A stretch of DNA of 64,000 bases, taken from the IMG/VR virus record IMGVR_UViG_3300020048_000104, positions 1 through 64,000 of that record; one strand, given 5' to 3'. This document shows, one piece after another, positions 1-64,000 of this stretch (its first letter is position 1; every line of letters begins with the position of its first letter). Below the pieces are notes generated by a model that was given only the letters and a program-made list of their open reading frames with translations, had not been told where the DNA came from and ran no database searches. The position numbers and the translations under genes are program-made. The stretch is from a virus. Taxonomy: Duplodnaviria > Caudoviricetes.

Positions 1-2
1 TT

Positions 3-185
3 CCTGATTACAATTGGGGTTATATCCCAGGTATGAGAGATCCTTTCTCTCCTGCTGGTAAAGGTCAACCAAAACACATTTCATCTCCTATTGATGGGTA
101 CGAAGTACACTTACAAAAATGGGGTGGTATGATGATTGAAGATCCAACAAAAGTAATCGACTTACGTTTAAGCGTAGCTAGATAA
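3..185 (+). CDS. C-terminal fragment of crAss-like major capsid protein (5' truncated by window)
   Basis: Frame 3 reads PDYNWGYIPGMRDPFSPAGKGQPKHISSPIDGYEVHLQKWGGMMIEDPTKVIDLRLSVAR*. The WGYIPGxRxPF...DG...H...G....DPT pattern resembles crAss-like MCP C-termini. It is followed by a terminator and the usual downstream gene order. Confidence 0.75.
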   Translation, partial: PDYNWGYIPGMRDPFSPAGKGQPKHISSPIDGYEVHLQKWGGMMIEDPTKVIDLRLSVAR

Positions 186-195
186 TAATACAAAC

Positions 196-231
196 CCCTC
201 CAGTTTCAGCAAAAAGCTGGAGGGTGTTTTT
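196..231 (+). terminator. Rho-independent terminator after MCP
   Basis: Stem CCCTCCAGTTT / AAAGCTGGAGGG (one G.U pair) followed by TGTTTTT. Confidence 0.8.
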
Positions 232-266
232 AATTTTAATATTAATTGGGAGAAATAATAAATACA

Positions 267-1238
267 ATGGAGAAACAAGAAAGTACAGCAACCACAGAAG
301 AAGTGGTAAAAAAGGAAGAAAGAATCATTTGGGGTTCTTATTTAAGAGATGAAGTAGTTGCAGTTAAACCTGTACCGTCATCTGGAAAATGGTCTAACTT
401 ATTAGTAGCAGGACAGGATAAAAAAACAGATCCTTTCATCTACAATAAAGTTAAAAGAAGTTACCAAGTACCTTTGAAAAATTATAGAGAAGGTGGTGGA
501 GTAACTCCAATATTAGATGACCAAAATAGATTGCATGTTAAGAAATATGCAAATACATTCCCTGAAGGAATGACACAAAAAGAGTTCTTTGAAAAAGAAT
601 TAGGAGTTGATTTGAATACTACTTTATCACCAGAAGAAAACTTTTGGAGAACTGATAAAAGAGGTAGAGTTACAATCACTAGAAAAGGATTACAGTTGAA
701 TTTGAGTCAACCTTTAGATATGTTGAAATACTTAATTTTATTATCTAATAAAATGTTAGTAGCTCCATCATTCGAAGATGCTCGTAAAAAAGCAACGTAT
801 GAATTTATGTTAGTGGATGAAAACAAATTGACATCTAAAAAAGTAGAAGAAGGTAAACGTAAAGCAAATGCTTATACGGAGTTTGCAAGACTTACTTCAT
901 CTGAAGATAAAATGATTGGATTCATTAAATCATTAGGTCGAGTTCTTCCTGCTAACTATACTACTGATTGGTTGGAGAATGAGATTCTTACAGTATTAGA
1001 AAATAGTACAGAGAATTTCTTATCTATAGTAAATGATCCTCATTATGATTCTAAAATATTTATCCAAAAAGCAATTGATGCTGGAGCGATAATTAAAAAA
1101 GGAGATAAGAGATATACTTTAGATAACGGTGTAGAATTAGGAGATATGTATGATACAATCAACTATGTTAACGCTGCTGAAAATCAAGAAGTGAAATTTA
1201 GAATTAAAGGTAAGATTCAACTTGCTGGTAAGAAATAA
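267..1238 (+). CDS. Conserved crAss-like protein following MCP (function unknown)
   Basis: The ORF track starts at TTG 246; ATG 267 in an A-rich context is the more likely start. Position between MCP and a ring gene matches crAss-like synteny. Confidence 0.6.
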   Translation: MEKQESTATTEEVVKKEERIIWGSYLRDEVVAVKPVPSSGKWSNLLVAGQDKKTDPFIYNKVKRSYQVPLKNYREGGGVTPILDDQNRLHVKKYANTFPEGMTQKEFFEKELGVDLNTTLSPEENFWRTDKRGRVTITRKGLQLNLSQPLDMLKYLILLSNKMLVAPSFEDARKKATYEFMLVDENKLTSKKVEEGKRKANAYTEFARLTSSEDKMIGFIKSLGRVLPANYTTDWLENEILTVLENSTENFLSIVNDPHYDSKIFIQKAIDAGAIIKKGDKRYTLDNGVELGDMYDTINYVNAAENQEVKFRIKGKIQLAGKK

Positions 1239-1257
1239 TTATTAAAAGACTTATACA

Positions 1258-2013
1258 ATGGATTCAAATACAATGGCAAATGAGTTAGAATTAAGACTAG
1301 ACAGAAGTGATAGTTTTGGTTCTCCTGGTTACGAAGATTTCGAATTATCGTCTGTATTAACAGAGGCTCAAGAGTTGTATGTAAAGAAATTTATAAGTGA
1401 AGTTAATAATAGAAAACTAGAAGGTTTCGAAGAAACAGAAATAAGAAGTCAAGGGTTAAGTGCCTTAATAAAACGAGGCACTTCCCTTACTGCTTCTGCT
1501 AGTCAAGCAGATGTAATAACTAATGGAAAGTTCTTTGATTTACCAACAGACTTCATGTATGCTATTTACGAAGAAGCTGTTATTGATAAACTATTATGTA
1601 ATACTTCAAATACTTATATTAAAGTAAGTGTGCGACCAATATCACATGATGAAATATCAAGACTTAGAAATAATAAGTATAAAAAGCCATATTATAAAAC
1701 GTATGGTAGAGGAAGAGTTTGGAGATTAGTATATTCAAGATTTACGGATGGTATTAATCCTGCTACTCCAGCAACTAGCAAAAGACATCAGTTGATAACA
1801 GATGGTACTTTTAATGTTACAGCATATTCAATGAGTTATTTGAAGAATCCTAATAACATAGTAGTTGACAGAGCAACACCTGCTAATAGACGAAATTGCA
1901 TATTAGATGATTCTACTCATAATACAATAGTTGACATCGCTGTTGACTTGATGATGAATAGAGTAAAAGAACAGAAACTTCAGAATATCGAAGGATTAAA
2001 AGATTTAGAGTAA
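1258..2013 (+). CDS. Tail ring (tubular) protein, crAss001 gp34/gp35-like
   Basis: N-terminus ELELRLDRSDSFGSPGYEDFELSSVLTEAQE resembles the crAss ring motif (PG.dEyEkSvfLTkAQ). C-terminal CILDDSTHNTIVDIAV, plus synteny. Confidence 0.7.
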   Translation: MDSNTMANELELRLDRSDSFGSPGYEDFELSSVLTEAQELYVKKFISEVNNRKLEGFEETEIRSQGLSALIKRGTSLTASASQADVITNGKFFDLPTDFMYAIYEEAVIDKLLCNTSNTYIKVSVRPISHDEISRLRNNKYKKPYYKTYGRGRVWRLVYSRFTDGINPATPATSKRHQLITDGTFNVTAYSMSYLKNPNNIVVDRATPANRRNCILDDSTHNTIVDIAVDLMMNRVKEQKLQNIEGLKDLE

Positions 2014-2022
2014 AAGAATTTC

Positions 2023-2033
2023 TACATTTGTAG
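2023..2033 (+). promoter_or_regulatory. Bacteroidota-type -7 promoter element (TACATTTGTAG)
   Basis: Matches TAnnTTTG and lies in the intergenic gap about 40 nt upstream of the 2074 start. Confidence 0.5.
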
Positions 2034-2073
2034 AATACAATTAAATAAGTAATAACAGTTAAATTAAACAAAA

Positions 2074-3384
2074 ATGAGTTTAAGACAAAACAGAAACATT
2101 ACCACTTCATTAGTTGGTAAAGCATCAGTTCTAACATCAGCATTACCTGCTGTAGGAGCTACAGTAACACCTGCAAATCTTCCATTAGGAGGTCTTGTAT
2201 TAGTAGGACTTGATAACAAAAGAATTTCTTCTTTAACAACAGATCAAGATTTTAGAATTGCACAAGGACAAGGTTCTGATAAACCATTGTTACTTACACC
2301 AGTGTTGAACCAAGCTAGAATTAGCAAGTCTGTAGGTGCTCACAGAGCAGCAAGACAACAAATCACTATGATTGGTTACAATCCTGCTACAGCAACAGGT
2401 TCATTACCTACTGCAAATGATACATCATACTTTATTAAAATTCGTAAGAATGATAATGATTCTGCTAACAACAGTCAACCTAATAGTATGTTTGCACAGT
2501 TCAAAACTGATGCTACAGGTACTCAAAGAGAATTGGCTTTTGGATTAGCTATCAATGGTGTTAAAAACTTCAAAGATGAACCAGCTAACGGTTATTTAAG
2601 ATTTGAAGTAACTTCTGATGGTACTGCGGCTGTAGTAGCAGATGGTACACAAACACAAGATGCTGTTGTAGTAAAAGGATCAAGAGTGATTACATTAGTA
2701 GATACAGGTACAACTACAGCTGGTAACACAGCAGGTATTGCTGCTTCTATTCCTGTAGGTACATTGTTATTCTTAGCAGGTGCTACTTATGAAGTAATTT
2801 CATTAAGTGCTAACACAGTTACTTTAAACATGGCTTATGTAGGAGAGAATGCTACTTTAACAGGTAACACTACTTATGCATCAGGATTTGGTAAATTATC
2901 AGCAGTAACTAATTACGGTATTCGTTTAAGAGGAGTAGCTTCTCCATTCGATGTTAATCGTTTCCGTAACTATTACACTCACAGATTTACAGCTACTTTC
3001 TCTGATCCTACTGTAGCAATCACTCATGTTCAAGGAGCATTTGATGGTGTTGGAGTATGGCAAAAAGTTGCTATGGATGAATACATGACTTACGGATTCG
3101 AAGGACAAAACGAAATGTTAAATGTTCCTCCTACCGCACGTTACTCATTTGTTCAATCTGCTGCAACAGACGGTGCTACAGACACTAACAAATATTCTGC
3201 TTACCAAATTGAATTTAGTGAACCAATCGGTCACTTAGTTTCAACAGGAGCAGGAAAAGGTTCAGTAATTGTTTACTTGAATTTAGATCAAACAGCTCCA
3301 GGTGAAATCCCTGCATTAGCTGCTGAAGCTGCTTTAGTTACTGCATTAGGTGGTACTGTTGCTGACTTCAATGAGATAGTATAA
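2074..3384 (+). CDS. Auxiliary capsid (stabilisation) protein, crAss001 gp36-like
   Basis: 436 aa, Ala/Thr/Gly- and beta-strand-rich, QITMIGYN motif, own promoter and terminator, crAss synteny. Confidence 0.65.
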   Translation: MSLRQNRNITTSLVGKASVLTSALPAVGATVTPANLPLGGLVLVGLDNKRISSLTTDQDFRIAQGQGSDKPLLLTPVLNQARISKSVGAHRAARQQITMIGYNPATATGSLPTANDTSYFIKIRKNDNDSANNSQPNSMFAQFKTDATGTQRELAFGLAINGVKNFKDEPANGYLRFEVTSDGTAAVVADGTQTQDAVVVKGSRVITLVDTGTTTAGNTAGIAASIPVGTLLFLAGATYEVISLSANTVTLNMAYVGENATLTGNTTYASGFGKLSAVTNYGIRLRGVASPFDVNRFRNYYTHRFTATFSDPTVAITHVQGAFDGVGVWQKVAMDEYMTYGFEGQNEMLNVPPTARYSFVQSAATDGATDTNKYSAYQIEFSEPIGHLVSTGAGKGSVIVYLNLDQTAPGEIPALAAEAALVTALGGTVADFNEIV

Positions 3385-3402
3385 GAATCTCCCAAGTATA
3401 TC

Positions 3403-3450
3403 AGTAGCTCATCACTAATTTTGCTGTCGGTGGTGAGCTATTGTTTTTTT
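3403..3450 (+). terminator. Rho-independent terminator
   Basis: Stem AGTAGCTCATCACT / GGTGGTGAGCTATT (with G.U pairs) followed by GTTTTTTT. Confidence 0.8.
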
Positions 3451-3453
3451 AAT

Positions 3454-3464
3454 TATATTTGTAA
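3454..3464 (+). promoter_or_regulatory. Promoter element TATATTTGTAA (TAnnTTTG)
   Basis: Immediately after the terminator and 13 nt before ATG 3478. Identical copies at 11915 and 24633. Confidence 0.65.
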
Positions 3465-3477
3465 AAAGAGATAAATC

Positions 3478-4086
3478 ATGGCAATATTAGTTCCTAAAAT
3501 AGGGTTGAGTATTAAAAATACTTGTACTGCTATAGATGTCTGGGAAAAAACAGATGTTTATTCAGCAGGAAATTTAACAGGGTGGGGAACACCTAATATA
3601 GATACTACCGACATAGTAAGTGCTGATGTCAAAATCTATGACCATACAGGAACTACATTATTACAAACGATAATTATGTATAACGGTACTATAGATGTAT
3701 ATTCTACAGCTACAGGTGCTCCTACTCCTAATTCATTCAAAGCATATTCTGATACAACATGGAATCAACCTGATGGTGTGTACAAAGTAATTTATACTGT
3801 TAATATAACAGGAGATGTAAATTATGTAAGTACAGATCAATGGTGTGTATTTACTTGTAATTTATGCAACTGTATGGAATCTTTATTATTAAAAATGTCA
3901 GAATTATGTCCTGGTGACAAACTTGATAAATATAAAGAAATCTACGACAGATTAGAAGTATTTAAGTATGCTATAGAAGCTGCTCATGTTAGTTGTGATT
4001 TTGTAAAAGCTACAGAATTAATAGCAGAAGCTAATTCAATATGTACTACATTCTCTGATTGTGGGTGTGGATGTTCTGATTGTTAA
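3478..4086 (+). CDS. Tail hub-like protein with Cys-rich C-terminus
   Basis: Beta-rich N-terminus, then CNLCNC...CPGD...CDF...CTTFSDCGCGCSDC. Position matches crAss tail hub genes. Confidence 0.55.
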   Translation: MAILVPKIGLSIKNTCTAIDVWEKTDVYSAGNLTGWGTPNIDTTDIVSADVKIYDHTGTTLLQTIIMYNGTIDVYSTATGAPTPNSFKAYSDTTWNQPDGVYKVIYTVNITGDVNYVSTDQWCVFTCNLCNCMESLLLKMSELCPGDKLDKYKEIYDRLEVFKYAIEAAHVSCDFVKATELIAEANSICTTFSDCGCGCSDC

Positions 4087-4105
4087 TTAAATAAAATAAA
4101 ATATT

Positions 4106-5209
4106 ATGTGTACAGATAATTGTGGAGGTGTAACAGTATTCAAAGGAGAAAATGGTGTAGGTATTGTATCTACTGTTGATAATAATGATGGTACGTTTAC
4201 TATAACATACACAGATGGTACAACATTTACTACTTCTGATTTAACAGGACCAACAGGTGCTACTGGTGCAACAGGTCCAGCAGGAAGCATTCCTGGAGGA
4301 GGCACAAATAATTATGTCGCTAGATGGACTCCTGACGGAGCTACATTAGGTGATTCTGTTATACAAGATGATGGTACAAGAATAGGGGTTGGTGTAGCTC
4401 CTGCTTCTACTGGTGGTACTTACAAAGCATATCTAAGAACAACTAATGATGCTGTAGGTCTTACAGCAGAACAAAAAACAGTGGCTGGATCGAACGTTAA
4501 AGTGGCTGTTCAAGGTATTACTAATGGTACAGGTGGAGCTGGTGAAAACGTTGGTGTTGGCGCATTAGGTAGTGGATCTACTACTCAAAATACAGGTATT
4601 ATATCAGGTGCTACAAGTACAGGTTCTGCTTCTTCATTAGGGGGATCATTTTATGCATCAGGAGGTGTTACAAATCATGCTATTCAATTAGTTGATGGAA
4701 CAGAAACAGTAGGTGGAGGTAAATTCCTACAAGACACAGGAAATGGAAAAGCTAACTGGGCTACATTACCTACATCAGGTACAGTGTGGAATACTGTTAC
4801 AGGTGTTAATCCTATTGTAAGTATAATTCCTAATAATGGTTACTTATTAAAAAATACAAGTGGTACAGTAACTATATTAAATCTACCTACAACAGGAGTA
4901 TCTATAGGTGATGAAATAAGAGTAATGGCTCCTAATTTACCTACATCCTTATCTAATTGGGAAATAAGAGGAGGTAGTGCAGATGATAGAATTTATTACA
5001 GTTTCTACAATGATATGGCTGATACTGAACAAAATGGAATACTAACACCAGGAGTATCTTTTTTATTATTAAGATTTGATAGTGTATTTGTTCCTGGAAA
5101 TGATTATACATATTATAAAAACCAAAATCTTACACTTACATGTATAGATATTTTAGGTACAGGTTATGCATGGAATATAGAAATTAAAAATAATAAGAAA
5201 ATAGGATAA
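4106..5209 (+). CDS. Fibre protein with short collagen-like segment
   Basis: GPTGATGATGPAG Gly-X-Y repeat, Gly/Thr-rich beta repeats, and a C-terminal LNLPTTGVSIGDEIRV fibre-type motif. Confidence 0.6.
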   Translation: MCTDNCGGVTVFKGENGVGIVSTVDNNDGTFTITYTDGTTFTTSDLTGPTGATGATGPAGSIPGGGTNNYVARWTPDGATLGDSVIQDDGTRIGVGVAPASTGGTYKAYLRTTNDAVGLTAEQKTVAGSNVKVAVQGITNGTGGAGENVGVGALGSGSTTQNTGIISGATSTGSASSLGGSFYASGGVTNHAIQLVDGTETVGGGKFLQDTGNGKANWATLPTSGTVWNTVTGVNPIVSIIPNNGYLLKNTSGTVTILNLPTTGVSIGDEIRVMAPNLPTSLSNWEIRGGSADDRIYYSFYNDMADTEQNGILTPGVSFLLLRFDSVFVPGNDYTYYKNQNLTLTCIDILGTGYAWNIEIKNNKKIG

Positions 5210-5511
5210 TGAATAATTGTACAATATACCAAGTAACAGATCCTGATAACATTCCTGCTGACTTATGTTTTAAGACAGTAGTTTGGAAGTTACAAAAAAA
5301 GTATGGTACTCTTACATATAATTATATGAAAGCATTACAGTATGGTACTATTTGCAAAGGACAGTATGAAAACTTATTATCATTCAAAAAATTATTATTA
5401 CTTTTGAATAGGTATGATATTAGAGATATTCCTAATGATACAATGATGTATAACGTAATACCTTATTCATCTATTAAGAAAGTTATAACAATATTAAATA
5501 ATAAATACTAA
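5209..5511 (+). CDS. Small tail hub-like protein
   Basis: 100 aa, helical, coupled to both neighbours by TAATG overlaps. Size and position fit the second crAss hub subunit. Confidence 0.4.
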   Translation: MNNCTIYQVTDPDNIPADLCFKTVVWKLQKKYGTLTYNYMKALQYGTICKGQYENLLSFKKLLLLLNRYDIRDIPNDTMMYNVIPYSSIKKVITILNNKY

Positions 5512-6614
5512 TGAATATTAATAAGAAACTAAATGCTCAAGCAGTTAGAGAAACAGGAGCTAGTATAGAAGTTTTCAAAAGTAAAAACGATAACGAACTA
5601 TACTATAAAAATACAGATAATCAATTAGTCAATGTAATGACTGATAAGATTAAAGCATTTACTTCTTATTCCGATCTTCCTGTTGAAGGAGTATCTAATA
5701 CTTTTTATATAATAGGTGAAGATATTTATATGTGGAATGGTACAAGTTATTTTTCAATAACTACAGTTCCTGTTACTCCTTCAGAAATAGTAGAATTTGA
5801 TACAGAAAATCCTAATTTAGGAGGAACTGTATTTACTCCTGATGAACAACAAGCATCTAACACTTTATATGTTTCAACAGATGTAGACACTATAGGGCAG
5901 ACTTGGATATGGAACAGCGATACAAATTTATATGAAACGTATGAGGCTGATATTCCTAACAATACTCCTTTTAATTTATATCAAACAAATATAGATGCTG
6001 GAGGAAATAAAACAGCTTTTATACAGCGTAATGGTCCTATATTTATTAATTCAGCTCACTCTAATGGTAGTAGATATGCTGGATATATTTATAGTCGTAC
6101 ATATAGTGGCATAGGTAACGGTCTTTTGGTTAGAAAAGATTTAAGAACTACATCTGGTAATTACTTGTTAGTACAAGGGTGGAATAGTAGTACAAATGAA
6201 ATTCAAGACAAATTAAAAGTAGGTCATGATGGTAAAACTACTATTAATAATGCTTACGCTTTACCTAACGTAGATGGAACAGTAGGGCAAGTTCCTACAA
6301 CTGATGGTACAGGAAATGTTAGTTGGGAAACGATTGATGCAACAGCAACAACAGGCAGTGTTATTTCATTTGCAAGTTCTCAAATATATAATTCAGTAGC
6401 AAGTCCTTCAACATCTAATATTACAGATGATTTAACAGGTGCAAAAATCGGAATTGTTCAGAAGATTTATCACAATCATTCAGTTGCCCCTACATTTCCT
6501 GTAGGTTGGGTAAGAATGGGAAGTGGTGATTATGTTACAAGTGTTTTAAATGTAATATTCTGTGAGTGGGTTTCAGGAACTCGTGTTGAATATTGGATAA
6601 ATCAAGAAGCATAG
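5511..6614 (+). CDS. Tail fibre/spike protein
   Basis: Mosaic fibre-like sequence with YALPNVDGTVGQVPTTDGTGNVSW motif. Shares its N-terminal module with 7815..9161. Confidence 0.6.
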   Translation: MNINKKLNAQAVRETGASIEVFKSKNDNELYYKNTDNQLVNVMTDKIKAFTSYSDLPVEGVSNTFYIIGEDIYMWNGTSYFSITTVPVTPSEIVEFDTENPNLGGTVFTPDEQQASNTLYVSTDVDTIGQTWIWNSDTNLYETYEADIPNNTPFNLYQTNIDAGGNKTAFIQRNGPIFINSAHSNGSRYAGYIYSRTYSGIGNGLLVRKDLRTTSGNYLLVQGWNSSTNEIQDKLKVGHDGKTTINNAYALPNVDGTVGQVPTTDGTGNVSWETIDATATTGSVISFASSQIYNSVASPSTSNITDDLTGAKIGIVQKIYHNHSVAPTFPVGWVRMGSGDYVTSVLNVIFCEWVSGTRVEYWINQEA

Positions 6615-6616
6615 TT

Positions 6617-7483
6617 ATGAGTAAATATTATAGAATGTTACAATATAGTGGTAATGCTTTGCCTATTTCAAACCTTTTCGCTTATTCTTTTAGAAAGGTA
6701 GTATCAACGGCTACGACATCATTCAGGGTAAGGCGTTCAAGCGATAACGCCGAGCAAGATATAGGTTTTGTGGGTGATGATTTAGACACTACAAGTTTAC
6801 TTACATTTGTCGGTGCTGGTAATGGTTTTGTAACAAAAATGTATGAGCAAAATGGTAGTGGTAAAGATTTGACACAAACAGTCGCTACTAGTCAATTTCA
6901 AATAGTAGCAAGTGGTGTTGTTAACACTTTGAATGGTAAAGCTAGTTGTATAACAGGTATATCAGTCTCTAAATTTATGACTACTCTTAATTTATTTAAT
7001 CTTAGCGTAGTAAATGGTGTGTCTATATTTAGTGTGACAAAACCTATCACACATATAGGTGGAGCTTTTAATGTTGATTGGATTTATTCAATAGGCGCTG
7101 GGGGGACTTCTTCTCCTAGTAGATTTTTTGATAATAATATATCGGGCGCTGTTGGAAATCCGACAACTTATAATAGTAACACTCAAGCTGGTGGTTCTTT
7201 AATAAGTACACCATACACAAGTGGAACTAAACTTCAAGGTCATTTCATTAAGTCTGGTGATAATAAATATTACCAAAATGCTGTTATTGTAGGTTCTAAC
7301 AGCAATTCTTTAGTGACACCTAGTAGTAATCAAAGGTTAGTTATAAATGGAATTTCTTGGAGTATAGGCAGTACTTCCTCATCTAATCAATATTTCTCAG
7401 AAATTTTATTTTATAATTCAGATGAAACATCAAATTTAACCGCTATACAAAACAATATTAACTCTTATTATTCAATATACTAA
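6617..7483 (+). CDS. Tail-associated protein with arabinofuranosidase-B-catalytic-like / concanavalin-like beta-sandwich domain
   Basis: AYSFRKV...FRVRRSSDNAEQDIGF...LDTTSLLTFVGAGNGFVTKMYEQNGSG is a pattern common in phage tail proteins. ATG 6617 is preferred over the track start at 6593. Confidence 0.55.
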   Translation: MSKYYRMLQYSGNALPISNLFAYSFRKVVSTATTSFRVRRSSDNAEQDIGFVGDDLDTTSLLTFVGAGNGFVTKMYEQNGSGKDLTQTVATSQFQIVASGVVNTLNGKASCITGISVSKFMTTLNLFNLSVVNGVSIFSVTKPITHIGGAFNVDWIYSIGAGGTSSPSRFFDNNISGAVGNPTTYNSNTQAGGSLISTPYTSGTKLQGHFIKSGDNKYYQNAVIVGSNSNSLVTPSSNQRLVINGISWSIGSTSSSNQYFSEILFYNSDETSNLTAIQNNINSYYSIY

Positions 7484-7486
7484 AAA

Positions 7487-7699
7487 ATGAACGGATATAA
7501 ATTTAACACAATAGCAGAAGTAAACAATGCTATTCAAACGATTAACAACGCTAATAATTTTATTCCTATTGAGGGAAATGTAACTCAAACACTTGTAACA
7601 GCTTCAAGTCAAACATATAACAATCAAAGTTTTTATGTTATTAAATTTGACGAATACAGTCAAGTTTTAGGTGAACCAAATGAAATAAATATAGATTAA
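7487..7699 (+). CDS. Small hypothetical protein (possible fibre chaperone)
   Basis: 70 aa ORF starting 3 nt after the preceding stop. Confidence 0.45.
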   Translation: MNGYKFNTIAEVNNAIQTINNANNFIPIEGNVTQTLVTASSQTYNNQSFYVIKFDEYSQVLGEPNEINID

Positions 7700-7814
7700 T
7701 GAAAAGAAAATACTACGAGGGGTCAGTTAATGAAAACAGGAGATATAACAGCGTGTCGAGGTATTGGTGATCAGTTAGCTTCTTATACATCATAATAATT
7801 TAAAAGTATAAACA

Positions 7815-9161
7815 ATGACTAAAGTTTTAAAAAAAGTAGCTGTATCTGCAAATAAAGAAACAGCTTCTTATGTAGAATTGTTTTTAAATAAAAACACACC
7901 TTCTGGTAAAATACAATATTTAAACAGTAAAGGTAAACTTGTTACATTATTATCTGATTCTGATTCTGATTCTGATTCTGATAATAATGTAAATAACAAT
8001 ACAACTATTAATGAAATAGTAATTGTAGATAATTTATCTAAATTACCAGATCCTGTAGAAAAAGTAAGAACTTTAGAAGCAGGTAAAACTTATATTATTA
8101 CAACTGAAATAGACTTATTAGGTGATAGATTAGTAGCAGGTGGTGTGTGTAATCTATTTGGTTTATCTTCTGAGGTTTCATTTTTAACATCAACTGGTTT
8201 AGGTACATCTACTCCATTAATCACTTCTATCTACACTATTGTTTTAGAACGTATTTCATTCAAAGACGTAGGCACTTGTTTTTCAATAGATGGTAACACT
8301 AACCTTGTAGCACTAGATTGGAAAGCTGTAAACTTTATTAATATTCCAAATGTAGGAGTAGTTAATAAATGCGACAACTTTATTTTTGATACGGGTTCTT
8401 TTTTAGGTTCGCAAGGATTACGCTTTACAGGAACGATAGGTACAATAGGTTTAAACAACTCATTGTTTAGAGGTATAGGAACTGCTGGAAACATAATTGA
8501 ATTAGACGCAAGTTGTGTTATTACTAGAAGATTTAGAATCATTTACTCGTCTATAGTTGCTTTCAGTTCAACTGTAGGAATAAGTGTTAATGCTAGTGCG
8601 ACAATACCGACTGAATCTTACATCTTAGATACTATCAATTTCTCTGGGGGAAGTACATACATAAGTGGTGTTAATCATACTTCAAATAAAACGCTATTCA
8701 CAAATTGCGTGGGTATTCAAAATACTGCATCTCGTGGTTTTATGTTTATGGTTAATAATGGTACTGATACAAGTATTGGAGTTCCAAATGTAAATGTTTG
8801 GGTCAAAGCAAGTGGGACAACAACTGCTGGAGGACTTAATGCTCAATTTACACATTCTAGCAATAGGTTAACTTATACTGGGGCATTATCTCAATCATTT
8901 CACATTGTTGTTTGTGCAAATGTTAGAAGTTCTATGTCAAATCAAAATATAAGCATAGGTATAGCTGTCAATGGTGCTATTATATCTGATAGCGAAATGA
9001 CTATTAGAACAGGAACTTCTAATCAAGAACATGCAGGTTCTACTCAATACTCAATAAATTTAACGAACAACGATTACGTTGAATTGTTTGTTAAAAACAC
9101 AAATTCAACTGATGTAAGGGTTTCAGATTTTAATATTAATATTTCAAAAATAGCTAGTTAA
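7815..9161 (+). CDS. Tail fibre/spike protein (beta-helix-like middle, C1q/TNF-like C-terminal domain)
   Basis: Ile/Asn/Gly-rich beta repeats and a C-terminal SNRLTYTG...ISIGIAVNG...LTNNDYVELFVKN pattern. N-terminal module is paralogous to 5511. Confidence 0.55.
   Translation: MTKVLKKVAVSANKETASYVELFLNKNTPSGKIQYLNSKGKLVTLLSDSDSDSDSDNNVNNNTTINEIVIVDNLSKLPDPVEKVRTLEAGKTYIITTEIDLLGDRLVAGGVCNLFGLSSEVSFLTSTGLGTSTPLITSIYTIVLERISFKDVGTCFSIDGNTNLVALDWKAVNFINIPNVGVVNKCDNFIFDTGSFLGSQGLRFTGTIGTIGLNNSLFRGIGTAGNIIELDASCVITRRFRIIYSSIVAFSSTVGISVNASATIPTESYILDTINFSGGSTYISGVNHTSNKTLFTNCVGIQNTASRGFMFMVNNGTDTSIGVPNVNVWVKASGTTTAGGLNAQFTHSSNRLTYTGALSQSFHIVVCANVRSSMSNQNISIGIAVNGAIISDSEMTIRTGTSNQEHAGSTQYSINLTNNDYVELFVKNTNSTDVRVSDFNINISKIAS
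7953..7982 (+). repeat. (TCTGAT)5 in-frame microsatellite encoding Ser-Asp repeat
   Basis: Five perfect hexamer copies read directly from the sequence. Confidence 0.95.
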
Positions 9162-9172
9162 AATAAAATATA

Positions 9173-9697
9173 ATGAATTATAAATATAAAATAATAACAA
9201 CTATAAAATACTTACTTGTAATATTAATACTTACTTCTTGTTCAGCATCATACTATTATACAAAAGCTATAAAGAAAGGTATAAGAATAAATACTTTAAA
9301 AGATACTATACAAGTACCTTATATAGATTCTATTCCTTATTATATTCCTGGTACTGATTCTTTAATATACATTCCTAAGATAGAATACAGAGATACTGTT
9401 ATAGATGTATCTAATTTCTTTTTACCTAAAACACGTAAAGAAATAAGATTAGAAAAAACTAAAGTAAGACAGTCAGCAAAAACAGAAAGAAAATTAATAT
9501 CTGTTAAAGGTAATATTAAACAGGATTCTATTAAGCAATTTGCTAAAACAGAACGTGTTATAAAAAGACAAGAAAATAAATGTAGAAATAGTTGGTGGAA
9601 ATTTTGGCTAGGTCTTATCGCTGGTGTTGGAATAACTATTATATTTACAATATTATACAACAAATTACACAGTTTTAAGGCAGTCAATCATGGATGA
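9173..9697 (+). CDS. Lipoprotein with C-terminal TM helix; unimolecular spanin candidate
   Basis: Signal peptide II with lipobox LTSC (Cys23) and C-terminal WWKFWLGLIAGVGITIIFTIL. First gene of the lysis cassette. Confidence 0.55.
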   Translation: MNYKYKIITTIKYLLVILILTSCSASYYYTKAIKKGIRINTLKDTIQVPYIDSIPYYIPGTDSLIYIPKIEYRDTVIDVSNFFLPKTRKEIRLEKTKVRQSAKTERKLISVKGNIKQDSIKQFAKTERVIKRQENKCRNSWWKFWLGLIAGVGITIIFTILYNKLHSFKAVNHG

Positions 9698-10058
9698 AAG
9701 ATACGTATTCGGAGCAGCATCATTATTATTAGGTATAATTAGTTATTTTTTAAAGATGTCTGTGAACGACTTAAAAAATACAATTAAAGAATTGAAGATT
9801 GACATGGGTGATTTAGAAGATGATCTTATTGTAACCAATACAGAATTAGGAAAAGCTAACGGTAGATTAGCTTTAGTAGAATCACAGACTAAAAGTGAAA
9901 TATCTAGTTTGAAAGACCTTACTACACAACAGTTTAAATCAATGGCTGATCAATTAACAAGACTTGAAAGTATTGTAACACATTCTGATAATCAAGCTAA
10001 AACAAATGCTCAATTATTTACATCATTATTAGAAGAATTAACTAAGAAGAAATCATGA
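9690..10058 (+). CDS. Single-TM coiled-coil membrane protein (holin/antiholin-like)
   Basis: N-terminal TM (YVFGAASLLLGIISYFL) followed by a coiled coil. Overlaps both neighbours. Confidence 0.5.
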   Translation: MDERYVFGAASLLLGIISYFLKMSVNDLKNTIKELKIDMGDLEDDLIVTNTELGKANGRLALVESQTKSEISSLKDLTTQQFKSMADQLTRLESIVTHSDNQAKTNAQLFTSLLEELTKKKS

Positions 10059-10378
10059 TTGAGCAAATGAAATCTATAGAACAACTAACTGTACTTCATT
10101 GGTTTCTTGCCTATGGAGGGTTATTAGTTCACATCCTATTAAAACTATCTCAAATCAAAGGTGCTTTTTTAAAAGGTATCACACGTAAAGAAGTATTTAC
10201 ATTTATTGCATCAATAGTATCTATTCCTATTATTTTAATAGTTTGTACAGATTCTATGATGAAAGAAGTATTACCAATCAATTACGTTACTGCTTTTCTA
10301 GCAGGTTATCAAACACAATCATTTATGAGAAGTGTAAGTAAAATAACAAATAACAAAACATCTGATGAGAACAGCTAA
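10055..10378 (+). CDS. Holin-like protein (2-3 TM)
   Basis: Hydrophobic segments VLHWFLAYGGLLVHILL, VFTFIASIVSIPIILIV and INYVTAFLAG; basic C-terminus; located in the lysis cassette. Confidence 0.55.
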   Translation: MIEQMKSIEQLTVLHWFLAYGGLLVHILLKLSQIKGAFLKGITRKEVFTFIASIVSIPIILIVCTDSMMKEVLPINYVTAFLAGYQTQSFMRSVSKITNNKTSDENS

Positions 10379-11288
10379 TATACTTTCTATTAATGGAGGA
10401 GGAATAAGAGGTTTAATTGCTCTTCAGCAACTTGTACAATTAGAAAAAACAATACCTGTTCCTTTACATGAACACTTCGATTATATAGCAGGTACTTCAA
10501 CAGGTGGTATAATTGCTGTATTCTTATCAATAGGATATACTCCTTCTGAACTATTAGATATTTATCTGAAACATGGAGATAAGATATTTGATAAAAGATT
10601 CTTACGATTAGGATTACTTAGAACTAAGTACAACGATGAGTATTTTAATAAAGTAATCAATGATTTTGCAAAAGGTAAGTCGTTAAAAGATTGTAAAACA
10701 TCTATTGTTATTCCTGCTTATAACGCTACTAAAAAGGAGTTGAAATTATTCAAATCAGATAAAGCAAAAGAAGAAAACAGACATAACTATTCTTTATTTG
10801 ATGTAGTTCGCTCAACAGCTTCAGCTCCTTCTTATTTTAAACCTATTACAATAAGGAACGATTATTATATAGACGGTGGTTTAGTAGTTAATAATCCTGT
10901 TATGATGGTATTCTTAGAAGCTCTTAAAGAAGGCTTTGATACATTCAACATTCTTTCTTTTTCAACAGGAACTATTGAAGAGCCTTTATCTACATCAATT
11001 GCTGAAGGAGGTGCTATAAATTGGGCTAAAGAATCTGTAGACATTCTTCTTACAGAAATGGACCAAACGACACATTATACAATGACACAAATATTTGATT
11101 TGTTTTCTGTTTTAAATAAGAAAAGATTAGGTATGTACATTAGATGTGATTCTTATATAGAAAAGTCTTCAGGAAAGATTGATGATGCTTCTGATGAAAA
11201 TATATTTAGAATGACTTTAGATGGCTTAATGTCAGCTACTAAGAATAAAGATAAGATGATGACTTATTATTTAAACTCAATTAAATGA
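10365..11288 (+). CDS. Patatin-like phospholipase
   Basis: Oxyanion motif NGGGIRG, nucleophile GTSTG, SAPSYF and catalytic DGG are all present. Confidence 0.92.
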   Translation: MRTANILSINGGGIRGLIALQQLVQLEKTIPVPLHEHFDYIAGTSTGGIIAVFLSIGYTPSELLDIYLKHGDKIFDKRFLRLGLLRTKYNDEYFNKVINDFAKGKSLKDCKTSIVIPAYNATKKELKLFKSDKAKEENRHNYSLFDVVRSTASAPSYFKPITIRNDYYIDGGLVVNNPVMMVFLEALKEGFDTFNILSFSTGTIEEPLSTSIAEGGAINWAKESVDILLTEMDQTTHYTMTQIFDLFSVLNKKRLGMYIRCDSYIEKSSGKIDDASDENIFRMTLDGLMSATKNKDKMMTYYLNSIK

Positions 11289-11905
11289 AAAAAATTATTG
11301 AATTTCAAAAAGCTAATGGTCTATTAGATGATGGTATCGTAGGTAAAAAAACATTACTGAAATTAAAAGAAGTATTGAATATTAAAAGCAATACTCACTT
11401 GATACACTTTGTTGCTCAATGCGATCATGAATCAGGAGGATTTAAAGCAGATACTGAAAACTTAAATTATTCAGCTAAAGGATTATTCACTACCTTTAGA
11501 AAATATTTCGAAGACTATGAGCACTGTTTACAGTACGCTAGACAACCTGAAAGAATAGGATCAAGAGTATATGCAAATAGAATGGGTAATGGTAACGAAA
11601 TGACTAAAGAAGGATTTGTATTCAGAGGTAGAGGTGCTATTCAATTAACAGGAAAGAATAATTATAAAGCATTTGCTGAGTATATTAAAAATCCTAAAAT
11701 TGTATACGATCCTGCTTTAGTAGCAAAAGAATACTTTTTTGAAAGTGCTTTATTCTTTTTTGATAAGAATAAATTATTTGATATGTGTGTAGATATTAAA
11801 GAAGACACTGTTAAAAAATTAACAAGAAGAATCAATGGTGGTTTTAATGGATTAGAACATAGACTAGAATTAACTGATAAATATTATAAAATACTAAATA
11901 GATAA
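11285..11905 (+). CDS. Endolysin, glycoside hydrolase family 19 with N-terminal peptidoglycan-binding motif
   Basis: FQKANGLLDDGIVGKKT (PG-binding), HFVAQCDHESGGF, FRGRGAIQLTGKNNY, TRRINGGFNGLEHR. Confidence 0.9.
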   Translation: MKKIIEFQKANGLLDDGIVGKKTLLKLKEVLNIKSNTHLIHFVAQCDHESGGFKADTENLNYSAKGLFTTFRKYFEDYEHCLQYARQPERIGSRVYANRMGNGNEMTKEGFVFRGRGAIQLTGKNNYKAFAEYIKNPKIVYDPALVAKEYFFESALFFFDKNKLFDMCVDIKEDTVKKLTRRINGGFNGLEHRLELTDKYYKILNR

Positions 11906-11914
11906 TTTAGTTTG

Positions 11915-11925
11915 TATATTTGTAA
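11915..11925 (+). promoter_or_regulatory. Promoter element TATATTTGTAA
   Basis: Intergenic TAnnTTTG copy 14 nt upstream of ATG 11940. Confidence 0.65.
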
Positions 11926-11939
11926 ATAAATAATAATGT

Positions 11940-12638
11940 ATGTTACCATTACAAGACCTTTTTAGTCAATTAGATGAAGCATTGAATATCAATTCTTCTG
12001 ATTCTGTATTTACAGATTTATACTACACTGATTTAATTAACGAGCAACGTTCTGTATGGATCAGGAACGAGTATAATAAGAACCGTTCGATAGATCCTAA
12101 TATTCAACAAACAATAGGTGATTTAGAATTAGAATTAGTTGATCCTGTTGCTTGTTGTGTTACTATACCAGGTACTTGTAAAGTATTAAGGTCTAAGGTA
12201 AAATTACCTAATACTATTGAGTTTTACAATTGGAAAGGTATCACATCTGTTGGTCCTGTTGATATTAGTAAGAAAAGATTTACAATGATTGATTACGCTA
12301 GAGTTCCTTATATAGGTTCTGGTAGAGTAACTAAAAGAAATGTATATACTTTTCTATACGAACAATACTTATATGTAATAAGTGAAGATCCTGCTGTACT
12401 TACTTTAAGACATGTTAATGTAAGAGGATTGTTTGAAGATCCTACAGCTATTGGTGAATTTTGTACTTGTACAGGAATACCTTGCTGGAATCCTGCTGTA
12501 GATACATATCCTATTAATTTATGGATGTGGGCTTATGTTAAAGACATACTTGTACAAATGTTATTACAAAAGAAAACCATACCATTAGATGAATCTAATG
12601 ATAATAAAGATGAAGTGTTAGATGGAACAAAAAAGTAG
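11940..12638 (+). CDS. Tail ring protein, crAss001 gp40-like
   Basis: LINEQRSVWIRNEYNK, KLPNTIE, YLYV, VNVRGLFEDP and YPINLW resemble crAss ring proteins; synteny agrees. Confidence 0.65.
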   Translation: MLPLQDLFSQLDEALNINSSDSVFTDLYYTDLINEQRSVWIRNEYNKNRSIDPNIQQTIGDLELELVDPVACCVTIPGTCKVLRSKVKLPNTIEFYNWKGITSVGPVDISKKRFTMIDYARVPYIGSGRVTKRNVYTFLYEQYLYVISEDPAVLTLRHVNVRGLFEDPTAIGEFCTCTGIPCWNPAVDTYPINLWMWAYVKDILVQMLLQKKTIPLDESNDNKDEVLDGTKK

Positions 12639-13170
12639 CCCTAGTTGGAAAATAAGAGGTAAAAGTAAGGTAACTCAAGATAACGGTAAATACTTATTTT
12701 ATTCTTATTATATAAAAAATACAGTTGGTAAAAAAATACCACGTAAACAGTTTGATGCTTTTATGAATGATATTATAAAATCATTAACTGATGCTATGAT
12801 TAAAGAAGGATTAGAAATAAAGATTCCTGTATTAGGTTCTTTTAGAGTACGTGAGAAAGAAATGAAATTACTTGATAATGATGGTAATATCAATAAGTAT
12901 TTAAAAGTAGATTGGAAGAGTAGTTGGGAGTATTGGAGAATGACATATCCTGATTTATCAGATGATGATATTATTAAAATAAAAGATAAAAAACTAATTC
13001 GTTTTGATAATGCACATACAAATCATTACTTTTACAAAATAATATGGGATAAAAGAAGATGTTTATTAAGAAATCAATTTGTATATTCTTTTAAACCTAC
13101 TAGATTATTATTAAAACAATTAGCAGATGTTGTAAAAGACGAAAACAAAACAGTATATTATTATGGATGA
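12622..13170 (+). CDS. IHF/HU-like DNA-binding protein of the crAss tail module
   Basis: RKQFDAFMNDIIKSLTDAMIKEGLEIKIPVLGSFRVREK matches the HU/IHF pattern. crAss phages carry such a gene at this position. Confidence 0.7.
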   Translation: MEQKSSPSWKIRGKSKVTQDNGKYLFYSYYIKNTVGKKIPRKQFDAFMNDIIKSLTDAMIKEGLEIKIPVLGSFRVREKEMKLLDNDGNINKYLKVDWKSSWEYWRMTYPDLSDDDIIKIKDKKLIRFDNAHTNHYFYKIIWDKRRCLLRNQFVYSFKPTRLLLKQLADVVKDENKTVYYYG

Positions 13171-13441
13171 AATGAAAAGTATAAGTGGTAATTCAGATGC
13201 TCAAGTAAGTTGGTCTAAAAGAGTAAAGAAAGAAGACGGTTCTGAGATTCGTGTTGATGTTGAAAAAATCAATAATGGTTTCTTAAAAACTACTACTACA
13301 GAAGGTAAAAGTAGTAATGGTGATTGGGAATATAAAACAGAAAAAGAATTTTCAGAAACAAATCCTTTTGAAGAAGATGAAGAGTCTGAAGAAAAAGAAT
13401 TATCTTTAGCTGATAAGTTAGAATCATTTTTCAAAAAATAA
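13163..13441 (+). CDS. Small acidic hypothetical protein
   Basis: 92 aa ORF overlapping the upstream stop and ending 3 nt before the next start. Confidence 0.55.
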   Translation: MDEMKSISGNSDAQVSWSKRVKKEDGSEIRVDVEKINNGFLKTTTTEGKSSNGDWEYKTEKEFSETNPFEEDEESEEKELSLADKLESFFKK

Positions 13442-13444
13442 GCT

Positions 13445-14593
13445 ATGTATTCAGGAAACACAGTATCATACAAAACAATAGTAAACAAACTCTTTAGAGA
13501 TTTTCCTTTTGAAGAAAAGTTTAACGATGAGGAATGTTTAGAATGGTTAGCAGAGTTTATGGCTCATGCTAATTCTGGTGTGGTAATGGAATCCAAAATA
13601 GCTTTCTTAGACATAAATGATGGTAGAGGTGATCTACCTTTTGACTTGCATAAAATTAAACAAGTAGCTAGTGTAACTAATGTTCTTAATGCTGAAGATG
13701 CTCTATGTGGAAAAGGACATTTACACCCTATGCGATGGGCTACTGATAATTTTCATAAACGATACCATACAGATACTAGAGATTATACATCTCAATCATT
13801 ACATACTTATACAGTAGGTCAAAACTTTGTATTTCCTTCTTTTACATGTGGTGTATTAGCAATATCTTATGAAGCAATACCTACAGACGATGAAGGTTAT
13901 CCTACTATTCCTGCTGAACAACAATGGTTAGAAGGAGCTACTCATTATATTGCTGCTAAAATAGCTAAAAAGCTATGGTTAAGAAACGAATTAACTGCTG
14001 ATAAGTATAGAGAAATTGATAAAGATAGAGATTGGTATTTTGCACAAGCTGTAAATCATTCTAAACAATGGAATGGTGTTGATGAAGCAGAGTCATTCAA
14101 AAATCAAATGGTGCGTACAATTCCTTCTATTCAGGATCACGCTTCATTTTTTGCTAATATGCAATTACCAGAACAACGTTATTTTAAAGGTGCTAGTAAT
14201 ACTACAATTTCTTTAAATAACGCAACAGGATTACTTAGTGGTATTCCTAATACTACTACTGTAGGTACAGCTGTAAATGGTACACCTACATCATATCCTA
14301 CTTTAATAACAGGAATAGCTAGTTCTATAACTCAAACTACAGCAAGTTGTGCTAATCAAATTACTTTTTATGGAGGTAGTGCAATTACAGATCATGGTGT
14401 TTGTTACGGTACATCTCCTAATCCTACATTGTTAAACAGTGTTGTGAATCTAGGAAACACAGGTGTAGTAGGTGCTTTTGTTACATCATTAACAGGACTT
14501 ACAGCAGGAACATATTACTATGTACGTTCTTTTGTATCAAATGGATTAGGAACTTTTTACGGAAATGAAATAACATTTACAACTTTACCTTAA
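13445..14593 (+). CDS. Tail ring protein (crAss001 gp43 / P22 gp4-like) fused to C-terminal fibronectin type III domain
   Basis: Ring portion VSYKTIVNKLFRD...GRGDLP...AISYEAIPTDDEGYPTIP...DRDWY. After a T/N-rich linker comes GGSAITDHGVCY...LTGLTAGTYYYVRSFVSNGLGTFYGNEITFTT (FN3). Confidence 0.75.
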   Translation: MYSGNTVSYKTIVNKLFRDFPFEEKFNDEECLEWLAEFMAHANSGVVMESKIAFLDINDGRGDLPFDLHKIKQVASVTNVLNAEDALCGKGHLHPMRWATDNFHKRYHTDTRDYTSQSLHTYTVGQNFVFPSFTCGVLAISYEAIPTDDEGYPTIPAEQQWLEGATHYIAAKIAKKLWLRNELTADKYREIDKDRDWYFAQAVNHSKQWNGVDEAESFKNQMVRTIPSIQDHASFFANMQLPEQRYFKGASNTTISLNNATGLLSGIPNTTTVGTAVNGTPTSYPTLITGIASSITQTTASCANQITFYGGSAITDHGVCYGTSPNPTLLNSVVNLGNTGVVGAFVTSLTGLTAGTYYYVRSFVSNGLGTFYGNEITFTTLP

Positions 14594-17500
14594 TGAAAGT
14601 AGCAGTAAATACATACGGAGGATTGAATCAGGATGCATCTTATGATAGCATACAACCGTCTTTTTATATAGATGCTTTAGATGTAAGAATTACTACATCA
14701 ACAGGAGATTCTCAAGGTTCTATTACCAATAAAAAAGGTGAATTATTTTCTTTTACTATTCCTAATAGTGGTAAGATAATAGGAACTTGTAATATTCGAA
14801 ATACTATTATTATTTTTACATTACATAGTACAGGAATAACAAGTAGGATTTATAAAATCATATACGATGATGTAGATACTTCTATTGTAACAGGTCCTAC
14901 TTTAGTATATGCTAATAATGACTTGAATTTCAGCGATCTTAATCCTATAGAAGCAGTGGGTAGATTTGAGTCAAATGCTGTTCAAAGAATTTACTGGACT
15001 GATTATAATGAACAATTAAGAACATTGAATATTAATGATCCTAATGTATTAACTACTCCTGTATCATTAATAAATATCAATCCTAGTATTAAATATCAAC
15101 AACCTTTACTAACAAGTATTAGTGGAGGTGGTGTATTACCTGTAGGTCTATATCAATGTGCTTATAGACTTATAACTTTTGATGGAAAAGAAACATTAAT
15201 ATCTCCTCCTAGTAATATGATACATGTTGTTTCTGATTCAGAAACTGTTGTTAATTCAGCTAGATATACAGGAGAACCTAAAGGTACTATTACTTCAAAA
15301 GCATTAGGTATAACAGTAGACACTACTGATTATTCAGATTATAATAAAATAGAATTTATAATTTTATTTCATGAAGATTTTAATGGTGTACCTACTGTTA
15401 AGTCTATAGAAACAGTATTGATAAGTGGTCAATCATCAGTATCATTTACTTACACAGGTAATGAAAATTCTACTTATGTTATTTCTATTGAAGACTTTAC
15501 GTTAAAAACATATCCTTTTTCTACATGTAAAACACTTGCTCAAGTAGACAGTTCTTTATTAATAGGAAATCTGAAAGCTAGTAGTTATAGTGTACAAGAT
15601 TCTTTAGGTCCTGGTGAAACATTCAGTGCTTCTACATTGAGGTATAATTCATTAGGTGAATCTATGGTAGGTAAAACTAACTTTAGAAAAGTAGGAACTC
15701 CTGTTTATACAGCTGATGAAGTAAAGTTCAATACTGCTTATAATGAAGATGCACATTGGGATTCTAGGTGGCATACATTAGGACAGTTTAAATATAAATC
15801 TAACGGTACTACATTAGGTGGTGAGTCAGTTCCTTCAGGTTTAAATCCTCCTAATGTTAGTTATGAGTTTATATTAGAACCAATGATTATAGATCAAGGA
15901 GGTGCTAATAATCCAGGTGTGTTAGCTCCTATTCCTTATACTACACATAACTTAAATGATGGATATACCTATACAAATACTACATTTGATTCATACGCTT
16001 CTCCTTTTATTAGTGGTTTATTAAAAGGATATAAGCGAGGTGAAACATATAGATTTGGTATTGTGTTTTACCGTAAAGGAGAAGTATCATTTACTGAGTT
16101 CATAGGAGATATTAAATTTCCTGATATTTCAGAAGAATCAGATGCTGTGAATAGTTCTGGAGAATTATATTTTCCTTTGTCTAAAAACTTATCAGGAACT
16201 TCTACTACTGCTTATGCAATGGGTATTCAATTTACAATTGATTTTACATCATGTCCTAGTTTATTAGCAGATATAGATTCTTATCAAATAGTAAGAGTAG
16301 AAAGAAAAATTGAAGATACTAGACGTATTTCATCAGGAAGTTTAAAAGTCTTCTCAGATGTAAATTTAAACGCTCCTCCTAGTGGTGGTTGGGATTTACG
16401 TATTAATGGTTCATCTAATGTATTACATCTATTTAAAAGAAACAATAGTGGTGATACAAGTAATGGTAGTATTTTATATTTAAAAGATACTGCTCCTGTT
16501 TCAGGAGATCATCATCAAGTAAAAGGATCTTATGTAAGTTATATATCACCAGAATTATCTTACGAATATGATAATATTAAAGAGTTAATATTAAGTGAAT
16601 CTAATTCATATTTATTATTAACAGGTACTTATAGTACACCTACAAGTAATCAATATGTTTCTACAAGTACAACAGGTACTGAAAATTTAGGTACTGTTAT
16701 AGATGATGTTAATAAATGGGATAATTGCGTAAAAGTAAATTCTAACGTAAATGGTTATGAGTATGTAAAATCTCTAAACGATAAAAATTATATTAAATTT
16801 CAAAATACTTTAGCATCAGCTTATGAAACAGATGTAAATACAATTACTCCTTTAATAAATGGTACTTATTATTTAAGAAATTACTATGCTGAATGTATAG
16901 ATTCATCAGATATGAACAATTGTAATGGTAATGGTAGTTTTTCTAAAGGTGCTCAATCTATATTAGGAAGACTTGCTAAAATACAATACGATCCAATTAC
17001 AGGAGTTGATTTATCAACAACAGGTACAATATCATCAACTGATTATTTTATAGTAAGTGCTCCTTTACCTGCATTATCATTAGGTAATACTAAAGCCATA
17101 TTAGATATATTAGTTCCTCGTATTGAAGTGTACGGAGGATATTCTGATTCAGCTTTAGAAAATAATATATTTATTGCATCATCACCTGTTATTAACAAAT
17201 CAAATACTAATCCTAAAGTATTTGGAGGAGATATGTTTATCAATACGTTTATACACCAAGCAGGTTCTACTGTTAATAGTTCTTTGTATTTTCAAAACGC
17301 AGCTCAACCAGCTCAAGAAATAGGTCAAAATATGTCAATGACAAATATATACCCTATTGAAACTACTATCAACTTAGATTTGAATTACGGTGCTGATTTA
17401 AAAAGAGGTGTTAGATATGATGTTCCTGGAGGATCAGGAGGTGTAAAAGCTAAGCGATACAGACAAGAATCAAATAATTACGATACAACGTATGGTAAGA

Positions 17501-18684
17501 GTAATGATATGTATAAATACAATCCTGTTTATTCAGAAGAATCTACAGATGTTGTATATGTAACAAAACCTACTTCTTTTGTAGGTAGTATAGTAAACGA
17601 TGTTAGAACAATGATTTCCAATGTTAAAATTAACAATGAGGAAATAGATTCATGGACTAAATTTCTTACTAACAATTACTATGATGTAGACGATCATGGT
17701 CCTATTAATAAATTATTGAAATGGAATAATAATGTTTATTATTTTCAAGATACAGCAGTAGGTGTATTAATTGTTAATCCTATTTCTGTAGTAACTGGTT
17801 CGTCTGGTATTCCTACTAATTTAGGTACAGGAGAAGGAATTATTAAACACCAATACTTATCTACTACTAATGGTTCTATTCATCAATGGGGAATAAAAGA
17901 AACTGACTCAGGTATTTATTATTTTGATGCTATTTCTAAAAAGATGTTTGTAATAGGACAAGGTAATTCTCCGTTATCAGAAATAAAAGGAATGCATAGT
18001 TTCTTTAATAATTTATCAGGTGATATGTTTTTAAAGAAAGAAAATGGAGGTGATAATCCTATTGTTAGTAAAGGAGTTGTTATAGGTAGAGATGTTATAA
18101 ATGATGAAGTATTAATAACATTAAAAGGTATTATAGAAGGAGATTCTTCTATTTCTAAAACATTAGTATATGATGAATTAATACAACAATTTTCATCAAG
18201 ATATTCATCTACTCCTTATATATACATAGCTAATAAGAATGTATTATTATCACCTGGTGCAAATAATAGTTCTATTTATTTACATAACGAAGGATCGTAT
18301 GGTAGTAGTTATGGTACTATAAAAGAATGTTATATTAAGTTAGTAGTAAATCAAGAAGCTGATTTAAACAAAGTGATAAGATTTATAGAATTTAATTCTA
18401 TATCAAGAGATACCTCAAAAGTTATAGATAGAACAGAAACAATAACAGCTTTCCAAATAGACACAGAAGAACAGTCAACAGGTAAGATTGCTTTCTCCAC
18501 AGATAGATTTAGACGAAAATTTAACAAATGGAGATTAAAGATACCTAGAGATCAAAATTCAGTTTCTAAACAAGGTAGGTTGAGAAATACATATTTTATT
18601 GTAACTTTATATTTTGATAATAGTTCTGGAAATGAATTAATATTGAATAGATTGTTAACGTATTACGATACTCAAATGTTTTAA
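14593..18684 (+). CDS. Muzzle / tail stabilisation protein (crAss001 gp44, P22 gp10-like)
   Basis: 1363 aa with NTYGGLNQD, GYKRGETYRFGIVF, FGGDMFI, HQYLSTTNG and RRKFNKWRLKIPR motifs; follows the ring gene. Confidence 0.8.
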   Translation: MKVAVNTYGGLNQDASYDSIQPSFYIDALDVRITTSTGDSQGSITNKKGELFSFTIPNSGKIIGTCNIRNTIIIFTLHSTGITSRIYKIIYDDVDTSIVTGPTLVYANNDLNFSDLNPIEAVGRFESNAVQRIYWTDYNEQLRTLNINDPNVLTTPVSLININPSIKYQQPLLTSISGGGVLPVGLYQCAYRLITFDGKETLISPPSNMIHVVSDSETVVNSARYTGEPKGTITSKALGITVDTTDYSDYNKIEFIILFHEDFNGVPTVKSIETVLISGQSSVSFTYTGNENSTYVISIEDFTLKTYPFSTCKTLAQVDSSLLIGNLKASSYSVQDSLGPGETFSASTLRYNSLGESMVGKTNFRKVGTPVYTADEVKFNTAYNEDAHWDSRWHTLGQFKYKSNGTTLGGESVPSGLNPPNVSYEFILEPMIIDQGGANNPGVLAPIPYTTHNLNDGYTYTNTTFDSYASPFISGLLKGYKRGETYRFGIVFYRKGEVSFTEFIGDIKFPDISEESDAVNSSGELYFPLSKNLSGTSTTAYAMGIQFTIDFTSCPSLLADIDSYQIVRVERKIEDTRRISSGSLKVFSDVNLNAPPSGGWDLRINGSSNVLHLFKRNNSGDTSNGSILYLKDTAPVSGDHHQVKGSYVSYISPELSYEYDNIKELILSESNSYLLLTGTYSTPTSNQYVSTSTTGTENLGTVIDDVNKWDNCVKVNSNVNGYEYVKSLNDKNYIKFQNTLASAYETDVNTITPLINGTYYLRNYYAECIDSSDMNNCNGNGSFSKGAQSILGRLAKIQYDPITGVDLSTTGTISSTDYFIVSAPLPALSLGNTKAILDILVPRIEVYGGYSDSALENNIFIASSPVINKSNTNPKVFGGDMFINTFIHQAGSTVNSSLYFQNAAQPAQEIGQNMSMTNIYPIETTINLDLNYGADLKRGVRYDVPGGSGGVKAKRYRQESNNYDTTYGKSNDMYKYNPVYSEESTDVVYVTKPTSFVGSIVNDVRTMISNVKINNEEIDSWTKFLTNNYYDVDDHGPINKLLKWNNNVYYFQDTAVGVLIVNPISVVTGSSGIPTNLGTGEGIIKHQYLSTTNGSIHQWGIKETDSGIYYFDAISKKMFVIGQGNSPLSEIKGMHSFFNNLSGDMFLKKENGGDNPIVSKGVVIGRDVINDEVLITLKGIIEGDSSISKTLVYDELIQQFSSRYSSTPYIYIANKNVLLSPGANNSSIYLHNEGSYGSSYGTIKECYIKLVVNQEADLNKVIRFIEFNSISRDTSKVIDRTETITAFQIDTEEQSTGKIAFSTDRFRRKFNKWRLKIPRDQNSVSKQGRLRNTYFIVTLYFDNSSGNELILNRLLTYYDTQMF

Positions 18685-18686
18685 TT

Positions 18687-21600
18687 ATGCCTGGTTCTGA
18701 TTTTGATAAACGTATTTATAGTTATGTAGTAAACACTATAAATGAATTAAAAGAAAGTGGAAGACTTCCTGAAGGAAAGAATCTTAATGCTGCTGGTATA
18801 GCTGCTCAGATAATTTTAGAAACTGGACACGGTAAATCTAAATTATCACAAGAAGCATATAACTACGGTGGTATAAAAGCAGATTCTTCTTGGACAGGTG
18901 ATACCTATACATCTAAGGATGGTAGTGTTTATCGTAAATATGAATCAGCAGAACAAGGACTAGCAGATCAGCTTAGTTTCTATTTAGATAATCCTCGTTA
19001 TGATAACGCAGGTGCTTTAGATGCAACTAACGCATCTGATTGGGCTAAAGCTATAAAGAAAGCAGGGTATGCTGAAGATCCTGATTATGTAAAGAAATTA
19101 AATAGTATAAGTAGAAAGTTTGAAGATCCTACTTATCAAGATACTGAGAGTTCAGTAGAACCTGTAAACACAAGCTCTACTAATTCTCAATATAAACCTT
19201 TAGAGAAAGTTAATGTAGGTACTGTTGATAATTATCAATTACCTAATATTGATTATTCTGTAACAGGAGAAAATACTAAAGTAGATAATACAATACCGTA
19301 TAAACCAATGACTACACCTACTGTAAATACATCATTTACAGGACAAAGTAGTATGTTTAAATTAGGTGGTAATTTATTCCCTGATGGTGGACCTTTAAAC
19401 AAACCTTCTCAAGTATTTACATATCCTAATAGACCTGGTGTAAGATACGCTTTAGATGGAAATGGTAAATGGTTAGTAAATGTTCCTGATGAAAACAATA
19501 AAGGATGGATTCCTTTAGATGATCCTGATGGATCTAAAAGTAGAGAGTTGATGAAAAATGCAGAATCTGTAGATGATGTTGCTTATGACGAATCATTACT
19601 TATGAATCCTGATTATAGACATTTACCTACAACTACTGTAACAGCTGAAAAACCTACTGATTATTATAACACATTAATAAAACCAACTATTCAATTTATG
19701 GATCCTACAGGAATAACTTCATGGGGAGATGTAAAAGAATCGTATGATAAGAATGGTTTGTTTTCTGGAGAAACAGCTTTTGAAATATTAGGAGCATTAC
19801 CACTATTAGGTAAAATAGGGAAGTCTGGTAAGATATTAGGTCCTGCTTTTGAAACATTAGTGAAAGCAAATAAAACAATTAATAAATTACCTGTATCAAA
19901 TAAAACAAAAGAGGTATTATTTAAAACAGTAGGTAAAAGTTATGATAAGGTTAAAGATTATGATAATGTATCAGGTTCAATAACAAAATCATTAAAAGAT
20001 AATATTAAATATATTAATCCTTCTTCACAAAAAGTAAATAAAACAGCAGTGGATGCTTTTAATACATTAAATAAAACAGCTAAATTAGCAAATAAAGCTC
20101 AGTTATTGGATGATACAGGTGTTGTGGATGAAGCTAAAGATGTATTAGTAGATGCTTTAGAGAATAAAACAGAATGGAATTATACTGATGATAGAACATT
20201 TAATTTTAAATTAGGAGGAAATATGAATAAATATTACGCAACAGGTGGTCCTATGGAAGGTATGCCTACAGACGGACAAGCAGGACAACTTACATCATTT
20301 GATGCAGGTGGTAAGCATGAAGAAAATCCTATGGGTGGAATACCACAAGGTATGAATCCTAATGGTCAACAGAATTTAGTAGAAGAAGGAGAAACAAAAC
20401 TTAATGCTAAGAATTATATATTTTCAGATAGTTTAAAAATAGATAAAGATACAGCTAAAGAGTTCTATTTTCCTTCTAAGTACGTAGGTAAAACATTTGC
20501 AGAAGTATCTAAATTAATGGAGCGACCTGATTCTCGTAGAAAACATGATTCTATAGAAGAGAATGCTAAGAAAAAGGATTTAGAAGCTTTGATGAGTGCT
20601 CAAGAAGAATTTAAAGCAAAGGATTTACAAAGAGATATGGAAAACATGATGGTAAAACATCCTGATTTCATGCAATCTATGTTAGCTCAACAAGCTCCTC
20701 AAATGCCTGAACAAGCACCTGTTGATCCTATGATGGCTCAAGATCCTATGATGCAACAAGGAATGCCTATGGAAGCACCTATGGCTAAAATGGGAGGTTA
20801 TCAAAATCAAATGAACTTCGGAGGCTTTATGAATAAAGTTGGTCAAGTAGGTAAAAACTATGGACTAGCTTTAGCTGATAACGCTTTAGGTATGGTAGGA
20901 GCAAATAATGTAATTAAAGATTCTGATTATACAGGAGCTGGATCAGAGTTTGCTAAAGGTGCTCAGCAGTTTACAGGTGTTGTTAATAGAATAGGACAAG
21001 GTGTTGCAGCTGCTGCATTACCTGGTATTGGAGGTGCTTTAGTAGGAGGTGCTCAAAATGCTATGGGTGGTATAGGTGGTGAAAATACTACTATACAAAA
21101 TGGTAGAGTTATGGAATGGGGAGGTGGTTTAAACACTTCTAATAAATATGGTAACTATTCAACAGGTGTAGGATTAGACAATCCTTATTTACAAGATAAT
21201 GGTTTATCTAATAGTACATTACCTGTTGAAAAGAGTTTAACTATACCTTCTGTAGGATCATCTAATGTATCTGGACAAGGTGCTCCTGAAGCACAATCTT
21301 ACGATCAATCATTAGCAAATGCGATAGGTACTTATGCTCCTGTTGCTTATAATATAGGACAAGGATTATTTGGTAAAGTAGATAAATTAAGTGCTGATGA
21401 TTATATTAATAAGGCTACTATAGAAAATTATAGAGAAAATATTAATCCTCAGTTACGTGCTTCTGATGAAGCATTTGCAGGTGCTAAAAAAGGATTAAGA
21501 AATGCTGGTGCTGGTAGTGGTGCATACATGGCTAATTTACAAGCTATGCATTCACAAGACCAAGCACAAAAAGCAGGTATTTATGCTAATGCTGAGAATC

Positions 21601-21893
21601 AGTACGCTGGTCGTCAATTACAAATTGATCAAGCAAATGCATCTAGAGGGGATCAAGCCGCAGCGATGAGATTACAGATACATGATTATAACATGAGAGC
21701 AAAAGCAGCTAAAGATACAATGTTACAAGAAGGATTAAAACAAACAGGTGATATTTCTAAAGCTAAAACATCTAATGAATTAGCTACAATGTACAACAAT
21801 TTATACGCTCCTGATTTTAAAGATTTCGCTAGTTATAATAGTTATGCTGATATGTTAAAACAAAAAGCACAAGCTAAAAAGAAAAATAAGTAA
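18687..21893 (+). CDS. Virion cargo protein 1 (crAss001 gp45-like) with N-terminal GH73 glucosaminidase domain
   Basis: AAQIILETGHGKS...YNYGGIKA...YRKYES...KAGYAEDPDYVKKL (GH73/FlgJ-like), crAss cargo motif GGKHEENPMGGIPQG...NLVEEGE, and Gly/Ala-rich hydrophobic segments. Confidence 0.75.
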   Translation: MPGSDFDKRIYSYVVNTINELKESGRLPEGKNLNAAGIAAQIILETGHGKSKLSQEAYNYGGIKADSSWTGDTYTSKDGSVYRKYESAEQGLADQLSFYLDNPRYDNAGALDATNASDWAKAIKKAGYAEDPDYVKKLNSISRKFEDPTYQDTESSVEPVNTSSTNSQYKPLEKVNVGTVDNYQLPNIDYSVTGENTKVDNTIPYKPMTTPTVNTSFTGQSSMFKLGGNLFPDGGPLNKPSQVFTYPNRPGVRYALDGNGKWLVNVPDENNKGWIPLDDPDGSKSRELMKNAESVDDVAYDESLLMNPDYRHLPTTTVTAEKPTDYYNTLIKPTIQFMDPTGITSWGDVKESYDKNGLFSGETAFEILGALPLLGKIGKSGKILGPAFETLVKANKTINKLPVSNKTKEVLFKTVGKSYDKVKDYDNVSGSITKSLKDNIKYINPSSQKVNKTAVDAFNTLNKTAKLANKAQLLDDTGVVDEAKDVLVDALENKTEWNYTDDRTFNFKLGGNMNKYYATGGPMEGMPTDGQAGQLTSFDAGGKHEENPMGGIPQGMNPNGQQNLVEEGETKLNAKNYIFSDSLKIDKDTAKEFYFPSKYVGKTFAEVSKLMERPDSRRKHDSIEENAKKKDLEALMSAQEEFKAKDLQRDMENMMVKHPDFMQSMLAQQAPQMPEQAPVDPMMAQDPMMQQGMPMEAPMAKMGGYQNQMNFGGFMNKVGQVGKNYGLALADNALGMVGANNVIKDSDYTGAGSEFAKGAQQFTGVVNRIGQGVAAAALPGIGGALVGGAQNAMGGIGGENTTIQNGRVMEWGGGLNTSNKYGNYSTGVGLDNPYLQDNGLSNSTLPVEKSLTIPSVGSSNVSGQGAPEAQSYDQSLANAIGTYAPVAYNIGQGLFGKVDKLSADDYINKATIENYRENINPQLRASDEAFAGAKKGLRNAGAGSGAYMANLQAMHSQDQAQKAGIYANAENQYAGRQLQIDQANASRGDQAAAMRLQIHDYNMRAKAAKDTMLQEGLKQTGDISKAKTSNELATMYNNLYAPDFKDFASYNSYADMLKQKAQAKKKNK

Positions 21894-21916
21894 CTTTACA
21901 GTAAAAATAATTAGAT

Positions 21917-24619
21917 ATGCCGATTAGTCCATATAGCACCCCTATACAGTTTGAATATAAACCATTAGGTTTAGAAGGTTTTGCGAAACCTCTTAGTGAG
22001 ATGCAAACTCAATATGATGATACTTTAAATAAAGTAGATGCTTTAGATTTTGATATTCAAGCATTGTCTAAAGATGATCCTGCTGCAAAAGAGAAAATCA
22101 ATGCTTTAATGGAGCAACGTAATCAGTTGCGTGATGAACTAATGAACACTAAGAATTTTAAACAAGGTGCTCGTAAAGTATTGGATTTGAATCGTCAATA
22201 TACTAAAGATGAGGATATTCAATCTATGCAATCTAATGCTAAATCTTGGCAAGAATATGACAAACTTGAAAAAGAAAGATACTTAAAAGGAGAAATCAGT
22301 AGAGAAGAGTACGAATCTAATCGTGCTGTTAGAATGGGTGAGTATGCTGGTTATAAAGAAGGAAGTATTAACACTACTCCTTTGTCTAAAAATGAAGAAG
22401 ATAATATTCGTAAAGAAACTAATGCGTTATTAAGTGCTGCTCCTGAACAATTAGAGTATATGTATAATGATTTAGGTATTGATGCTACAACAGGTAAAAA
22501 ACTTAAAGAAATTATAGAGAATAAAGAAATAAGTAAAAATCAAATTGCTCAAGAAGTAAGTAAAATAATTCTTACTTCTGATAAGTACAAGGAATTTTAT
22601 AATTCTCGTGCTGATTTAGCATGGAGAAGTTATAAGTTAGCAGGAAAAGAAGAAGATATTGCTACTAGTACATATCAAGCAGATATTGCTAATACTACTA
22701 ATAAGATAACAGCTGCTCAATCAGAATTAGATAGACTTACTAAATTAAAAGAGTCTGGTAAATATTCAGGTGAAGGTCTTGAAAATATTGAAAAAGGTAT
22801 CACTCAATATACTACTACATTAGAAAGTTTAAATAATAGAATAGCTAATGTACAAAGTGCTTTAGAAACAGGAAATGTTAATCCTCAAGTAGCTAAAAGA
22901 TTATTTGAAGATCAGTTCCTTGAAGGTAAAGTAAATCAATTAGTTACTGCTAATGCTGATTTATATGATTATCGTAATACTGAAATCACAGACCAATATA
23001 CAACTATTGATGATGGAGGAACTGGAGATGGTTCAGGTATTAATGGTTCATCAGATGCAGCTGCTTTTATACCTAATACTTTTTCAGGAACTATTACAAA
23101 TGAAAATTTACAAGACGTTACTAAAAAATTACGTAAAGGTGTAGATGATGTATATGATGAATTAGATTTTAGGACTAGAGCAGATGGTACATCTGTTGGT
23201 ATATTTAATCAATTGTTCGGTAATCAAGACAGAGGTTCTAAAGCAGCTACAACTAATGCTATATATCAAGCAATTAGAGAAACAAAAACAGAAGGTGGTA
23301 ACGCTGTAACATTTGCATCAAAACTAGCAGAAAAAGGAATTGGAGGGTATGACCAAAAGAAACTAGATGTTATTTATAATAAATTTAGCTCACCTGACGG
23401 ATTAACTACTTTATCTGAATCTGTTGGTAAAATTCAAAGAGATATAGCTAGAATAGAAGAAGTTAAAGGTATGCAACGAAATGCTACTGAGCAAATTTTA
23501 AAAAGTAATGATTTTAAAAATAATGAAGATTTAAAATATTCTGGGTATAATTATAATAACGCACCTGAAAATTTAGCAATAAAAGAAAAACACATGGATG
23601 CAGCATCTAAATCACCTTTGTTTATGAATTTTGGTGAAAAAGCAGATGTTATAATTAATTCAAAAAATAGTACCAGTGAAGAAAAATTAATAGCTAAAGC
23701 GTATAAAGTAGCTTATGAGAGAGATCCTAAATATTTTAAAGTAACTAATGAGGATATAGCTAAAGTTGCTGGTTATAATAATGTAGAAGATGCTATACTT
23801 AAAGGTTTTAAATTTCCTACATCTCGTATTAATGATTATATCAATACTAAAATGAACGATGCTTTAAAAACATCAACTTATTTATCTACATTGAGTATTA
23901 CTGGTGATACAAAAGAAGCTAAATTGCTTAGAGCAACAATTAATGATCGTGTAACAGATGTGGTTAAAACAGTAGGTATAGATGGATTAGTTCCTGCTTT
24001 TGCAGATGGATGGTCTGAAGAAGAAGGTCTATTTGAAGAAGTTGATAATAAACCTACTTTTGTAGGAGAAGTAGTAGGTAAGTCTACTGTTTCTAAAAGT
24101 GATAGAAATATATATATTACTACAACTGTTAAAAATAAAAAAACAGGAGCTACTAAAACAATACATACATTATTTCCTGAAAACGATAAATTAATAGAAA
24201 AAGAAATATATAAAAACATATATGAAACTTCTAATCCTGATGAAGCATTAGGTAAACGTAATAGAAATATGGCAGGATCAGGAATGTTTGATATATCTCA
24301 TCCTGATAATCCTTTAACAAGTAGCCAAACGAAATCATTACAGCCGACTGATGAAAAACCAATTATGATATATTCTTATAATATACAAGGTTTTGGAGAT
24401 GCTGGTAAGATTAGAATATTTATGAACTCTAAACAAAAATCTGGAGAAAAAGGAAAAGCTCATAATTATTACACAGCTAAAAGATATGATCCTGCTACAT
24501 TAACTTGGGTTCCTATTAATATAGATGAAAAAGGTAATATTGTTTTCAGTGGTGGTAAATTATTACAGACAGAAGATCCTAATGGTATAAAATCTAAGTT
24601 AGGTAGTCTTTACTTTTAA
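21917..24619 (+). CDS. Virion cargo protein (gp46-like), function unknown
   Basis: 900 aa helical protein with N-terminal PYSTPIQFEYKPL, located between cargo 1 and the giant proteins. Confidence 0.55.
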   Translation: MPISPYSTPIQFEYKPLGLEGFAKPLSEMQTQYDDTLNKVDALDFDIQALSKDDPAAKEKINALMEQRNQLRDELMNTKNFKQGARKVLDLNRQYTKDEDIQSMQSNAKSWQEYDKLEKERYLKGEISREEYESNRAVRMGEYAGYKEGSINTTPLSKNEEDNIRKETNALLSAAPEQLEYMYNDLGIDATTGKKLKEIIENKEISKNQIAQEVSKIILTSDKYKEFYNSRADLAWRSYKLAGKEEDIATSTYQADIANTTNKITAAQSELDRLTKLKESGKYSGEGLENIEKGITQYTTTLESLNNRIANVQSALETGNVNPQVAKRLFEDQFLEGKVNQLVTANADLYDYRNTEITDQYTTIDDGGTGDGSGINGSSDAAAFIPNTFSGTITNENLQDVTKKLRKGVDDVYDELDFRTRADGTSVGIFNQLFGNQDRGSKAATTNAIYQAIRETKTEGGNAVTFASKLAEKGIGGYDQKKLDVIYNKFSSPDGLTTLSESVGKIQRDIARIEEVKGMQRNATEQILKSNDFKNNEDLKYSGYNYNNAPENLAIKEKHMDAASKSPLFMNFGEKADVIINSKNSTSEEKLIAKAYKVAYERDPKYFKVTNEDIAKVAGYNNVEDAILKGFKFPTSRINDYINTKMNDALKTSTYLSTLSITGDTKEAKLLRATINDRVTDVVKTVGIDGLVPAFADGWSEEEGLFEEVDNKPTFVGEVVGKSTVSKSDRNIYITTTVKNKKTGATKTIHTLFPENDKLIEKEIYKNIYETSNPDEALGKRNRNMAGSGMFDISHPDNPLTSSQTKSLQPTDEKPIMIYSYNIQGFGDAGKIRIFMNSKQKSGEKGKAHNYYTAKRYDPATLTWVPINIDEKGNIVFSGGKLLQTEDPNGIKSKLGSLYF

Positions 24620-24632
24620 TAAAATTAAATAG

Positions 24633-24643
24633 TATATTTGTAA
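24633..24643 (+). promoter_or_regulatory. Promoter element TATATTTGTAA
   Basis: Third identical intergenic copy, 20 nt upstream of ATG 24664. Confidence 0.65.
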
Positions 24644-24663
24644 AATATACAAATATACTATTT

Positions 24664-27600
24664 ATGTTACAGCCGAAAAAGTCTACGTTTTTACAAGATC
24701 TTAAAAAACATGAAGATCAATTAATAAAAGATGGTAAAATAGATGATCCTAAAGTTCTCGAAGAACAATTAGGAGGTATTCCTGAAAGAGTATCATCTAT
24801 AGATGTGTTATATCCTAATAAATCACCTGAAGAATTTGAGAATTTTGAAGAATATATGCCTACTCAAACAGTACGTAGTGGTCAATATTCAACAGAACAG
24901 TTATCTAATATACGTGCTGAGAATCAATCTAATTGGGAACAAGCTGGTAATGCATCTGCTAGATTTGCATTAAATATTGTTCCTTCTATTGTATCAGGAT
25001 TCGCATCTATGTTAGATATTCCTGGTTACTTTGATGCTGAACATGCTGCAACTAATGATCTAGTAAATACAGTAGAAGAATGGAAACAACAAGTAAATCA
25101 AGAAATAGCTCCTATTTATTTAGAAAATCCTGATACTCCTATGGACCTTGGGGATTTTGCATGGTGGATGGATCGTGGAGAAGGACTAGCAGAATCAGTA
25201 GCTTCTTTTTTAGTACAAGGTGCTGCTATGGGTGCTGGAGTTGGTGCTTTAGTAAAAGGTGCTAATGCATTCAATAATGCTTCTAAATTAGCTAAATTAG
25301 TAGGAGCAAGTGCTAAAACACAAAGTAAAGTAGGTACTGTCGCAAATATATTTGTTGAAAAAGCAGGTACATTAACTAATGCTATTGCTTTAAATCAATC
25401 AGAAGCTGTATTAGAAGCAACAAGTGTATATAACGATACTAAAACTTATTGGCTTGATAAAGGTTACTCTATGGAGGATGCTAAGAAACAAGCAGCTATA
25501 GGAGCATCTACAACAATGAATATGAATAGAGCTAACATTCTATTAAATATTACATCTGCTTACATGTTCATGACACCAATGAAACTAGCTAGGAAATTAG
25601 TAGATCCTGTTAGTAGAGCTAATACACTTAAATCATTAGTTGCTGAAGGTTCTCAAGAAGCATTAGAAGAACTTATCAATCACTCAGCATCACAAGCAGG
25701 TAAAGCTCATGGTAAAGGTGAGGAGTATGGTTTTAATGATGCTATTAAAGATATGAAATCAGCTGAAGGTATTGAAGCTGCTTTATTAGGTGCTTTTGGA
25801 GGTATTGCTCAAACAGGTGGTAGTATTGCTTTTAAACATTCTAAATATGGTACTGGTTCTGCTGTAAATAAAGAAACAGGTGAAAGAGAATCAGCTTATA
25901 CTCAACAAACTAACAGATACGAAAAACAACAAAAAGTAATAGAAGATTTAAAAGCATCTGGTGTTAAGAGTTTTGATGTATTGAATAATCTTGCTTATAC
26001 AATGAAGTTAGGTCAAGATATGGCTGATGCTCAAAATAATAATGATATAGATAAGTACAATCAGTTACAAGCTGAATTATTCGAAACAAAAGCATTAACA
26101 GCATTCCAATCAGGTACTACTCAAATATTAGAAGACTTGATTAGGTCTTCTGCTGGAGAAGATGGTGAAACAGGAATATCAAAAGAGCAAGTTAACGAAG
26201 CTATTTCTAATTTGAGAGAGTTAGAAGCTGTGTATAACAACTATGAGAATTTTGAAAATGTTGATGATTTATTTTTCAACAGAGCTAATAAAATTCGTAC
26301 AGAAAGAATATTACGTTCTCAAAAAGCAAATCAGATAGAAACTAAAATGAATCTTCAAGCAACTGCTGAACAAATTGCTAAGAAGTATAAATTCAAAGTA
26401 GATAAAGAAGTAGTATATAAAAAAGAAGGTGTTCAGACAGGTACTGAAACACTTACTACAGAACAACCTATTACATTTTCATTGGAAAACTTAGGAGATA
26501 ATCCTGGTACTACAGAGGATAATAGAAAAGTGTACGATGCTTTCGTAGAAGAATTATCTAATACAGAAGTATATAAGAATGCTCAAGAACAAGATCTTAC
26601 TGTAGAAGAAACAGAAAACTTATTAAACGGTTTAAATGAGAAATTCGTATCACTTAAATCTAAAGAAGGTCAAGAAAAAGCTAAAGTTGAGAAAGCTGAA
26701 AAAGCAATTGAGTCAGAAAGAATGTCTAAAATATTACGTGATGATTTCGAAGATTTGGATGAATTACGTAAAATGGCTGCTGAAACAAAAGATGATAATG
26801 TTAGACGTAAGGCTGAAAAGAAAATAAAGACTATTGAAACAAATCGTGCTATTGAAGCTCAACAGAAAAAAGACGATACTGTATTCAATAAGTATAGTAC
26901 AGCTATTGCCAAAACAGATAGTAGTCCTGAAGGTAAAGCTGAGTTTGAAAAATTAAAAGCAGAGATAGCAAAATTGAAAAACTTATCTCCTGCTTTAAAA
27001 CAAAGATTAGCTGATTCTATTGATGCTCGTCAAAGAAACATGGATGCAGGTATGATGTCAGATGAAAAGGTTACTAAACCAAATCCTTCTGATGAAAATA
27101 CCGTAGACTTATCTGAATTGATAACAAATTCTAAATTACCAGAAGATTTTGTAACAGATGATGTTGAAGAAAACATAGAAGCTGAAATAGCAGATGCTGT
27201 TAAAGAAGTATATGAAAAAGACCGTAAACCTCAACTTAATGAAAAAGGTGACTTAGAATACGACTTTGATCGTTCTGAACAAGGACATGATAAAGGTGCA
27301 TTCTTAGCAAGAGATTTTGTACAAAACGAATTTAGTGGTAAAGTTACTAGAGAAGATATAGACAATGAACTTAATGAAGTAAATCCAGATATATTAAATC
27401 CTGATACGTTAAATGAAGGTACTAAAATTACTATTAAGGTAGATGATGATTATGATGGTGATGTTTATGTAGGTGACACTAAAGAAAAAATGCCTTGGTC
27501 TGAAAGGAAAAAGCAAATAGGTAATAATCCTGATACCATGCGTGATGAAATACCAATGGTTGTTGTTGACAATACTGGTAAGAAATTATTTCATATACAC

Positions 27601-30600
27601 GATGTTAACTGGATTAATGAAACTAATGTATATGGTGATATAGAATCCGATAGAGATGCATTAAGAGCTATTAGAGATAAAGTATTAGCTAGTGGAACAA
27701 GTGGTGTAGAAACATCTATTACAAGTAAATCAGCAGGTATATTATTTACTACAGCTAAAGGAGAATCTGTATTATTAAAAGATGGTATGCCTGATCCTAA
27801 TTTACAATTAGTAGTAGGTAAAGATAATGCATTTACTGATAATTCTGTAGATAGAGAATCACTACTTAATAAGAAAATCAGAGATGGTCAATTGTATGCT
27901 ATTATTCCTGTTGGTAAAGAGAAGATAGCTATTCCTTTACAGCGTACTCAGTTGAAAAACAATCCTGAAATATACAATACTATTGTTAAAGCTATAGAAG
28001 CATATTTAGATCCTGAGAATAATCAGGAATTTATAGAAGGTGTAGCTAAAGTAGGATCTAAATTAGATGTTTCTGATTTATCCAATTTATCTAAATTCAT
28101 ATCCCAATTTGTATATTTATATCCTTTGGAAAAAAATGAATCTTTAGTTGATGTAGTATCTCGTTCTTCTGAAAAATTCAATAGACAAAATTCAATAATA
28201 TCAATTACTGGTAACTCTATAGAATTTTGTAAACCAGGTATTAGTAATTCATGGGGAAGTATATCAACAAACACACCTGCTAATATGCTTCCTGCTTTAT
28301 TGAAAAGACTTAAATATGTATTGAGTGATGTTAAGACACATGCTAAAAAAGATAAAAATACAGGTAAAGTAATAACTACAGATGTTGCTGTTGTTAATGC
28401 TGAAGGACAAGTAGTATCTAAACCATATAGAGAATTTATTGGTGAAAACTTTAAATCTAATGTGTTATCTACAAAGATAAATACTAAAGATGGTGTTAAA
28501 TATGTATATAGTATTCAACAGAATATTACATTTGATACAAGTTTTGCTCCTGTTCAAAAGAAACCTGTTATTGCTACAACTACTCAATCTACAAATACTC
28601 AAGAAGCTGATGTAGAATCAGAAATTGTTGATAATGCTTTAAAACAACAATTAGATAATGATGTTAAACAAGTAGTTGAAGATACACAAACATATCCTAC
28701 TGAAAAATTAATTAATGATTTAGCTGATTTGAAAGCAGGTAACTTAAAAACATTTGGTGAATCTGCTGAAGATGCACCAGATCAAAAAGAAGTTAATTAT
28801 ACGATATACATATTTGAAAACGCACTTAGAATACGTAAAGAAGCTAATAACACAACTGATTTATCACAATTAATTAATAATGATAGAAAGATTACTCTGG
28901 ACTCAGATGATGTTTCTAATGATGATGATACGGATTTCCAATTAATTCCTGAAACAAATGTTAAAAATGCTGTTAACGATGCTATTTCTGAAATGACTGT
29001 TAAAGGTATTAGTCTTCGTCAACAAAATTCATTAATAGGATATATAGGTTCTAAAATAATTAAAGCAAGTATAGATAAATTACAAGAAACAGGAAAGTCT
29101 AAAGTTTCTATTAATGACATATTTGATGAGGTAGAAAATGATTTAAAGAAAGATTATCAGACATACGTAGATAACATACTTCCTAATAAAGCAGGTAGAG
29201 TTAAAGCAATTCTTGATGACTTTGCTAAAGTTAAACAGTTAACTATTGCTAAAATAGAGTTAATGAACACTGGTACATTAACTTTAAAAGAGAATAACGA
29301 TGCTGCTGAAATAGAATCTGATGATATTACAACATCTGTTTTATCTGATGAGGAAATGGATATGTCAGATGAAGCATCTGGAGGATTAGAAAATGTATTA
29401 CATAGTGACGATTGGACTTTTACACTTGATTCTAAATCAACAGCTTCTGCTAATTTGAAAAAGTTTTTAACTTTTGTAGAAGACAAAGAAGACGGATTGA
29501 CTAAGTTTAATGAATTAGGATTTCCTGAAATTATAGAGTTTGATGTTGTTTATAATACGTTACATGAATTACTAGCAGGATTACCTGCTAACTATGATAA
29601 AATGTTAGCTACGTTAGAAGCACATACAAATAAATTCCCATGGTTACAAACAGTAATAGAACGACTAGATGATGCTCCAGATCAAATAAGAAATGAATTT
29701 GTTTCTGATATGGCTAAACATGCTATTACAATGAAGTTTATTCTTTGGAATAAATTACAAAACGGTAAATATGTATTGTTTACTAAAGATGCCAATTCTG
29801 CATCTACTCAAAAAAGATTACTTACAACATGGAATTATAATATTACAGATGGTAATAATCCTTATTCTATTTTAAAAGTAGATGATAGTGGTACTTATGT
29901 GTACGATAGAACTAAAATAGAACCTTTAGTAGCATTAGCAAAGGAATGGGAGAACGCAACAGTAGATAATCTTCCTACTAATGATGAGTTGTTAAAATGG
30001 CTAAATGCTTTTGGTATTACTGTTAGTGAAGAAACACTTAATGAATTAAGATTAGGTAAATTTAAAAATAAAGGAACATTAACTTTCCAAAGATTGTTTA
30101 CTGCTCATAACGGATTGGTAAAAGTATTAGCAACACAGATTGACAAGTATTCTGAGAAAACTAAATTTGATGATACTAAAATAATAAATGATACTGTTAT
30201 TCAATCACTTGCTACAATGGAAGCAAGTAATGCAGAAAACATATTCAGTAACTCATTTAACGCAGGAGGTAAAACAATTTACACATTTAGTAATAACAAG
30301 TATGTAATTAACAGATTCCGTGATTTAAAAGAAGATGCTCAATTACGTGCTGATTTAGAGAATGTTCCTTTTATAAAAGGTAGTTTGTGGTTGAATGAAT
30401 TAAATAATAATCCTGCTTTCAATGAGCATTTTGGAATAGACTATTTATCATTAGAAGCAATTAAAAAAGAATTTACTCCTTCTAAAGATAATCGTAAATT
30501 GAATAATTTAACAGAAGACGAGCATGAGGTTATTAAATTAGCTATGTTCTTTAATAATTACAATAATAGACAAGTGTCATTTTTCTATCCTACTATGTCA

Positions 30601-32328
30601 GATAAGACTACAATGATGGTAGTTAATGCTTTAGCTAGAAAGATAGAAGTAAATGATGATTTTGAATTAGCTGATGACAAAGTTGTTGAATTATATGATG
30701 CTATAGTTATGCCTGAAATACAACGTATGCTATCAGAAAAGTCTGATAACATTGCAGGATATAAACCAAACTTCTTCTATTTTATTCCTTCTTTAAATGA
30801 AGTCACTGTTACTATCAATGGTAAAGAAAAAACAATAGTAGAGCATGTATTAAGTTCTAATGGTGAAATTACAGATGATTTAAGAAATATTATTCTTGAA
30901 GAATTGAAAACAACTTTTCAACAATTAACAGAAGATAAAATTGATGAGTGGGTAGAATTAGGTGTAGGTGTTAATAATGCGTTCTTAAACAGTCCTTACA
31001 TGGATAACGTAGCAGAAGGATTGACTAAACCTAAAGCTGATGATAAAGTAAGTCAGAAAGTAAGATACGCAGCTACTGACTATGTATTTAATTATTTAAT
31101 AGCAAATGCAGAGATGTTCAAAGTATCTATTGGAGATCCTGCTTTATACGCAAAATTTAAAGATGGTAACACTGTTAAGCAAAATCTGGAATCGACTTTT
31201 GGAAATATTGGAAAAAGATTGGCAGGAGATATAGCTCCTGGTATTGAATTAGCTGATTCTGAAAAGAACGAGTATTATCAAATATTTATGAATGATACAA
31301 CAACACAAAGTAAAGCGTATCTTAATGAAATATTTGATAAAGTATCTGAAAACACTAAAAAAGAATATAGTAAAATTAAAGGTTCTGATGCTCAAGAGTA
31401 CACTACTTGGCAAGAGCATTTATATGTATTGAATAAATTAGGTAGAATATCTAAAAAGCAACATACTGATTTTAGTGATAAATTACGAAAAGGAGAAGAG
31501 TTAGATTTCAATGAGTTGAATCTTGTACTACAACCTATGAAGCCTGTTTACGTAGGAAATAGATTAGAGAAATTAGCTGATCGTAGAATCTATATCAAGT
31601 CATCTTCTTTTCCTTTGATTCCTCAACTTACAAAAGGATTACAAATTGATAAGTTGCGTGTACAAATGGAACAGTTTGAAAGAAGTAAAAACAGTACAGT
31701 TCGAGCATCTTTCAATACTGCTAATAAAGTAGGTAGTGTTGTACAAGCATTAGATGTATTTGATACTAATGGTAACGTATTAGATGTTAACATCACAGAT
31801 GCTAATGTATTGAAATTACAACGTAAGAACTTTAGGATTCAACAAGACGTACCTTATGACCATGAGAAATCAGCTGTTAACATAGGTACTCAGGAACGTA
31901 AATTGTTATTCAATAATATCCTTAGTATTTCTAATTTTGACTATAACGGTAAAAAGCTAACAGGTGCTGAACTAAAATCAAAGTATGATGATTTGTATAA
32001 AAAAATGTTTGAGCATAAGCGTACATTGTTAGAAAAGGAATTAGGATTACTTGAAGATGTATCTGAAGAAATTAATCCTAAAGACTTTTTATCTATTCGA
32101 GAAAGTAGTACATTTACAGCATTGGAAGAAATGGAGAAAGCAAGTGAAGCTATCAAATCTCCTGTTGCTAAATCTAAACTTAAAAACGAATTACAAGATA
32201 AGATGGGTACTAAGCAATTTGCAAGAGCTCAATATGTTAATAAGAATTTTGATAAAATAATAGAGAAATTAATGAATGCTAAAGTAAATGTATTCTTTGA
32301 TGAAAACATAGATAAAAAATGTGAATAA
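24664..32328 (+). CDS. Giant virion protein; C-terminal region carries the N-terminal (beta-like) part of the virion RNA polymerase
   Basis: 2554 aa. N-terminal Gly/Ala hydrophobic helices and EGSQEALEE ejection-protein motif. C-terminal KRLAGDIAPG, DAQEY, LQPMKPVY, YIKSSSFPL, RIQQDVP and GTQERKL resemble crAss vRNAP blocks. Confidence 0.65.
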   Translation: MLQPKKSTFLQDLKKHEDQLIKDGKIDDPKVLEEQLGGIPERVSSIDVLYPNKSPEEFENFEEYMPTQTVRSGQYSTEQLSNIRAENQSNWEQAGNASARFALNIVPSIVSGFASMLDIPGYFDAEHAATNDLVNTVEEWKQQVNQEIAPIYLENPDTPMDLGDFAWWMDRGEGLAESVASFLVQGAAMGAGVGALVKGANAFNNASKLAKLVGASAKTQSKVGTVANIFVEKAGTLTNAIALNQSEAVLEATSVYNDTKTYWLDKGYSMEDAKKQAAIGASTTMNMNRANILLNITSAYMFMTPMKLARKLVDPVSRANTLKSLVAEGSQEALEELINHSASQAGKAHGKGEEYGFNDAIKDMKSAEGIEAALLGAFGGIAQTGGSIAFKHSKYGTGSAVNKETGERESAYTQQTNRYEKQQKVIEDLKASGVKSFDVLNNLAYTMKLGQDMADAQNNNDIDKYNQLQAELFETKALTAFQSGTTQILEDLIRSSAGEDGETGISKEQVNEAISNLRELEAVYNNYENFENVDDLFFNRANKIRTERILRSQKANQIETKMNLQATAEQIAKKYKFKVDKEVVYKKEGVQTGTETLTTEQPITFSLENLGDNPGTTEDNRKVYDAFVEELSNTEVYKNAQEQDLTVEETENLLNGLNEKFVSLKSKEGQEKAKVEKAEKAIESERMSKILRDDFEDLDELRKMAAETKDDNVRRKAEKKIKTIETNRAIEAQQKKDDTVFNKYSTAIAKTDSSPEGKAEFEKLKAEIAKLKNLSPALKQRLADSIDARQRNMDAGMMSDEKVTKPNPSDENTVDLSELITNSKLPEDFVTDDVEENIEAEIADAVKEVYEKDRKPQLNEKGDLEYDFDRSEQGHDKGAFLARDFVQNEFSGKVTREDIDNELNEVNPDILNPDTLNEGTKITIKVDDDYDGDVYVGDTKEKMPWSERKKQIGNNPDTMRDEIPMVVVDNTGKKLFHIHDVNWINETNVYGDIESDRDALRAIRDKVLASGTSGVETSITSKSAGILFTTAKGESVLLKDGMPDPNLQLVVGKDNAFTDNSVDRESLLNKKIRDGQLYAIIPVGKEKIAIPLQRTQLKNNPEIYNTIVKAIEAYLDPENNQEFIEGVAKVGSKLDVSDLSNLSKFISQFVYLYPLEKNESLVDVVSRSSEKFNRQNSIISITGNSIEFCKPGISNSWGSISTNTPANMLPALLKRLKYVLSDVKTHAKKDKNTGKVITTDVAVVNAEGQVVSKPYREFIGENFKSNVLSTKINTKDGVKYVYSIQQNITFDTSFAPVQKKPVIATTTQSTNTQEADVESEIVDNALKQQLDNDVKQVVEDTQTYPTEKLINDLADLKAGNLKTFGESAEDAPDQKEVNYTIYIFENALRIRKEANNTTDLSQLINNDRKITLDSDDVSNDDDTDFQLIPETNVKNAVNDAISEMTVKGISLRQQNSLIGYIGSKIIKASIDKLQETGKSKVSINDIFDEVENDLKKDYQTYVDNILPNKAGRVKAILDDFAKVKQLTIAKIELMNTGTLTLKENNDAAEIESDDITTSVLSDEEMDMSDEASGGLENVLHSDDWTFTLDSKSTASANLKKFLTFVEDKEDGLTKFNELGFPEIIEFDVVYNTLHELLAGLPANYDKMLATLEAHTNKFPWLQTVIERLDDAPDQIRNEFVSDMAKHAITMKFILWNKLQNGKYVLFTKDANSASTQKRLLTTWNYNITDGNNPYSILKVDDSGTYVYDRTKIEPLVALAKEWENATVDNLPTNDELLKWLNAFGITVSEETLNELRLGKFKNKGTLTFQRLFTAHNGLVKVLATQIDKYSEKTKFDDTKIINDTVIQSLATMEASNAENIFSNSFNAGGKTIYTFSNNKYVINRFRDLKEDAQLRADLENVPFIKGSLWLNELNNNPAFNEHFGIDYLSLEAIKKEFTPSKDNRKLNNLTEDEHEVIKLAMFFNNYNNRQVSFFYPTMSDKTTMMVVNALARKIEVNDDFELADDKVVELYDAIVMPEIQRMLSEKSDNIAGYKPNFFYFIPSLNEVTVTINGKEKTIVEHVLSSNGEITDDLRNIILEELKTTFQQLTEDKIDEWVELGVGVNNAFLNSPYMDNVAEGLTKPKADDKVSQKVRYAATDYVFNYLIANAEMFKVSIGDPALYAKFKDGNTVKQNLESTFGNIGKRLAGDIAPGIELADSEKNEYYQIFMNDTTTQSKAYLNEIFDKVSENTKKEYSKIKGSDAQEYTTWQEHLYVLNKLGRISKKQHTDFSDKLRKGEELDFNELNLVLQPMKPVYVGNRLEKLADRRIYIKSSSFPLIPQLTKGLQIDKLRVQMEQFERSKNSTVRASFNTANKVGSVVQALDVFDTNGNVLDVNITDANVLKLQRKNFRIQQDVPYDHEKSAVNIGTQERKLLFNNILSISNFDYNGKKLTGAELKSKYDDLYKKMFEHKRTLLEKELGLLEDVSEEINPKDFLSIRESSTFTALEEMEKASEAIKSPVAKSKLKNELQDKMGTKQFARAQYVNKNFDKIIEKLMNAKVNVFFDENIDKKCE

Positions 32329-32801
32329 TGGAAAAATTATTAAATGAAGTAGAGATCAAAACATTGAATAAGTTTGGTCAGTTTGAATTAACAGCAAGTC
32401 AGACATATTTATTTTTAGCTAACAGAATGAAAACATTATCTTGTTTTGGAGCTGAAAAATTATTTAATGGTGAGTCAGATGGTGAAAGAGATCATTATAG
32501 AAAAATAGAAAAATTCATGAATAATTTAGGATGTGAACTTTCTGTTGAAGCATTAGATAAAGCAGAACATGATATTTCTAATATCAAAGAAGCGTTAGAA
32601 CTAGCTTATGTAATGGAAAAAGATTTACTAGATGCTTATGAAACAGCTGCTAGAAATTCAGAATTATCTTTAAAAGTTGTACTTTTGTTACAAAAATTTA
32701 CAACACATCAGGTATCTGCTGTAGGTGAATTTAGTGACTTGTTAGCACGAATAGAACTTACTAATGATATGTTATTGTTTGATAAAGAGTTAGGTAACTA
32801 A
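32328..32801 (+). CDS. Ferritin-like protein
   Basis: Four-helix pattern. E20, Y27, E53, H56, E97 and Q128 align with E. coli FtnA E17, Y24, E50, H53, E94 and Q127. Ends with the ferritin-type DKEL. Confidence 0.85.
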   Translation: MEKLLNEVEIKTLNKFGQFELTASQTYLFLANRMKTLSCFGAEKLFNGESDGERDHYRKIEKFMNNLGCELSVEALDKAEHDISNIKEALELAYVMEKDLLDAYETAARNSELSLKVVLLLQKFTTHQVSAVGEFSDLLARIELTNDMLLFDKELGN

Positions 32802-32811
32802 ATAGTATAAT

Positions 32812-35800
32812 ATGGCTTGTGAATATTTTGTAAACGGTGAATGGATTTCTGAAAATCAATTTAAAGAAATTTTAATTGGTGATGAATCAGGAGGATTATT
32901 AGATGCTCTTATTAATTCAGGTAAAGTAGAAATGAAAGGATTTCCTACTGTCGATGCTCCTGTACGTGAAACATTAAGAAATAACACAATACCTGTACAA
33001 AAATTACAGGCTATGTTAATTAAAGAAGTGAAGAGTAGAAAAGGTTATCCTATTAATATTCTTTCTGCTCTTGAATTAAATAAGGAAGGTACTGATTTCA
33101 AAATACCACTATGGTCAAGTAACTATGCTGATAAATTTGAAAGTTTATTAACATCAATTGTCAATAACAATGTCATTAAGCAAAAGTTCAATGGACATTC
33201 ATATATCCTCGGATCTGAAGAAGGTTTTACTTTAAAAGAAGGTGACGATGCAGAAAATGAATTAAGTCGCTCAGGGATTGTCTATACTGATTCATTTGAT
33301 CCTAAAATAGGATTACAACCTATGCGAATAGGAGAAAATGGAGAAATATTACCTGCGCAGATTATGATTCCTTTTAATTTTAAAAACAAGGATCAATATG
33401 GTAATAAATTGAAATTGAAAGATTTTATGATTCCTGGTACTAACAAAATAGACTTATCTAAATTAGATCCTAAGATGTTAAAACTGTTTGGGTTCCGTAT
33501 TCCTACACAAGGACACAACTCAATGTCTACTGTAGAAATAGTAGGATTCCTACCAGAAGCATCAGGAGATTTAGTTTTAGCACCTAAAGATTTTACTGTT
33601 CAGATGGGATCGGATTTTGACGTTGATAAATTATACACGTATATGTATAATGTACAACTTAAAGAAGGTAAATTAACTACAGAGTTTTCTGAAGATAACA
33701 TAATTGAAAATGCACAAAACGCAATACTTGATATTCATCACTCAGTGCTTACTAATCCTGATAGTAATATAGTTAGTGCTATATTAAAACCTGATGGGTT
33801 TGGAGATTTTAAAGATTTATCATCTGATGTTGTAGATAATAGGACAACAGCAGGAACATTAAAACAAACATTGACTATCTTATCTGATTCGTATCAAAAA
33901 AAGAAATTTATATCAGGTACAGCAGGTAAAGACGGATGTTTAGGTTATGGTACAAAAGTATTAATGTATGATGGTAGATTTAAAGAAGTTCAAGATGTCA
34001 TAGTAGGAGATCAATTAATGGGTATAGATAGTACACCTAGAAATGTAACATCTTTAAAAAGAGGGGTTGAACAAATGTACATAGTTCAGCAAAAAAGAGG
34101 TATTAATTATCGTGTAAACGAATCTCATATATTGTCATTGAAAGAACATATTCCTGCTTTATACAGTAAACCAGTAATCAATAATGTTAGAGTTATTGAT
34201 AAATCTAAACTATTGAGAGAAAAACAAATTATAACTAATAACATAAAAGTAAGTGATTATTTATTAGCAAATAATGATTTTAAACGTAGAACAAAAGGTT
34301 ATAAAAATACAAGTATTGAATTTCCTGATACTGATACTCCTATATCTCCTTATTATTTAGGACTGTGGTTAGGTGATGGTGTTACTAAAGACATAAAAGA
34401 AATAGCAACTATTGATGAACTTATAGAAAATTATTTAGCTCTTACATTTGGTATTAGTAGTGTGTATGGACCAAATAACATATCTAAACGAGTATTTGAT
34501 AATGGTTTAAATGATAATTTTAAAAAAATATTTAATGTATCTAAGTGTGGTTTGTTACCAGGTTGTAAACATATACCTGATAGTTATTTATATACATCAA
34601 AAGAAAACAGATTATCTTTATTAGCAGGTTTAATTGATAGTGATGGTCATTATTGTAAAATAAATAAACAATATACATTTTCAAATATTAATGAGAAACT
34701 AATAAATCAAGTTGCTTTTCTTACAAGAAGTCTTGGTTTTTATACAGCTATTTATAGAAAAGAAGCTCAAATTTCAAAAAGAGGATTGAATGAGCAAGTA
34801 TCTTTTAAAGTTAATTTTGTAGCAACTTATGATATACCTGTATTATTAGAAAGAAAAAAACAACTCTCTAATTCAGTATTCAAAAACAGATTATATACAG
34901 GAATTACTTTGAAAAAAGATGTTGTGGATAATTATTACGGATTTACTTTAGATGGGGATCATTTATTTATGTTAGAAGATTTTACAGTAACTCACAATAC
35001 TGGATCATTCTCATTAGATGCTACTTTTAATGCTATTATTCAAGGTAAGGATTTATTCTTTTTTAAACCTGAAACAGTAGGTTTAGATAAGTTTGGTAAG
35101 TATTCAAGAGATGAACAAATAGCAATGACTAGAGATACTTTTACATTAGGTAATTTATCATCTGATGGAGATTTGTCTAATCCTTATAATTTAAAATCTC
35201 AAAAGATACTTAATTCTGTAAATGGAGATATTAATAAATTATCAAAAGAACAAAGAGCTAAATTGAAATTCAAATCGGATGTGATACAAGGATTACAATC
35301 ATCTGCTGTGGATAATGCTAATGAGGAAATATTAGATAAAATTAATATTACTTCTCAAACATTTGATGCTATTCGTGGAATGGCTCAATTAGGATTTGAA
35401 GAATCTGAAATCGTAGGATTGATGACTCAAGATATTATGTGGGAATATGTTGATTTTGTTAAATCAAGAAAATCATCATTAAAAGAAGAATTTGCATCTG
35501 GAGATTCTTATGAAGATTTCTTATCTATAAAGAAAAAACAATATGATCCTAATGGTGATTTTGATAAATTAACACAAGAACAAATCAATACATTAAGTTC
35601 TAAGTCAGGTACTCAATTAATTGATGTCCTTATCAGTAAGCAGTTAGTAGATGTAAAAGAAGGTAGTAGTACACCATTGTCTAATTTAGAACAATTTGCT
35701 ATACTTGATAAATTCATAAAATTTAGTGAAGTAGGTAAAGCTATTAAAACAGTACAGTCTACTATCAATACTGAATCATCAGGACTTCCTAAAAACTTAT

Positions 35801-38019
35801 TAGAAACTAATGCTAAGATAGAACAAATTAAAAGACTTCCTTTAAGTCCTATTGTTGGAGCTACTAAGCTATTAGGAGAGTTTGATAATAATAATAATTT
35901 AGTTAATCCTACTACTATAAATGGATTTGCTGCTTATCACGGTGCTATATTAGCAGATAAGATGTATGCTAAATATTTCCCATATACTACAAATGGATTC
36001 ACTACTCAATACAATGAGTTATTAGAACATATCGCAGGAGAAGAAGTATCTGATTCTAAACGAGTAGATATTAAAATCAATGCGTTTAAAGAAATGCGTT
36101 CTTATTTATTTACAAGTGGTGCTTTAAATATTTACGATGGTAATGCTGAAGGTGTTCAAAGAAGACTATTTATTGATATTCCTGGTGAACATCAATCACT
36201 ATCATCTATACTAAAAACCATAAAAGGACAAAATAAACAATGGTTTAATAACAATCAGTTTTTGAATAAGTTATTGTTTGAGCCTAGAGTTGATGGTAAA
36301 GTATCAAGAGTTGATTTCCAAGCAGCGACTGGAGAAAACTATGATGAACAAGCTATTTATTTAGGATTCATGCAGTTGTTTCAATTAGACACACAAGTAT
36401 TAGATACTAAATTTAATGGAGAAGATTATACACCTGCTAGACTAGCACACGAATTGGTAATGTATGCTTACTTAGAAGGAGGTTCTCAAGGATCTAAATC
36501 ATTCATGAAATACATTCCTATTGAGTATTTAAAAAGTCAACGATTTGGAGAAGGATTACAATCATTAAGTAGTTTTGACTACAATTCTATTTTTGGAGGT
36601 TCTGGAGTAGTAGCGAAGTATGTCAATCCTTCTCGTTTTACAGTACAATATTTTCAAAACAATCCTAATAATGCTAAGAAATTAACATTAGAAGATATAG
36701 ATACCAATCATAAAAGCATTACAGCAGTTGATAATTTCAAATTAAAACCTGATGCTATTGCTGGTAATATGGTATCGTACACGAATGAATTAGGTGAGAA
36801 AACAAATACTCAAACAGGGTTTGTTGCTATATATGATTCTAAATTAAAAAGTAAATACGCATTGTATCAATATGATAATGTGGAACATGTATATAAACGT
36901 ATTCCTGTTGTATCAGGTGCTTATGGATTTAAGCAATATAACATCAACGGTGATATTACAAAACCTGTACAAACAGCAAATGAGATAGTTGCACCAAATA
37001 CAATAAATGTAAAACAACCATCAACACCATCTATGAATCCTGTTCCTGTACAACCTGTACAAGGCTACAATCCTAACATAGTGAATAATAATAATCCTAT
37101 TGAGAAAGTAGGAGGTTTAGAGATCAATCGTAAATTAGGTAGTGATGCAGAAATAATAACAGACTTCTTTTTACAGATTGCTAATAATCCTGCTGTTCCT
37201 AAGTATTATCAGGAATTAGCAAAGGAGTATTATAAATTAAAATTACCTCATGGTATTAAATTACAAGGAACAGATAAAGGAAAAGGATCTTATAATGCTG
37301 GTACTAATGTTTTAAAATTAAATAAAGAAGAGTTAAACGTAGAAGGTGCCTTAGAAACAGCTATTACTATATTGCATGAATCTACTCATATTTTTACAAG
37401 TGCTGTAATAAAGAATTATGGTAATTTAAAAGGAGAACAGAAAGAAGCTGTTACACGTTTGAACGGTTTGATGAATAAGTATATAGCTTTTCTTAATAAA
37501 TCTGGTAAAGGACCTCAAAGAGAAGCATTTAGACAAGCATATAATGATTGGAAGAATGCAAAAGAATCAGGTGATAATACAATGATTCCTAGTCCTGAGT
37601 TTACAAAAGATAATCTAAATGAGTTTTATGGTTCTATTAAATTAGAAGAGTTTGTAGCTATGGCACAAACATCTAAAGAGTTCCAGCAAATACTTAATAA
37701 TGTAATAGATTCTGATGGTAAATCATTCCTTAGTAAAATGATGGAGCAAATAGGAAAGATTCTAAAATCAATAGGTATAAACCTTAATAAAAATTCATTA
37801 CTGTATAGTACATTAGAAGGTGTTCAAAACTTAATTGATGTGAATCAGAAGAATGTAGAATCGTCTACAGAAACAGAACCTGCTCAGCAACTTACTGATT
37901 TAGTAAAACCAAAATTTAATCCTTTTGATGGAAGAAATCTTAATCCTAATGATTTGATTGATGAACAATTGTTACCTTTACAGGAAGATTTAGAAGAATT
38001 TAAACGAATGTGTAAATAA
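32812..38019 (+). CDS. Virion RNA polymerase catalytic (beta'-like) part with intein and C-terminal zincin-like domain
   Basis: GFRIPTQGHNSM and catalytic GSDFDVDKLY (DFDVD at 33613-33627), an intein at 33937-34998, and HESTH...EEFVA near the C-terminus. Confidence 0.85.
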   Translation: MACEYFVNGEWISENQFKEILIGDESGGLLDALINSGKVEMKGFPTVDAPVRETLRNNTIPVQKLQAMLIKEVKSRKGYPINILSALELNKEGTDFKIPLWSSNYADKFESLLTSIVNNNVIKQKFNGHSYILGSEEGFTLKEGDDAENELSRSGIVYTDSFDPKIGLQPMRIGENGEILPAQIMIPFNFKNKDQYGNKLKLKDFMIPGTNKIDLSKLDPKMLKLFGFRIPTQGHNSMSTVEIVGFLPEASGDLVLAPKDFTVQMGSDFDVDKLYTYMYNVQLKEGKLTTEFSEDNIIENAQNAILDIHHSVLTNPDSNIVSAILKPDGFGDFKDLSSDVVDNRTTAGTLKQTLTILSDSYQKKKFISGTAGKDGCLGYGTKVLMYDGRFKEVQDVIVGDQLMGIDSTPRNVTSLKRGVEQMYIVQQKRGINYRVNESHILSLKEHIPALYSKPVINNVRVIDKSKLLREKQIITNNIKVSDYLLANNDFKRRTKGYKNTSIEFPDTDTPISPYYLGLWLGDGVTKDIKEIATIDELIENYLALTFGISSVYGPNNISKRVFDNGLNDNFKKIFNVSKCGLLPGCKHIPDSYLYTSKENRLSLLAGLIDSDGHYCKINKQYTFSNINEKLINQVAFLTRSLGFYTAIYRKEAQISKRGLNEQVSFKVNFVATYDIPVLLERKKQLSNSVFKNRLYTGITLKKDVVDNYYGFTLDGDHLFMLEDFTVTHNTGSFSLDATFNAIIQGKDLFFFKPETVGLDKFGKYSRDEQIAMTRDTFTLGNLSSDGDLSNPYNLKSQKILNSVNGDINKLSKEQRAKLKFKSDVIQGLQSSAVDNANEEILDKINITSQTFDAIRGMAQLGFEESEIVGLMTQDIMWEYVDFVKSRKSSLKEEFASGDSYEDFLSIKKKQYDPNGDFDKLTQEQINTLSSKSGTQLIDVLISKQLVDVKEGSSTPLSNLEQFAILDKFIKFSEVGKAIKTVQSTINTESSGLPKNLLETNAKIEQIKRLPLSPIVGATKLLGEFDNNNNLVNPTTINGFAAYHGAILADKMYAKYFPYTTNGFTTQYNELLEHIAGEEVSDSKRVDIKINAFKEMRSYLFTSGALNIYDGNAEGVQRRLFIDIPGEHQSLSSILKTIKGQNKQWFNNNQFLNKLLFEPRVDGKVSRVDFQAATGENYDEQAIYLGFMQLFQLDTQVLDTKFNGEDYTPARLAHELVMYAYLEGGSQGSKSFMKYIPIEYLKSQRFGEGLQSLSSFDYNSIFGGSGVVAKYVNPSRFTVQYFQNNPNNAKKLTLEDIDTNHKSITAVDNFKLKPDAIAGNMVSYTNELGEKTNTQTGFVAIYDSKLKSKYALYQYDNVEHVYKRIPVVSGAYGFKQYNINGDITKPVQTANEIVAPNTINVKQPSTPSMNPVPVQPVQGYNPNIVNNNNPIEKVGGLEINRKLGSDAEIITDFFLQIANNPAVPKYYQELAKEYYKLKLPHGIKLQGTDKGKGSYNAGTNVLKLNKEELNVEGALETAITILHESTHIFTSAVIKNYGNLKGEQKEAVTRLNGLMNKYIAFLNKSGKGPQREAFRQAYNDWKNAKESGDNTMIPSPEFTKDNLNEFYGSIKLEEFVAMAQTSKEFQQILNNVIDSDGKSFLSKMMEQIGKILKSIGINLNKNSLLYSTLEGVQNLIDVNQKNVESSTETEPAQQLTDLVKPKFNPFDGRNLNPNDLIDEQLLPLQEDLEEFKRMCK
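33937..34998 (+). mobile_element. Intein with LAGLIDADG homing endonuclease (354 aa) in vRNAP
   Basis: Begins G|CLGYGTKVLMYDG, contains YYLGLWLGDG and LLAGLIDSDG, ends YYGFTLDGDHLFMLEDFTVTHN|T. Confidence 0.93.
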
Positions 38020-38021
38020 TT

Positions 38022-41000
38022 ATGGCAAACAAAAACTGTCCTTTAGAAAGCAATACTGAGTGGGTTGAAATGAAACGTCAATTAGGGTATGATTTAGCTG
38101 CATATACTTATGTAAAAAGAAAATGGGAAGTACCTCAACTTACTAATGAAAAAGAATTATCTAAGCGAATAGGATTTACTAACAAAACAGTTAGTGAAAA
38201 CAAATATTACGAGTTAAGTATTAAACTAGGTGGTTTTAATGAATTACGTAAAAATGCTCATTTCTTAAAGACTGTTAAAAAGTATAGTAAGAATGGTAGA
38301 ATGGTTCGTGATGTAGAATTACAGATGAATTATTTATCTATTGCTGAAGAACAAGCTAGAAGAATGATGGCAGCAAACAATCCTATTTACGAAGTTCCTG
38401 CTGATATTGCTAGAAAAGAAGAAGAGAAAAAAGCAAAAAAAGAAACACCTTCTCAAGTAAATCCTGGGTATTATTTAAAACCAGGAGATAGTAACTATAC
38501 TGTTAGAAATGGTGAAGTTGTTAATTTAGCAGATGCTAAAACAATGGATGATGTAGATTATCTTATTCCTACTGCTAAAGATCCTATTAAAGATGCTGAG
38601 CAAGTACGTAAAAGAAAACTACAAAAAGAGATTGCTGTACTTACAACTAAAAGTAATAATGCAAAAGATTCTTTTGTGGTACGTTCTTTATTGACACAAA
38701 TAGAATCATTAAAAGCTATTTTAGAAAAAGCAGATGAGCGTATTGGAGCAACAGAAAATATAGAAAAATATGATAATGTATTACAATTTGCAGATTCTCA
38801 ATTAAATGAAATAGAAGGAATATTAAGTGATGATGCAATATCTTCTGAGAATATTTTATACATAGAACGTATATTAAACTTATGGGAGAAAGCAAGTAAT
38901 TTTAAAGGAGATCCTTCTGAGCATATTATTTTAGATGAGTTTGAATTTCAATCAGATGAAATAAAAAAACTATTTAGAAATATAGGAGCACGAGTAGAAG
39001 ATTATCAAAGTAGATTAGGTGTTATACGTGAAGAACACGTGGTAGCTTTCATGCGTGAATATTCTAATAATAAAACTCTTACTAAAGAAGAAATATTTGC
39101 TGATTTTGCAGATAGTGGTACAATGAGTGCTTTGACATTGAATCTAGGTAGATTGGATGATCCTATTTTAAAAGTAATATTTTCAGCTGTTGAAGAAATG
39201 CATGTTAACGCTAGATTTGAAATCAATGAAGTATTCAAAGATATTGATTTAGTAACAAGTAAAGCATTACCTAAATTAAAAAGATTATCAGGTAATAAAA
39301 ATCCTTGGAGATTCTATGAACAAGTAACTAAAGATGGTTTGGGTACAGGTAAAATAGTACATAGATTTTCAGACGATTTCTTTAAGACAATTAAGGATTT
39401 GCGATACAAGGCATTTTATATGACTGATAAAAAAGGTAAATCTACTTCTAAAGCATCTGATGTGGAAAGATACTATAAGTGGTTGGAGGAAAACACTATT
39501 ACTTTTGATGCTCGTAAATTATTTGATGATAGTCATTATGATGAAGTTGAATTTGATGATAAGTATTTATTTACTAATCAAAAATATTCAGATGCTGAAA
39601 AACAAGCACATATTAATCAACTTAAAGCACAATTAGGAGAAAAAGGATATACTCAATATTTTGAATCAATTAGTAAGAAAATAGAATTATTTAAACGTGA
39701 TAGAGCTGTTGCGTGGGGTAGCATTGTTAATGATTCTACTTTATCAAAAGAACAACAGGATGCTTTATTTACTGAATGGAATATAGAAAATTCACCTTTT
39801 TGGAGTTCTGAATTAATAGAAAATCCTACAATGCGTAAAAAGCCAGGAGGTAAAGGATTTTATAAAATTGATAGTTCTCGTAAATACACAGAACAAATAC
39901 CATTAAGAACTACTAAATCTGGTAAAACTACTAAATGGTATGATGGAAATTTTGAAAAAATTGAAGCAGATGAAGATCTATTAGCATATTATAATGTAAT
40001 GTTGAATACATTAAAAGATATGAGATCTTTACTTCCTGCTAACAAACGTGACTCAATGGGTATTACAGACATTCCTAAAATGAAACAGTCATTAGCTGAT
40101 ATGTTTGGAGAAAAAGGAATGAGGATGGGTGTTAAACCTTTTTGGGAAAGACTTCAAGAAATGTCTAAAACTACTGATTTAGCTAATACTACAACAGCAG
40201 ATATAGATCCTCTTACTGGAGAACGTATAAATGAACAATCTTTAAGATACATTGAAGATACTACTGAAAAAGTAAATTCTATAGTACAAACTAAAATAAT
40301 TCAACACAAGCAAAATACAGGAACTGTTCCTTCATCAGCATTGATACAAAAGTTTAAAGATGAGGCTAGAAATGAAGTATCACAAGAATACTCATTTGAT
40401 TTGACTAAACTGCTAAAAGCATATTCTACAATGGCATTAGAATATAAACATAAGTCTTTAATAGAACCTCAAATAAAAATGCTAGAAAAAGCATTTAAAA
40501 GTAAAAAAGAAATAATTACTAATAACTCAAGCAAACCTGTTGTTAAAATCAATAGTGACGGTACTGAAACAATACAAAGTAAAGAAGGATTAGCAAATGC
40601 TAAAAGTGCATTGGAGTTCTATTTAGATACTAAGATGTGGGGAACAGGAGGTCGTAAAGTAGAAGGTGTGAGTAAAAAGAAAACTTATACTATTTCTGAA
40701 AAGAAAAAGAAAGCTGATTTAGAAGCGTTGTATGAAGCTACTTCTGATAGTAAAGAACAAGAACATTTACAATCAGAAATAGATAAACTAGGAGGATTTA
40801 CATCAGCTTCTGGTGTTGGTGATATGTTATTAAAATTAATGACTTATAAAGGGTTAGCTTATAACTTAGGTTCTGCTTTTAGTAACGTTGGTTTTGGTAT
40901 TATTTCTAACTTGAATGAAGCATCTGATGGTAGAAACTATAATATGGCTCAAATGCGACATGCTTATTTACTTACTACTAACTCAATAGGTAAAAATTTA

Positions 41001-42185
41001 TCAGGAAATAAATGGGATGGTGCTGGTAAAAACGCATTAAAAATTCGTACACTTATGGATAAGTACGATTTACTTAAAACATCAGATCAAGAAATATACG
41101 ATTTAAGTACAAAATCTACACTGACTAAAAACTTAGGTAGATTCGGACCAATGAGTTTACAACAATCATCAGAGTATTTGAATTATGCTCCTGTTATGGT
41201 AGCTATGATGATGAACGCTAAAGCTACAGATCCTGATGGTAAAGAAACTACTTTGTGGGATGCTATTGATGAGAATGGTGAGTTAAGAGAAGGTTATTCT
41301 GATGCTGGTTTAAATGAATCACGATTTGTACTTAAAGTAAAACGTGTAATTGAAATGAATCACGGTGATTATAATAATCAACAACAAGCAAAAGCAACTA
41401 TTACAGGTAGAATGTTATCTCAATTCCGTACTTGGATGTTTGAAGGATTTGCTAACAGATTTGAAAAACAAAAAGTAGATGATATACTGAGTTATAATAA
41501 TAAAGATATAGATACACCATTTCTTAGAAAAGGTAGATATAGAAGTTACACAGCAGGTCAGTTAGCTACAGCAGGTGCTACATTAGGTACTACTTTTATG
41601 CCTGGTATAGGTACTGTATTAGGAGGAGGAGCTGGGTTTTTAATTGGTAAATTTGCAGGAATGCAAACTGAGGAATCTGCTATAAATGATACTTTGTTTA
41701 CATTAAAACAGATGGCTAGAAAGCTAATGTTTAAACCTACTCAATTTCAGGATAGATTTAATGAAGTAGATGCTGCTAATATGCGTAAAAATATGACAGA
41801 GTTATATATGCTTATGACTATAGCAGGATTAGGTTTACTTATAGCTGCTGTAGGAGGAGGTGAAGATGATGATGAGCGTATGTCAAGATCAGCTAATTTC
41901 TTATTAAACCAAATGACAAGATTAGAAACAGATATAGCATTTTATACTAATCCTTTGGAATTTGAGAAGTTAACAAAAACAGCTGTACCTATGGCTCAAT
42001 TAGTAGATGATACTCGTAAATGGTTTGTTGATGTATTCAATTTATTTGATGGAGATCCTGAAAATGATGTGTTTAGATCAGGTATATTTAAAGATAAATC
42101 TAAATTGTTAGTACACACAGGAGAATTAATTCCTGGTATATCTACAGCTATTAAATTAGCTAGGTCTACTTCTCAAGTTTATTAA
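38022..42185 (+). CDS. Giant virion cargo protein with C-terminal membrane-type helices
   Basis: 1387 aa with glycine zipper GATLGTTFMPGIGTVLGGGAGFLIG and LYMLMTIAGLGLLIAAVGG. Last gene of the crAss cargo cluster. Confidence 0.6.
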   Translation: MANKNCPLESNTEWVEMKRQLGYDLAAYTYVKRKWEVPQLTNEKELSKRIGFTNKTVSENKYYELSIKLGGFNELRKNAHFLKTVKKYSKNGRMVRDVELQMNYLSIAEEQARRMMAANNPIYEVPADIARKEEEKKAKKETPSQVNPGYYLKPGDSNYTVRNGEVVNLADAKTMDDVDYLIPTAKDPIKDAEQVRKRKLQKEIAVLTTKSNNAKDSFVVRSLLTQIESLKAILEKADERIGATENIEKYDNVLQFADSQLNEIEGILSDDAISSENILYIERILNLWEKASNFKGDPSEHIILDEFEFQSDEIKKLFRNIGARVEDYQSRLGVIREEHVVAFMREYSNNKTLTKEEIFADFADSGTMSALTLNLGRLDDPILKVIFSAVEEMHVNARFEINEVFKDIDLVTSKALPKLKRLSGNKNPWRFYEQVTKDGLGTGKIVHRFSDDFFKTIKDLRYKAFYMTDKKGKSTSKASDVERYYKWLEENTITFDARKLFDDSHYDEVEFDDKYLFTNQKYSDAEKQAHINQLKAQLGEKGYTQYFESISKKIELFKRDRAVAWGSIVNDSTLSKEQQDALFTEWNIENSPFWSSELIENPTMRKKPGGKGFYKIDSSRKYTEQIPLRTTKSGKTTKWYDGNFEKIEADEDLLAYYNVMLNTLKDMRSLLPANKRDSMGITDIPKMKQSLADMFGEKGMRMGVKPFWERLQEMSKTTDLANTTTADIDPLTGERINEQSLRYIEDTTEKVNSIVQTKIIQHKQNTGTVPSSALIQKFKDEARNEVSQEYSFDLTKLLKAYSTMALEYKHKSLIEPQIKMLEKAFKSKKEIITNNSSKPVVKINSDGTETIQSKEGLANAKSALEFYLDTKMWGTGGRKVEGVSKKKTYTISEKKKKADLEALYEATSDSKEQEHLQSEIDKLGGFTSASGVGDMLLKLMTYKGLAYNLGSAFSNVGFGIISNLNEASDGRNYNMAQMRHAYLLTTNSIGKNLSGNKWDGAGKNALKIRTLMDKYDLLKTSDQEIYDLSTKSTLTKNLGRFGPMSLQQSSEYLNYAPVMVAMMMNAKATDPDGKETTLWDAIDENGELREGYSDAGLNESRFVLKVKRVIEMNHGDYNNQQQAKATITGRMLSQFRTWMFEGFANRFEKQKVDDILSYNNKDIDTPFLRKGRYRSYTAGQLATAGATLGTTFMPGIGTVLGGGAGFLIGKFAGMQTEESAINDTLFTLKQMARKLMFKPTQFQDRFNEVDAANMRKNMTELYMLMTIAGLGLLIAAVGGGEDDDERMSRSANFLLNQMTRLETDIAFYTNPLEFEKLTKTAVPMAQLVDDTRKWFVDVFNLFDGDPENDVFRSGIFKDKSKLLVHTGELIPGISTAIKLARSTSQVY

Positions 42186-42195
42186 CGCAGTGTTA

Positions 42196-42228
42196 AAAAA
42201 AAGAGATGCGTTAATAGCATCTCTTTTT
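42196..42228. terminator. Bidirectional terminator between converging modules
   Basis: AAAAAGAGATGC-gttaata-GCATCTCTTTTT, with A and T tracts on both flanks. Confidence 0.88.
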
Positions 42229-42231
42229 ATT

Positions 42232-43914
42232 TTATAAACTAATAGCTTTTATAACATTAGGAAATTCATTTCTGAATAACTCTAATATATTTAATGCTAT
42301 TTCTCTATGTTCTAGTTGTGTATGTTCATCACATCTAATTTGAAAGTAATGAATCCATGATCGTAAACTTCCTTTCATATACAAAGTCGTACCTACTGTT
42401 AATGGTAATACCATTCTAGCACATTCTTTAGCAACTCCATTAGCAAGTAAATTATCATATAATCTTTGTCCTTCTGCTATATGGTTTTTTACCATTTTAC
42501 TAGCACTAACATTATGAATAGTAGGATTAAATACTTCCATGCTAGATTGTCTATTTGTTGCACCAGCTCTTCTTAATTCAACTAATTCGAAATCTTGTAC
42601 TTCAGAATACCTTTGTGAATTATGTACAATTATACCATTAGCTACATAATTATGATTTTCATTATAAATTTCTAAATCGTAAGTTTCTATTTCTCCAACA
42701 TACTCGATTGATTCTATTATCTGCCACTCCACAGTTAAAGTATTACCTTTACTTTTCATTCTCCATTTTTTAGGATCTCCTGCGATATTATGTTTTTCAT
42801 TGTGACATTTTTTACAAAGAACTTGTATATTATTCTTATCATAAGCTAATGAAATATCTTCAAAAACAGGTATGATGTGATCTAGTTCTAATTTTTCATT
42901 AGTTTGACAATTTTTACATTTATAATTAGACTCTATTAATTTTTCAGCTCTTATGGTATTACACCAATCTGCTATTTTCAATCTTTCTGTTCTACAACTA
43001 CCTCCTTTGTATAAATTACTTTCACTACCTTTTTTAGCACTTTTTCTCATTTTTTCAATTGTTTCTATACTATGAGGTTTATTTTTATATCCGAATTTAT
43101 TTTTATTCCATACCTCTGTGTATTGAGATACTTCTTTTTTAGTAAACCCTATATTATGTAATTTTAACCATTTTCTTATAGTATGATAACTAACATTAGC
43201 ACTATCAGCTATTCCTTGTACCCCAGTTTTATTTTTAATAACTATTGCTTTTTGAGCAATAAGCCATTCTTTAGATTGATGTAAAGGAATACCATTAGTG
43301 GCAATTATACCTTTTTTAGACATTGTTATTTTAGTACCATGTGTTTCTAAACCTATTATGTCTTCTAAAGAGTAAAATCCGTTTTTTGTTAAAAATTTAT
43401 GTTCTTTAGTACATACTATTTCTTTTCCTCCAGATGTTATAATTTTAAAACAAGGCTTTATTCCTGTTTTAAACACCTCTTTAATTCTTGACGTAGTAAA
43501 TTTTTCACCATCATAAAATCTAACTAAAGGTAATCCATTATTTTTAGTATGATTATTAGGTTTTGATTGAAGATTATACAAATGGCTTATTTTTCTTTTA
43601 TACGTTGCTCCACTAGGTAATTTTAAAGTTATCATACTATCACCAGCTATACAAAATTCCTGAAATGAAAATGAACGATGTCTTAATATCTGTGCAGCAA
43701 TAGCTCTACTTGTTTTAATTTCAACAGTAATATCTACCATTTCAAAAGGACTCCAATGCTTGTGTTTAATTAAATAATTTAACAGTCTATCAGCTGTTTC
43801 CATATTTAATTGATTCTCAGGATTACTAACTCTAGCTGTATAAACAACTAATTCTTCAGGTGTAGACACTCCTTCTATAAGAGGCTGTGTCATTGAAATT
43901 ATTTTTGTTTCCAT
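42232..43914 (-). CDS. thyX: FAD-dependent thymidylate synthase ThyX with intein (215 aa after splicing)
   Basis: HKHWSPFEM, RAIAAQILRHRSFSFQEF|SQRY signature interrupted by the intein, KECARMVLP, GSLRSWIHY, QLEHR. Confidence 0.93.
   Translation of the reverse strand: METKIISMTQPLIEGVSTPEELVVYTARVSNPENQLNMETADRLLNYLIKHKHWSPFEMVDITVEIKTSRAIAAQILRHRSFSFQEFCIAGDSMITLKLPSGATYKRKISHLYNLQSKPNNHTKNNGLPLVRFYDGEKFTTSRIKEVFKTGIKPCFKIITSGGKEIVCTKEHKFLTKNGFYSLEDIIGLETHGTKITMSKKGIIATNGIPLHQSKEWLIAQKAIVIKNKTGVQGIADSANVSYHTIRKWLKLHNIGFTKKEVSQYTEVWNKNKFGYKNKPHSIETIEKMRKSAKKGSESNLYKGGSCRTERLKIADWCNTIRAEKLIESNYKCKNCQTNEKLELDHIIPVFEDISLAYDKNNIQVLCKKCHNEKHNIAGDPKKWRMKSKGNTLTVEWQIIESIEYVGEIETYDLEIYNENHNYVANGIIVHNSQRYSEVQDFELVELRRAGATNRQSSMEVFNPTIHNVSASKMVKNHIAEGQRLYDNLLANGVAKECARMVLPLTVGTTLYMKGSLRSWIHYFQIRCDEHTQLEHREIALNILELFRNEFPNVIKAISL
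42619..43653 (-). mobile_element. Intein with HNH endonuclease (345 aa) in ThyX
   Basis: Starts F|CIAGDS, block B TKEHKF, ends TYDLEIYNENHNYVANGIIVHN|S. Contains CKNC...ELDHIIP...NIQVLCKKCHNEKH (HNH). Confidence 0.92.
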
Positions 43915-43925
43915 ATATTATTTTA

Positions 43926-45086
43926 TTACATATCTACTGATTCTCTCATTCTTATGAATTTAGGGAATCTTAACTTATTACTATTTGTATATCCAAAGTA
44001 TTGAAATGTAGCTCTTTTACCTTCAAATTCATCTTTATAACGTAACATGTATCTAGCACGATCATGGTCAATACCTTTACCTAATCCTGCTTCTTGCTCA
44101 GTTCCGTCATCTAATCGTATTTTCATTTTACCACATATTCCAGTATTAGTTCCTTCTCCTTCAATGATTTCTAATATATTGGCTTCCAGGTCATAAACTT
44201 CCTTACGTTTAAGTAATACTTTAGATCGTTTGTCTGGTTCATAAGGAGCATCTAATCTAAGAATAGTACCTTCATATCCTAACAATAATGCTTTTTCATG
44301 CAACCTATCAAATTCTTCTTCTGAATAAACAGTTTTAGATTTACAATGACTGATGTTATCTTCATTAAACATAAGATGAAAATCCTTATGAGATAATAAA
44401 ATATCATTTCTTATAATAAATGATTGTTCAGGAATACATTTATTGAAAAAATCATAAATATGATATTCTACATGTAAATAGGATAATTCTATGTCCTTAT
44501 CTGTAGGTTTTTCTTTTTTGATAATTGATAACAAGTCTTCAAAATTATCTTTGAATTTATGACTGTATAATTCACCATCTAAAATAATATCAGGATATAC
44601 ATCAAATATACCTTTCAACTGTGATTCAATATGCATACAATTTTTCCATATCTTACCTGTACGAGTCTTTAATACTATTTTACCATCAATCATCATAGCG
44701 TTACATCTAGCACCATCTAACTTAGGAGAAACCCAAGCAGGATATGTTACTTTTGATTTCCATTCTTGCCATTTCATACCAGAAGGACATAACATAGGTC
44801 TGAACTCTTTTTCAATAGATACTGCTTCTTCTTTTGTTTTGAAATAACCTTCTCTAAGTTTTTTATCAACAGTCTGCTGAAACAATACAACTGCTTGTTC
44901 AGCAGGTGTTGTAGCATTAGATTTACCGATGTTTTTAGCTTCTGTTTTAGTTAGTGTCCAGTCTTTAATCTTTCCTTCTTCTAAACCATCTCTATAACGA
45001 ATACCGTTAAATATATCCGTTACTGCTTCACAATCCCAAACTCTTATTTTTCCTTTGGAATCTGTTTTGTACAATCTTATTATCAT
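43926..45086 (-). CDS. ATP-dependent DNA ligase
   Basis: Motif I SPKLDGARC, ILDGELY, YHIYD, GYEGTILR, LLKRK and LRFPKF. Confidence 0.92.
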   Translation of the reverse strand: MIIRLYKTDSKGKIRVWDCEAVTDIFNGIRYRDGLEEGKIKDWTLTKTEAKNIGKSNATTPAEQAVVLFQQTVDKKLREGYFKTKEEAVSIEKEFRPMLCPSGMKWQEWKSKVTYPAWVSPKLDGARCNAMMIDGKIVLKTRTGKIWKNCMHIESQLKGIFDVYPDIILDGELYSHKFKDNFEDLLSIIKKEKPTDKDIELSYLHVEYHIYDFFNKCIPEQSFIIRNDILLSHKDFHLMFNEDNISHCKSKTVYSEEEFDRLHEKALLLGYEGTILRLDAPYEPDKRSKVLLKRKEVYDLEANILEIIEGEGTNTGICGKMKIRLDDGTEQEAGLGKGIDHDRARYMLRYKDEFEGKRATFQYFGYTNSNKLRFPKFIRMRESVDM

Positions 45087-45619
45087 TCTTTATGTATTAT
45101 TGATTTACCTAATTTATCTAATCCTTCAACAATATGCTCTACTCCTAAATTATTAGAATCTCTCATTTGTGTAATGTTTTTATATTTTTTACTTACACTA
45201 TCAGCATATTCAGTACATATCTTTTCTAAATATTGTAAATGCACATCTGTATAGTTCATTTCTTTTACATCATTAGCTATACTTCTTGCTTTAGCGTAAG
45301 TCAAAAACAAAGCTGTCATTTCTTCATTAATTAGCCATATCTTATCAGAAAATTCTCTAAATGATAGTTGAAGATCTTTTTGTATTTCTTGATCTGCTCC
45401 AACAAATGCTTTTAAAAACTCAGAACTAAATTTATCTATGTAGTTACCGAATAAAGGAAATATTTCTTTCAGTTCATGCTTAATGTATTTAGATTTCTTT
45501 TCTTGATATAAATCGTCAACAATATCAAAATCAATAAGACAGTCGGCACATTTAAGGGCTATCCTGACAAGTCTTATTGTATCTCCTTTAGTAACATTTT
45601 TCCTTTTTGTTTTACTCAT
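45083..45619 (-). CDS. Hypothetical protein
   Basis: 178 aa ORF with ATGA overlaps to both neighbours. Confidence 0.55.
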   Translation of the reverse strand: MSKTKRKNVTKGDTIRLVRIALKCADCLIDFDIVDDLYQEKKSKYIKHELKEIFPLFGNYIDKFSSEFLKAFVGADQEIQKDLQLSFREFSDKIWLINEEMTALFLTYAKARSIANDVKEMNYTDVHLQYLEKICTEYADSVSKKYKNITQMRDSNNLGVEHIVEGLDKLGKSIIHKE

Positions 45620-46035
45620 AGTCTTGTGTATTCTATTTTATACAAATCATTTATACTTGAGTCAGCTTCTAGCTCATAAGCTATCTGTGATGCTTCTTTA
45701 TCATCATAACAAGTAAGTATCTTAGAAGTAAGATAATTATCGTTATCGTCTAAGTAAGTGAATTTGTAGTCTACATTTACAAGAATTGTAATATCATCTA
45801 TAAATTCTAAAGCAGCAGGATTATAATCTATTATACCGTCTTCATCGTCATCTTCAGTAATGTAAGATGGTATGTAATCACTATTTTCAAATAATGTTTT
45901 TACAGTGCATGAAAATGAACCTTGCTTTTTCAAATCTTCTAACATGCGTGATCCCCAATATATTAAGTCCTCTTCATCAGATATAAACCAATTAATAAAC
46001 CTACTGGCTAATATTTTCTTTTTTTCTCCATTCAT
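45616..46035 (-). CDS. Hypothetical acidic protein
   Basis: ATG 46035 (MNGEKK) is preferred over track start 46083 because it reduces overlap with the upstream gene. Confidence 0.5.
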   Translation of the reverse strand: MNGEKKKILASRFINWFISDEEDLIYWGSRMLEDLKKQGSFSCTVKTLFENSDYIPSYITEDDDEDGIIDYNPAALEFIDDITILVNVDYKFTYLDDNDNYLTSKILTCYDDKEASQIAYELEADSSINDLYKIEYTRL

Positions 46036-46417
46036 ATTTAATATTGTTATAAATTTCTTTTTCTTCTTCTGATAATGAATCATAAGTAAGATTTGTTAAT
46101 ACTTCGTAATTATGAGATTCACTATCTTCTTTTAAATAATAAGGCTCTTGTTTATTACCTAAACATACACCTTGATGAATATAAGGTTTACAATTATTTA
46201 TTTTAGCTTTTGTTTGAAGTCCTAATGTAATTGCTAACTGTTCTTTTTTATATTCCTTGTACTTTATCTGTTTGCAATAAACGCATTGATAAGTACGTAA
46301 TTTTATAATACCATCTTTTCGAATAGAATTAGCAATTACAAATCTAGTCAAAGGAAAATAATTACCACAGTATCTACATTGCCTCAGATCCCCAGTTGAT
46401 AATGTGTTCTGTTCCAT
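46001..46417 (-). CDS. Hypothetical CxxC-CxxC zinc-finger protein
   Basis: CRYC and CVYC pairs about 28 aa apart. Confidence 0.5.
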   Translation of the reverse strand: MEQNTLSTGDLRQCRYCGNYFPLTRFVIANSIRKDGIIKLRTYQCVYCKQIKYKEYKKEQLAITLGLQTKAKINNCKPYIHQGVCLGNKQEPYYLKEDSESHNYEVLTNLTYDSLSEEEKEIYNNIKYEWRKKENISQ

Positions 46418-47075
46418 ATTTACTTATTAATAAATCATTACATTCTTTAAAAGAAATGCTACACCATGTAGCATGTTGTTTTCCTGCTGTAACAGGATGT
46501 ACATCTTTGATAATTTCATTATTAGGACCTATCATTGGCAACAACTCATTATTTTCATCACCCCATATAATGAATATAGTACCAGGTCTATAATCATTAA
46601 TAGCTTGTATTACTGATAATGTGAATTTATTCCAAGGTTTTTTATGTTCTCCTGTTTTAAACTCAGGAGCTGTCAAAGAAGTGTTTAATAATAATACTCC
46701 TTGTTTAGCCCATGATTGTAATGAAAAATCAAAATCTAAGCATAATGAATTAGATGTCTGTTCTACAGCTTTTCTAATCTCATATAATGCTATATTAGGA
46801 TAATTATTAGCTACTTTAGTACCAAATGCTAAACCGTTAGGATTCATATCCCAAGCAGGATCTAATCCTAATATTACTACTTTCAAATCTTCCCACGGAC
46901 ATAATTTAAAAGCATTGAATACATCCTCACGAGAAGGATGTATTTTTTGCTTTCCATATTGTACATTTAAAAAATCTGTAAGTTTATCCATATAAGGACT
47001 TCTAAGTGTTTCCTGTAGAGCATTTACCCAACCTTCTCCTAGTTTCTCAACCCAGAATTTTTTACTTTGTGCCAT
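46374..47075 (-). CDS. ung: Family-1 uracil-DNA glycosylase with altered specificity motif
   Basis: HPSREDVFNAFKLCP, VVILGLDPAW (canonical GQDPYH), GLAF, WAKQGVLLLNTSLT, FIIWG, DVHP. Probable start MAQ at 47075. Confidence 0.85.
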   Translation of the reverse strand: MAQSKKFWVEKLGEGWVNALQETLRSPYMDKLTDFLNVQYGKQKIHPSREDVFNAFKLCPWEDLKVVILGLDPAWDMNPNGLAFGTKVANNYPNIALYEIRKAVEQTSNSLCLDFDFSLQSWAKQGVLLLNTSLTAPEFKTGEHKKPWNKFTLSVIQAINDYRPGTIFIIWGDENNELLPMIGPNNEIIKDVHPVTAGKQHATWCSISFKECNDLLISKYGTEHIINWGSEAM

Positions 47076-47077
47076 AT

Positions 47078-47272
47078 CTAATGAATTGTTATTGTTACAT
47101 TTTCTAAAATAGAATGATCGCATTCACCATAAGGAGTATTTAATATTCCTTTGTCTACTAAGGATTGATGAAAATCTACTATTTCATCATATCCGTCAAT
47201 ACCGTAAGGATAGTCAAATACATGTATTTCATTCTTTTCGTATTCTGTAATTATTAATTTACATTTTGCCAT
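47078..47272 (-). CDS. Small hypothetical protein
   Basis: 64 aa, coupled by TAATG overlap. Confidence 0.5.
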   Translation of the reverse strand: MAKCKLIITEYEKNEIHVFDYPYGIDGYDEIVDFHQSLVDKGILNTPYGECDHSILENVTITIH

Positions 47273-47874
47273 TATTCAAATTCTTTTGATGGTTTTAAAA
47301 ATTTATGCATGAATACAGATTCTAATTTATCTAACGTTAATGTTTCTTCTGATTCATCCATAATAGTCCATACTTCATTATCCCCTAAATCTGCACCTAT
47401 TTTATCTTCCCAAGCTGTTTTTAAAGATTTTGACTTGTTAAATATCATAGGAATAACAGAAGATTGGCTATCGAAATAATGATTTTTTAGAATCATTTGT
47501 TTACCTTCTGGTGATATTTTAGAATACTCTCCATTAACTACTTTAGCAAAATCATCTATTCTCTCAGCAGGAATTTCAAATACCATCACAAGTACACCGT
47601 GAGCTTCATAAGAATCTACAAATGTAGGATGTGATGATAATTCATTATAAAAATTATCAAAGTGAACATCTCTATAAGAACTAATAATAATTGATACATG
47701 ATTATTGTATTTTTTACATACATCATCGTATATGAATGCATTAACAAATCTGGATTTAATATCAACTCTGCTGAACGTTCTTTCATCATATACAAACTTT
47801 GATTTATTAATACCTAGTAGAGGAAATATGAAAGTAGCTGTTTTTGTAAAGTGTTTCTTTTTCTTAGTCCTCAT
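47272..47874 (-). CDS. Conserved crAss-like hypothetical protein
   Basis: IFPLLG...FVNAFI...VLVMVFEIP...NGEYSKIS pattern next to the PD-(D/E)XK nuclease, as in crAss-like replication modules. Confidence 0.5.
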   Translation of the reverse strand: MRTKKKKHFTKTATFIFPLLGINKSKFVYDERTFSRVDIKSRFVNAFIYDDVCKKYNNHVSIIISSYRDVHFDNFYNELSSHPTFVDSYEAHGVLVMVFEIPAERIDDFAKVVNGEYSKISPEGKQMILKNHYFDSQSSVIPMIFNKSKSLKTAWEDKIGADLGDNEVWTIMDESEETLTLDKLESVFMHKFLKPSKEFE

Positions 47875-48890
47875 ACCTCTATAAACATTGTTTTGTTAGT
47901 ATAATACTCCATAGGATAATCCCATTCGTTACTTTGTTTATGAAATGCATATCTTTCAATAGCTTGTCTTACACCTTCTAGTTGTTTACCATTAGCTACA
48001 CCACCATTAGTACCTACTTGTAATGATTCATGTGTCATTGTAAATATCATAGGTTTGTTAATACATTCTTTTTCAACAACAAAAAACATAAACGGTTCAA
48101 TAGCATATCCTTTTTCTACAAGTTCTTTTACAGCAGGATATTCAGTTACTGCTTTTGAATAAAATGCACCTTGAAAATCATATCTGTATTTCCAGAAATT
48201 ACCAGGAAAATCAGTAATCATTCCTGACATTGTTTTAATATCAATAGGGTATACTTTCTTTTCGTTATGGTCGATAGTAATCATATCACCCTCACCTTTG
48301 AAATCAATACCTTTAAATGTAAACTCAAATATAGGTTTCTTGATAATCTCTACATTCTTAGTTTTAGTTAAGAAAGGAGAAATGTATTTATCACTTTTTA
48401 ATGCAGCACAAGCAATTATAGCTTTCTGATAATCCTCTTGAGAAATTACTGTTTTATTAGAAGACTTTTGTAAAACAAGGAAATAATCACTTCCTGCTTC
48501 TATTACCTTACTATATAATGTATCAGGTTTCCAAGACTGACCATATCCTATTCTACCAGCAGCTTCTAAAATATGACTTGCGTGTTGTACTAATTCTCCT
48601 TCAGAAGAATATTCATTAAATACTATATTGACAATTTCAACAATAGCATCAGAAGGAAGTTTCATACTTTTCATTATGTAATACACATCTTCAAATTCAG
48701 TATCTTCTGTTAACATGTGATCTACAGCACTACCGAATACAAAATGATCTGGTGTTTTTTCAATAATACCATTAGCTTCATTTTCTAATTTCTGAATGAA
48801 TCTTTCTTGTGTTTGTAAAAACGTCTGAGGATGTTTCAATATTTGTTTTAACAAAGACTGATTCATTTTATCTAAATTTCTATATCCCAT
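47871..48890 (-). CDS. PD-(D/E)XK exonuclease (RecE/ExoVIII-like)
   Basis: FGSAVDHML, FKGEGDMI...IDIKT, YRYDFQGAFY. Confidence 0.8.
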   Translation of the reverse strand: MGYRNLDKMNQSLLKQILKHPQTFLQTQERFIQKLENEANGIIEKTPDHFVFGSAVDHMLTEDTEFEDVYYIMKSMKLPSDAIVEIVNIVFNEYSSEGELVQHASHILEAAGRIGYGQSWKPDTLYSKVIEAGSDYFLVLQKSSNKTVISQEDYQKAIIACAALKSDKYISPFLTKTKNVEIIKKPIFEFTFKGIDFKGEGDMITIDHNEKKVYPIDIKTMSGMITDFPGNFWKYRYDFQGAFYSKAVTEYPAVKELVEKGYAIEPFMFFVVEKECINKPMIFTMTHESLQVGTNGGVANGKQLEGVRQAIERYAFHKQSNEWDYPMEYYTNKTMFIEV

Positions 48891-49381
48891 TATATTTGTG
48901 TTATTTTATAAACTAATTTTCTTTCATGTAGATGTTTTACTTCTACAAAACTACCTCCAAATCCTTGAAAGTATTCAATGTTATCATCAGGAAGAATACC
49001 TGCATGTATTACAGCATCGTCTAATGATTTTAACCATACAGCTGCTAAATTAAATATATCCCAATTAGGCTTATATCCTTCTGCTGGAGGTTTCCAGCTT
49101 AATTTCCGTACTCCTGTTTTCTTATCCATTAATGATTTAACATTACCGTAATTCAAAGGAGCATGTATAATCACTTCTGTTTTAACAGGACCTTCAATTT
49201 TTAATCCTTTAGGTATATGTTTTTCAATATATGTATGCATTGCTCCTACAAACGCATTTCTCATTGTAAAATGAGGAGATGCATGAATTGCATTATACCC
49301 TATCTTTTTCCATTTGTTTTTGGATAATGGTACATGTGTGATAAATTCAGGAAACTCAATTATTATTTCTTTCTTATTCAT
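48890..49381 (-). CDS. RusA-like Holliday junction resolvase
   Basis: KPNWDIFNL...KSLDDAVIHAGILPDDN matches the RusA acidic motif spacing. Confidence 0.65.
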   Translation of the reverse strand: MNKKEIIIEFPEFITHVPLSKNKWKKIGYNAIHASPHFTMRNAFVGAMHTYIEKHIPKGLKIEGPVKTEVIIHAPLNYGNVKSLMDKKTGVRKLSWKPPAEGYKPNWDIFNLAAVWLKSLDDAVIHAGILPDDNIEYFQGFGGSFVEVKHLHERKLVYKITQI

Positions 49382-50195
49382 TAATTAATTGTTTTCCTAT
49401 TTGATGCATAGACTCTTTATTTATTCTATGACATCCTATTGTTAATACTCCATTTAAGTTAGTGACTTTGTAATTTTCAATTTTATGACCTACTATATTA
49501 ATACCTTTAGTAATAGCTTGATATAATTCTTTAGCTGATTCTACAGATACTTTTACTCCTTGTGTTGTTTCTACTTTAGTACCATCTTCAGATATTCTTA
49601 AATAATCTTCACTACCTATTCTAACAGAAGAAATATCATAATTCATAAATTTAACTAATGCTTTTTCCAATCTGATCTTCTCAGCTTTTTTAGCTTTTTG
49701 TTGAGCTATCTTAATATTATCTTTCCAAGCATCTAGGTTCTTAGTTATATCAGTGTATATCTTTTTAATTGCTTTGTAATCATCATGTTTTTTAAGTTCT
49801 TTCTTTTTCGAATATTCTATCCAGTCATTTAATTTTTCAAATCGGTAAATAATTGAATCTATGTATAACTCAGGTTTTCTAGCATTAGCTAATTTTTGAG
49901 CTAATGCTTCCATTTTATTTTTTACAAGATCCACTTTGATTTCAGTATAGAAAAATTGTTTGTACTGACTTGTAGCATACTTTAACATGTGAATATGTTT
50001 ATTTGTAGTAGATGACCACCCTGTATCATTAATAACAATAGTTTCATCATTGATAAAGTGACCTAATAAATAATGACTACCATAACTGTATATTTTATCT
50101 CCTTCAAAAAATACATTACTACATCTTGCTTCTTCTTGTGTTCTTTGTGCAAATAAGTGAATTACATCACTAGCACTACCAAATACTTTTTTCAT
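49374..50195 (-). CDS. Hypothetical phage protein
   Basis: 273 aa ORF with clean codon usage, overlapping the downstream gene. Confidence 0.6.
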   Translation of the reverse strand: MKKVFGSASDVIHLFAQRTQEEARCSNVFFEGDKIYSYGSHYLLGHFINDETIVINDTGWSSTTNKHIHMLKYATSQYKQFFYTEIKVDLVKNKMEALAQKLANARKPELYIDSIIYRFEKLNDWIEYSKKKELKKHDDYKAIKKIYTDITKNLDAWKDNIKIAQQKAKKAEKIRLEKALVKFMNYDISSVRIGSEDYLRISEDGTKVETTQGVKVSVESAKELYQAITKGINIVGHKIENYKVTNLNGVLTIGCHRINKESMHQIGKQLINE

Positions 50196-50205
50196 AATTA
50201 CTTAA

Positions 50206-51411
50206 TTAAATTTCTACAAAATTACCTTGTCTATTTTCAAGTCGTATAGTATATTTACCTTCTGATATACATGCTTTATATAATAACATATCTTTTATAT
50301 ATGCTTTAGTTTTAGTACCTTCATCAAAAATATGACTTACTATACGATTTCCTGATTCATCAAATAACATTCCTTTTAGCTCATCTTTAGAAATAGTTTT
50401 GAACGTTACGTTAAGATTAGTCTTTTTAACAGTATTGCTCTTATTCATAGATGAAACCATTACCAGTTTTTTACGAGGTCTTGATACAGCTACATACAAA
50501 GATTGATTCTTACCTTGTATTGGAGAACCATTAGACTGTCCTAAAATGTTATCTTCAAATACATAAACACATTGATAGGTAGAACCTTGTGATTTGTGAG
50601 AACTTATAGCATACCCATATTGTAAATTAGCAAATTGCTTCTTTAAATCGAAATATAGCTTTTTGCAATTGTTCCATAGGTATTTTAAATTCTCATTACA
50701 TAATTCTGTACCAGCATCTGTTAAAACAGGAACACTAATAATATCATCAGTATCATTGTTTCTTAATAACAATTCGTATATTTCATATTCATCCGTATGT
50801 GAATGACGAGTATGAGTATATCTGTCGTAATGGTCTAATTCGACATACTTCATACGAGGTTCTGATACAGAAAGAACAACAAAATCTTCAGAATTATGAA
50901 ACAAGCATTTAGAAGTGTACATAGCTTTACCAGCTCTTGTAGTTCCTATTTTCTCAGAAACATAAAACGAATCATAAGCTGTTAGCATTTCATTTGGATA
51001 ATACTTATTAGGATTATTTCCCCACAGTTTAATACGAATTTTAGTATTTAAGTTTTTAACTGATTGAGGATGATTGTGATTCTCATTATTATAAGTAATC
51101 ATCTTACAGTAATCTGTATTTCCTTCTGAAACATGAAAATCTTCAACAAACATATCTAATACCGTATTTTCATCACTTTCAAATAATACAGAAGAACCAC
51201 TTACATCATCATACTTAGTTACTCTATCTTCTGGTTTTAAAGCACGTAAAACAGGATTATCAGATGTCTGATTTTCATTAATGATTTCTCCTATTCTTAT
51301 GATTGGAGAAGTAGCTGCCTGACGCATTTTTTCTGTAAGTAAATACTTATTTTTAATTTGAAATACAGATGATATTTTATCAGAACCGACAGGTGGCAGT
51401 TGTGCAGAATC
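50206..51411 (-). CDS. SF1B (Dda/RecD-like) helicase, exon 2
   Basis: Starts DSAQLPPV (second half of motif III); contains LTEKMRQ, YGYAISSHKSQGSTY and LYVAVSRPR. The track ATG at 51414 includes the intron terminal G. Confidence 0.9.
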   Translation of the reverse strand, partial: DSAQLPPVGSDKISSVFQIKNKYLLTEKMRQAATSPIIRIGEIINENQTSDNPVLRALKPEDRVTKYDDVSGSSVLFESDENTVLDMFVEDFHVSEGNTDYCKMITYNNENHNHPQSVKNLNTKIRIKLWGNNPNKYYPNEMLTAYDSFYVSEKIGTTRAGKAMYTSKCLFHNSEDFVVLSVSEPRMKYVELDHYDRYTHTRHSHTDEYEIYELLLRNNDTDDIISVPVLTDAGTELCNENLKYLWNNCKKLYFDLKKQFANLQYGYAISSHKSQGSTYQCVYVFEDNILGQSNGSPIQGKNQSLYVAVSRPRKKLVMVSSMNKSNTVKKTNLNVTFKTISKDELKGMLFDESGNRIVSHIFDEGTKTKAYIKDMLLYKACISEGKYTIRLENRQGNFVEI

Positions 51412-51487
51412 CATGCACTGATTGTTATTTTTTCTAAGTAATGTATCAAATTACATAACAATCCTTATACTTTCATATAAGATTAGA

Positions 51488-52270
51488 CTATATCTTGTAT
51501 TGTGTAAATATTATATTTTTATGTGATTTTTTTGAACCATTAACTACTTGTGATACGTTTTTAGGAGTAAATCCATCTTTTTCAGTATCTTTTATCGAGT
51601 TATATGATTTTATAAATATATATTCTTTAGTATATGAATATATTTTCTTTTTACGTGTAACAGAAGTATAATTAAATACAATATCAGATCTATATTCTTT
51701 TTCTCTTATGAATATATGTTCTTTATGCGATTTTCTTTTTTTATTACATACTGCTACAACACTTGATGGTGAATAACCGTCTTGTCTAGTTTGTTCCGAT
51801 GAAGCATATTTTTTTATAAATACTCCATCTAAATCAAAACATAAAACAGGTACAGATAATGGATTTTTTTCATTTTTATTATTATAATTCCCATTATTTT
51901 TTCCATATAATCTCACATTATAAAAATAATTTAATTCTCCACATAAACCAGCTTCTCCACCTAATGAAATATTAGTTAAATTTTCTAAACCTATTTCAGA
52001 AATCAACTTCTTTTCTATTTCACAAGCTTCTAAAGAAGTTAAATTATATTTATATAATTCTATTTTAATACCATGTTTTAAAGCAGTATTGACCCAGTGT
52101 TTAGTCCTATTATGATATGATGTACATCTATATCTTTTTCCCTTACCTACATAAAAAATTTCATCAGTTGTTAATTTTTTATGTACATATACATAAAAAT
52201 TAGTAACTGTTTTATTCTTTACTTGTTTAGTAATTAACTCTGGATTTACTTTTAAAACTTCATATTTCAT
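51488..52270 (-). CDS. Intron-encoded GIY-YIG homing endonuclease with two NUMOD1-like repeats
   Basis: FYVYVH...IFYVGKG..R...E...N..GG. Lies in loop L8 with its stop codon inside the S element. Likely start MKYEV at 52270. Confidence 0.82.
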   Translation of the reverse strand: MKYEVLKVNPELITKQVKNKTVTNFYVYVHKKLTTDEIFYVGKGKRYRCTSYHNRTKHWVNTALKHGIKIELYKYNLTSLEACEIEKKLISEIGLENLTNISLGGEAGLCGELNYFYNVRLYGKNNGNYNNKNEKNPLSVPVLCFDLDGVFIKKYASSEQTRQDGYSPSSVVAVCNKKRKSHKEHIFIREKEYRSDIVFNYTSVTRKKKIYSYTKEYIFIKSYNSIKDTEKDGFTPKNVSQVVNGSKKSHKNIIFTQYKI

Positions 52271-52273
52271 ATT

Positions 52274-52281
52274 CAAATATA
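52274..52281 (-). promoter_or_regulatory. Intron-internal TATATTTG promoter element for the endonuclease
   Basis: TAnnTTTG ends 3 nt before ATG 52270. Confidence 0.5.
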
Positions 52282-52519
52282 ACAATATTATACACACAAT
52301 ACCCTCCCTTTTCGAATAATAAATGATAAATTTATTATTCTACTCCTTACGGATAGTCGTTGAACGTTCCTCATTTTAAAAAGGCTTCGCTGCTGATTGC
52401 CTATTAGACATCTTAATAATTTTCAAACATTCACGCTTACTTTTTGAAGTTACGTTGTAGTTTATTAAGCTTTAAGGGTTTCCAGCAATTAAAGAGGTTT
52501 ATACTCGGCAATTCACTCT

Positions 52520-52969
52520 ACCGAGAAATATAATCTTAGCGTTCTTCTTTTTCAGTTTTTTCATTTCTTTTATGATCTCATCTGAAATCATTGATGCTTC
52601 ATCTACAACTACTAAATCCATTGATTTAATAGGAATTTTATCCTCATCTCTACGATTGTATTCATCTATTTTAAATTCTCCTGTTTCCTCATTTAATTTG
52701 ATACTTAATGCAGATGCTACAGTCATTACTTTATCATATCCTATAGATAAACCTAATACTTTTTTAGCTTTGTGAGAAATAGCAATACCTCCTATTTTAC
52801 CAGGATAGTTAGATATAGCCTTCTTTAATATTGTTGTTTTTCCTGTTCCACCAGGTCCACATAAAATGAATGCTTTTTCATCAGATTTTAAAAAAGTGAA
52901 TAATAAATCCAACGCTTCTGTCTGACCTTGATTAGCATACACCCCAGGGAATAATTCATATTTATTCAT
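52520..52969 (-). CDS. SF1B (Dda/RecD-like) helicase, exon 1
   Basis: Walker A GPGGTGKTT, Walker B VVVDEASM, ends IIFLG at the splice site. Spliced product is 551 aa. Confidence 0.9.
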
Positions 52970-53987
52970 TTTTTAATGTTTTATTAATTAATTGATGTAT
53001 TAGTTTAGATGATTCTTCTTTACCTTTCATCCTTACTAAATCGCTAAAATCAGTTACTCTAGGTAATTCTGGTATCAGGAAATAAGGAATATTGTATAAT
53101 TCTGCAAATTGCTCTGACAGTTTTTTACCAGCATTATCGTTATCAAATAAACATATTACATTTTTAAATCTTGATTTGTATTCATCCATTACTGATTCTT
53201 TCATAGTAACGGATTCTGATTGTAAACCAATAGAAGAAATACCTACTACATCATGTAAACTCATTACATCTTTCAATGCTTTTGTTATGATAAGTAAATC
53301 TCCTGTTTTGGGTAATTGTGTGTACCCTTGATGAACACTATAATTAGCATTGTTTATCCATTTAAACCTTTTATTTGTTGAATGAGGTTGGTATATCTTA
53401 TAAGATAACACACCATCTTTATATTCTCTGTAAGCATAAGCTAAAGGTTCTGCTAAAACAGGATTATCGTTATAGAATATGTATTTTATAGGAATTACAT
53501 TAAACTTATCTAATGTCTTTTTACTAATTCCAAAACCACTCCAAAACAATTTATCTTGTCTATTCCAATCTCTTCTATTTATTCCTATTTTAACAACTGC
53601 TTTTTCTTTTAGTCTTTCCATTTTGGCATAAGAATGCGTGTTTGTATTAGTAGTAATATCAAATTCAGATAAGCCTAAATCGTATGCTATTTTACCTAAT
53701 GCTTGAGGATAATTTAGTCCAAACATTTTCATAACAAGGACTATGAAATCACCACAATCTTTAGTAGCAAAATCATAGAACATTAAAGTATTTCTTTTTT
53801 CTCTATGATAATAAATAGAAAAAGAAGGTACTCTATCATTTCTAAAAGGACTGCTAATTTTAGTAACTTCCGTAATATCCTCATTCAAATAGTATCTAAA
53901 TATATCTTCTTGAGATACGTGTTTGAGTATGGATTCTTTTGTAAGTTGTTCATCGAAAGCAATAGAGTTTAAATTTATACTTTCCAT
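52962..53987 (-). CDS. dnaG: DNA primase (DnaG/TOPRIM)
   Basis: SPFRNDRVPSF...YDFATKDCGD N-terminal domain; TOPRIM IITKALKDVMSL...LFDNDNAG...DFSD. Confidence 0.85.
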   Translation of the reverse strand: MESINLNSIAFDEQLTKESILKHVSQEDIFRYYLNEDITEVTKISSPFRNDRVPSFSIYYHREKRNTLMFYDFATKDCGDFIVLVMKMFGLNYPQALGKIAYDLGLSEFDITTNTNTHSYAKMERLKEKAVVKIGINRRDWNRQDKLFWSGFGISKKTLDKFNVIPIKYIFYNDNPVLAEPLAYAYREYKDGVLSYKIYQPHSTNKRFKWINNANYSVHQGYTQLPKTGDLLIITKALKDVMSLHDVVGISSIGLQSESVTMKESVMDEYKSRFKNVICLFDNDNAGKKLSEQFAELYNIPYFLIPELPRVTDFSDLVRMKGKEESSKLIHQLINKTLKNE

Positions 53988-53994
53988 GTAATAA

Positions 53995-54022
53995 AATAAA
54001 AGGAGGGCTGATAACCCTCCTT
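53995..54022 (-). terminator. Rho-independent terminator/attenuator upstream of primase
   Basis: Minus strand AAGGAGGG-ttatcag-CCCTCCTT followed by TTATTTT. Confidence 0.75.
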
Positions 54023-54045
54023 AATTAATAATTAGTTACGAGATA

Positions 54046-54639
54046 TTAATCCCAGTCAGATACTAAGTCGTTTGCATCAGCTACTGAATCATTTTTAGAT
54101 TCGTTATCAGCAGTAGGTCTAGTTAAATTATCTAAATCACTTACTGTTAAACGAGATTCTGCAACAGATACAGGCTCAATAAATGGAACCCATGTACGAG
54201 CTTGAATAAACTTTTTAGGATATTCTTTAGTACCATAATTAGCCATTACTCTGAACTTAGCACCTGCTGGTGTTTGTTCTTTTAATGCTTTCATACATAA
54301 GTCTAACATTTGTTTAGCGTTCTCTGCTTTAGGAAATACAAAAGTAGGAGAAATAGCAGCATGTAATAAGTGTTTTAATACTTTACCTTGCTTTTTGATT
54401 TGGTCTTCAATAGTGCTGTATGATGTAGCTTCCGTTACATAATACAATCCCATATCTGTAGAACCTCCTTCAGAATCAGTAAAATTTACTTTGTAATCTG
54501 GAGCTTTCTCATGATCCTCTTTTTTCTTTTTAGTAACAGCTAATGTTACATTATTAACTACTCCTGCAACACCTTTGTTGAAGATTACTACATTACCACC
54601 TTCTTTTTGGTCGTACTCTGAACTGTTTAAATCAATCAT
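54046..54639 (-). CDS. Putative ssDNA-binding protein
   Basis: OB-like beta pattern and acidic aromatic tail DLVSDWD; sits between Sak4-like and primase genes. Confidence 0.5.
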   Translation of the reverse strand: MIDLNSSEYDQKEGGNVVIFNKGVAGVVNNVTLAVTKKKKEDHEKAPDYKVNFTDSEGGSTDMGLYYVTEATSYSTIEDQIKKQGKVLKHLLHAAISPTFVFPKAENAKQMLDLCMKALKEQTPAGAKFRVMANYGTKEYPKKFIQARTWVPFIEPVSVAESRLTVSDLDNLTRPTADNESKNDSVADANDLVSDWD

Positions 54640-54684
54640 TGTTATTTGTTTTTAAAAATTAATAAATTATTTACTTGTTTACTT

Positions 54685-55338
54685 TTACCACTCTTCTTCT
54701 TCATCATTTTCAGATGATGCTTTTTCTTCTACTACAGGTTCGTCTTCAGTATTATCTATAGCAAACTTAACTCTTTCTGGAGCTGGTTCTGCTTTAACTA
54801 CAGGTTCTGCTACTTTTTTGATAACGTTTGTAATTGATGCAGATGAATTATTTGTTTTCATTTCTTCATCAGATTTAAAAACATCATCAGCTGTTTCTTC
54901 AACTACTTCTTGCACATCAGCAAGAGTAGATACTAAATCAGTATCTATATTACTTTGTATCATGAAAGGTTGTCCTTCAACAGGAATTAAATGAATGTGG
55001 TGTTCCTTTGTAATATCCAACTTATTCAATTTGATAACGTGTTCGAATATTTTCTTATCTGAAAAAGTCAAACTCTTAGTTACTGTAAAAGCACCATAAG
55101 GAGCTTCTTCTCCTTCTTCTAAGTTACCTAAGTTTTTAATTACTACTTTACCTTCAGCAAATCCTAACATTACATTACAGTAATCTGTTAATCCTAATGC
55201 TTCTTTTGCAGCTTTATTGAATGTAAACTTACGAGCAGCTTTTGATGCTGTTATAGCTACTAATGATACAACAGGTGTTGTAAATCTTTCTTCTTTTACC
55301 GTTCTAGTTGTTGTCGGTAATCCCCATGTAATTTCCAT
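54685..55338 (-). CDS. Hypothetical protein with long acidic C-terminal tail
   Basis: Ends ENDEEEEW; N-terminal ARKFTFNKAA beta domain. Confidence 0.55.
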   Translation of the reverse strand: MEITWGLPTTTRTVKEERFTTPVVSLVAITASKAARKFTFNKAAKEALGLTDYCNVMLGFAEGKVVIKNLGNLEEGEEAPYGAFTVTKSLTFSDKKIFEHVIKLNKLDITKEHHIHLIPVEGQPFMIQSNIDTDLVSTLADVQEVVEETADDVFKSDEEMKTNNSSASITNVIKKVAEPVVKAEPAPERVKFAIDNTEDEPVVEEKASSENDEEEEW

Positions 55339-55363
55339 ATTGTTTTGTTTTATTGGTTTTTAA

Positions 55364-56038
55364 TTAAATTCCGTAATATTCTCTAATTGCGTTATCTACA
55401 ATTACTAAATCATTGTCTATGAAGTCTTCTTCAAACATATCCATAGGTGTTTTTGCAGAATTAGATCCTGAGTTTTTTGTAGAAAAAACATGCTTATTAG
55501 GTTCTCCATGAATTTTTTGAATTTCTGTATATAATACGATAGAGCTAAACGACTCTGGTACAAATTTTTCAAGAGCTTTACCTTGTACAGCTATTCTTTC
55601 AACAGACAATCCTGATTCATTATAATGAATTTCAGGATGAGCAAACATATATACAATAATATCTTCTCTCATTTTATCATTAATTAAGTTGATTAAATCG
55701 TACTGAGCAGCTGCAAATCTTGAATATTTATCAAAACCTTTTTCTTTTCTAAACTCAGGATCCATCACATAATTTGATTGTACTCTTGACCATGTATCAA
55801 CTATTACAGATTTGATATTAGGGTTTTTATGAGCTGCTTTAAACATATCTACCATTTCACTTGTCTTAGACGTGTTAAAATAATTACCTTTTTCAGAATT
55901 ATATTTTTCTGAAAATTTTCTAAAAGGTAATGCTTTTTGATCTGCGTTACCTATAAAAGTTTCATCAGGATTTAGATTCCTGATTGATGTAGATTTTCCC
56001 ATTCCTGATTTACCTACAATAAAGACTAATTGTGCCAA
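55364..56038 (-). CDS. AAA ATPase, Sak4-like single-strand annealing protein
   Basis: IVGKSGMGKSTS Walker A, VIVDTWS Walker B, YMFAH, FVPESFSSIVLY, AKTPMDMF. TTG start. Confidence 0.75.
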   Translation of the reverse strand: MAQLVFIVGKSGMGKSTSIRNLNPDETFIGNADQKALPFRKFSEKYNSEKGNYFNTSKTSEMVDMFKAAHKNPNIKSVIVDTWSRVQSNYVMDPEFRKEKGFDKYSRFAAAQYDLINLINDKMREDIIVYMFAHPEIHYNESGLSVERIAVQGKALEKFVPESFSSIVLYTEIQKIHGEPNKHVFSTKNSGSNSAKTPMDMFEEDFIDNDLVIVDNAIREYYGI

Positions 56039-56067
56039 AATTTTAAATTTTAAATGTTAATATTAAT

Positions 56068-56586
56068 TTATAAATACCTATTTGTGATATTATTTTCTTT
56101 TTCGAAATCACATCTTGCTTGATATGCTTCTATTTCAGTATTAAATCTACCAAGGTTTTTATTTTTTAAACCTTTGATGTTTATCTGAGCTTTCCATTTG
56201 TTTTGATCGTTACACCATGAAACACCTATATAATCAGATGATGTATTTCGTCTACGAGAACCATGACATCCATTTTCTATAGTTGTAGTCCATTCTAAGT
56301 TTAAATAATGATTGTTGAAATTATTACCATCTATGTGATTTATTACATTCAAAGATCTAGGGTTATTAACAAAATGTATTGCTACAAGACGATGTACTTT
56401 AAAATGTTTTCTACTTTTACTACGATGAAATTCAATATCTAAATATTTATTATTTTCTTTTGGACCTATAGCACGAGGTTTTAATACTCTAACTTTATTA
56501 CCTTTTAGACTTCGTACATTTCCATAATTACTAATTTGATATTCACCAATGTAATTTTCAACATCTTTCCATATTTCTTTTTCCAT
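56068..56586 (-). CDS. Free-standing homing endonuclease NUMOD4-HNH-AP2
   Basis: EIWKDVENYIGEYQISNYGNVRS (NUMOD4), VHRLVA...NHIDGNNFNN...NLEW (HNH), YIGVSW...KWKAQI...LGRF (AP2). Likely start MEKEIW at 56586. Confidence 0.88.
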   Translation of the reverse strand: MEKEIWKDVENYIGEYQISNYGNVRSLKGNKVRVLKPRAIGPKENNKYLDIEFHRSKSRKHFKVHRLVAIHFVNNPRSLNVINHIDGNNFNNHYLNLEWTTTIENGCHGSRRRNTSSDYIGVSWCNDQNKWKAQINIKGLKNKNLGRFNTEIEAYQARCDFEKENNITNRYL

Positions 56587-56589
56587 AAA

Positions 56590-56673
56590 ATAAAAATCCC
56601 CACAAATCAGAAGTCGCTGTTTCCTCAATGCAGGGTTTTAATAATGTGTTTAATGTATCAGCGACAATACATT
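56590..56673 (-). ncRNA. Candidate cis-regulatory RNA: two hairpins with complementary loops
   Basis: AAUGUAU-UGUCGCUG-AUACAUU hairpin and AAAACCC...GGAA-ACAGCGAC-UUCU...GGGGAUUUU hairpin. The loops GUCGCUG and CAGCGAC are perfectly complementary. Confidence 0.45.
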
Positions 56674-56683
56674 TCAAAGATAC

Positions 56684-57769
56684 TCATTTTTCTTCAGATT
56701 TACTACGATAATACTTATTAATTTTCTGTAATTCTTCTGGTGCTTTTACTTCATATTCCGATGATTTACCTAATTGTGTATATTGTCCTATTTCACCTAC
56801 AAATAAGAAACTTGCTAATAGATTTGATTCACCATCTCTGTTTTTACAAATCTTAACAAGTCTGTATCTATCTTTGAATCTAGTGATGTCAAAACCTAAA
56901 CATTTATCTACCCCTAGATAAAAAGGACTAGCTATACCTATTACAGTATTTGCATCTTCTGCCATTCCTCCAGTTTCTTTTATGTCGCTCAAAATCGGCA
57001 TCCAGCTATCACCATTATCTCTACGATCCATTTGTTCAGAACCTCTATTGATTTGTGATATTACAACAGGAGAAAAGTTAAACATGTTTCTGAAAAATAC
57101 TAAATGCTTAGATGTTTGATCTATAGCCTCCTTCAAAGTTTTATACTTGCCTTTATTAATTAATCCTGCATGGTCTATTACAATAAGCGTAATAAGATTA
57201 GGATTATTAGGTACATAGCTCTGTACTGTTCCTTCTTCATCTGTAGTTACTTTACCTCTCGACCTAGCATATTTAACAATATCAGTATATAAAGAATCAG
57301 GATTACAAGAAGATCTAAAGAATAAATATTTATTTTGTAATTCAGCTAATTCCTGTTCGTAACTATCAATCAATGCTAATATTTCAGGTCTTATTTTATT
57401 GTTACCCCTTGATAATATTTCATTAACTGTAGTTAGAATATTATGCTCTTTCCATATCTTAGCAGATATAAATTTAGCTATTTGTAATTCAGGAGTAATT
57501 TCTAAACTGTAATAAATTATCTCTAAATCATTTACATGTTCTGGATGTTTTTGCATGTATCTAATAGCACCAAATACATAAGTGCTGTTAACTAGGGCAG
57601 TTTTTCCAATCCCTGTTCCTGCAAATACTAAATCATATCTACCTTGTTGAATATTACAAATGTAATCACTAAAAGTTCCAAAACCATCAAAAGGAATACC
57701 TGTATTTAAACCTTTAACACCTCGCTGAATACTAGATTTTAAACTATCCCATGTTTTGTTCTTTATCAT
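56684..57769 (-). CDS. dnaB: Replicative SF4 (DnaB-like) helicase
   Basis: FAGTGIGKT, YYSLEI, IVIDHAGL, VISQINR, SDIKETGGMAEDAN, KNRDG. Confidence 0.87.
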   Translation of the reverse strand: MIKNKTWDSLKSSIQRGVKGLNTGIPFDGFGTFSDYICNIQQGRYDLVFAGTGIGKTALVNSTYVFGAIRYMQKHPEHVNDLEIIYYSLEITPELQIAKFISAKIWKEHNILTTVNEILSRGNNKIRPEILALIDSYEQELAELQNKYLFFRSSCNPDSLYTDIVKYARSRGKVTTDEEGTVQSYVPNNPNLITLIVIDHAGLINKGKYKTLKEAIDQTSKHLVFFRNMFNFSPVVISQINRGSEQMDRRDNGDSWMPILSDIKETGGMAEDANTVIGIASPFYLGVDKCLGFDITRFKDRYRLVKICKNRDGESNLLASFLFVGEIGQYTQLGKSSEYEVKAPEELQKINKYYRSKSEEK

Positions 57770-57772
57770 AAA

Positions 57773-58507
57773 TTATTTATTAAAATATACCCATGTTTCT
57801 CTGTTCTCATAATAGAAAGCTTTCTCAACAACTTCTTTAGATACACCACTGTTTTCTACAATACCGTCAATATCTTCGCCGTAGAAACCACTGCAACTGT
57901 CGTGGTGATTCCACTCAAGCTCATCGTCTACATTTTCAAATATACCAGCATCAAAGTCTTCTCTAGTGAGCTTCACCATTTCTGTAGCTTTTTCAATTGT
58001 AAATCTGTAAACATCACCCCAAGCCCAAGCATCAAATAGTTTTTCAGAACCTTCTAATATCTCTTTATGCTTACGTCTATCACATCCCGTGCGTTCATAG
58101 AAATCATCAGTTAAGACTAATAACACATCAGCCCAATCTCCTTGAATGTATCCCTTTGATTGATGATAAGAATGTTGTATCTTAAATATTTCACAAAGTT
58201 CTTTTAATTGAAAAACGCTTAAACTATTACAAATTCCCCATCTAATTTCATCAGCTTTTTCGTCTTTAGTAAGTTCACGCTCACAAAGATAATCATGGTC
58301 TATCTCTAAGATGTCGCATAAATCTTTTTGATGTTTTATAATTTTTCCGTTTGTTGGAAATTGTTTAACGAACTCTACTATTTTTCCATCACTACAATCA
58401 GTTGCATAATTTCTTCCAAATCTGTAAATTAGTTCAGGCTCACAATCCCAAGCTTCAAATGGATTTTCAGCTTCAACATTGTCTATTTTAATTCTAAACT
58501 TTTCCAT
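57773..58507 (-). CDS. Hypothetical phage protein
   Basis: 244 aa with GYIQGDW, AWAWGDVY and DSCSGFYG motifs. No function assigned. Confidence 0.6.
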   Translation of the reverse strand: MEKFRIKIDNVEAENPFEAWDCEPELIYRFGRNYATDCSDGKIVEFVKQFPTNGKIIKHQKDLCDILEIDHDYLCERELTKDEKADEIRWGICNSLSVFQLKELCEIFKIQHSYHQSKGYIQGDWADVLLVLTDDFYERTGCDRRKHKEILEGSEKLFDAWAWGDVYRFTIEKATEMVKLTREDFDAGIFENVDDELEWNHHDSCSGFYGEDIDGIVENSGVSKEVVEKAFYYENRETWVYFNK

Positions 58508-59081
58508 TATTTTTTCTATTAGCTACTTCATCAAGCATTTTGTATACCATGTCAACAGCTGTTCTAGGAGCTTGTTCTAACACTACTGAATTGTTTTCAA
58601 TCAATGTAATCATTGTACTAAAACACAAATGTTCTACGTTAAAAAGACTCTCAGTGATATGTTGAACAGGAGAAGTATTAATCATAGATTCTTCATAACT
58701 ACGTTCAAAAACCCAACCATCTTCTGAAGGAGGTTTGTTTTCAATTTCTTCTTCCTTTTCACACACAGGTTCATCTTCTACTTTTTTCTCTGTTAGACTT
58801 TTATTGTATTCTATAATACCATCTAATACATCATTTATAGTTTCTCTATCTAAAGGACAAGGTTGCCATGCTTCATCTTCACGTTTCCAGACATACACAC
58901 CATTTCTAACTTTATCTACAACACCTAATCGTACAAGCATTTTAAAGAAAGAACTGTTAATTTTATACTCTCTGGATATACTTTCAAATTTCACATACTT
59001 GTTACTTTTAATAGCTGTATATAAAGCTAATGATGCGTTGTAGTATTTTTCTACTACTGTTTTACTTCTTTTATTGCTCAT
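58494..59081 (-). CDS. Hypothetical protein, possible N-terminal winged helix
   Basis: ISREYKINSSFFKMLVRLGVVDKVRNGVYVW resembles a wHTH wing. Confidence 0.5.
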   Translation of the reverse strand: MSNKRSKTVVEKYYNASLALYTAIKSNKYVKFESISREYKINSSFFKMLVRLGVVDKVRNGVYVWKREDEAWQPCPLDRETINDVLDGIIEYNKSLTEKKVEDEPVCEKEEEIENKPPSEDGWVFERSYEESMINTSPVQHITESLFNVEHLCFSTMITLIENNSVVLEQAPRTAVDMVYKMLDEVANRKNNGKV

Positions 59082-59349
59082 CTATTTTGTTGTTAATTTG
59101 TTCTAATATAAATAATAAATCATCTGTGCAAAAACTCTTTAATGACACATCTTCAGAATCTAACCATACATCTGTTTTTGTAATATGTAAACTCATAGGA
59201 TCATCAATGTCTAAAGGTTGGTGATAGCCAAAATTGTCAATAATTATTTCTTCATCTTCCAATAATAGGATAGCCTTATTAATTTCATCAATTAATCCTA
59301 TCCTCATTACCATTAATATGCTGTCAAAACAGCTTTGTAAATCACTCAT
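59071..59349 (-). CDS. Hypothetical protein
   Basis: 92 aa ORF in the operon. Confidence 0.5.
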   Translation of the reverse strand: MSDLQSCFDSILMVMRIGLIDEINKAILLLEDEEIIIDNFGYHQPLDIDDPMSLHITKTDVWLDSEDVSLKSFCTDDLLFILEQINNKIDEQ

Positions 59350-59352
59350 AGT

Positions 59353-59916
59353 TTAAATATTTGTTGAGTTCCATGTTTTTCCTTCTTCTCCAGCAGTATC
59401 TACTAAAGCTTCCCAGTTTTCCCAAGTAGCATTATTCAATACTGTTTCAATATTAGGTAAGAATTGCAGTTTATTGGATGCTTTTTGCAAAGCTACAAAT
59501 GCTTCTGTTGCACGTATAGCTTGAGAGTGTTGGTCCTTAGTTTTAATTTTTTTAAGGTATTTTTCTTTATGTTTTTTATAAAGTAGTGCTTTTGATGAGG
59601 TAGCTCGTAATACTCTATTTCCTACTTTAATAGGATATATGTGATACCATTCATCAAAATCTACTAATTCAACATGTATATCTAATAATCTTTCAACTTC
59701 TACTTTACTAATTATAGTATTAGGAGGAGTTACTGAATTATCAGAAAGAATATACTTTGTATTAAGTAAACTATCTCGGACCTCAGATACTTGCTTTTTA
59801 GTAAGCATCTGTAGAATGTAATTAAAATCCTTATAATAAACAGCATGTAAGAACATGAACTGATAAGGATTAAGTTTATTATCTACTAATTTTTCAATAC
59901 TAATATGTGTAATCAT
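59353..59916 (-). CDS. Putative replication initiator / helicase-loader-like protein
   Basis: FDEWYHIYPIKVG and C-terminal ETVLNNATWE pattern; lies upstream of the DnaB-like helicase. Confidence 0.45.
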   Translation of the reverse strand: MITHISIEKLVDNKLNPYQFMFLHAVYYKDFNYILQMLTKKQVSEVRDSLLNTKYILSDNSVTPPNTIISKVEVERLLDIHVELVDFDEWYHIYPIKVGNRVLRATSSKALLYKKHKEKYLKKIKTKDQHSQAIRATEAFVALQKASNKLQFLPNIETVLNNATWENWEALVDTAGEEGKTWNSTNI

Positions 59917-60134
59917 AACTCAAGATAATGTACACCATCTAATATAAATTGATTGATTTGTATTACTTCTTTAGTCAATTTATATTCTTCACAGATTGAT
60001 TTACACTGATCTATTTCATATTGAGAACTAGATTCATCATGTGCAATCATTGAAGGTGTTACGAATTTTTTAATTAATTCTTTAGCTTTAAAAGATAATA
60101 AGGAAGGCATGTATTCTACTACTATTCTACTCAT
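59913..60134 (-). CDS. Hypothetical protein
   Basis: 73 aa with ATGA overlaps on both sides. Confidence 0.5.
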   Translation of the reverse strand: MSRIVVEYMPSLLSFKAKELIKKFVTPSMIAHDESSSQYEIDQCKSICEEYKLTKEVIQINQFILDGVHYLEL

Positions 60135-61213
60135 ATAAATTTAATTTTAGATTTGTTAAATCCTTCTAATGCAGAATGCATCCATACTTCATCTTGAGTA
60201 TCTTTTAAATACACAATATAAATAGTTGCTTTCTTATCATTTTCCAGATTCATTGTTCTTAATGCTTGTTGAATAAATAAAGACTCATTACTCTTTACTT
60301 GATTGAATACAGCTACTTTTAAATCAGGAATGGTTATACCCATTGATACCATAGACACTACAGATAGTTTATTTACAGTTCCTTCTATAAACTGACTTAA
60401 TGTATCTTCTTTAGATTTACTATGATAACTTTTATCACCAATAGAATCAGCAACTTCTTGTAATCCTGTAAATACTAAACACCTATCAACATCTTTTATC
60501 AACTCTAATGTTTTATTGATTTTAGTACGAGATTCATAAATGATTGTTTTCCTTCTTGAAATAATAGATTTACGTAGATGAAAGTCACCTCTAGCTTCTA
60601 TGTTTTTATACCTATTATTCCAATAAGTATAAGCTGCTTTTTCAGTTTGCTCGAAGGATGTTTTATCATTTCCTGCTTTAATATAAGCCTCTTCAGTGTC
60701 TAATTCGCAACCTACACAAATAATTTCATAATCTGCTATAATTCCATCAGCAATAGCTTCTTCAAAACTATAGTTGTATAAAGTATTAATTTTCAATATA
60801 TTATGAAGCAATACTTCTTTTACTTCAGGAAGTGTACCAGTAAGTCCTAATATTCTACTACCTTTTAATTGATGTTTTCTTATGTGTGAGATTACTTTAT
60901 CGTTGTACTCATGTATTTCATCACATACTATTAGATGATAGCTCTCGTTCAATTTTTTAATAGAATTACTCCAACATAAAGTATATGATATTTTATCAGA
61001 TAATCCCCATTTCTTTATTTCCTGTTTCCAGGATGTTAAGATAGGTAATTTAGGAGCAAGTATCAATACATTTATAGGAGTCTTTATATTATTCATTGCA
61101 TCAATAGCAACTTTTGTTTTTCCAACACGAGGGCTAATATGTACCAATCCGTTATATTTGTTTTCAATAATTAAATCAGTAGCTTCTTTTTGTTTAATTG
61201 CTCTAATATCCAT
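60131..61213 (-). CDS. SF2 helicase (DExH)
   Basis: SPRVGKT, IVCDEIH, LGLTGT, SMGITIP, QQALRTM. Confidence 0.82.
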   Translation of the reverse strand: MDIRAIKQKEATDLIIENKYNGLVHISPRVGKTKVAIDAMNNIKTPINVLILAPKLPILTSWKQEIKKWGLSDKISYTLCWSNSIKKLNESYHLIVCDEIHEYNDKVISHIRKHQLKGSRILGLTGTLPEVKEVLLHNILKINTLYNYSFEEAIADGIIADYEIICVGCELDTEEAYIKAGNDKTSFEQTEKAAYTYWNNRYKNIEARGDFHLRKSIISRRKTIIYESRTKINKTLELIKDVDRCLVFTGLQEVADSIGDKSYHSKSKEDTLSQFIEGTVNKLSVVSMVSMGITIPDLKVAVFNQVKSNESLFIQQALRTMNLENDKKATIYIVYLKDTQDEVWMHSALEGFNKSKIKFI

Positions 61214-61473
61214 TATTGTAAAACATTTACACGAATTAGTGACTTAGATAAACATAATACAGCATCTTCTATTCTATGATGAATTAGATACTCATTAGAC
61301 GTATATCGTTTTTTAGAATCTCCTATTGGTGCACATACTGTAATTATTTCATCAGCATGACTTTCATAAGTTTTTACTTTACAAGGTACTATTACTCTAT
61401 TTTTAACAGTAAGGTAATTTTTATGAACTAGGAATACTGTTTTACCAACAGGATAAATATAGACTGTTTTCAT
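61213..61473 (-). CDS. Hypothetical protein
   Basis: 86 aa, TAATG-coupled. Confidence 0.5.
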   Translation of the reverse strand: MKTVYIYPVGKTVFLVHKNYLTVKNRVIVPCKVKTYESHADEIITVCAPIGDSKKRYTSNEYLIHHRIEDAVLCLSKSLIRVNVLQ

Positions 61474-61679
61474 ACTCTAAATTGTTTTTTAAAATCTTCA
61501 AATGACATATCTACATGATCTACTCTAAAATTAGGAACTTTAACAGGTTCTTTTACTTCTGGAAGTTCATTTATTTTTGTTAATACATGAGTTAATGCAT
61601 CACGAGTATACGTATTTGAGAATTGTATTATTTCTTTTTGTATTACAGATAATACTTGTGTTTTATCAACTAATTTCAT
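61470..61679 (-). CDS. Hypothetical protein
   Basis: 69 aa, ATGA-coupled. Confidence 0.5.
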   Translation of the reverse strand: MKLVDKTQVLSVIQKEIIQFSNTYTRDALTHVLTKINELPEVKEPVKVPNFRVDHVDMSFEDFKKQFRV

Positions 61680-61681
61680 AA

Positions 61682-62248
61682 TTAATAAGAAGCGTAACCA
61701 AAAAATACATATTCACCAGGTGCTTCTTTTGGTGATTTTTTGTAATTAATTTTAGCAACTATATTACTACCTGAAGTTTTATCTAAAACTCTTGAAATTT
61801 TTACAATCGTAGATTCTCCAGTTTTTTCACTATAAGCTCTAGCTTCTTTGACAGCGTCTGCTTTGTTATCATGTACTTTACCTTGCCATCCTGGATATTC
61901 TGTTCTAGGAATATAAACTAAATTCCATTTACGAGTTCCTTTAAATACAGAATGCTCAACAACAGATTTAACTTTGTTTGTGTTACCAACAGGTTCTTGT
62001 ATGCAAATACCTTGAGCACCATCATGTTTACTTAAATCACCAGCTTCTTCATTATCAATAAATTGCTGTAATGATAGTTTAGTTCTTTTCCACTCAGATG
62101 TAATATCTGTAAATCCTGCTGATGAATTGATTTGTCCAGAATATCCTTCTTGATGTCCATATTCATCATTTGCTTGTTCTACTAACTTATTATACGCTTC
62201 TTGTATTGATTTTGCTCTTGTACTATTTTGAAAAAATTGTGCTCCCAT
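61682..62248 (-). CDS. Hypothetical phage protein
   Basis: 188 aa containing EYGHQEGYSGQI. Confidence 0.6.
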   Translation of the reverse strand: MGAQFFQNSTRAKSIQEAYNKLVEQANDEYGHQEGYSGQINSSAGFTDITSEWKRTKLSLQQFIDNEEAGDLSKHDGAQGICIQEPVGNTNKVKSVVEHSVFKGTRKWNLVYIPRTEYPGWQGKVHDNKADAVKEARAYSEKTGESTIVKISRVLDKTSGSNIVAKINYKKSPKEAPGEYVFFGYASY

Positions 62249-62262
62249 ACTTTTTAATTTTA

Positions 62263-62297
62263 AAAACTGCGAGATTCTCGAAAAATCTCGCAGTTTT
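62263..62297. terminator. Perfect 14-bp inverted repeat (terminator or processing site)
   Basis: AAAACTGCGAGATT-ctcgaaa-AATCTCGCAGTTTT in the 62249-62311 gap. Confidence 0.7.
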
Positions 62298-62311
62298 GAT
62301 TAAACATTTAA

Positions 62312-62791
62312 TTAATCTTCTATTGCTCCATTCATAGGAGCTCTTGAAATTTCTTTATCAAGTTCTTCTTCATAAGGAAAAATATCCACAATAGGAGAAA
62401 CTGATACACCTGTAATTTCAAAATCAACCATCATAGAAGATAGGTGTTCTTTAAGGTTATCATTTCCTTCTTTTACAGAACCTGCTGCAACTAAAAATGT
62501 TTGTCTTACTTTTTTAGATTTACCACCATCTTCAGCACTACCTTCAAACACAATTTTAGCATCATACCAAGTATCTGCTTCAGGATTACTGAATACATCA
62601 TGTAATTCAGTACGAGTGATAGCTACTACTTGAAATTCACCTCTGATCATCTGACCTAATTCTTCATAGATTCTGTTTTCAGCATCACCAAAAGTCATAG
62701 CTGTTAATAAATAAGGTTCTGTTACCCTTTTGAAAGTACCATTCTCTAATTGCTTAGTGTACTTTACTTTTACTGTAAACCAATTGTTCAT
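62312..62791 (-). CDS. DUF4494-like Bacteroidota protein
   Basis: WFTVKVKY...KRVTEPYL...FGDAENRI...WYDAKI...FLVAA matches my recollection of DUF4494. Confidence 0.65.
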   Translation of the reverse strand: MNNWFTVKVKYTKQLENGTFKRVTEPYLLTAMTFGDAENRIYEELGQMIRGEFQVVAITRTELHDVFSNPEADTWYDAKIVFEGSAEDGGKSKKVRQTFLVAAGSVKEGNDNLKEHLSSMMVDFEITGVSVSPIVDIFPYEEELDKEISRAPMNGAIED

Positions 62792-64000
62792 ATTACTTGT
62801 TTTATTTGATTACTTAATAATGTTACATAGTCTTTATAAATTAAATTTTTATCAGAACTATCTAATCTGTATTGTTCTTTTACTATTTCCCACAAATCTG
62901 CTTCAGTAAAGTCATTAGATACATAAAGACATGATTCTCTTGTATCAGCTAATACTTTATAAGAATTAGAAATAATTGATTCTTTAACAGGATATTTTAA
63001 TTCTATGTTGTAAGAATCACATATTTTAAGAACAGCTTCTGCAAAAGATAATTGTATTTCTACAGGCTCTTCAACCATTACTTTTTCAGCATACCATTCA
63101 TTACTTGATGATAATTTACGTTTACCTAATTCAAATCTTCTATCTGTGTACATATCACCAAGGATTCGTGATGATAAAGCAGGTAGTTCTTTTAATACAT
63201 GTAACTCATTAATTACATGTACCCATTGATCTGAATAAGTACCATAATCTACTATTCTTGATTCTACAAAATTTTCGTCATAATTAGCTATAAATTCAAG
63301 TACGTATTCTGGTTTATCAAATGATCTGATAGCATAAGAAATATCTATTTCTACATTAGTAATATTTAATAACTGTCTTCTTTCATCTAATGTACCATCA
63401 CTGATTTCATATAAATACATACTTTGTTTTTCAGGATCTGAGTAAACTAACACACCATTTTTATAAATCCTATAAGATTTATCAGGTAATGTATTATGGT
63501 AAATCTTTACATTGTTATACTTATGAAAATAAAAATGATCATTGATGAAATAAGAATCCCAATTATCTAAGATGTCTGATACTTTATCATGAGAAGCATC
63601 TATTAATATCTGAGTATCTAAATTATAATCATCACTCATGTAATTAAGAACTTCTCCTCCTTCATCTATACAATTTGAAAAAAGTTCTCTAATAGCCATC
63701 CAGAAATCCCAATCAAATCCTAAGTTAACAGCAAATGCACTTGTGAAGAATTTATTTTCTCCTGTCATCCAGTTGTGTTGCTTGATTCGTATAAGGTTTT
63801 TTGACTTACCATCTTCAGATTTTAAATATTCAGAAAAAGTATATTTGAAACCACCTGTGAGTATTTCGAAATCTACATTGTTTCTAACAAGAATAGATAT
63901 AGCATACTTTAATCCTGAGTCAAATTGTCCTATTTTAGAAGAATCTGTTCTCTTAGAAGAATCTCCCATAGTTGTTAAATCTAACAAGGATATGATACTA
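62788..64000 (-). CDS. GHKL (HATPase/Hsp90-like) ATPase domain protein, 5' truncated by window
   Basis: LTTMGDSSKR...KIGQFDSGLKYAI, plus AIRELFSNCIDEG. The frame stays open to the window edge, so TTG 63987 is not necessarily the start. Confidence 0.65.
   Translation of the reverse strand, partial: SIISLLDLTTMGDSSKRTDSSKIGQFDSGLKYAISILVRNNVDFEILTGGFKYTFSEYLKSEDGKSKNLIRIKQHNWMTGENKFFTSAFAVNLGFDWDFWMAIRELFSNCIDEGGEVLNYMSDDYNLDTQILIDASHDKVSDILDNWDSYFINDHFYFHKYNNVKIYHNTLPDKSYRIYKNGVLVYSDPEKQSMYLYEISDGTLDERRQLLNITNVEIDISYAIRSFDKPEYVLEFIANYDENFVESRIVDYGTYSDQWVHVINELHVLKELPALSSRILGDMYTDRRFELGKRKLSSSNEWYAEKVMVEEPVEIQLSFAEAVLKICDSYNIELKYPVKESIISNSYKVLADTRESCLYVSNDFTEADLWEIVKEQYRLDSSDKNLIYKDYVTLLSNQIKQVI

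What the first reader, a model, noticed from the sequence alone, without database searches (positions are those of the whole stretch)
31213..33630. Virion RNA polymerase apparently split across two giant genes with a ferritin gene inserted at the break
Blocks I recognise as N-proximal vRNAP motifs (KRLAGDIAPG, DAQEY, QPMKP, YIKSS, QQ..P, GTQERKL) lie at the end of the 2554 aa protein. The continuation (KLQAMLIKE...IPLW...FESLLTSIVNN...KQKFNG, RIPTQ, DFDVD) is in the next giant ORF. In phi14:2 gp66 both double-psi barrels are in one chain. Here each half seems to carry an extra 60-70 aa terminal segment, and a ferritin ORF fills the gap (TAATG overlap upstream, 10 nt downstream) with no intron signature. 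This implies a two-subunit ejected RNAP that must assemble after passing the tail, co-expressed with an iron-binding protein.
Basis: partly seen in the sequence, partly recalled or inferred. Interest (0 to 1): 0.8.

Follow-up and report, generated by a model that had tools for sequence, protein, structure and literature searches.

The report
Split crAss-like virion RNA polymerase, ferritin in gap
In a widespread clade of uncultured aquatic crAss-like phages, the normally single-chain virion RNA polymerase is encoded as two proteins cut exactly between its two catalytic barrels. A conserved ferritin gene sits in the cut, and the new chain ends carry the same terminal cysteines that mark every other boundary between the phage's ejected giant proteins.

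Summary
ORF 24664-32328 (2554 aa) ends with the first barrel (DPBB1) and the first half of the Connector, matching phi14:2 gp66 residues 957-1168. ORF 32812-38019 starts with the second half of the Connector and DPBB2 with DFDVD, matching gp66 1172-1500.

Between them lie a 92-aa helical tail, an intact ferritin gene (32328-32801) and a ~57-aa head. Unsplit relatives have only a 4-14-residue linker there.

It is not an artefact, intron or intein:
- Tail, ferritin and head are all under purifying selection.
- Rfam finds no intron and there are no Hint motifs.
- The arrangement recurs in 16 of 16 related loci examined, and about 115 clusters of C-halves and 104 of ferritins exist.

Most relatives (65 of 80 in IMG/VR, and phi14:2 and the FpV phages) are unsplit. 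Split forms are not one clade on the flanking polymerase sequence (AU p = 4e-6), so the cassette was gained or lost more than once.

The new ends read ...KKC(E)* and MAC.... The same terminal-cysteine signature marks every boundary between these otherwise almost Cys-free giant proteins in phi14:2, crAss001 and the FpV phages. Fully fused polyproteins have no Cys. I infer that the halves are tethered end to end, probably by a disulfide. The ferritin's role is open.

The scan had already noted the terminal cysteines and the ferritin on this same stretch.

The parts
24664..32328 (+). N-half gene (2554 aa): a phi14:2 gp078-like region fused to the N-terminal part of the virion RNAP
31372..32049 (+). 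DPBB1 plus first half of the Connector (P0001 aa 2237-2462 = gp66 957-1168)
   Evidence: AF2 pLDDT 87; 6vr4_A Z 15.9; Foldseek E 8.6e-9
32050..32325 (+). Tail: a 92-aa clade-specific C-terminal extension. It is a helical bundle followed by a disordered ...NVFFDENIDKKCE end. Cys2553 is at 32320-32322.
   Evidence: Absent from unsplit relatives. dN/dS 0.15-0.47. Model. 13 of 13 IMG/VR split loci end ...C[DEN]?*.
32328..32801 (+). Ferritin gene (157 aa), start overlapping the N-half stop (TAATG)
   Evidence: Pfam PF00210. PDB ferritins E 2e-10. E20, Y27, E53, H56, E97 and Q128 are invariant in 104 homologues. dN/dS 0.04-0.13.
32802..32811 (+). 10-nt A/T-rich spacer before the C-half start codon
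32812..32985 (+). Head: ~57-aa clade-specific N-terminal extension starting MACEYFVNGEW. It has a beta-hairpin (aa 4-13), helices (14-22 and 29-35) and then a flexible linker. Cys3 is at 32818-32820.
   Evidence: dN/dS 0.06-0.44
32983..33792 (+). Second half of the Connector plus DPBB2 (P0003 aa 58-327 = gp66 1172-1500). The catalytic DFDVD is at 33613-33627.
   Evidence: 6vr4_A Z 14.8, then Rpb1-type DPBBs at Z ~7.5. Foldseek E 2.6e-11. D268, D270 and D272 are invariant.
33937..34998 (+). PI-SceI-type intein (aa 376-729) inside the C-half. It holds all four internal Cys of the precursor.
   Evidence: The intein-less allele P0110 reads ...KDG|VGSF....
32812..38019 (+). C-half gene (1735 aa, 1381 aa after splicing), with an HESTH zincin-like motif at aa 1522 and the penultimate Cys1734 (38011-38013)
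38022..42185 (+). Third giant protein (1387 aa). Its only Cys is residue 6 (38037-38039), the partner side of the next canonical boundary.

Best explanation
This is a genuine 'gene in pieces'.

Shown:
- In this clade the crAss-type single-chain two-barrel virion RNA polymerase is made as two polypeptides, cut in the middle of the Connector domain.
- The first chain carries DPBB1. The second carries DPBB2 with the DFDVD Mg-binding motif.
- The cut comes as one discrete cassette: a 92-aa helical tail, a separately translated ferritin gene with an intact H-type ferroxidase site, and a ~57-aa hairpin/helix head.
- All three parts are under purifying selection and always occur together.
- The cassette is present or absent as a unit among close relatives.
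- The new C-terminus ends in Cys and the new N-terminus begins M-A-C.

Inferred:
- The tail and head act as docking pieces. The disordered ...FFDE..KKC end may pair with the head hairpin, so that the active site re-forms at the barrel interface, much as beta and beta' do in cellular RNAPs.
- The two terminal cysteines tether the chains covalently, most likely by a disulfide, as at every other boundary in the chain of ejected giant proteins. The split enzyme would then be packaged and threaded through the tail as if it were one chain.
- The ferritin is co-expressed by translational coupling and works in the infected cell. Whether it only rides in the gap or serves the junction is not resolved.
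For: Position of the break: with the domain limits.

Cassette absent from unsplit relatives, which have a 4-14-residue linker there.

Recurrence:
- L003 and L004.
- Five ferritin contexts, all giant-ferritin-giant.
- 13 more IMG/VR loci in which split, ferritin, tail and head co-occur perfectly, against 65 continuous ORFs.
- 104 ferritin clusters and about 115 split C-halves starting M[AS]C.

Coding constraint: dN/dS is 0.04-0.47 for all three parts.

No intron. No Hint hit in tail or head. The frame relation of the halves varies between loci.

Crassvirus cargo synteny: muzzle, cargo protein 1 and ring protein 2.

Terminal-Cys rule:
- phi14:2 gp078 has its only Cys as the last residue. gp66 has only Cys3 and Cys2179. 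gp076 has only Cys3.
- FPSV-S29 (4419 aa) has only Cys4418. crAss001 gp47, gp50 and gp49 show the same pattern.
- 115 of 119 C-halves have an N-terminal Cys and 114 of 119 a C-terminal Cys, and most have exactly 2 Cys.
- 68 of 71 stand-alone third proteins have an N-terminal Cys, and 48 have a single Cys. Fused polyproteins of 5801 and 6334 aa have none.
- Elsewhere in the window Cys makes up 0.96% of residues. The five consecutive virion and cargo proteins hold 5 Cys in about 7290 residues.

Inter-subunit disulfides are documented in the crAss001 virion (PMC10172136).
Against: - No experiment shows two polypeptides, a disulfide, or activity.
- The tail's last 15 residues are low-confidence when folded alone.
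- Phage proteins are made in a reducing cytoplasm, so a disulfide would have to form late or outside the cell.
- A single Cys on each side cannot build a classical metal site.
- P0001 has one further internal Cys (1189).
- The tail and head have no detectable relatives, so their origin is unknown.
Confidence: 0.75

Rival explanations
1. The gap is removed at the RNA level (a group I/II intron carrying a ferritin ORF) or at the protein level (a split or degenerate intein), so one chain is restored.
For: crAss-like phages are rich in introns and inteins (PMC7886860). The same gene carries a real intein 1 kb downstream. The sizes (92 aa + ORF + 57 aa) recall 'fractured genes', in which a free-standing ORF sits between split-intein halves.
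Against: - Rfam gives no intron match in 31500-33500.
- The tail and head are conserved as protein, with dN/dS well below 1.
- The tail is helical, not a Hint fold, and does not begin with Cys, Ser or Thr.
- No conserved (H)N plus C/S/T at the head's end across relatives.
- No Hint hit even at E <= 10.
Confidence: 0.04
2. The ferritin is a passenger (a moron or auxiliary metabolic gene) that landed in a tolerant loop of the Connector. The halves simply reassociate non-covalently, and the terminal cysteines have another role or none at this junction.
For: - Free-standing genes splitting phage genes are known (my own knowledge: T4-like nrdA/mobE and split gp43).
- The cassette is dispensable. 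Unsplit L013 is the window's closest relative on both flanks.
- Another crAss-like contig carries an unrelated ferritin-like gene elsewhere.
Against: - Split and ferritin co-occur without exception.
- The cassette includes about 150 aa of conserved, selected docking-like sequence that a simple passenger insertion does not explain.
- Both terminal Cys are conserved in about 115 sequences, while Cys is otherwise purged.
Confidence: 0.17
3. Pseudogene or assembly artefact: a broken polymerase gene in one metagenomic contig.
For: The record is an incomplete linear IMG/VR contig (55% complete).
Against: The same architecture appears in many independent samples and collections at 47-97% identity, with intact ORFs and purifying selection.
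Confidence: 0.01

Closest known systems
phi14:2 gp66 virion RNA polymerase (PDB 6VR4) and the QDE-1-type single-chain two-barrel RNAPs
   Same: Both barrels, the Connector halves and the DFDxD motif align (Z 15.9 and 14.8). The gene sits in the same crassvirus cargo block, after the muzzle and cargo protein 1.
   Different: gp66 is one 2180-aa chain. Here the chain is cut at gp66 1168/1172, and the N-part is fused to the upstream gp078-like protein. A tail, a ferritin gene and a head are added at the cut.
Cellular multisubunit RNAPs (beta/beta', Rpb2/Rpb1) and jumbo-phage split RNAPs (phiKZ, AR9)
   Same: One barrel per polypeptide, with the active site formed at the interface. DPBB2 matches Rpb1-type barrels (Z ~7.5, rmsd ~2.8 A over ~100 residues).
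   Different: The split is independent and recent, inside a lineage whose ancestors and close kin are single-chain. There are no accessory subunits. Terminal Cys residues sit at the cut.
Genes in pieces made by a free-standing ORF (my own knowledge: Aeromonas phage Aeh1 nrdA split by mobE; split gp43 of T4-like phages)
   Same: A conserved enzyme gene is interrupted by an independently translated ORF, and both pieces are kept and presumably reassemble.
   Different: The inserted ORF is a ferritin, not a homing endonuclease. About 150 aa of new terminal sequence comes with it.
Fractured genes with split inteins
   Same: The layout is N-piece, free-standing ORF, C-piece, with extensions of intein-like size.
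   Different: No Hint fold, no splicing residues and no Hint HMM hit.

Membership tests
crAss-like virion RNAP (gp66 type) | Two double-psi beta-barrels homologous to those of gp66 | tested here: met
   6vr4_A Z 15.9 (957-1168) and Z 14.8 (1172-1500). BLASTP E 2e-18 and 3e-21. The barrels lie on two ORFs.
crAss-like virion RNAP (gp66 type) | DFDxD catalytic motif in DPBB2 | tested here: met
   DFDVD at P0003 aa 268-272. The three Asp are invariant in 66 sequences.
crAss-like virion RNAP (gp66 type) | Both barrels and the Connector in one polypeptide | tested here: not met
   A stop codon, a 474-nt ferritin gene and a new start codon lie inside the Connector.
crAss-like virion RNAP (gp66 type) | Packaged in the virion and ejected; transcribes early genes | not testable with these tools
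   Only synteny with crassvirus muzzle and cargo genes is available.
Ferritin (PF00210) | Pfam model above the gathering score | tested here: met
   47.2 bits against a cutoff of 24.5.
Ferritin (PF00210) | H-type ferroxidase ligands (human H-chain E27, Y34, E62, H65, E107, Q141) | tested here: met
   The equivalents E20, Y27, E53, H56, E97 and Q128 align to PDB ferritins and are 100% conserved in 104 homologues.
Ferritin (PF00210) | 24-mer cage that stores iron | not testable with these tools
   Not modelled.
Split intein / fractured gene | N-piece starts with Cys/Ser and has a Hint fold; C-piece ends (H)N followed by C/S/T | tested here: not met
   The tail is helical and starts L-E-D. The end of the head is not conserved.
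Split intein / fractured gene | Hint/intein HMM match in the extensions | tested here: inconclusive
   No Hint family at E <= 10 for tail or head. The absence of a hit is weak evidence.
Group I/II intron | Covariance-model match, and flanks that are not constrained as protein | tested here: not met
   The only Rfam match is a chance snoRNA hit at E 0.85. The flanks have dN/dS 0.06-0.47.
Gene split by a free-standing homing endonuclease | The inserted ORF is a homing endonuclease | tested here: not met
   The inserted ORF is a ferritin with no nuclease domain.

The most novel reading that the evidence does not exclude
The giant ejected proteins of crassviruses are concatenated head to tail through their terminal cysteines into one thread for passage through the tail. 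Gene boundaries can therefore move freely: wherever evolution cuts the chain, a Cys pair replaces the peptide bond. The Connector split is the clearest natural test of this, because it cuts an enzyme between its two catalytic barrels. In the strongest form, the ferritin lodged at this junction supplies the oxidant (a ferroxidase by-product) or the metal that closes the bridge in the cytoplasm.
Probability: 0.35. Interest if true: 0.9.

Novelty: new variant of a known kind. Interest (0 to 1): 0.7.

Why it matters
This is a natural, widespread and reversible experiment. It shows that a single-chain two-barrel RNA polymerase tolerates a cut exactly where cellular enzymes are divided into beta and beta'. 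That bears on how single-chain and multisubunit polymerases interconvert.

Split and unsplit forms exist at about 66-70% identity across the junction, which gives ready-made pairs for biochemistry.

The terminal-cysteine signature at the new ends links the split to a testable mechanism for how crassviruses package and eject more than 0.5 MDa of protein.

A conserved ferritin embedded in a virion-protein operon is unexplained. It has no match in the GenBank phage collection searched or in PHROGs.

Tried and rejected
- Tail and head as a duplicate of the canonical vRNAP/third-protein junction: BLAST scores were no better than the control pairings.
- Pfam at E <= 10 gave only a sub-threshold DnaB_N hit for the tail and nothing for the head. 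The ESM Atlas gave no usable hit for either.
- Search for a contiguous tail-head domain in longer proteins: six unsplit forms of 3792-4034 aa align only outside the tail and head.
- 8-nt direct repeat TGTGAATA at the two ends of the ferritin insert, read as a target-site duplication: only the Cys codon is shared in other loci.
- Read-through or ribosomal hop: the two halves are in the same frame in some loci and not in others, and the tail frame has about 30 stops across the ferritin region.
- Ferritin elsewhere in unsplit clade members: none in the held contigs, which are incomplete. A distant ferritin-like ORF in another contig is not at a Cys junction.
- A tree of DPBB2 alone did not reject one clade of split forms (AU p 0.118). 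Both flanks together did (p 4e-6).
- phmmer of P0001 against PDB found nothing.
Full report
**Anatomy**

The window is part of a 73-kb IMG/VR virus record. Its plus-strand block reads as follows:
- tail ring protein 2;
- muzzle protein (14593-18684);
- cargo protein 1 with a glucosaminidase domain (18687-21893);
- a 900-aa protein;
- ORFs of 2554 aa (24664-32328), 157 aa (32328-32801), 1735 aa (32812-38019) and 1387 aa (38022-42185).

This is the crassvirus cargo/transcription block described for crAss001 (PMC10172136). The 157-aa ORF starts on the stop of the first giant ORF (TAATG). It ends 10 nt before the next start codon.

**Where the break falls**

Four lines of evidence agree:
- BLASTP against phi14:2 gp66 (2180 aa; GenBank locus tag gp077) aligns P0001 2133-2461 with gp66 856-1167. 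It aligns P0003 60-300 with gp66 1174-1393, including DFDVD opposite DFDID.
- Against the contiguous 4419-aa protein of Flavobacterium phage FPSV-S29, the two ORFs abut at residues 3008 and 3014.
- PHROG 16227 places them at profile positions 2749-2990 and 2995-3244.
- AF2 models built on 66-67-sequence alignments reached mean pLDDT 87 and 86. They superpose on 6VR4 at Z 15.9 (model 8-233 = chain 957-1168) and Z 14.8 (model 58-327 = chain 1172-1500).

The second model then matches the Rpb1/beta'-type barrel of many RNAPs (Z ~7.5). The gp66 paper gives the Connector as residues 1095-1238, lying between the two barrels. The chain is therefore cut mid-Connector, with one barrel per ORF.

**What is added at the cut**

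Unsplit relatives (phi14:2, FPSV-S29, L005/L006, L013, L026) have only a 4-14-residue linker at this point. In L013, for example, it reads T-D-S-G-N.

The window, L003, L004 and others carry instead about 92 extra residues at the end of the first ORF, the ferritin gene, and about 57 extra residues at the start of the second ORF.

The tail folds as four or five helices followed by a low-confidence ...NVFFDENIDKKCE end. The head is a beta-hairpin plus two short helices, followed by a flexible linker. Neither has a detectable relative.

**It is real and translated**
- The same three-part layout is found in L003 and L004.
- It is found in all five contexts looked up for ferritin homologues at 58-69% identity.
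- It is found in 13 more IMG/VR loci.
- The protein databases hold 104 ferritin clusters of 58-96% identity. They also hold about 115 C-halves that begin M[AS]C.Y.V.
- Nei-Gojobori dN/dS is 0.15-0.47 for the tail, 0.04-0.13 for the ferritin and 0.06-0.44 for the head, similar to the flanks.
- Rfam finds no intron.
- There are no Hint motifs or hits.
- The two halves are in the same frame in some loci and not in others.

Splicing, read-through and artefact are therefore unlikely.

**Distribution**

Of the 80 best IMG/VR relatives of the DPBB2 region:
- 14 loci carry split, ferritin, tail and head together;
- 65 have an ORF open for at least the whole upstream flank, with none of the four;
- one has a different upstream boundary.

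No GenBank phage in the collection matched the ferritin. No listed GenBank match to the C-half reaches its first ~55 residues.

All split forms fall in one well-supported group that also contains unsplit L013, L026 and L027/L028. L013 is the window's nearest relative on both flanks, at 66% identity over 489 columns.

A tree of DPBB2 alone does not reject a single split clade (AU p 0.118). The two flanks together reject it (p 4e-6). The cassette has therefore been gained or lost as a clean unit more than once, by transfer, by precise loss, or by recombination between split and unsplit phages. Both states are evidently viable.

**The ferritin**

It passes the Pfam threshold and aligns to solved ferritins at E 2e-10. 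The six H-type ferroxidase residues are invariant in 104 homologues. It has no PHROG family. Its function in this place is not established.

**Terminal cysteines**

The new ends read ...KKC(E)* and MAC... in every split locus examined. The same signature marks the next boundary...FKRMCK* followed by MANKNC....

It also marks the canonical boundaries in other phages:
- phi14:2: ...NTIC* | MACK... and ...QECK* | MSCK...
- FPSV-S29: ...KNCN* | MACT...
- crAss001: gp47 ...RCNS*, gp50 MSKRC... and ...KICGANTLYEL*, gp49 MAKKC....

These cysteines are almost the only ones in these proteins:
- gp078 has one, gp66 two and gp076 one.
- The FPSV giant has one.
- Mature P0003 has two, because the other four lie in the intein.
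- Across databases, 115 of 119 C-halves have an N-terminal Cys and 114 of 119 a C-terminal Cys, usually the only two.
- 68 of 71 stand-alone third proteins start with a Cys, and 48 have no other. Fully fused polyproteins of 5801 and 6334 aa have none.
- Other ORFs of the window hold 0.96% Cys. The five cargo-block proteins hold 5 Cys in about 7290 residues.

So a Cys pair appears wherever the chain is cut and disappears where it is fused. I read this as an end-to-end tether, most simply a disulfide. Inter-subunit disulfides are seen in the crAss001 tail. This step is inference.

A first-stage note on this stretch (e1-5947271) flagged the same pattern. Another (e1-5947278) flagged the ferritin.

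**Comparison with what is known**

Variable boundaries, and even fusion of the three proteins, are mentioned in the gp66 paper. Fragmented RNAP genes are noted for Zeta-group crAss-like phages (PMC7886860). Full-text searches found no description of a clean inter-barrel split with a ferritin gene, or of the cysteine rule. The library is incomplete, so prior description cannot be excluded.

**Verdict**

This is a new variant of the crAss-type virion polymerase, and it comes with a testable mechanism for how the pieces stay together.

Noticed in passing
window 33937-34998: A PI-SceI/LAGLIDADG-type intein (354 aa) lies in the C-half, after ...GTAGKDG. A 97%-identical relative (P0110) lacks it and reads ...KDG|VGSF.... 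All four internal Cys of the precursor lie in the intein.
   Followed up: partly
window 38011-38039; L002 (phi14:2); L001 (FPSV-S29); L093 (crAss001): A terminal-Cys pair marks every boundary between the giant cargo-block proteins across crassviruses. These proteins are otherwise nearly Cys-free, and fully fused polyproteins have no Cys at all.
   Followed up: yes
P0110, P0114, P0117 and many other C-half homologues: Most C-halves in the clade carry a RecD/PIF1-like helicase domain (PF13604, PF13245, PF05970). In P0110 it is inserted near the C-terminus (aa ~1343-1813). The window's protein lacks it.
   Followed up: no
window 37375-37389: An HESTH zincin-like motif lies in the C-terminal part of the C-half. 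It aligns with HEVIH in FPSV-S29. Relatives give faint SprT-like hits.
   Followed up: no
L094 1414-1926 (-), contig IMGVR_UViG_3300049489_000842: An unsplit crAss-like relative carries a distant ferritin-like ORF (170 aa, 28% identity) between two large ORFs. It lies a few kb downstream of its polymerase and has no terminal-Cys junction.
   Followed up: partly
L011 1-9001: The N-half of one split relative (3018 aa) has a NUDIX domain hit, which the window's N-half lacks.
   Followed up: no
window 28228-28230 (P0001 Cys1189): This is the only internal Cys of the N-half. It lies roughly 100 residues upstream of where the phi14:2 gp078/gp66 boundary would map, and may be a relic or chance.
   Followed up: no

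Follow-up and report, generated by a model that had tools for sequence, protein, structure and literature searches.

The window, that is the whole stretch of 64,000 nucleotides that was analysed, encodes three giant proteins of a crAss-like phage (p2554, p1735 and p1387) whose features are collected in Table 1. Sequence comparison identifies p2554 as a phi14:2 gp78-like N-terminal part followed by the N-terminal half of a virion RNA polymerase. Its residues 2133-2461 match residues 856-1167 of the 2180-aa polymerase homologue of phi14:2, while residues 60-300 of p1735 match residues 1174-1393 of the same protein (E 3e-20) and also crAss001 gp50; the polymerase split maps between positions 1167 and 1174 of the phi14:2 protein. 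Taken together, p2554 and p1735 show the similarity to phi14:2 and crAss001 and the DxDxD metal motif that define a crass-type virion RNA polymerase, and a HExxH region is also conserved in p1735. The last chain member, p1387, has hydrophobic C-terminal segments described as membrane-like. Matches of p1735 in a PDB sequence search were limited to its intein, p2554 and p1387 had none, Rfam gave no match on the window, and a scan for loci with the N-terminal part of p1387 as query found none.

Table 1. Features of the three giant genes and of the polymerase split (positions in the window)
Feature	Position	Strand	Similarity or context
p2554, first chain member (2554 aa)	24664..32328	+	phrog_16227; similarity to phi14:2
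C-terminal extension of p2554 (~residues 2453-2554; end ...FFDENIDKKCE)	32020..32325	+	not in fused relatives
Ferritin-like ORF, 157 aa, at the polymerase split	32328..32801	+	PF00210, E 2.7e-12
p1735, second chain member (1735 aa), catalytic polymerase half, GSDFDVDKLY	32812..38019	+	similarity to phi14:2 and crAss001 polymerase
N-terminal extension of p1735 (residues 1-54, MACEYFVNGEWISENQFKE...)	32812..32973	+	not in fused relatives
Intein of p1735 (residues 376-729; Hint + LAGLIDADG, Cys1 ... HN, +1 Thr)	33937..34998	+	relatives contiguous across the site
p1387, last chain member (1387 aa)	38022..42185	+	similarity to phi14:2 gp76 and FpV21 1596-aa protein

Cysteines of the three giant proteins and the first junction

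Of the 5,322 extein residues of the three proteins, five are cysteines, and each of the four inner termini of the chain has one of them at a distance of 2 to 6 residues. In p2554, the cysteines are the penultimate Cys2553 (codon 32320-32322, in the ...DKKCE end) and one internal residue, Cys1189 (IEFCKPG). The extein cysteines of p1735 are Cys3 (MACE start, 32818-32820) and Cys1734 (...RMCK end, 38011-38013), its other four cysteines (376, 579, 585 and 615) being all inside the intein, and the sole cysteine of p1387 is Cys6 (MANKNC start, 38037-38039), within the motif CP(N/L)xxN.EW. The outer ends of the chain (p2554 start and p1387 end) have none. These exact counts bear out the sequence-only reading, which had noticed cysteines on the facing ends, free outer ends and a single other cysteine in about 5300 extein residues. 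That reading had also taken the three giants as consecutive; this holds for p1735 and p1387, which are adjacent, and not for p2554 and p1735, which are parted by the ferritin-like ORF that it had passed over and whose start overlaps the p2554 stop (TAATG).

The pattern is real and far beyond chance. Indeed, the probability that at least four of the five cysteines lie no more than 6 residues from one of the four inner termini is about 2e-9. Cysteine makes up 0.09% of the chain exteins and 0.97% of the residues in the 46 other ORFs of the window, of which two have a cysteine at the N-terminal end and two at the C-terminal end. Chance, a bias in composition or an artefact of gene structure, such as a short C-terminal extension from a TGA stop turned into TGY, finds some favour as an origin in the AT-rich genome and in the single step that separates a cysteine codon from TGA, but a stop-codon mutation cannot give an N-terminal cysteine and the pattern is kept in hundreds of cluster representatives; together with the enrichment and the control ORFs, this makes such an origin practically negligible.

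The first junction coincides with the polymerase split, in agreement with the earlier proposal that a link there would span the two RNA polymerase halves. Three elements are specific to the clade with a split polymerase: about 100 extra residues on p2554, 54 on p1735, and the ferritin-like gene, found at 14 of 14 split-clade loci and at none of four fused loci in IMG/VR. In AF2 models, the p2554 extension is predicted with low to moderate confidence to be helical with a disordered tail bearing the cysteine, and the p1735 extension, with low confidence, to carry Cys3 in a tail that precedes a beta-hairpin. Both cysteines fall in tails with pLDDT below 50 (the mean pLDDT of the two extensions is 49 and 55), which weakly suggests that they are disordered. 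The two partners are not connected by any read-through frame.

Two other origins were considered for this junction and rejected. A split intein would need an extension on the N-half with Cys or Ser as its first residue and one on the C-half that closes with (H)N before Cys, Ser or Thr. This does not fit extensions that begin ...LGL/LEDVSEE and end ...IPVQ/KLQ with the cysteines at their far ends, and Pfam gave no Hint domain outside the intact intein. A target-site duplication was suggested by the 8-nt repeat TGTGAATA that flanks the ferritin-like gene; however, since relatives read KKCD/MACQ or MACL, this repeat merely represents the Cys-Glu codons of this genome.

Cysteine pairs at protein junctions of crAss-like phages

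A cysteine pair was found at all 34 protein junctions in 26 distinct crAss-like genomes, many of which share ancestry, so that the junctions are not independent events and about five distinct split sites are documented. These genomes cover four ICTV families as well as marine and Flavobacterium phages, and include phi14:2, FpV21, crAss001, crAss002, crAssphage LMMB, cr60_1, cr85_1, cr108_1, cr126_1 and cr127_1. On the upstream protein, the cysteine lies at most 9 residues from the C-terminal end in 34 of 34 junctions (within 4 in 31), on the downstream protein it occupies position 3-6 in every case, and the outer ends of the chain are without cysteine in nearly all of the genomes. The terminal cysteines are thus conserved in paired fashion, a point on which the sequence-only reading had staked its claim. 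Searches of the literature found no publication on these cysteines in Crassvirales.

The same layout was observed in homologue sets, counted as cluster representatives from a large database. Among the p2554 homologues, 118 of 119 have a cysteine in the last 4 residues and none at the N-terminal end, and internal cysteines represent 0.0125% of 343,869 residues (0.003-0.018% across the homologue sets). The p1735 homologues have a C-terminal cysteine in 45 of 45 cases and an N-terminal one in 40 of 45, the five others looking like truncated gene calls; exactly two cysteines are present in 31 of 46 sequences of this set (window protein counted), and C3, the penultimate cysteine and GSDFDVD are invariant columns in 30 homologues. 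All 18 full-length p1387 homologues have a single cysteine, at position 3-6. Within clades, the residues around the cysteines are conserved (MACxYFVNG, CPNKNS.EW, FINKNFDKIVE...FFDEN). Among the 34 junctions, flanking residues vary widely (LLICGK/MAEVC, NTIC/MACK, SFSCM/MSCG) and only the cysteine is common to all.

Pairs are present wherever the gene is split, and the same site in fused relatives is without a pair. There is no cysteine at the site of the window's polymerase split in the fused relatives L005, FpV21 and L013, and an extra split in L011 and L015 (NECGI/MSC(R/K)PF) is absent from the fused L007, which is 86% identical. The window and phi14:2 are split at different sites, each with its own pair. 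Breaks of another kind behave differently: the cr108_1 ORF break GSD/YDID, where cysteines are absent, corresponds to a group I intron (Rfam 80 bits), and neither of the two frameshift-like overlapping ORF breaks of L010 has a M-x-C start downstream, the only adjacent cysteine (...RYCRC) being in that end of the upstream ORF which the next one overlaps. The opposite strand carries the first partner gene in crAss001 and cr85_1, yet the cysteine pattern is kept (in crAss001, gp47 Cys -3, gp50 Cys5 and Cys -9, and gp49 Cys5). The effect therefore operates at the level of proteins and not of gene adjacency. A translational-coupling or RNA-level signal was rejected on similar grounds, as pairs persist on opposite strands, across the ferritin-like gene or across a 130-nt spacer.

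Beside these junctions, a lone near-terminal cysteine with no evident partner was observed in the 861-aa protein of LMMB (...SCR), in crAss002 gp30 and in the first L011 protein (MCPGP start).

Known ejection proteins and alternative roles of the cysteines

The closest known case is the cyanopodophage A4 (Anabaena phage A-4L), in which a disulfide between gp27 Cys1715 and gp26 Cys5 was seen by cryo-EM (PNAS 2025, PMC12002296). In the A-4L record, gp27 (1717 aa) has only Cys1715 and gp26 only Cys5 (MSKHC). Like the window proteins, which are probable cargo, these internal or ejection proteins follow one another and have a lone cysteine near the upstream C-terminal end and the next N-terminal start. 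The window displays this signature, facing lone terminal cysteines with cysteine otherwise strongly depleted, the disulfide itself being predicted here. However, the A4 bond is a single one, connects two proteins of a folded pentameric pre-ejectosome core and involves no RNA polymerase. In the window two links are predicted (as many as four in relatives), of which one would connect the halves of a split polymerase, and throughout Crassvirales a new pair comes with every new gene fission. BlastP of the window proteins against A4 gp26 and gp27 gave no match with E below 0.7; A4 and the window are alike in mechanism and not by descent. Conservation across the order, gain at splits, absence when fused, persistence in non-adjacent genes and the A4 precedent all strongly uphold a pairwise action of the terminal cysteines between consecutive proteins.

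Among crAss-like phages, phi14:2 gp78, gp77 and gp76 and crAss001 gp47, gp50 and gp49 are homologous to the window giants and have the same terminal-only cysteine layout. The phi14:2 homologues (KC821624) are structural proteins verified by MS/MS, and crAss001 gp47, gp49 and gp50 were detected in virions and not resolved in the structure atlas (PMC10172136); by homology, p2554, p1735 and p1387 are probably packed in the particle. The same atlas reports intersubunit disulfides in crAss001 virions, several of them heterologous in the tail; its treatment of disulfides is confined to gp57 and the tail, and the word cysteine is absent from it. The polymerase of phi14:2 and crAss001 is unsplit, the break being upstream of it, whereas in the window the break goes through the polymerase itself and is marked by the ferritin-like gene and by new terminal extensions; the window polymerase also carries an intein. 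N4-like phages eject a giant virion RNA polymerase and its partners into the host and strongly suppress cysteine in them: the ejection proteins gp50-52 of Schitoviridae N4 and gp71-73 of DEV are cysteine-free, for which passage through the periplasm was offered as explanation (PMC11445570). In contrast to the window, where the purge spares the termini facing a junction, the N4 polymerase is single-chain and has essentially no cysteine.

We consider it fairly probable, from the sequence patterns, that the terminal cysteines form head-to-tail disulfides between proteins that tether the cargo and here also re-join the split RNA polymerase. They might instead serve as a metal-bridged clasp without disulfide, in which the two thiolates, the terminal amino and carboxyl groups and nearby Asp/Glu bind Zn, Fe or Cu. 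The junction-1 tails KKC(D/E)-COOH and NH2-(M)AC(E/Q/K) do offer S, O and N ligands, and the ferritin-like gene in every split-clade junction is a hint at iron, but each terminus has one cysteine and no conserved His or second Cys, the flanking residues vary widely among the 34 junctions, the ferritin-like gene accompanies one split type only, and the sole solved case of the signature (A4) is a disulfide; such a clasp seems unlikely. The variation of flanking residues, which leaves only the cysteine common to all junctions across the order, tells as well against a non-bridging role, as a site of acylation or other modification or as part of a packaging or ejection signal, in which case non-covalent docking of the terminal extensions alone would hold the proteins together. 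Although the clade-conserved residues around the cysteines make the termini look like docking modules themselves, no modification enzyme is evident and exactly one cysteine per side would be left unexplained, so that we hold this role to be improbable.

It is also conceivable that disulfides are formed with other partners, each terminal cysteine pairing with its counterpart in another copy of the protein (homodimers) or with some capsid, portal or further cargo protein. The neighbours with an unpaired near-terminal cysteine mentioned above and the heterologous disulfides of the crAss001 tail speak for this. On the other hand, the two sides of every junction always occur together, new splits gain both cysteines at once and the outer ends are free of cysteine in nearly all genomes, a parity that homotypic or third-party bonds do not predict; we give this option little credence.

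A proposed disulfide-linked cargo chain and its implications

Ejected phage proteins are often purged of cysteine. According to the preferred reading of head-to-tail disulfides, the three giants would be crass-type virion cargo, namely a polymerase-associated part, the two-piece polymerase and a final protein that has membrane-like segments, and would be purged in this way except for one thiol retained within a few residues of every neighbour-facing terminus. In the particle, Cys2553 of p2554 would bond Cys3 of p1735, and Cys1734 of p1735 would bond Cys6 of p1387, giving a single covalent thread, linear and about 5,300 residues long, that would restore the topology of the single giant polypeptide of relatives. 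The split-clade extensions at junction 1 probably dock the polymerase halves so that the thiols meet. Such a thread would fix 1:1:1 co-packaging, one protein could draw or order the next during ejection, and thiol reductants of the host cytoplasm could open the links. The bond and its role in ejection are both inferred.

Two difficulties are attached to this mechanism. Virions assemble in a reducing cytoplasm and many hosts are strict anaerobes; no thioredoxin, glutaredoxin or Erv/ALR gene was found in the 73-kb record (a fragment, estimated 55% complete), and the oxidation step is therefore unexplained, the blank for Erv being uninformative because 14 control genomes also gave no match to this family. 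Moreover, the A4 disulfide stabilises a folded pentameric pre-ejectosome and not an unfolded thread, so that passage through the tail as one chain is not supported by A4.

More tentatively, we suggest as a possibility that throughout Crassvirales the injected cargo, virion RNA polymerase included, is a linear thread of 0.6 to 1 MDa stitched together by disulfides. Its genes could be cut anywhere, given a cysteine pair (and docking peptides) at the cut; the thread would determine the stoichiometry of the cargo and the order of ejection, and thiol reductants of the host would undo it. In the split clade, a part for the ferritin-like protein in making or shielding the link is then conceivable. 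The protein that crass-like phages package and deliver, among it the polymerase with which infection starts, amounts to more than half a megadalton, and a simple sequence rule would predict covalent head-to-tail links in this cargo. The rule also helps to correct start codons (e.g. crAss002 gp33), to tell true protein boundaries from introns and frameshifts and to give the chain order for scattered genes. Giant genes could thereby be split while what a continuous chain does is preserved and, if the Crassvirales-wide thread is true, infection would be redox-gated in the most abundant gut phages.

Cysteine placement in the giant proteins of the window

The window comes from an AT-rich viral record of 73 kb that shows crass-type organisation. 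Among isolates, it is closest to Flavobacterium psychrophilum phages (FpV/FPSV), Cellulophaga phage phi14:2 and Bacteroides crAss phages. Its long plus-strand structural-gene block ends with five large ORFs, including the three giants p2554, p1735 and p1387 (see table). p2554 combines a part resembling phi14:2 gp78 with the N-terminal half of a homologue of the phi14:2 2180-aa protein, which we take to be the crystallised virion polymerase; p1735 resumes this homologue at residue ~1174 and bears the GSDFDVD motif, and p1387 matches phi14:2 gp76. Because p2554 and p1735 match successive parts of the 2180-aa protein, the virion RNA polymerase is, as judged from these alignments, split into two proteins. 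PHROG 16227 (4401-position profile) covers both halves contiguously.

Features discussed, with their coordinates
Feature	Location	Strand	Description
p1068	with p900 within window 18687-24619	+	lysozyme-like domain at N-terminus; Cys-free
p900	with p1068 within window 18687-24619	+	Cys-free
p2554	window 24664-32328	+	first giant
Ferritin-like ORF	window 32328-32801	+	PF00210; between ...KKC[DE] and MAC...
p1735	window 32812-38019	+	second giant
Intein in p1735	residues 376-729, window 33937-34998	+	354 residues, Hint/LAGLIDADG, +1 Thr
LHESTHIF	window 36000-37000		HExxH motif in C-part of p1735
p1387	window 38022-42185	+	third giant
560-aa ORF	window 42232-43914	-	by eye resembles flavin-dependent thymidylate synthase split by putative intein with HNH-type insert (CIAGDS ... 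VHNS)
cr108_1 group I intron	L035 18131-18449		RF00028, 80 bits
L010 giant gene	L010, regions 7330-7800, 15720-16260, 18424-18756		two overlapping-frame breaks; 111-aa DUF5856 ORF at the last junction
crAss002 gp33 start	L038 12065-12170		internal start MSCTPSNP
crAssphage LMMB 861-aa protein	L037 1042-3627		end ...SCR
crAss002 gp30	L038 1370-3043		end ...FRCGGKKKIA
First L011 giant	L011 1190		start MCPGP

The sequence-only reading had placed cysteines on the facing ends of consecutive giants, and exact counting bears out every element it listed: p2554 ends in KKCE and has a single internal Cys (1189), p1735 starts with MACE and ends in RMCK with its other four Cys all inside the intein, p1387 starts with MANKNC and has no further Cys, and the outer ends of the chain are Cys-free. 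However, it had overlooked the ferritin-like gene between p2554 and p1735. Cys represents 0.09% of the 5,322 residues outside the intein versus 0.97% in the 46 other ORFs of the window, of which, for each terminus, just two have a Cys among the six outermost residues. For four of the five chain Cys to lie where they do, the chance P is ~2e-9. The Cys-free p1068 and p900, encoded upstream of the chain, would fit ejected cargo outside it.

The p1735 intein, with its LAGLIDADG endonuclease, sits in the catalytic half of the polymerase, ~100 residues past DFDVD. An intein is also present in the homologue P0043, and the 91% identical relative P0022 has none and carries a SF1 helicase domain in its place. 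The LHESTHIF motif, invariant in 30 homologues (alignment A1), is compatible with the zincin-like protease annotation in crAssphage LMMB.

Conservation of the pairs and gene fission

We compared 26 distinct genomes from Steigviridae, Intestiviridae, Suoliviridae, Crevaviridae and unclassified marine phages, comprising IMG/VR loci at 28-49% identity and the named phi14:2, FpV21, crAss001 and a close relative, crAss002, crAssphage LMMB, cr60_1, cr85_1, cr108_1, cr126_1 and cr127_1. The proposed paired conservation was found throughout, with Cys on both sides of all 34 junctions (C-end of one chain protein facing the N-end of the next). The upstream Cys lies at most nine residues from the end in 34/34 junctions (at most four in 31) and the downstream Cys at position 3-6 in all, after a residue 2 that is mostly A, S or G; outer ends are without Cys, with one real exception. 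A 27th genome, cr10_1, was left out of the counts because its record stops before the next gene is complete, but also conforms, its upstream protein having a Cys 11 residues from the end and the next protein starting with MKIIC. Lone near-terminal Cys without evident partner occur in the LMMB 861-aa protein, crAss002 gp30 and the first L011 giant.

In a large protein database, 118/119 cluster representatives related to the C-part of p2554 have a Cys among their final four residues and 0/119 an N-terminal one, with only 43 internal Cys in 343,869 residues. Relatives of p1735 have a C-terminal Cys in 45/45 cases and an N-terminal Cys in 40/45, the five others having starts that look like truncated gene calls; counting the window protein, 31 of 46 sequences contain exactly two Cys, at lengths up to 2,500 residues. 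A lone Cys at position 3-6 is found in 18/18 full-length relatives of p1387, including those that acquired kinase- or protease-like inserts.

The number and position of splits differ among relatives (one to four pieces, at least five distinct cut sites), and the Cys pair is found at the cut every time, whichever the site. L005, FpV21 and L013 are uninterrupted across the split site of the window and have a short, Cys-free linker there; L007, which shares 86% identity with L011 as far as the L011 break (NECGI / MSCRPF), is Cys-free at that point. The pair is absent from ORF breaks other than protein boundaries. In cr108_1, a group I intron breaks the polymerase gene within the catalytic GSD|YDID without Cys (the record lists the exons as two proteins). 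In L010, the overlapping-frame breaks, which read like frameshifts, real or due to assembly, are followed by no M-x-C start, and the sole Cys nearby (...RYCRC) belongs to the tail of the upstream ORF, within the overlap. The start annotated for crAss002 gp33 probably lies 32 codons too far upstream, since the internal start matches the order-wide rule, which thus serves to correct annotation.

The junction between the polymerase halves

The window and 14 IMG/VR loci split at the same site were compared with four fused loci (split and fused loci together, the window apart, are L042-L059). The split clade has gained a C-terminal extension of ~100 residues on the first half (with FINKNFDKIVE...FFDEN..KKC[DE] conserved) and an N-terminal one of 54 on the second (MACxYFVNGxWISExQFKE), and 14/14 split loci have the ferritin-like ORF at the cut; both extensions and this gene are absent from the four fused loci. 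AF2 models of the extensions (alignments of 12 sequences), of low confidence, suggest that the C-extension is helical and the N-extension a small hairpin-helix arrangement; both Cys fall in tails of pLDDT below 50. A split intein was rejected, as the extensions do not qualify as one. The ferritin-like ORF has few Cys (0 to 4), none terminal, and may be cargo, a moron or a gene connected with the junction. A second small gene inside a Cys junction occurs in L010, where a 111-aa DUF5856 ORF (E 9e-16) separates ...IINCI from MKNKC at the final junction.

Proposed disulfide links and their alternatives

In the cyanopodophage A4, cryo-EM revealed a disulfide between gp27 Cys1715 and gp26 Cys5 (PMC12002296). 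In the A-4L record, these are the sole Cys of gp27 (1717 aa) and of gp26. Since this signature, for which a disulfide was observed, is the same as that of the window junctions, head-to-tail disulfides are the simplest reading. The A4 proteins have no detectable similarity to those of the window and form a folded core rather than a thread. Virions of crAss001 contain several intersubunit disulfides, and gp47, gp49 and gp50 are in the particle, unresolved (PMC10172136). The proteins that N4-like phages eject have been purged of Cys, for which the authors cite an earlier suggestion of passage through the periplasm (PMC11445570).

A metal site at the termini is argued against by the presence of just one conserved thiol per terminus and by the variable flanking residues, and bonding within homodimers or to third-party partners by the strict parity of both junction sides. 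An explanation by translational coupling or RNA is excluded, because the layout is kept without gene adjacency in crAss001 (Cys -3 in gp47, Cys5 and Cys -9 in gp50, Cys5 in gp49) and cr85_1, where the first partner gene is on the opposite strand. Counting against the disulfides, phage particles are assembled in a reducing cytoplasm, often of anaerobes, and a search of the 73-kb record, itself incomplete, yielded no redox enzyme.

We found no description of the terminal Cys of Crassvirales giants in the literature, and a head-to-tail disulfide is known from a single cyanophage, in contrast to the multi-link chain proposed here. What would be new is such a chain preserved throughout the order, a Cys pair apparently regenerated with each gene fission and, in the window, a putative link joining the two parts of a split polymerase. 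The links may serve to package the proteins in a fixed ratio, to order their ejection or to keep both halves of the polymerase joined.

Follow-up and report, generated by a model that had tools for sequence, protein, structure and literature searches.

The window (the whole stretch of DNA analyzed here, 64,000 nucleotides) is part of a 73,083-base viral record with an estimated completeness of 55% and a GC content of ~30% (~70% A+T). The gene layout is crAss-like, with giant open reading frames (ORFs) on the plus strand and a replication module of ~31 kb on the minus strand. This module encodes ThyX, an ATP-dependent ligase, a UDG-like protein, a PD-(D/E)XK nuclease, a Dda-like helicase, a DnaG-type primase, Sak4, and DnaB. 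The UDG-like gene encodes the window's UNG-fold protein (P0001; 233 aa), and the coordinates of this gene, its active-site motifs, and its neighbors are listed in Table 1. The enclosing minus-strand ORF spans positions 46374 to 47123 (249 codons), and a start at 47123 would add 16 residues that are seen in no homologue. In the alignment, all homologues begin at the internal Met at 47075, and P0001 is numbered from this shared residue.

Table 1. Coordinates of the P0001 gene, its active-site motifs, and neighboring genes in the window
Feature	Position	Strand	Remarks and evidence
P0001 CDS	46374..47075	-	Including stop codon; translation, PDB phmmer, Pfam, AF2
Motif A, water-activating loop	46851..46868	-	GLDPAW where UNGs have GQDPYH
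GLAF, uracil-stacking Phe84 (= hUNG F158)	46824..46835	-	Alignment; F or Y across the clade
PPS-loop remnant, YPNI then AL	46791..46802	-	Phosphate-contacting Ser replaced by Ala95; S. aureus UNG alignment
LLLN, Asn131 (= hUNG N204), reads uracil O4/N3	46683..46694	-	Invariant in alignments A1 and A2
WGD, Gly-Ser loop	46557..46565	-	Asp173 where canonical UNGs have S/K/N; alignment
Motif B, HPVTAG versus HPSPLS	46482..46499	-	His193 and Pro194 kept; intercalating Leu replaced by Ala197; both serines gone
ThyX, flavin-dependent thymidylate synthase	42232..43914	-	Pfam Thy1 1.9e-44, PHROG
ATP-dependent DNA ligase	43926..45086	-	Downstream of P0001 in the module
64-aa ORF	47078..47272	-	Between the 200-aa gene and the P0001 gene
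Conserved 200-aa protein	47272..47874	-	Upstream neighbor, candidate partner of P0001
PD-(D/E)XK exonuclease (DUF3799)	47871..48890	-	Part of the conserved gene string

Genomic setting of the P0001 gene

No near-identical DNA to this stretch was found in the phage collection searched; at the protein level, the best matches in that collection were Crassvirales "UDGs" (Cellulophaga phage phi14:2 and gut crAss-like phages). Yutin et al. counted the UDG of crAss-like phages under nucleotide metabolism (PMC7886860), and the P0001 gene is the positional "UDG" of the crAss-like replication module. The gene string consisting of the DUF3799 nuclease, the 200-aa protein, an ORF of ~65 aa that is not always present, and the UDG-like gene recurs around two homologues, P0006 and P0018, and the UDG-like genes are therefore positional orthologs. 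P0006 reads LDPAW in motif A, while P0018 reads SEPCA and lacks both the Asp and the His. In the phage carrying P0006 (L005), a 67-aa gene occupies the place of the 64-aa ORF, which is absent from L002. In this phage clade, the gene for the 200-aa protein is always the immediate upstream neighbor of the UDG-like gene; its orthologs are so placed next to P0006 (57% identity) and P0018 (35% identity), and ~12 homologue clusters of this protein were found. It had no Pfam or PHROG match. Its AF2 model reached a pLDDT of 83, Foldseek returned no fold match at an E value of <0.001, and a wide VIA-align search of the PDB gave a best Z score of 3.3.

Several further features of the module were observed. 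A 138-aa ORF (46001 to 46417, minus strand) overlaps the 3' end of the P0001 gene by 44 bases (46374 to 46417). It contains two CxxC pairs, may be a zinc ribbon, and has no family match; a 128-aa gene is found in the same place in L005. The Dda-like SF1 helicase is encoded in two ORFs (50206 to 52969, minus strand), an N-terminal part of 156 aa (52499 to 52969) and a C-terminal part of 402 aa (50206 to 51414), which abut at position 609 of phrog_325 and are separated by a free-standing HNH ORF (51488 to 52297). In L005, the helicase ortholog is encoded by one gene of 559 aa, and the split in the window resembles a homing-endonuclease or intron insertion. The replication module of L005 ends with a GroES/GroEL pair (Cpn10 and Cpn60; 13032 to 14903) directly after the DNA ligase.

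The presence of ThyX indicates that the phage makes dTMP. The ThyX gene is split by an HNH-bearing intein, with Thy1, Intein_splicing, and HNH Pfam matches in one 560-aa ORF. Searches for base-modification genes gave no Pfam or PHROG match in the replication module or in the last 9 kb of the record, regions in which many ORFs are matchless; the last 9 kb contains a GIY-YIG endonuclease, a DUF932 protein, and several ORFs without a family match. Given ThyX and the lack of recognized base-modification genes, the phage most likely has ordinary T in its own DNA. The roles suggested by the initial annotation, namely, degrading host DNA, excluding modified-DNA phages, and processing the phage's own DNA, thus found no support in this gene content. 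A second canonical UDG, a dUTPase, and a family A (PolA) or family B (PolB) DNA polymerase were not found in the 73-kb record, but these absences mean little because the record is only ~55% complete.

Fold and active-site motifs of P0001

P0001 is a divergent family-1 UNG-fold protein, with homology far beyond chance. A phmmer search against PDB sequences yielded 43 matches, all of them family-1 UNGs, with S. aureus UNG as the best (3WDF; E value, 2.5e-29). The AF2 model, built with an 80-sequence alignment as input, had a mean pLDDT of 92.9, and Foldseek aligned it to ~50 solved family-1 UNGs with TM scores of 0.80 to 0.86. Together, phmmer, AF2, and Foldseek found both the family-1 fold and homology over the full length of P0001, where identity to canonical family-1 UNGs is 29 to 33%. 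The Pfam UDG family (PF03167) matched P0001 at 27.8 bits, barely above the cutoff of 24.3, and the best PHROG was phrog_12143 (E value, 6e-40), which is annotated as "unknown function" and is not a UDG-annotated PHROG.

The Tyr of the GQDPY motif is regarded as a family-1 UNG signature, and the strict uracil specificity of these enzymes is ascribed to it. In P0001, the motif A codons GGA TTA GAT CCT GCT TGG encode G70-L71-D72-P73-A74-W75. HMMER alignments to the S. aureus, Coxiella, and Bacillus UNGs placed GLDPAW on GQDPYH and HPVTAG on HPSPLS, with the further pairs NGLAFG on HGLAFS, GVLLLN on GVLLLN, and WGD on WGK. The translation and these alignments confirm what had initially been read from motif A: the Tyr that gates access to C5 is replaced by Ala74 (GCT), accompanied by Leu71 for Gln and Trp75 for His. 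The four residues described as retained were likewise located. Asp72 aligns with the catalytic Asp of UNGs, Phe84 with the stacking Phe of GLAF, and Asn131 with the uracil-reading Asn of LLLN, while His193, followed by Pro194, aligns with the motif B His that stabilizes the leaving group.

Canonical UNGs compress and invade duplex DNA by means of the PPS loop, the Gly-Ser loop, and the Leu and Ser residues of HPSPLS. This "pinch-push-pull" apparatus is not preserved in P0001, in which the Leu wedge, the motif B serines, and the serines of the PPS and Gly-Ser loops have all been replaced. Compared with canonical UNGs, P0001 has HPVTAG without the Leu wedge or serines, Ala95 at the equivalent of Ser169 in the PPS loop, and Gly-Asp in place of Gly-Ser, a position that is acidic in 8 of the 9 members of the subclade described below. 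Loss of the Leu alone is frequent in phage homologues that keep the Asp, Tyr, and His (HPAxxA-type loops), and it is not in itself a sign of inactivity. Net charge and pI were considered as a proxy for lost DNA binding but were uninformative.

The initial annotation had raised the possibility that the Gln-to-Leu and His-to-Trp changes in motif A inactivate the enzyme. Many phage homologues that keep the Asp, Tyr, and His have L, K, or M at the Gln site and P, S, F, Y, or T at the His site. Both changes fall within the range of these homologues and need not inactivate. The possibility of a non-catalytic protein is raised by three features that had escaped the initial annotation: the loss of the wedge and serines, the loss of the Asp and His in sister lineages, and the recurrence of this "UDG" in a syntenic slot of the replication module. 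The residue at position 75, a Trp or Leu beside the small residue, may partially refill the cavity left by the Tyr.

Lineage distribution of the active-site residues

Three homologue searches combined with column extraction defined a subclade of nine 90%-identity clusters (P0001 to P0008 and P0275), the members of which are 48 to 98% identical to P0001. In the alignment, the Tyr site was occupied by a small residue in all nine clusters (Ala in five, Ser in three, and Asn in one), with no bulky residue among them, and was followed by Trp (six clusters) or Leu (three clusters) and nothing else. The Asp, Asn, and His were retained in 9/9 clusters. P0002, which is 98% identical to P0001, likewise reads LDPAW. 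P0006, an ortholog with 54% identity, was found on 12 contigs, and the three loci read, from three different samples, all encode GLDPAW with the same GCT codon. Two or three nucleotide changes separate GCT from the Tyr codons TAT and TAC. A sequencing error at Ala74, which had been named as a possible refutation, was ruled out, given the GCT codon in orthologs from other samples and the small residue in all nine clusters. A search of IMG/VR for further subclade members returned the wider clade only, at ≤46% identity.

The 244 relatives sampled are biased towards phages. In this sample, the Asp was lost in ~105 sequences, 58 of which have Glu in its place, while the Tyr was retained in 181. Retention of the Asp and His without the Tyr was confined, in this phage-biased sample, to the subclade and P0033, which has a Tyr-to-His change. 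A tree of 65 sequences (IQ-TREE, quick, LG+C20), rooted on bacterial-type UNGs, recovered a 45-member phage clade (SH-aLRT, 99) with a canonical basal member (QDPYY). One branch within it (12 members; support, 88) comprises the nine proteins with an Asp, a small residue, and a His together with P0026, P0127, and P0131, which are nested beside the subclade and have lost the Asp and/or His. In the sister branch (32 members; support, 93), the Asp and/or His was lost in 32/32 proteins, which still keep their length, the fold core, Asn131, a Phe or Tyr at position 84, and the clade-specific N- and C-terminal motifs.

The rates of change at these sites also differed between the branches. Fitch counts of changes in the 32-member clade were 8 for the Asp site, 16 for the His site, and 17 for the Tyr site over 15.1 substitutions per site, compared with zero changes at Asp72, Asn131, and His193 in the subclade over ~2.6 substitutions per site. 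At the sister-clade rates, the probability of observing no change in the subclade is ~0.015 (a crude Poisson estimate from nine clusters). However, 42 to 47% of all positions do not vary within the subclade, and the conservation of the Asp and His is therefore only suggestive.

The degenerate proteins include gp053 of the cultured Cellulophaga phage phi14:2 (KC821624.1; positions 5974 to 6684 of locus L008), which reads GKEPY and AEDP and thus lacks the Asp and His. It is annotated as a uracil-DNA glycosylase and is the sole UDG-family gene in the complete phi14:2 genome. The gp053 gene comes after genes annotated as a gamma-glutamyl cyclotransferase, an ATP-grasp protein, and a GlmS-like amidotransferase. 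The crAss001-like phage PhiCrAssBcn16 retains the Asp, Tyr, and His (GQDLYP and KHPAYY). The degenerate crAss-like "UDGs" (phi14:2 gp053 and P0009 to P0030) occupy the same replication-module slot as P0001, are 40 to 47% identical to it, and share its clade-specific N- and C-terminal motifs. In these proteins, the Asp is gone (mostly Glu but also K, V, G, A, or F), often together with the His, whereas in P0001 both are present and the difference lies at the Tyr gate. Sequence comparison thus portrays an active-site loop that is eroding in this phage clade, and it places P0001 as the Asp- and His-retaining, Tyr-less sister of the catalytically degenerate clade. As sister orthologs lack the Asp and His, a function common to the whole orthologous group cannot rest on catalysis.

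Candidate functions of P0001

The literature search found no published account of Tyr-gate or catalytic-site loss in the UDGs of crAss-like phages. Reports of a replaced gate residue have so far been limited to engineered family-1 mutants and to a UDG family different from family 1. The former include human UNG (hUNG) Y147A and DrUNG Y85A, used as thymine base editors, in which Tyr is changed to Ala at the same structural position as in P0001. The hUNG Y147A mutant, for which PMC11289083 and PMC2853124 both cite Kavli et al. 1996, shows weak, Ugi-sensitive excision of thymine and keeps its excision of uracil (PMC2853124, PMC11289083). The statement in the initial annotation that this engineered enzyme excises thymine thus holds, though the activity is weak. 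In cells, hUNG Y147A edits T poorly and DrUNG Y85A does so better (PMC11289083). Both are single-site laboratory mutants with intact DNA-binding loops, whereas P0001 is a natural protein with several loop changes.

The different UDG family is represented by BdiUng (Blr0248) of Bradyrhizobium diazoefficiens, which has the motif GQDPA, lacks the Leu loop, and prefers single-stranded DNA (ssDNA) (PMC5449639). The enzyme removes U, 5-hmU, and xanthine and leaves the T of G:T in place; the A59Y mutant is narrower in specificity (PMC5449639). By its published description, BdiUng resembles P0001 in having a natural Ala at the Tyr site, a retained Asp, and no classical Leu loop; the combination of an Asp-Pro-Ala motif A with the absence of that loop is present in P0001 as GLDPAW and HPVTAG. 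BdiUng is the best functional analog of P0001. However, BdiUng is a cellular, dimeric protein with a family-4-like fold and an extended protrusion but without the stacking Phe (PMC5449639), whereas P0001 is a family-1 phage protein that has Phe84. No Bradyrhizobium or BdiUng chain was among the 43 PDB sequence matches of P0001, and its top fold matches were family-1 UNGs.

We tentatively favor the interpretation that P0001 is a weak, wedge-less glycosylase with a pocket that, by analogy with BdiUng and hUNG Y147A, would admit uracil and 5-substituted uracils. Asp72, Phe84, Asn131, and His193 would then represent the minimal catalytic and recognition set that has been kept. Judging from hUNG Y147A and BdiUng, the pocket could accommodate 5-hmU, 5-fU, and 5-FU in addition to uracil, and thymine weakly at most. 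Such an enzyme is expected to be slow on duplex DNA and to perform better on the ssDNA or fork DNA of replicating phage, where it would act beside the nuclease and ligase of the module. From its place in the tree, P0001 would be a transitional form in a phage lineage that is in the course of losing canonical uracil excision. Two observations from the sequence comparisons argue against a glycosylase. The same syntenic gene lacks the Asp and/or His in the 32 sisters, in P0026, P0127, and P0131, and in phi14:2, and the DNA-gripping elements of P0001 itself appear degraded (Ala95, Asp173, and HPVTAG).

These same observations make it quite possible that P0001 is instead a UNG-derived DNA-binding or replisome accessory factor, which might serve as a "reader" of bases or AP sites or as a bridging or processivity subunit. 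The poxvirus protein D4/E4, a processivity component of the replisome, offers a model for the latter, as it is a viral family-1-type UDG encoded, like P0001, among replication genes. Its motif A, GIDPYP, likewise lacks the Gln and His of GQDPYH, and the essential role of vaccinia D4 in replication is independent of its glycosylase activity. D4 is catalytically active and keeps the Tyr, whereas P0001 has Ala, and no counterpart of the D4 partner A20 was detectable here. For P0001, synteny points to the conserved 200-aa protein as a candidate partner. UDG modules are documented inside viral replisomes, with poxvirus E4 in contact with both polymerase and template and an inactive UDG domain as part of N4-like PolA (PMC13697223). 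In a non-catalytic P0001, the Asp and His would be ancestral leftovers or would serve binding instead of hydrolysis. This fits the 32 of 32 sister positional orthologs that have lost the Asp and/or His yet preserve length, fold core, and motifs, the complete phi14:2 genome with its "dead" copy only, and the absence from P0001 of the Leu wedge and pinch serines, with an acidic Gly-Ser loop. It fits less well with the invariance of Asp72, Asn131, and His193 in 9/9 clusters, since relaxed relatives lose these residues fast, and the 73-kb record yielded no DNA polymerase. A link to aGPT-Pplase was also considered and dropped, as that family is described as having a helix-hairpin-helix glycosylase-like fold and not a UDG fold (PMC8989533).

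An ordinary uracil-specific repair glycosylase, in which other residues such as Trp75 shut the pocket to C5 substituents, is unlikely. The whole catalytic set is present, a large hydrophobic W or L follows the small residue in all subclade members, and a nucleotide-metabolism and replication module with ThyX and a ligase is in keeping with uracil avoidance. Moreover, E. coli Y66W is reduced ~7-fold but still uracil specific, and both BdiUng and its A59Y mutant excise U (PMC2853124, PMC5449639). However, proteins that keep the Asp and His in the phage-biased sample also keep the Tyr, except for the subclade and P0033, and tested enzymes with a small residue at the Tyr site were broader in specificity (PMC5449639, PMC2853124). 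The missing wedge and pinch serines likewise speak against an efficient canonical enzyme.

The subclade could also be a natural family-1 UNG with an open C5 gate that is now a thymine or 5-substituted-uracil DNA glycosylase, which we consider distinctly improbable. Were it true, the targets of these proteins could be host DNA or rival phages whose thymine is modified, and the subclade would be the natural counterpart of the Y147A and Y85A enzymes in thymine base editors. The structural and literature premises of the initial proposal that the phage enzyme targets thymine or 5-substituted uracils did stand, but a genome that is ~70% AT and encodes ThyX makes a dedicated thymine glycosylase unlikely. 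The most far-reaching version, a dedicated thymine or modified-thymine glycosylase deployed as a weapon against host DNA or against phages with 5-hmU or hypermodified T, is very improbable indeed. In its favor, normal genomic DNA is broken down by hUNG Y147A in vitro, and in E. coli the enzyme acts as a mutator that raises A-to-G mutations (PMC2853124). However, no base-modification genes that could shield its own DNA were recognized in this A+T-rich phage. Y147A acts only weakly on thymine (PMC2853124, PMC11289083), and BdiUng is inactive on G:T (PMC5449639). P0001 is also encoded in the replication module and not among early host-takeover genes, and orthologs without catalysis fill the same slot.

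A natural lineage that combines the catalytic residues with a small gate residue is a ready-made test of the effect of the gate on specificity. P0001 could be a natural scaffold for the excision of thymine or 5-substituted uracils, which is relevant to glycosylase-based base editors. For annotation, the comparison means that the catalytic Asp and/or His is missing from many crAss-like phage "uracil-DNA glycosylases", which for this reason probably have a function different from uracil repair, perhaps one in the replisome like that of poxvirus D4/E4; P0001 stands between the canonical and "dead" states. Some of the matches to the clade profile (P0128, P0142, P0146, P0149, P0164, and P0200 to P0256) are much longer proteins of 327 to 803 aa, in which the UNG-like domain is C-terminal or in tandem.
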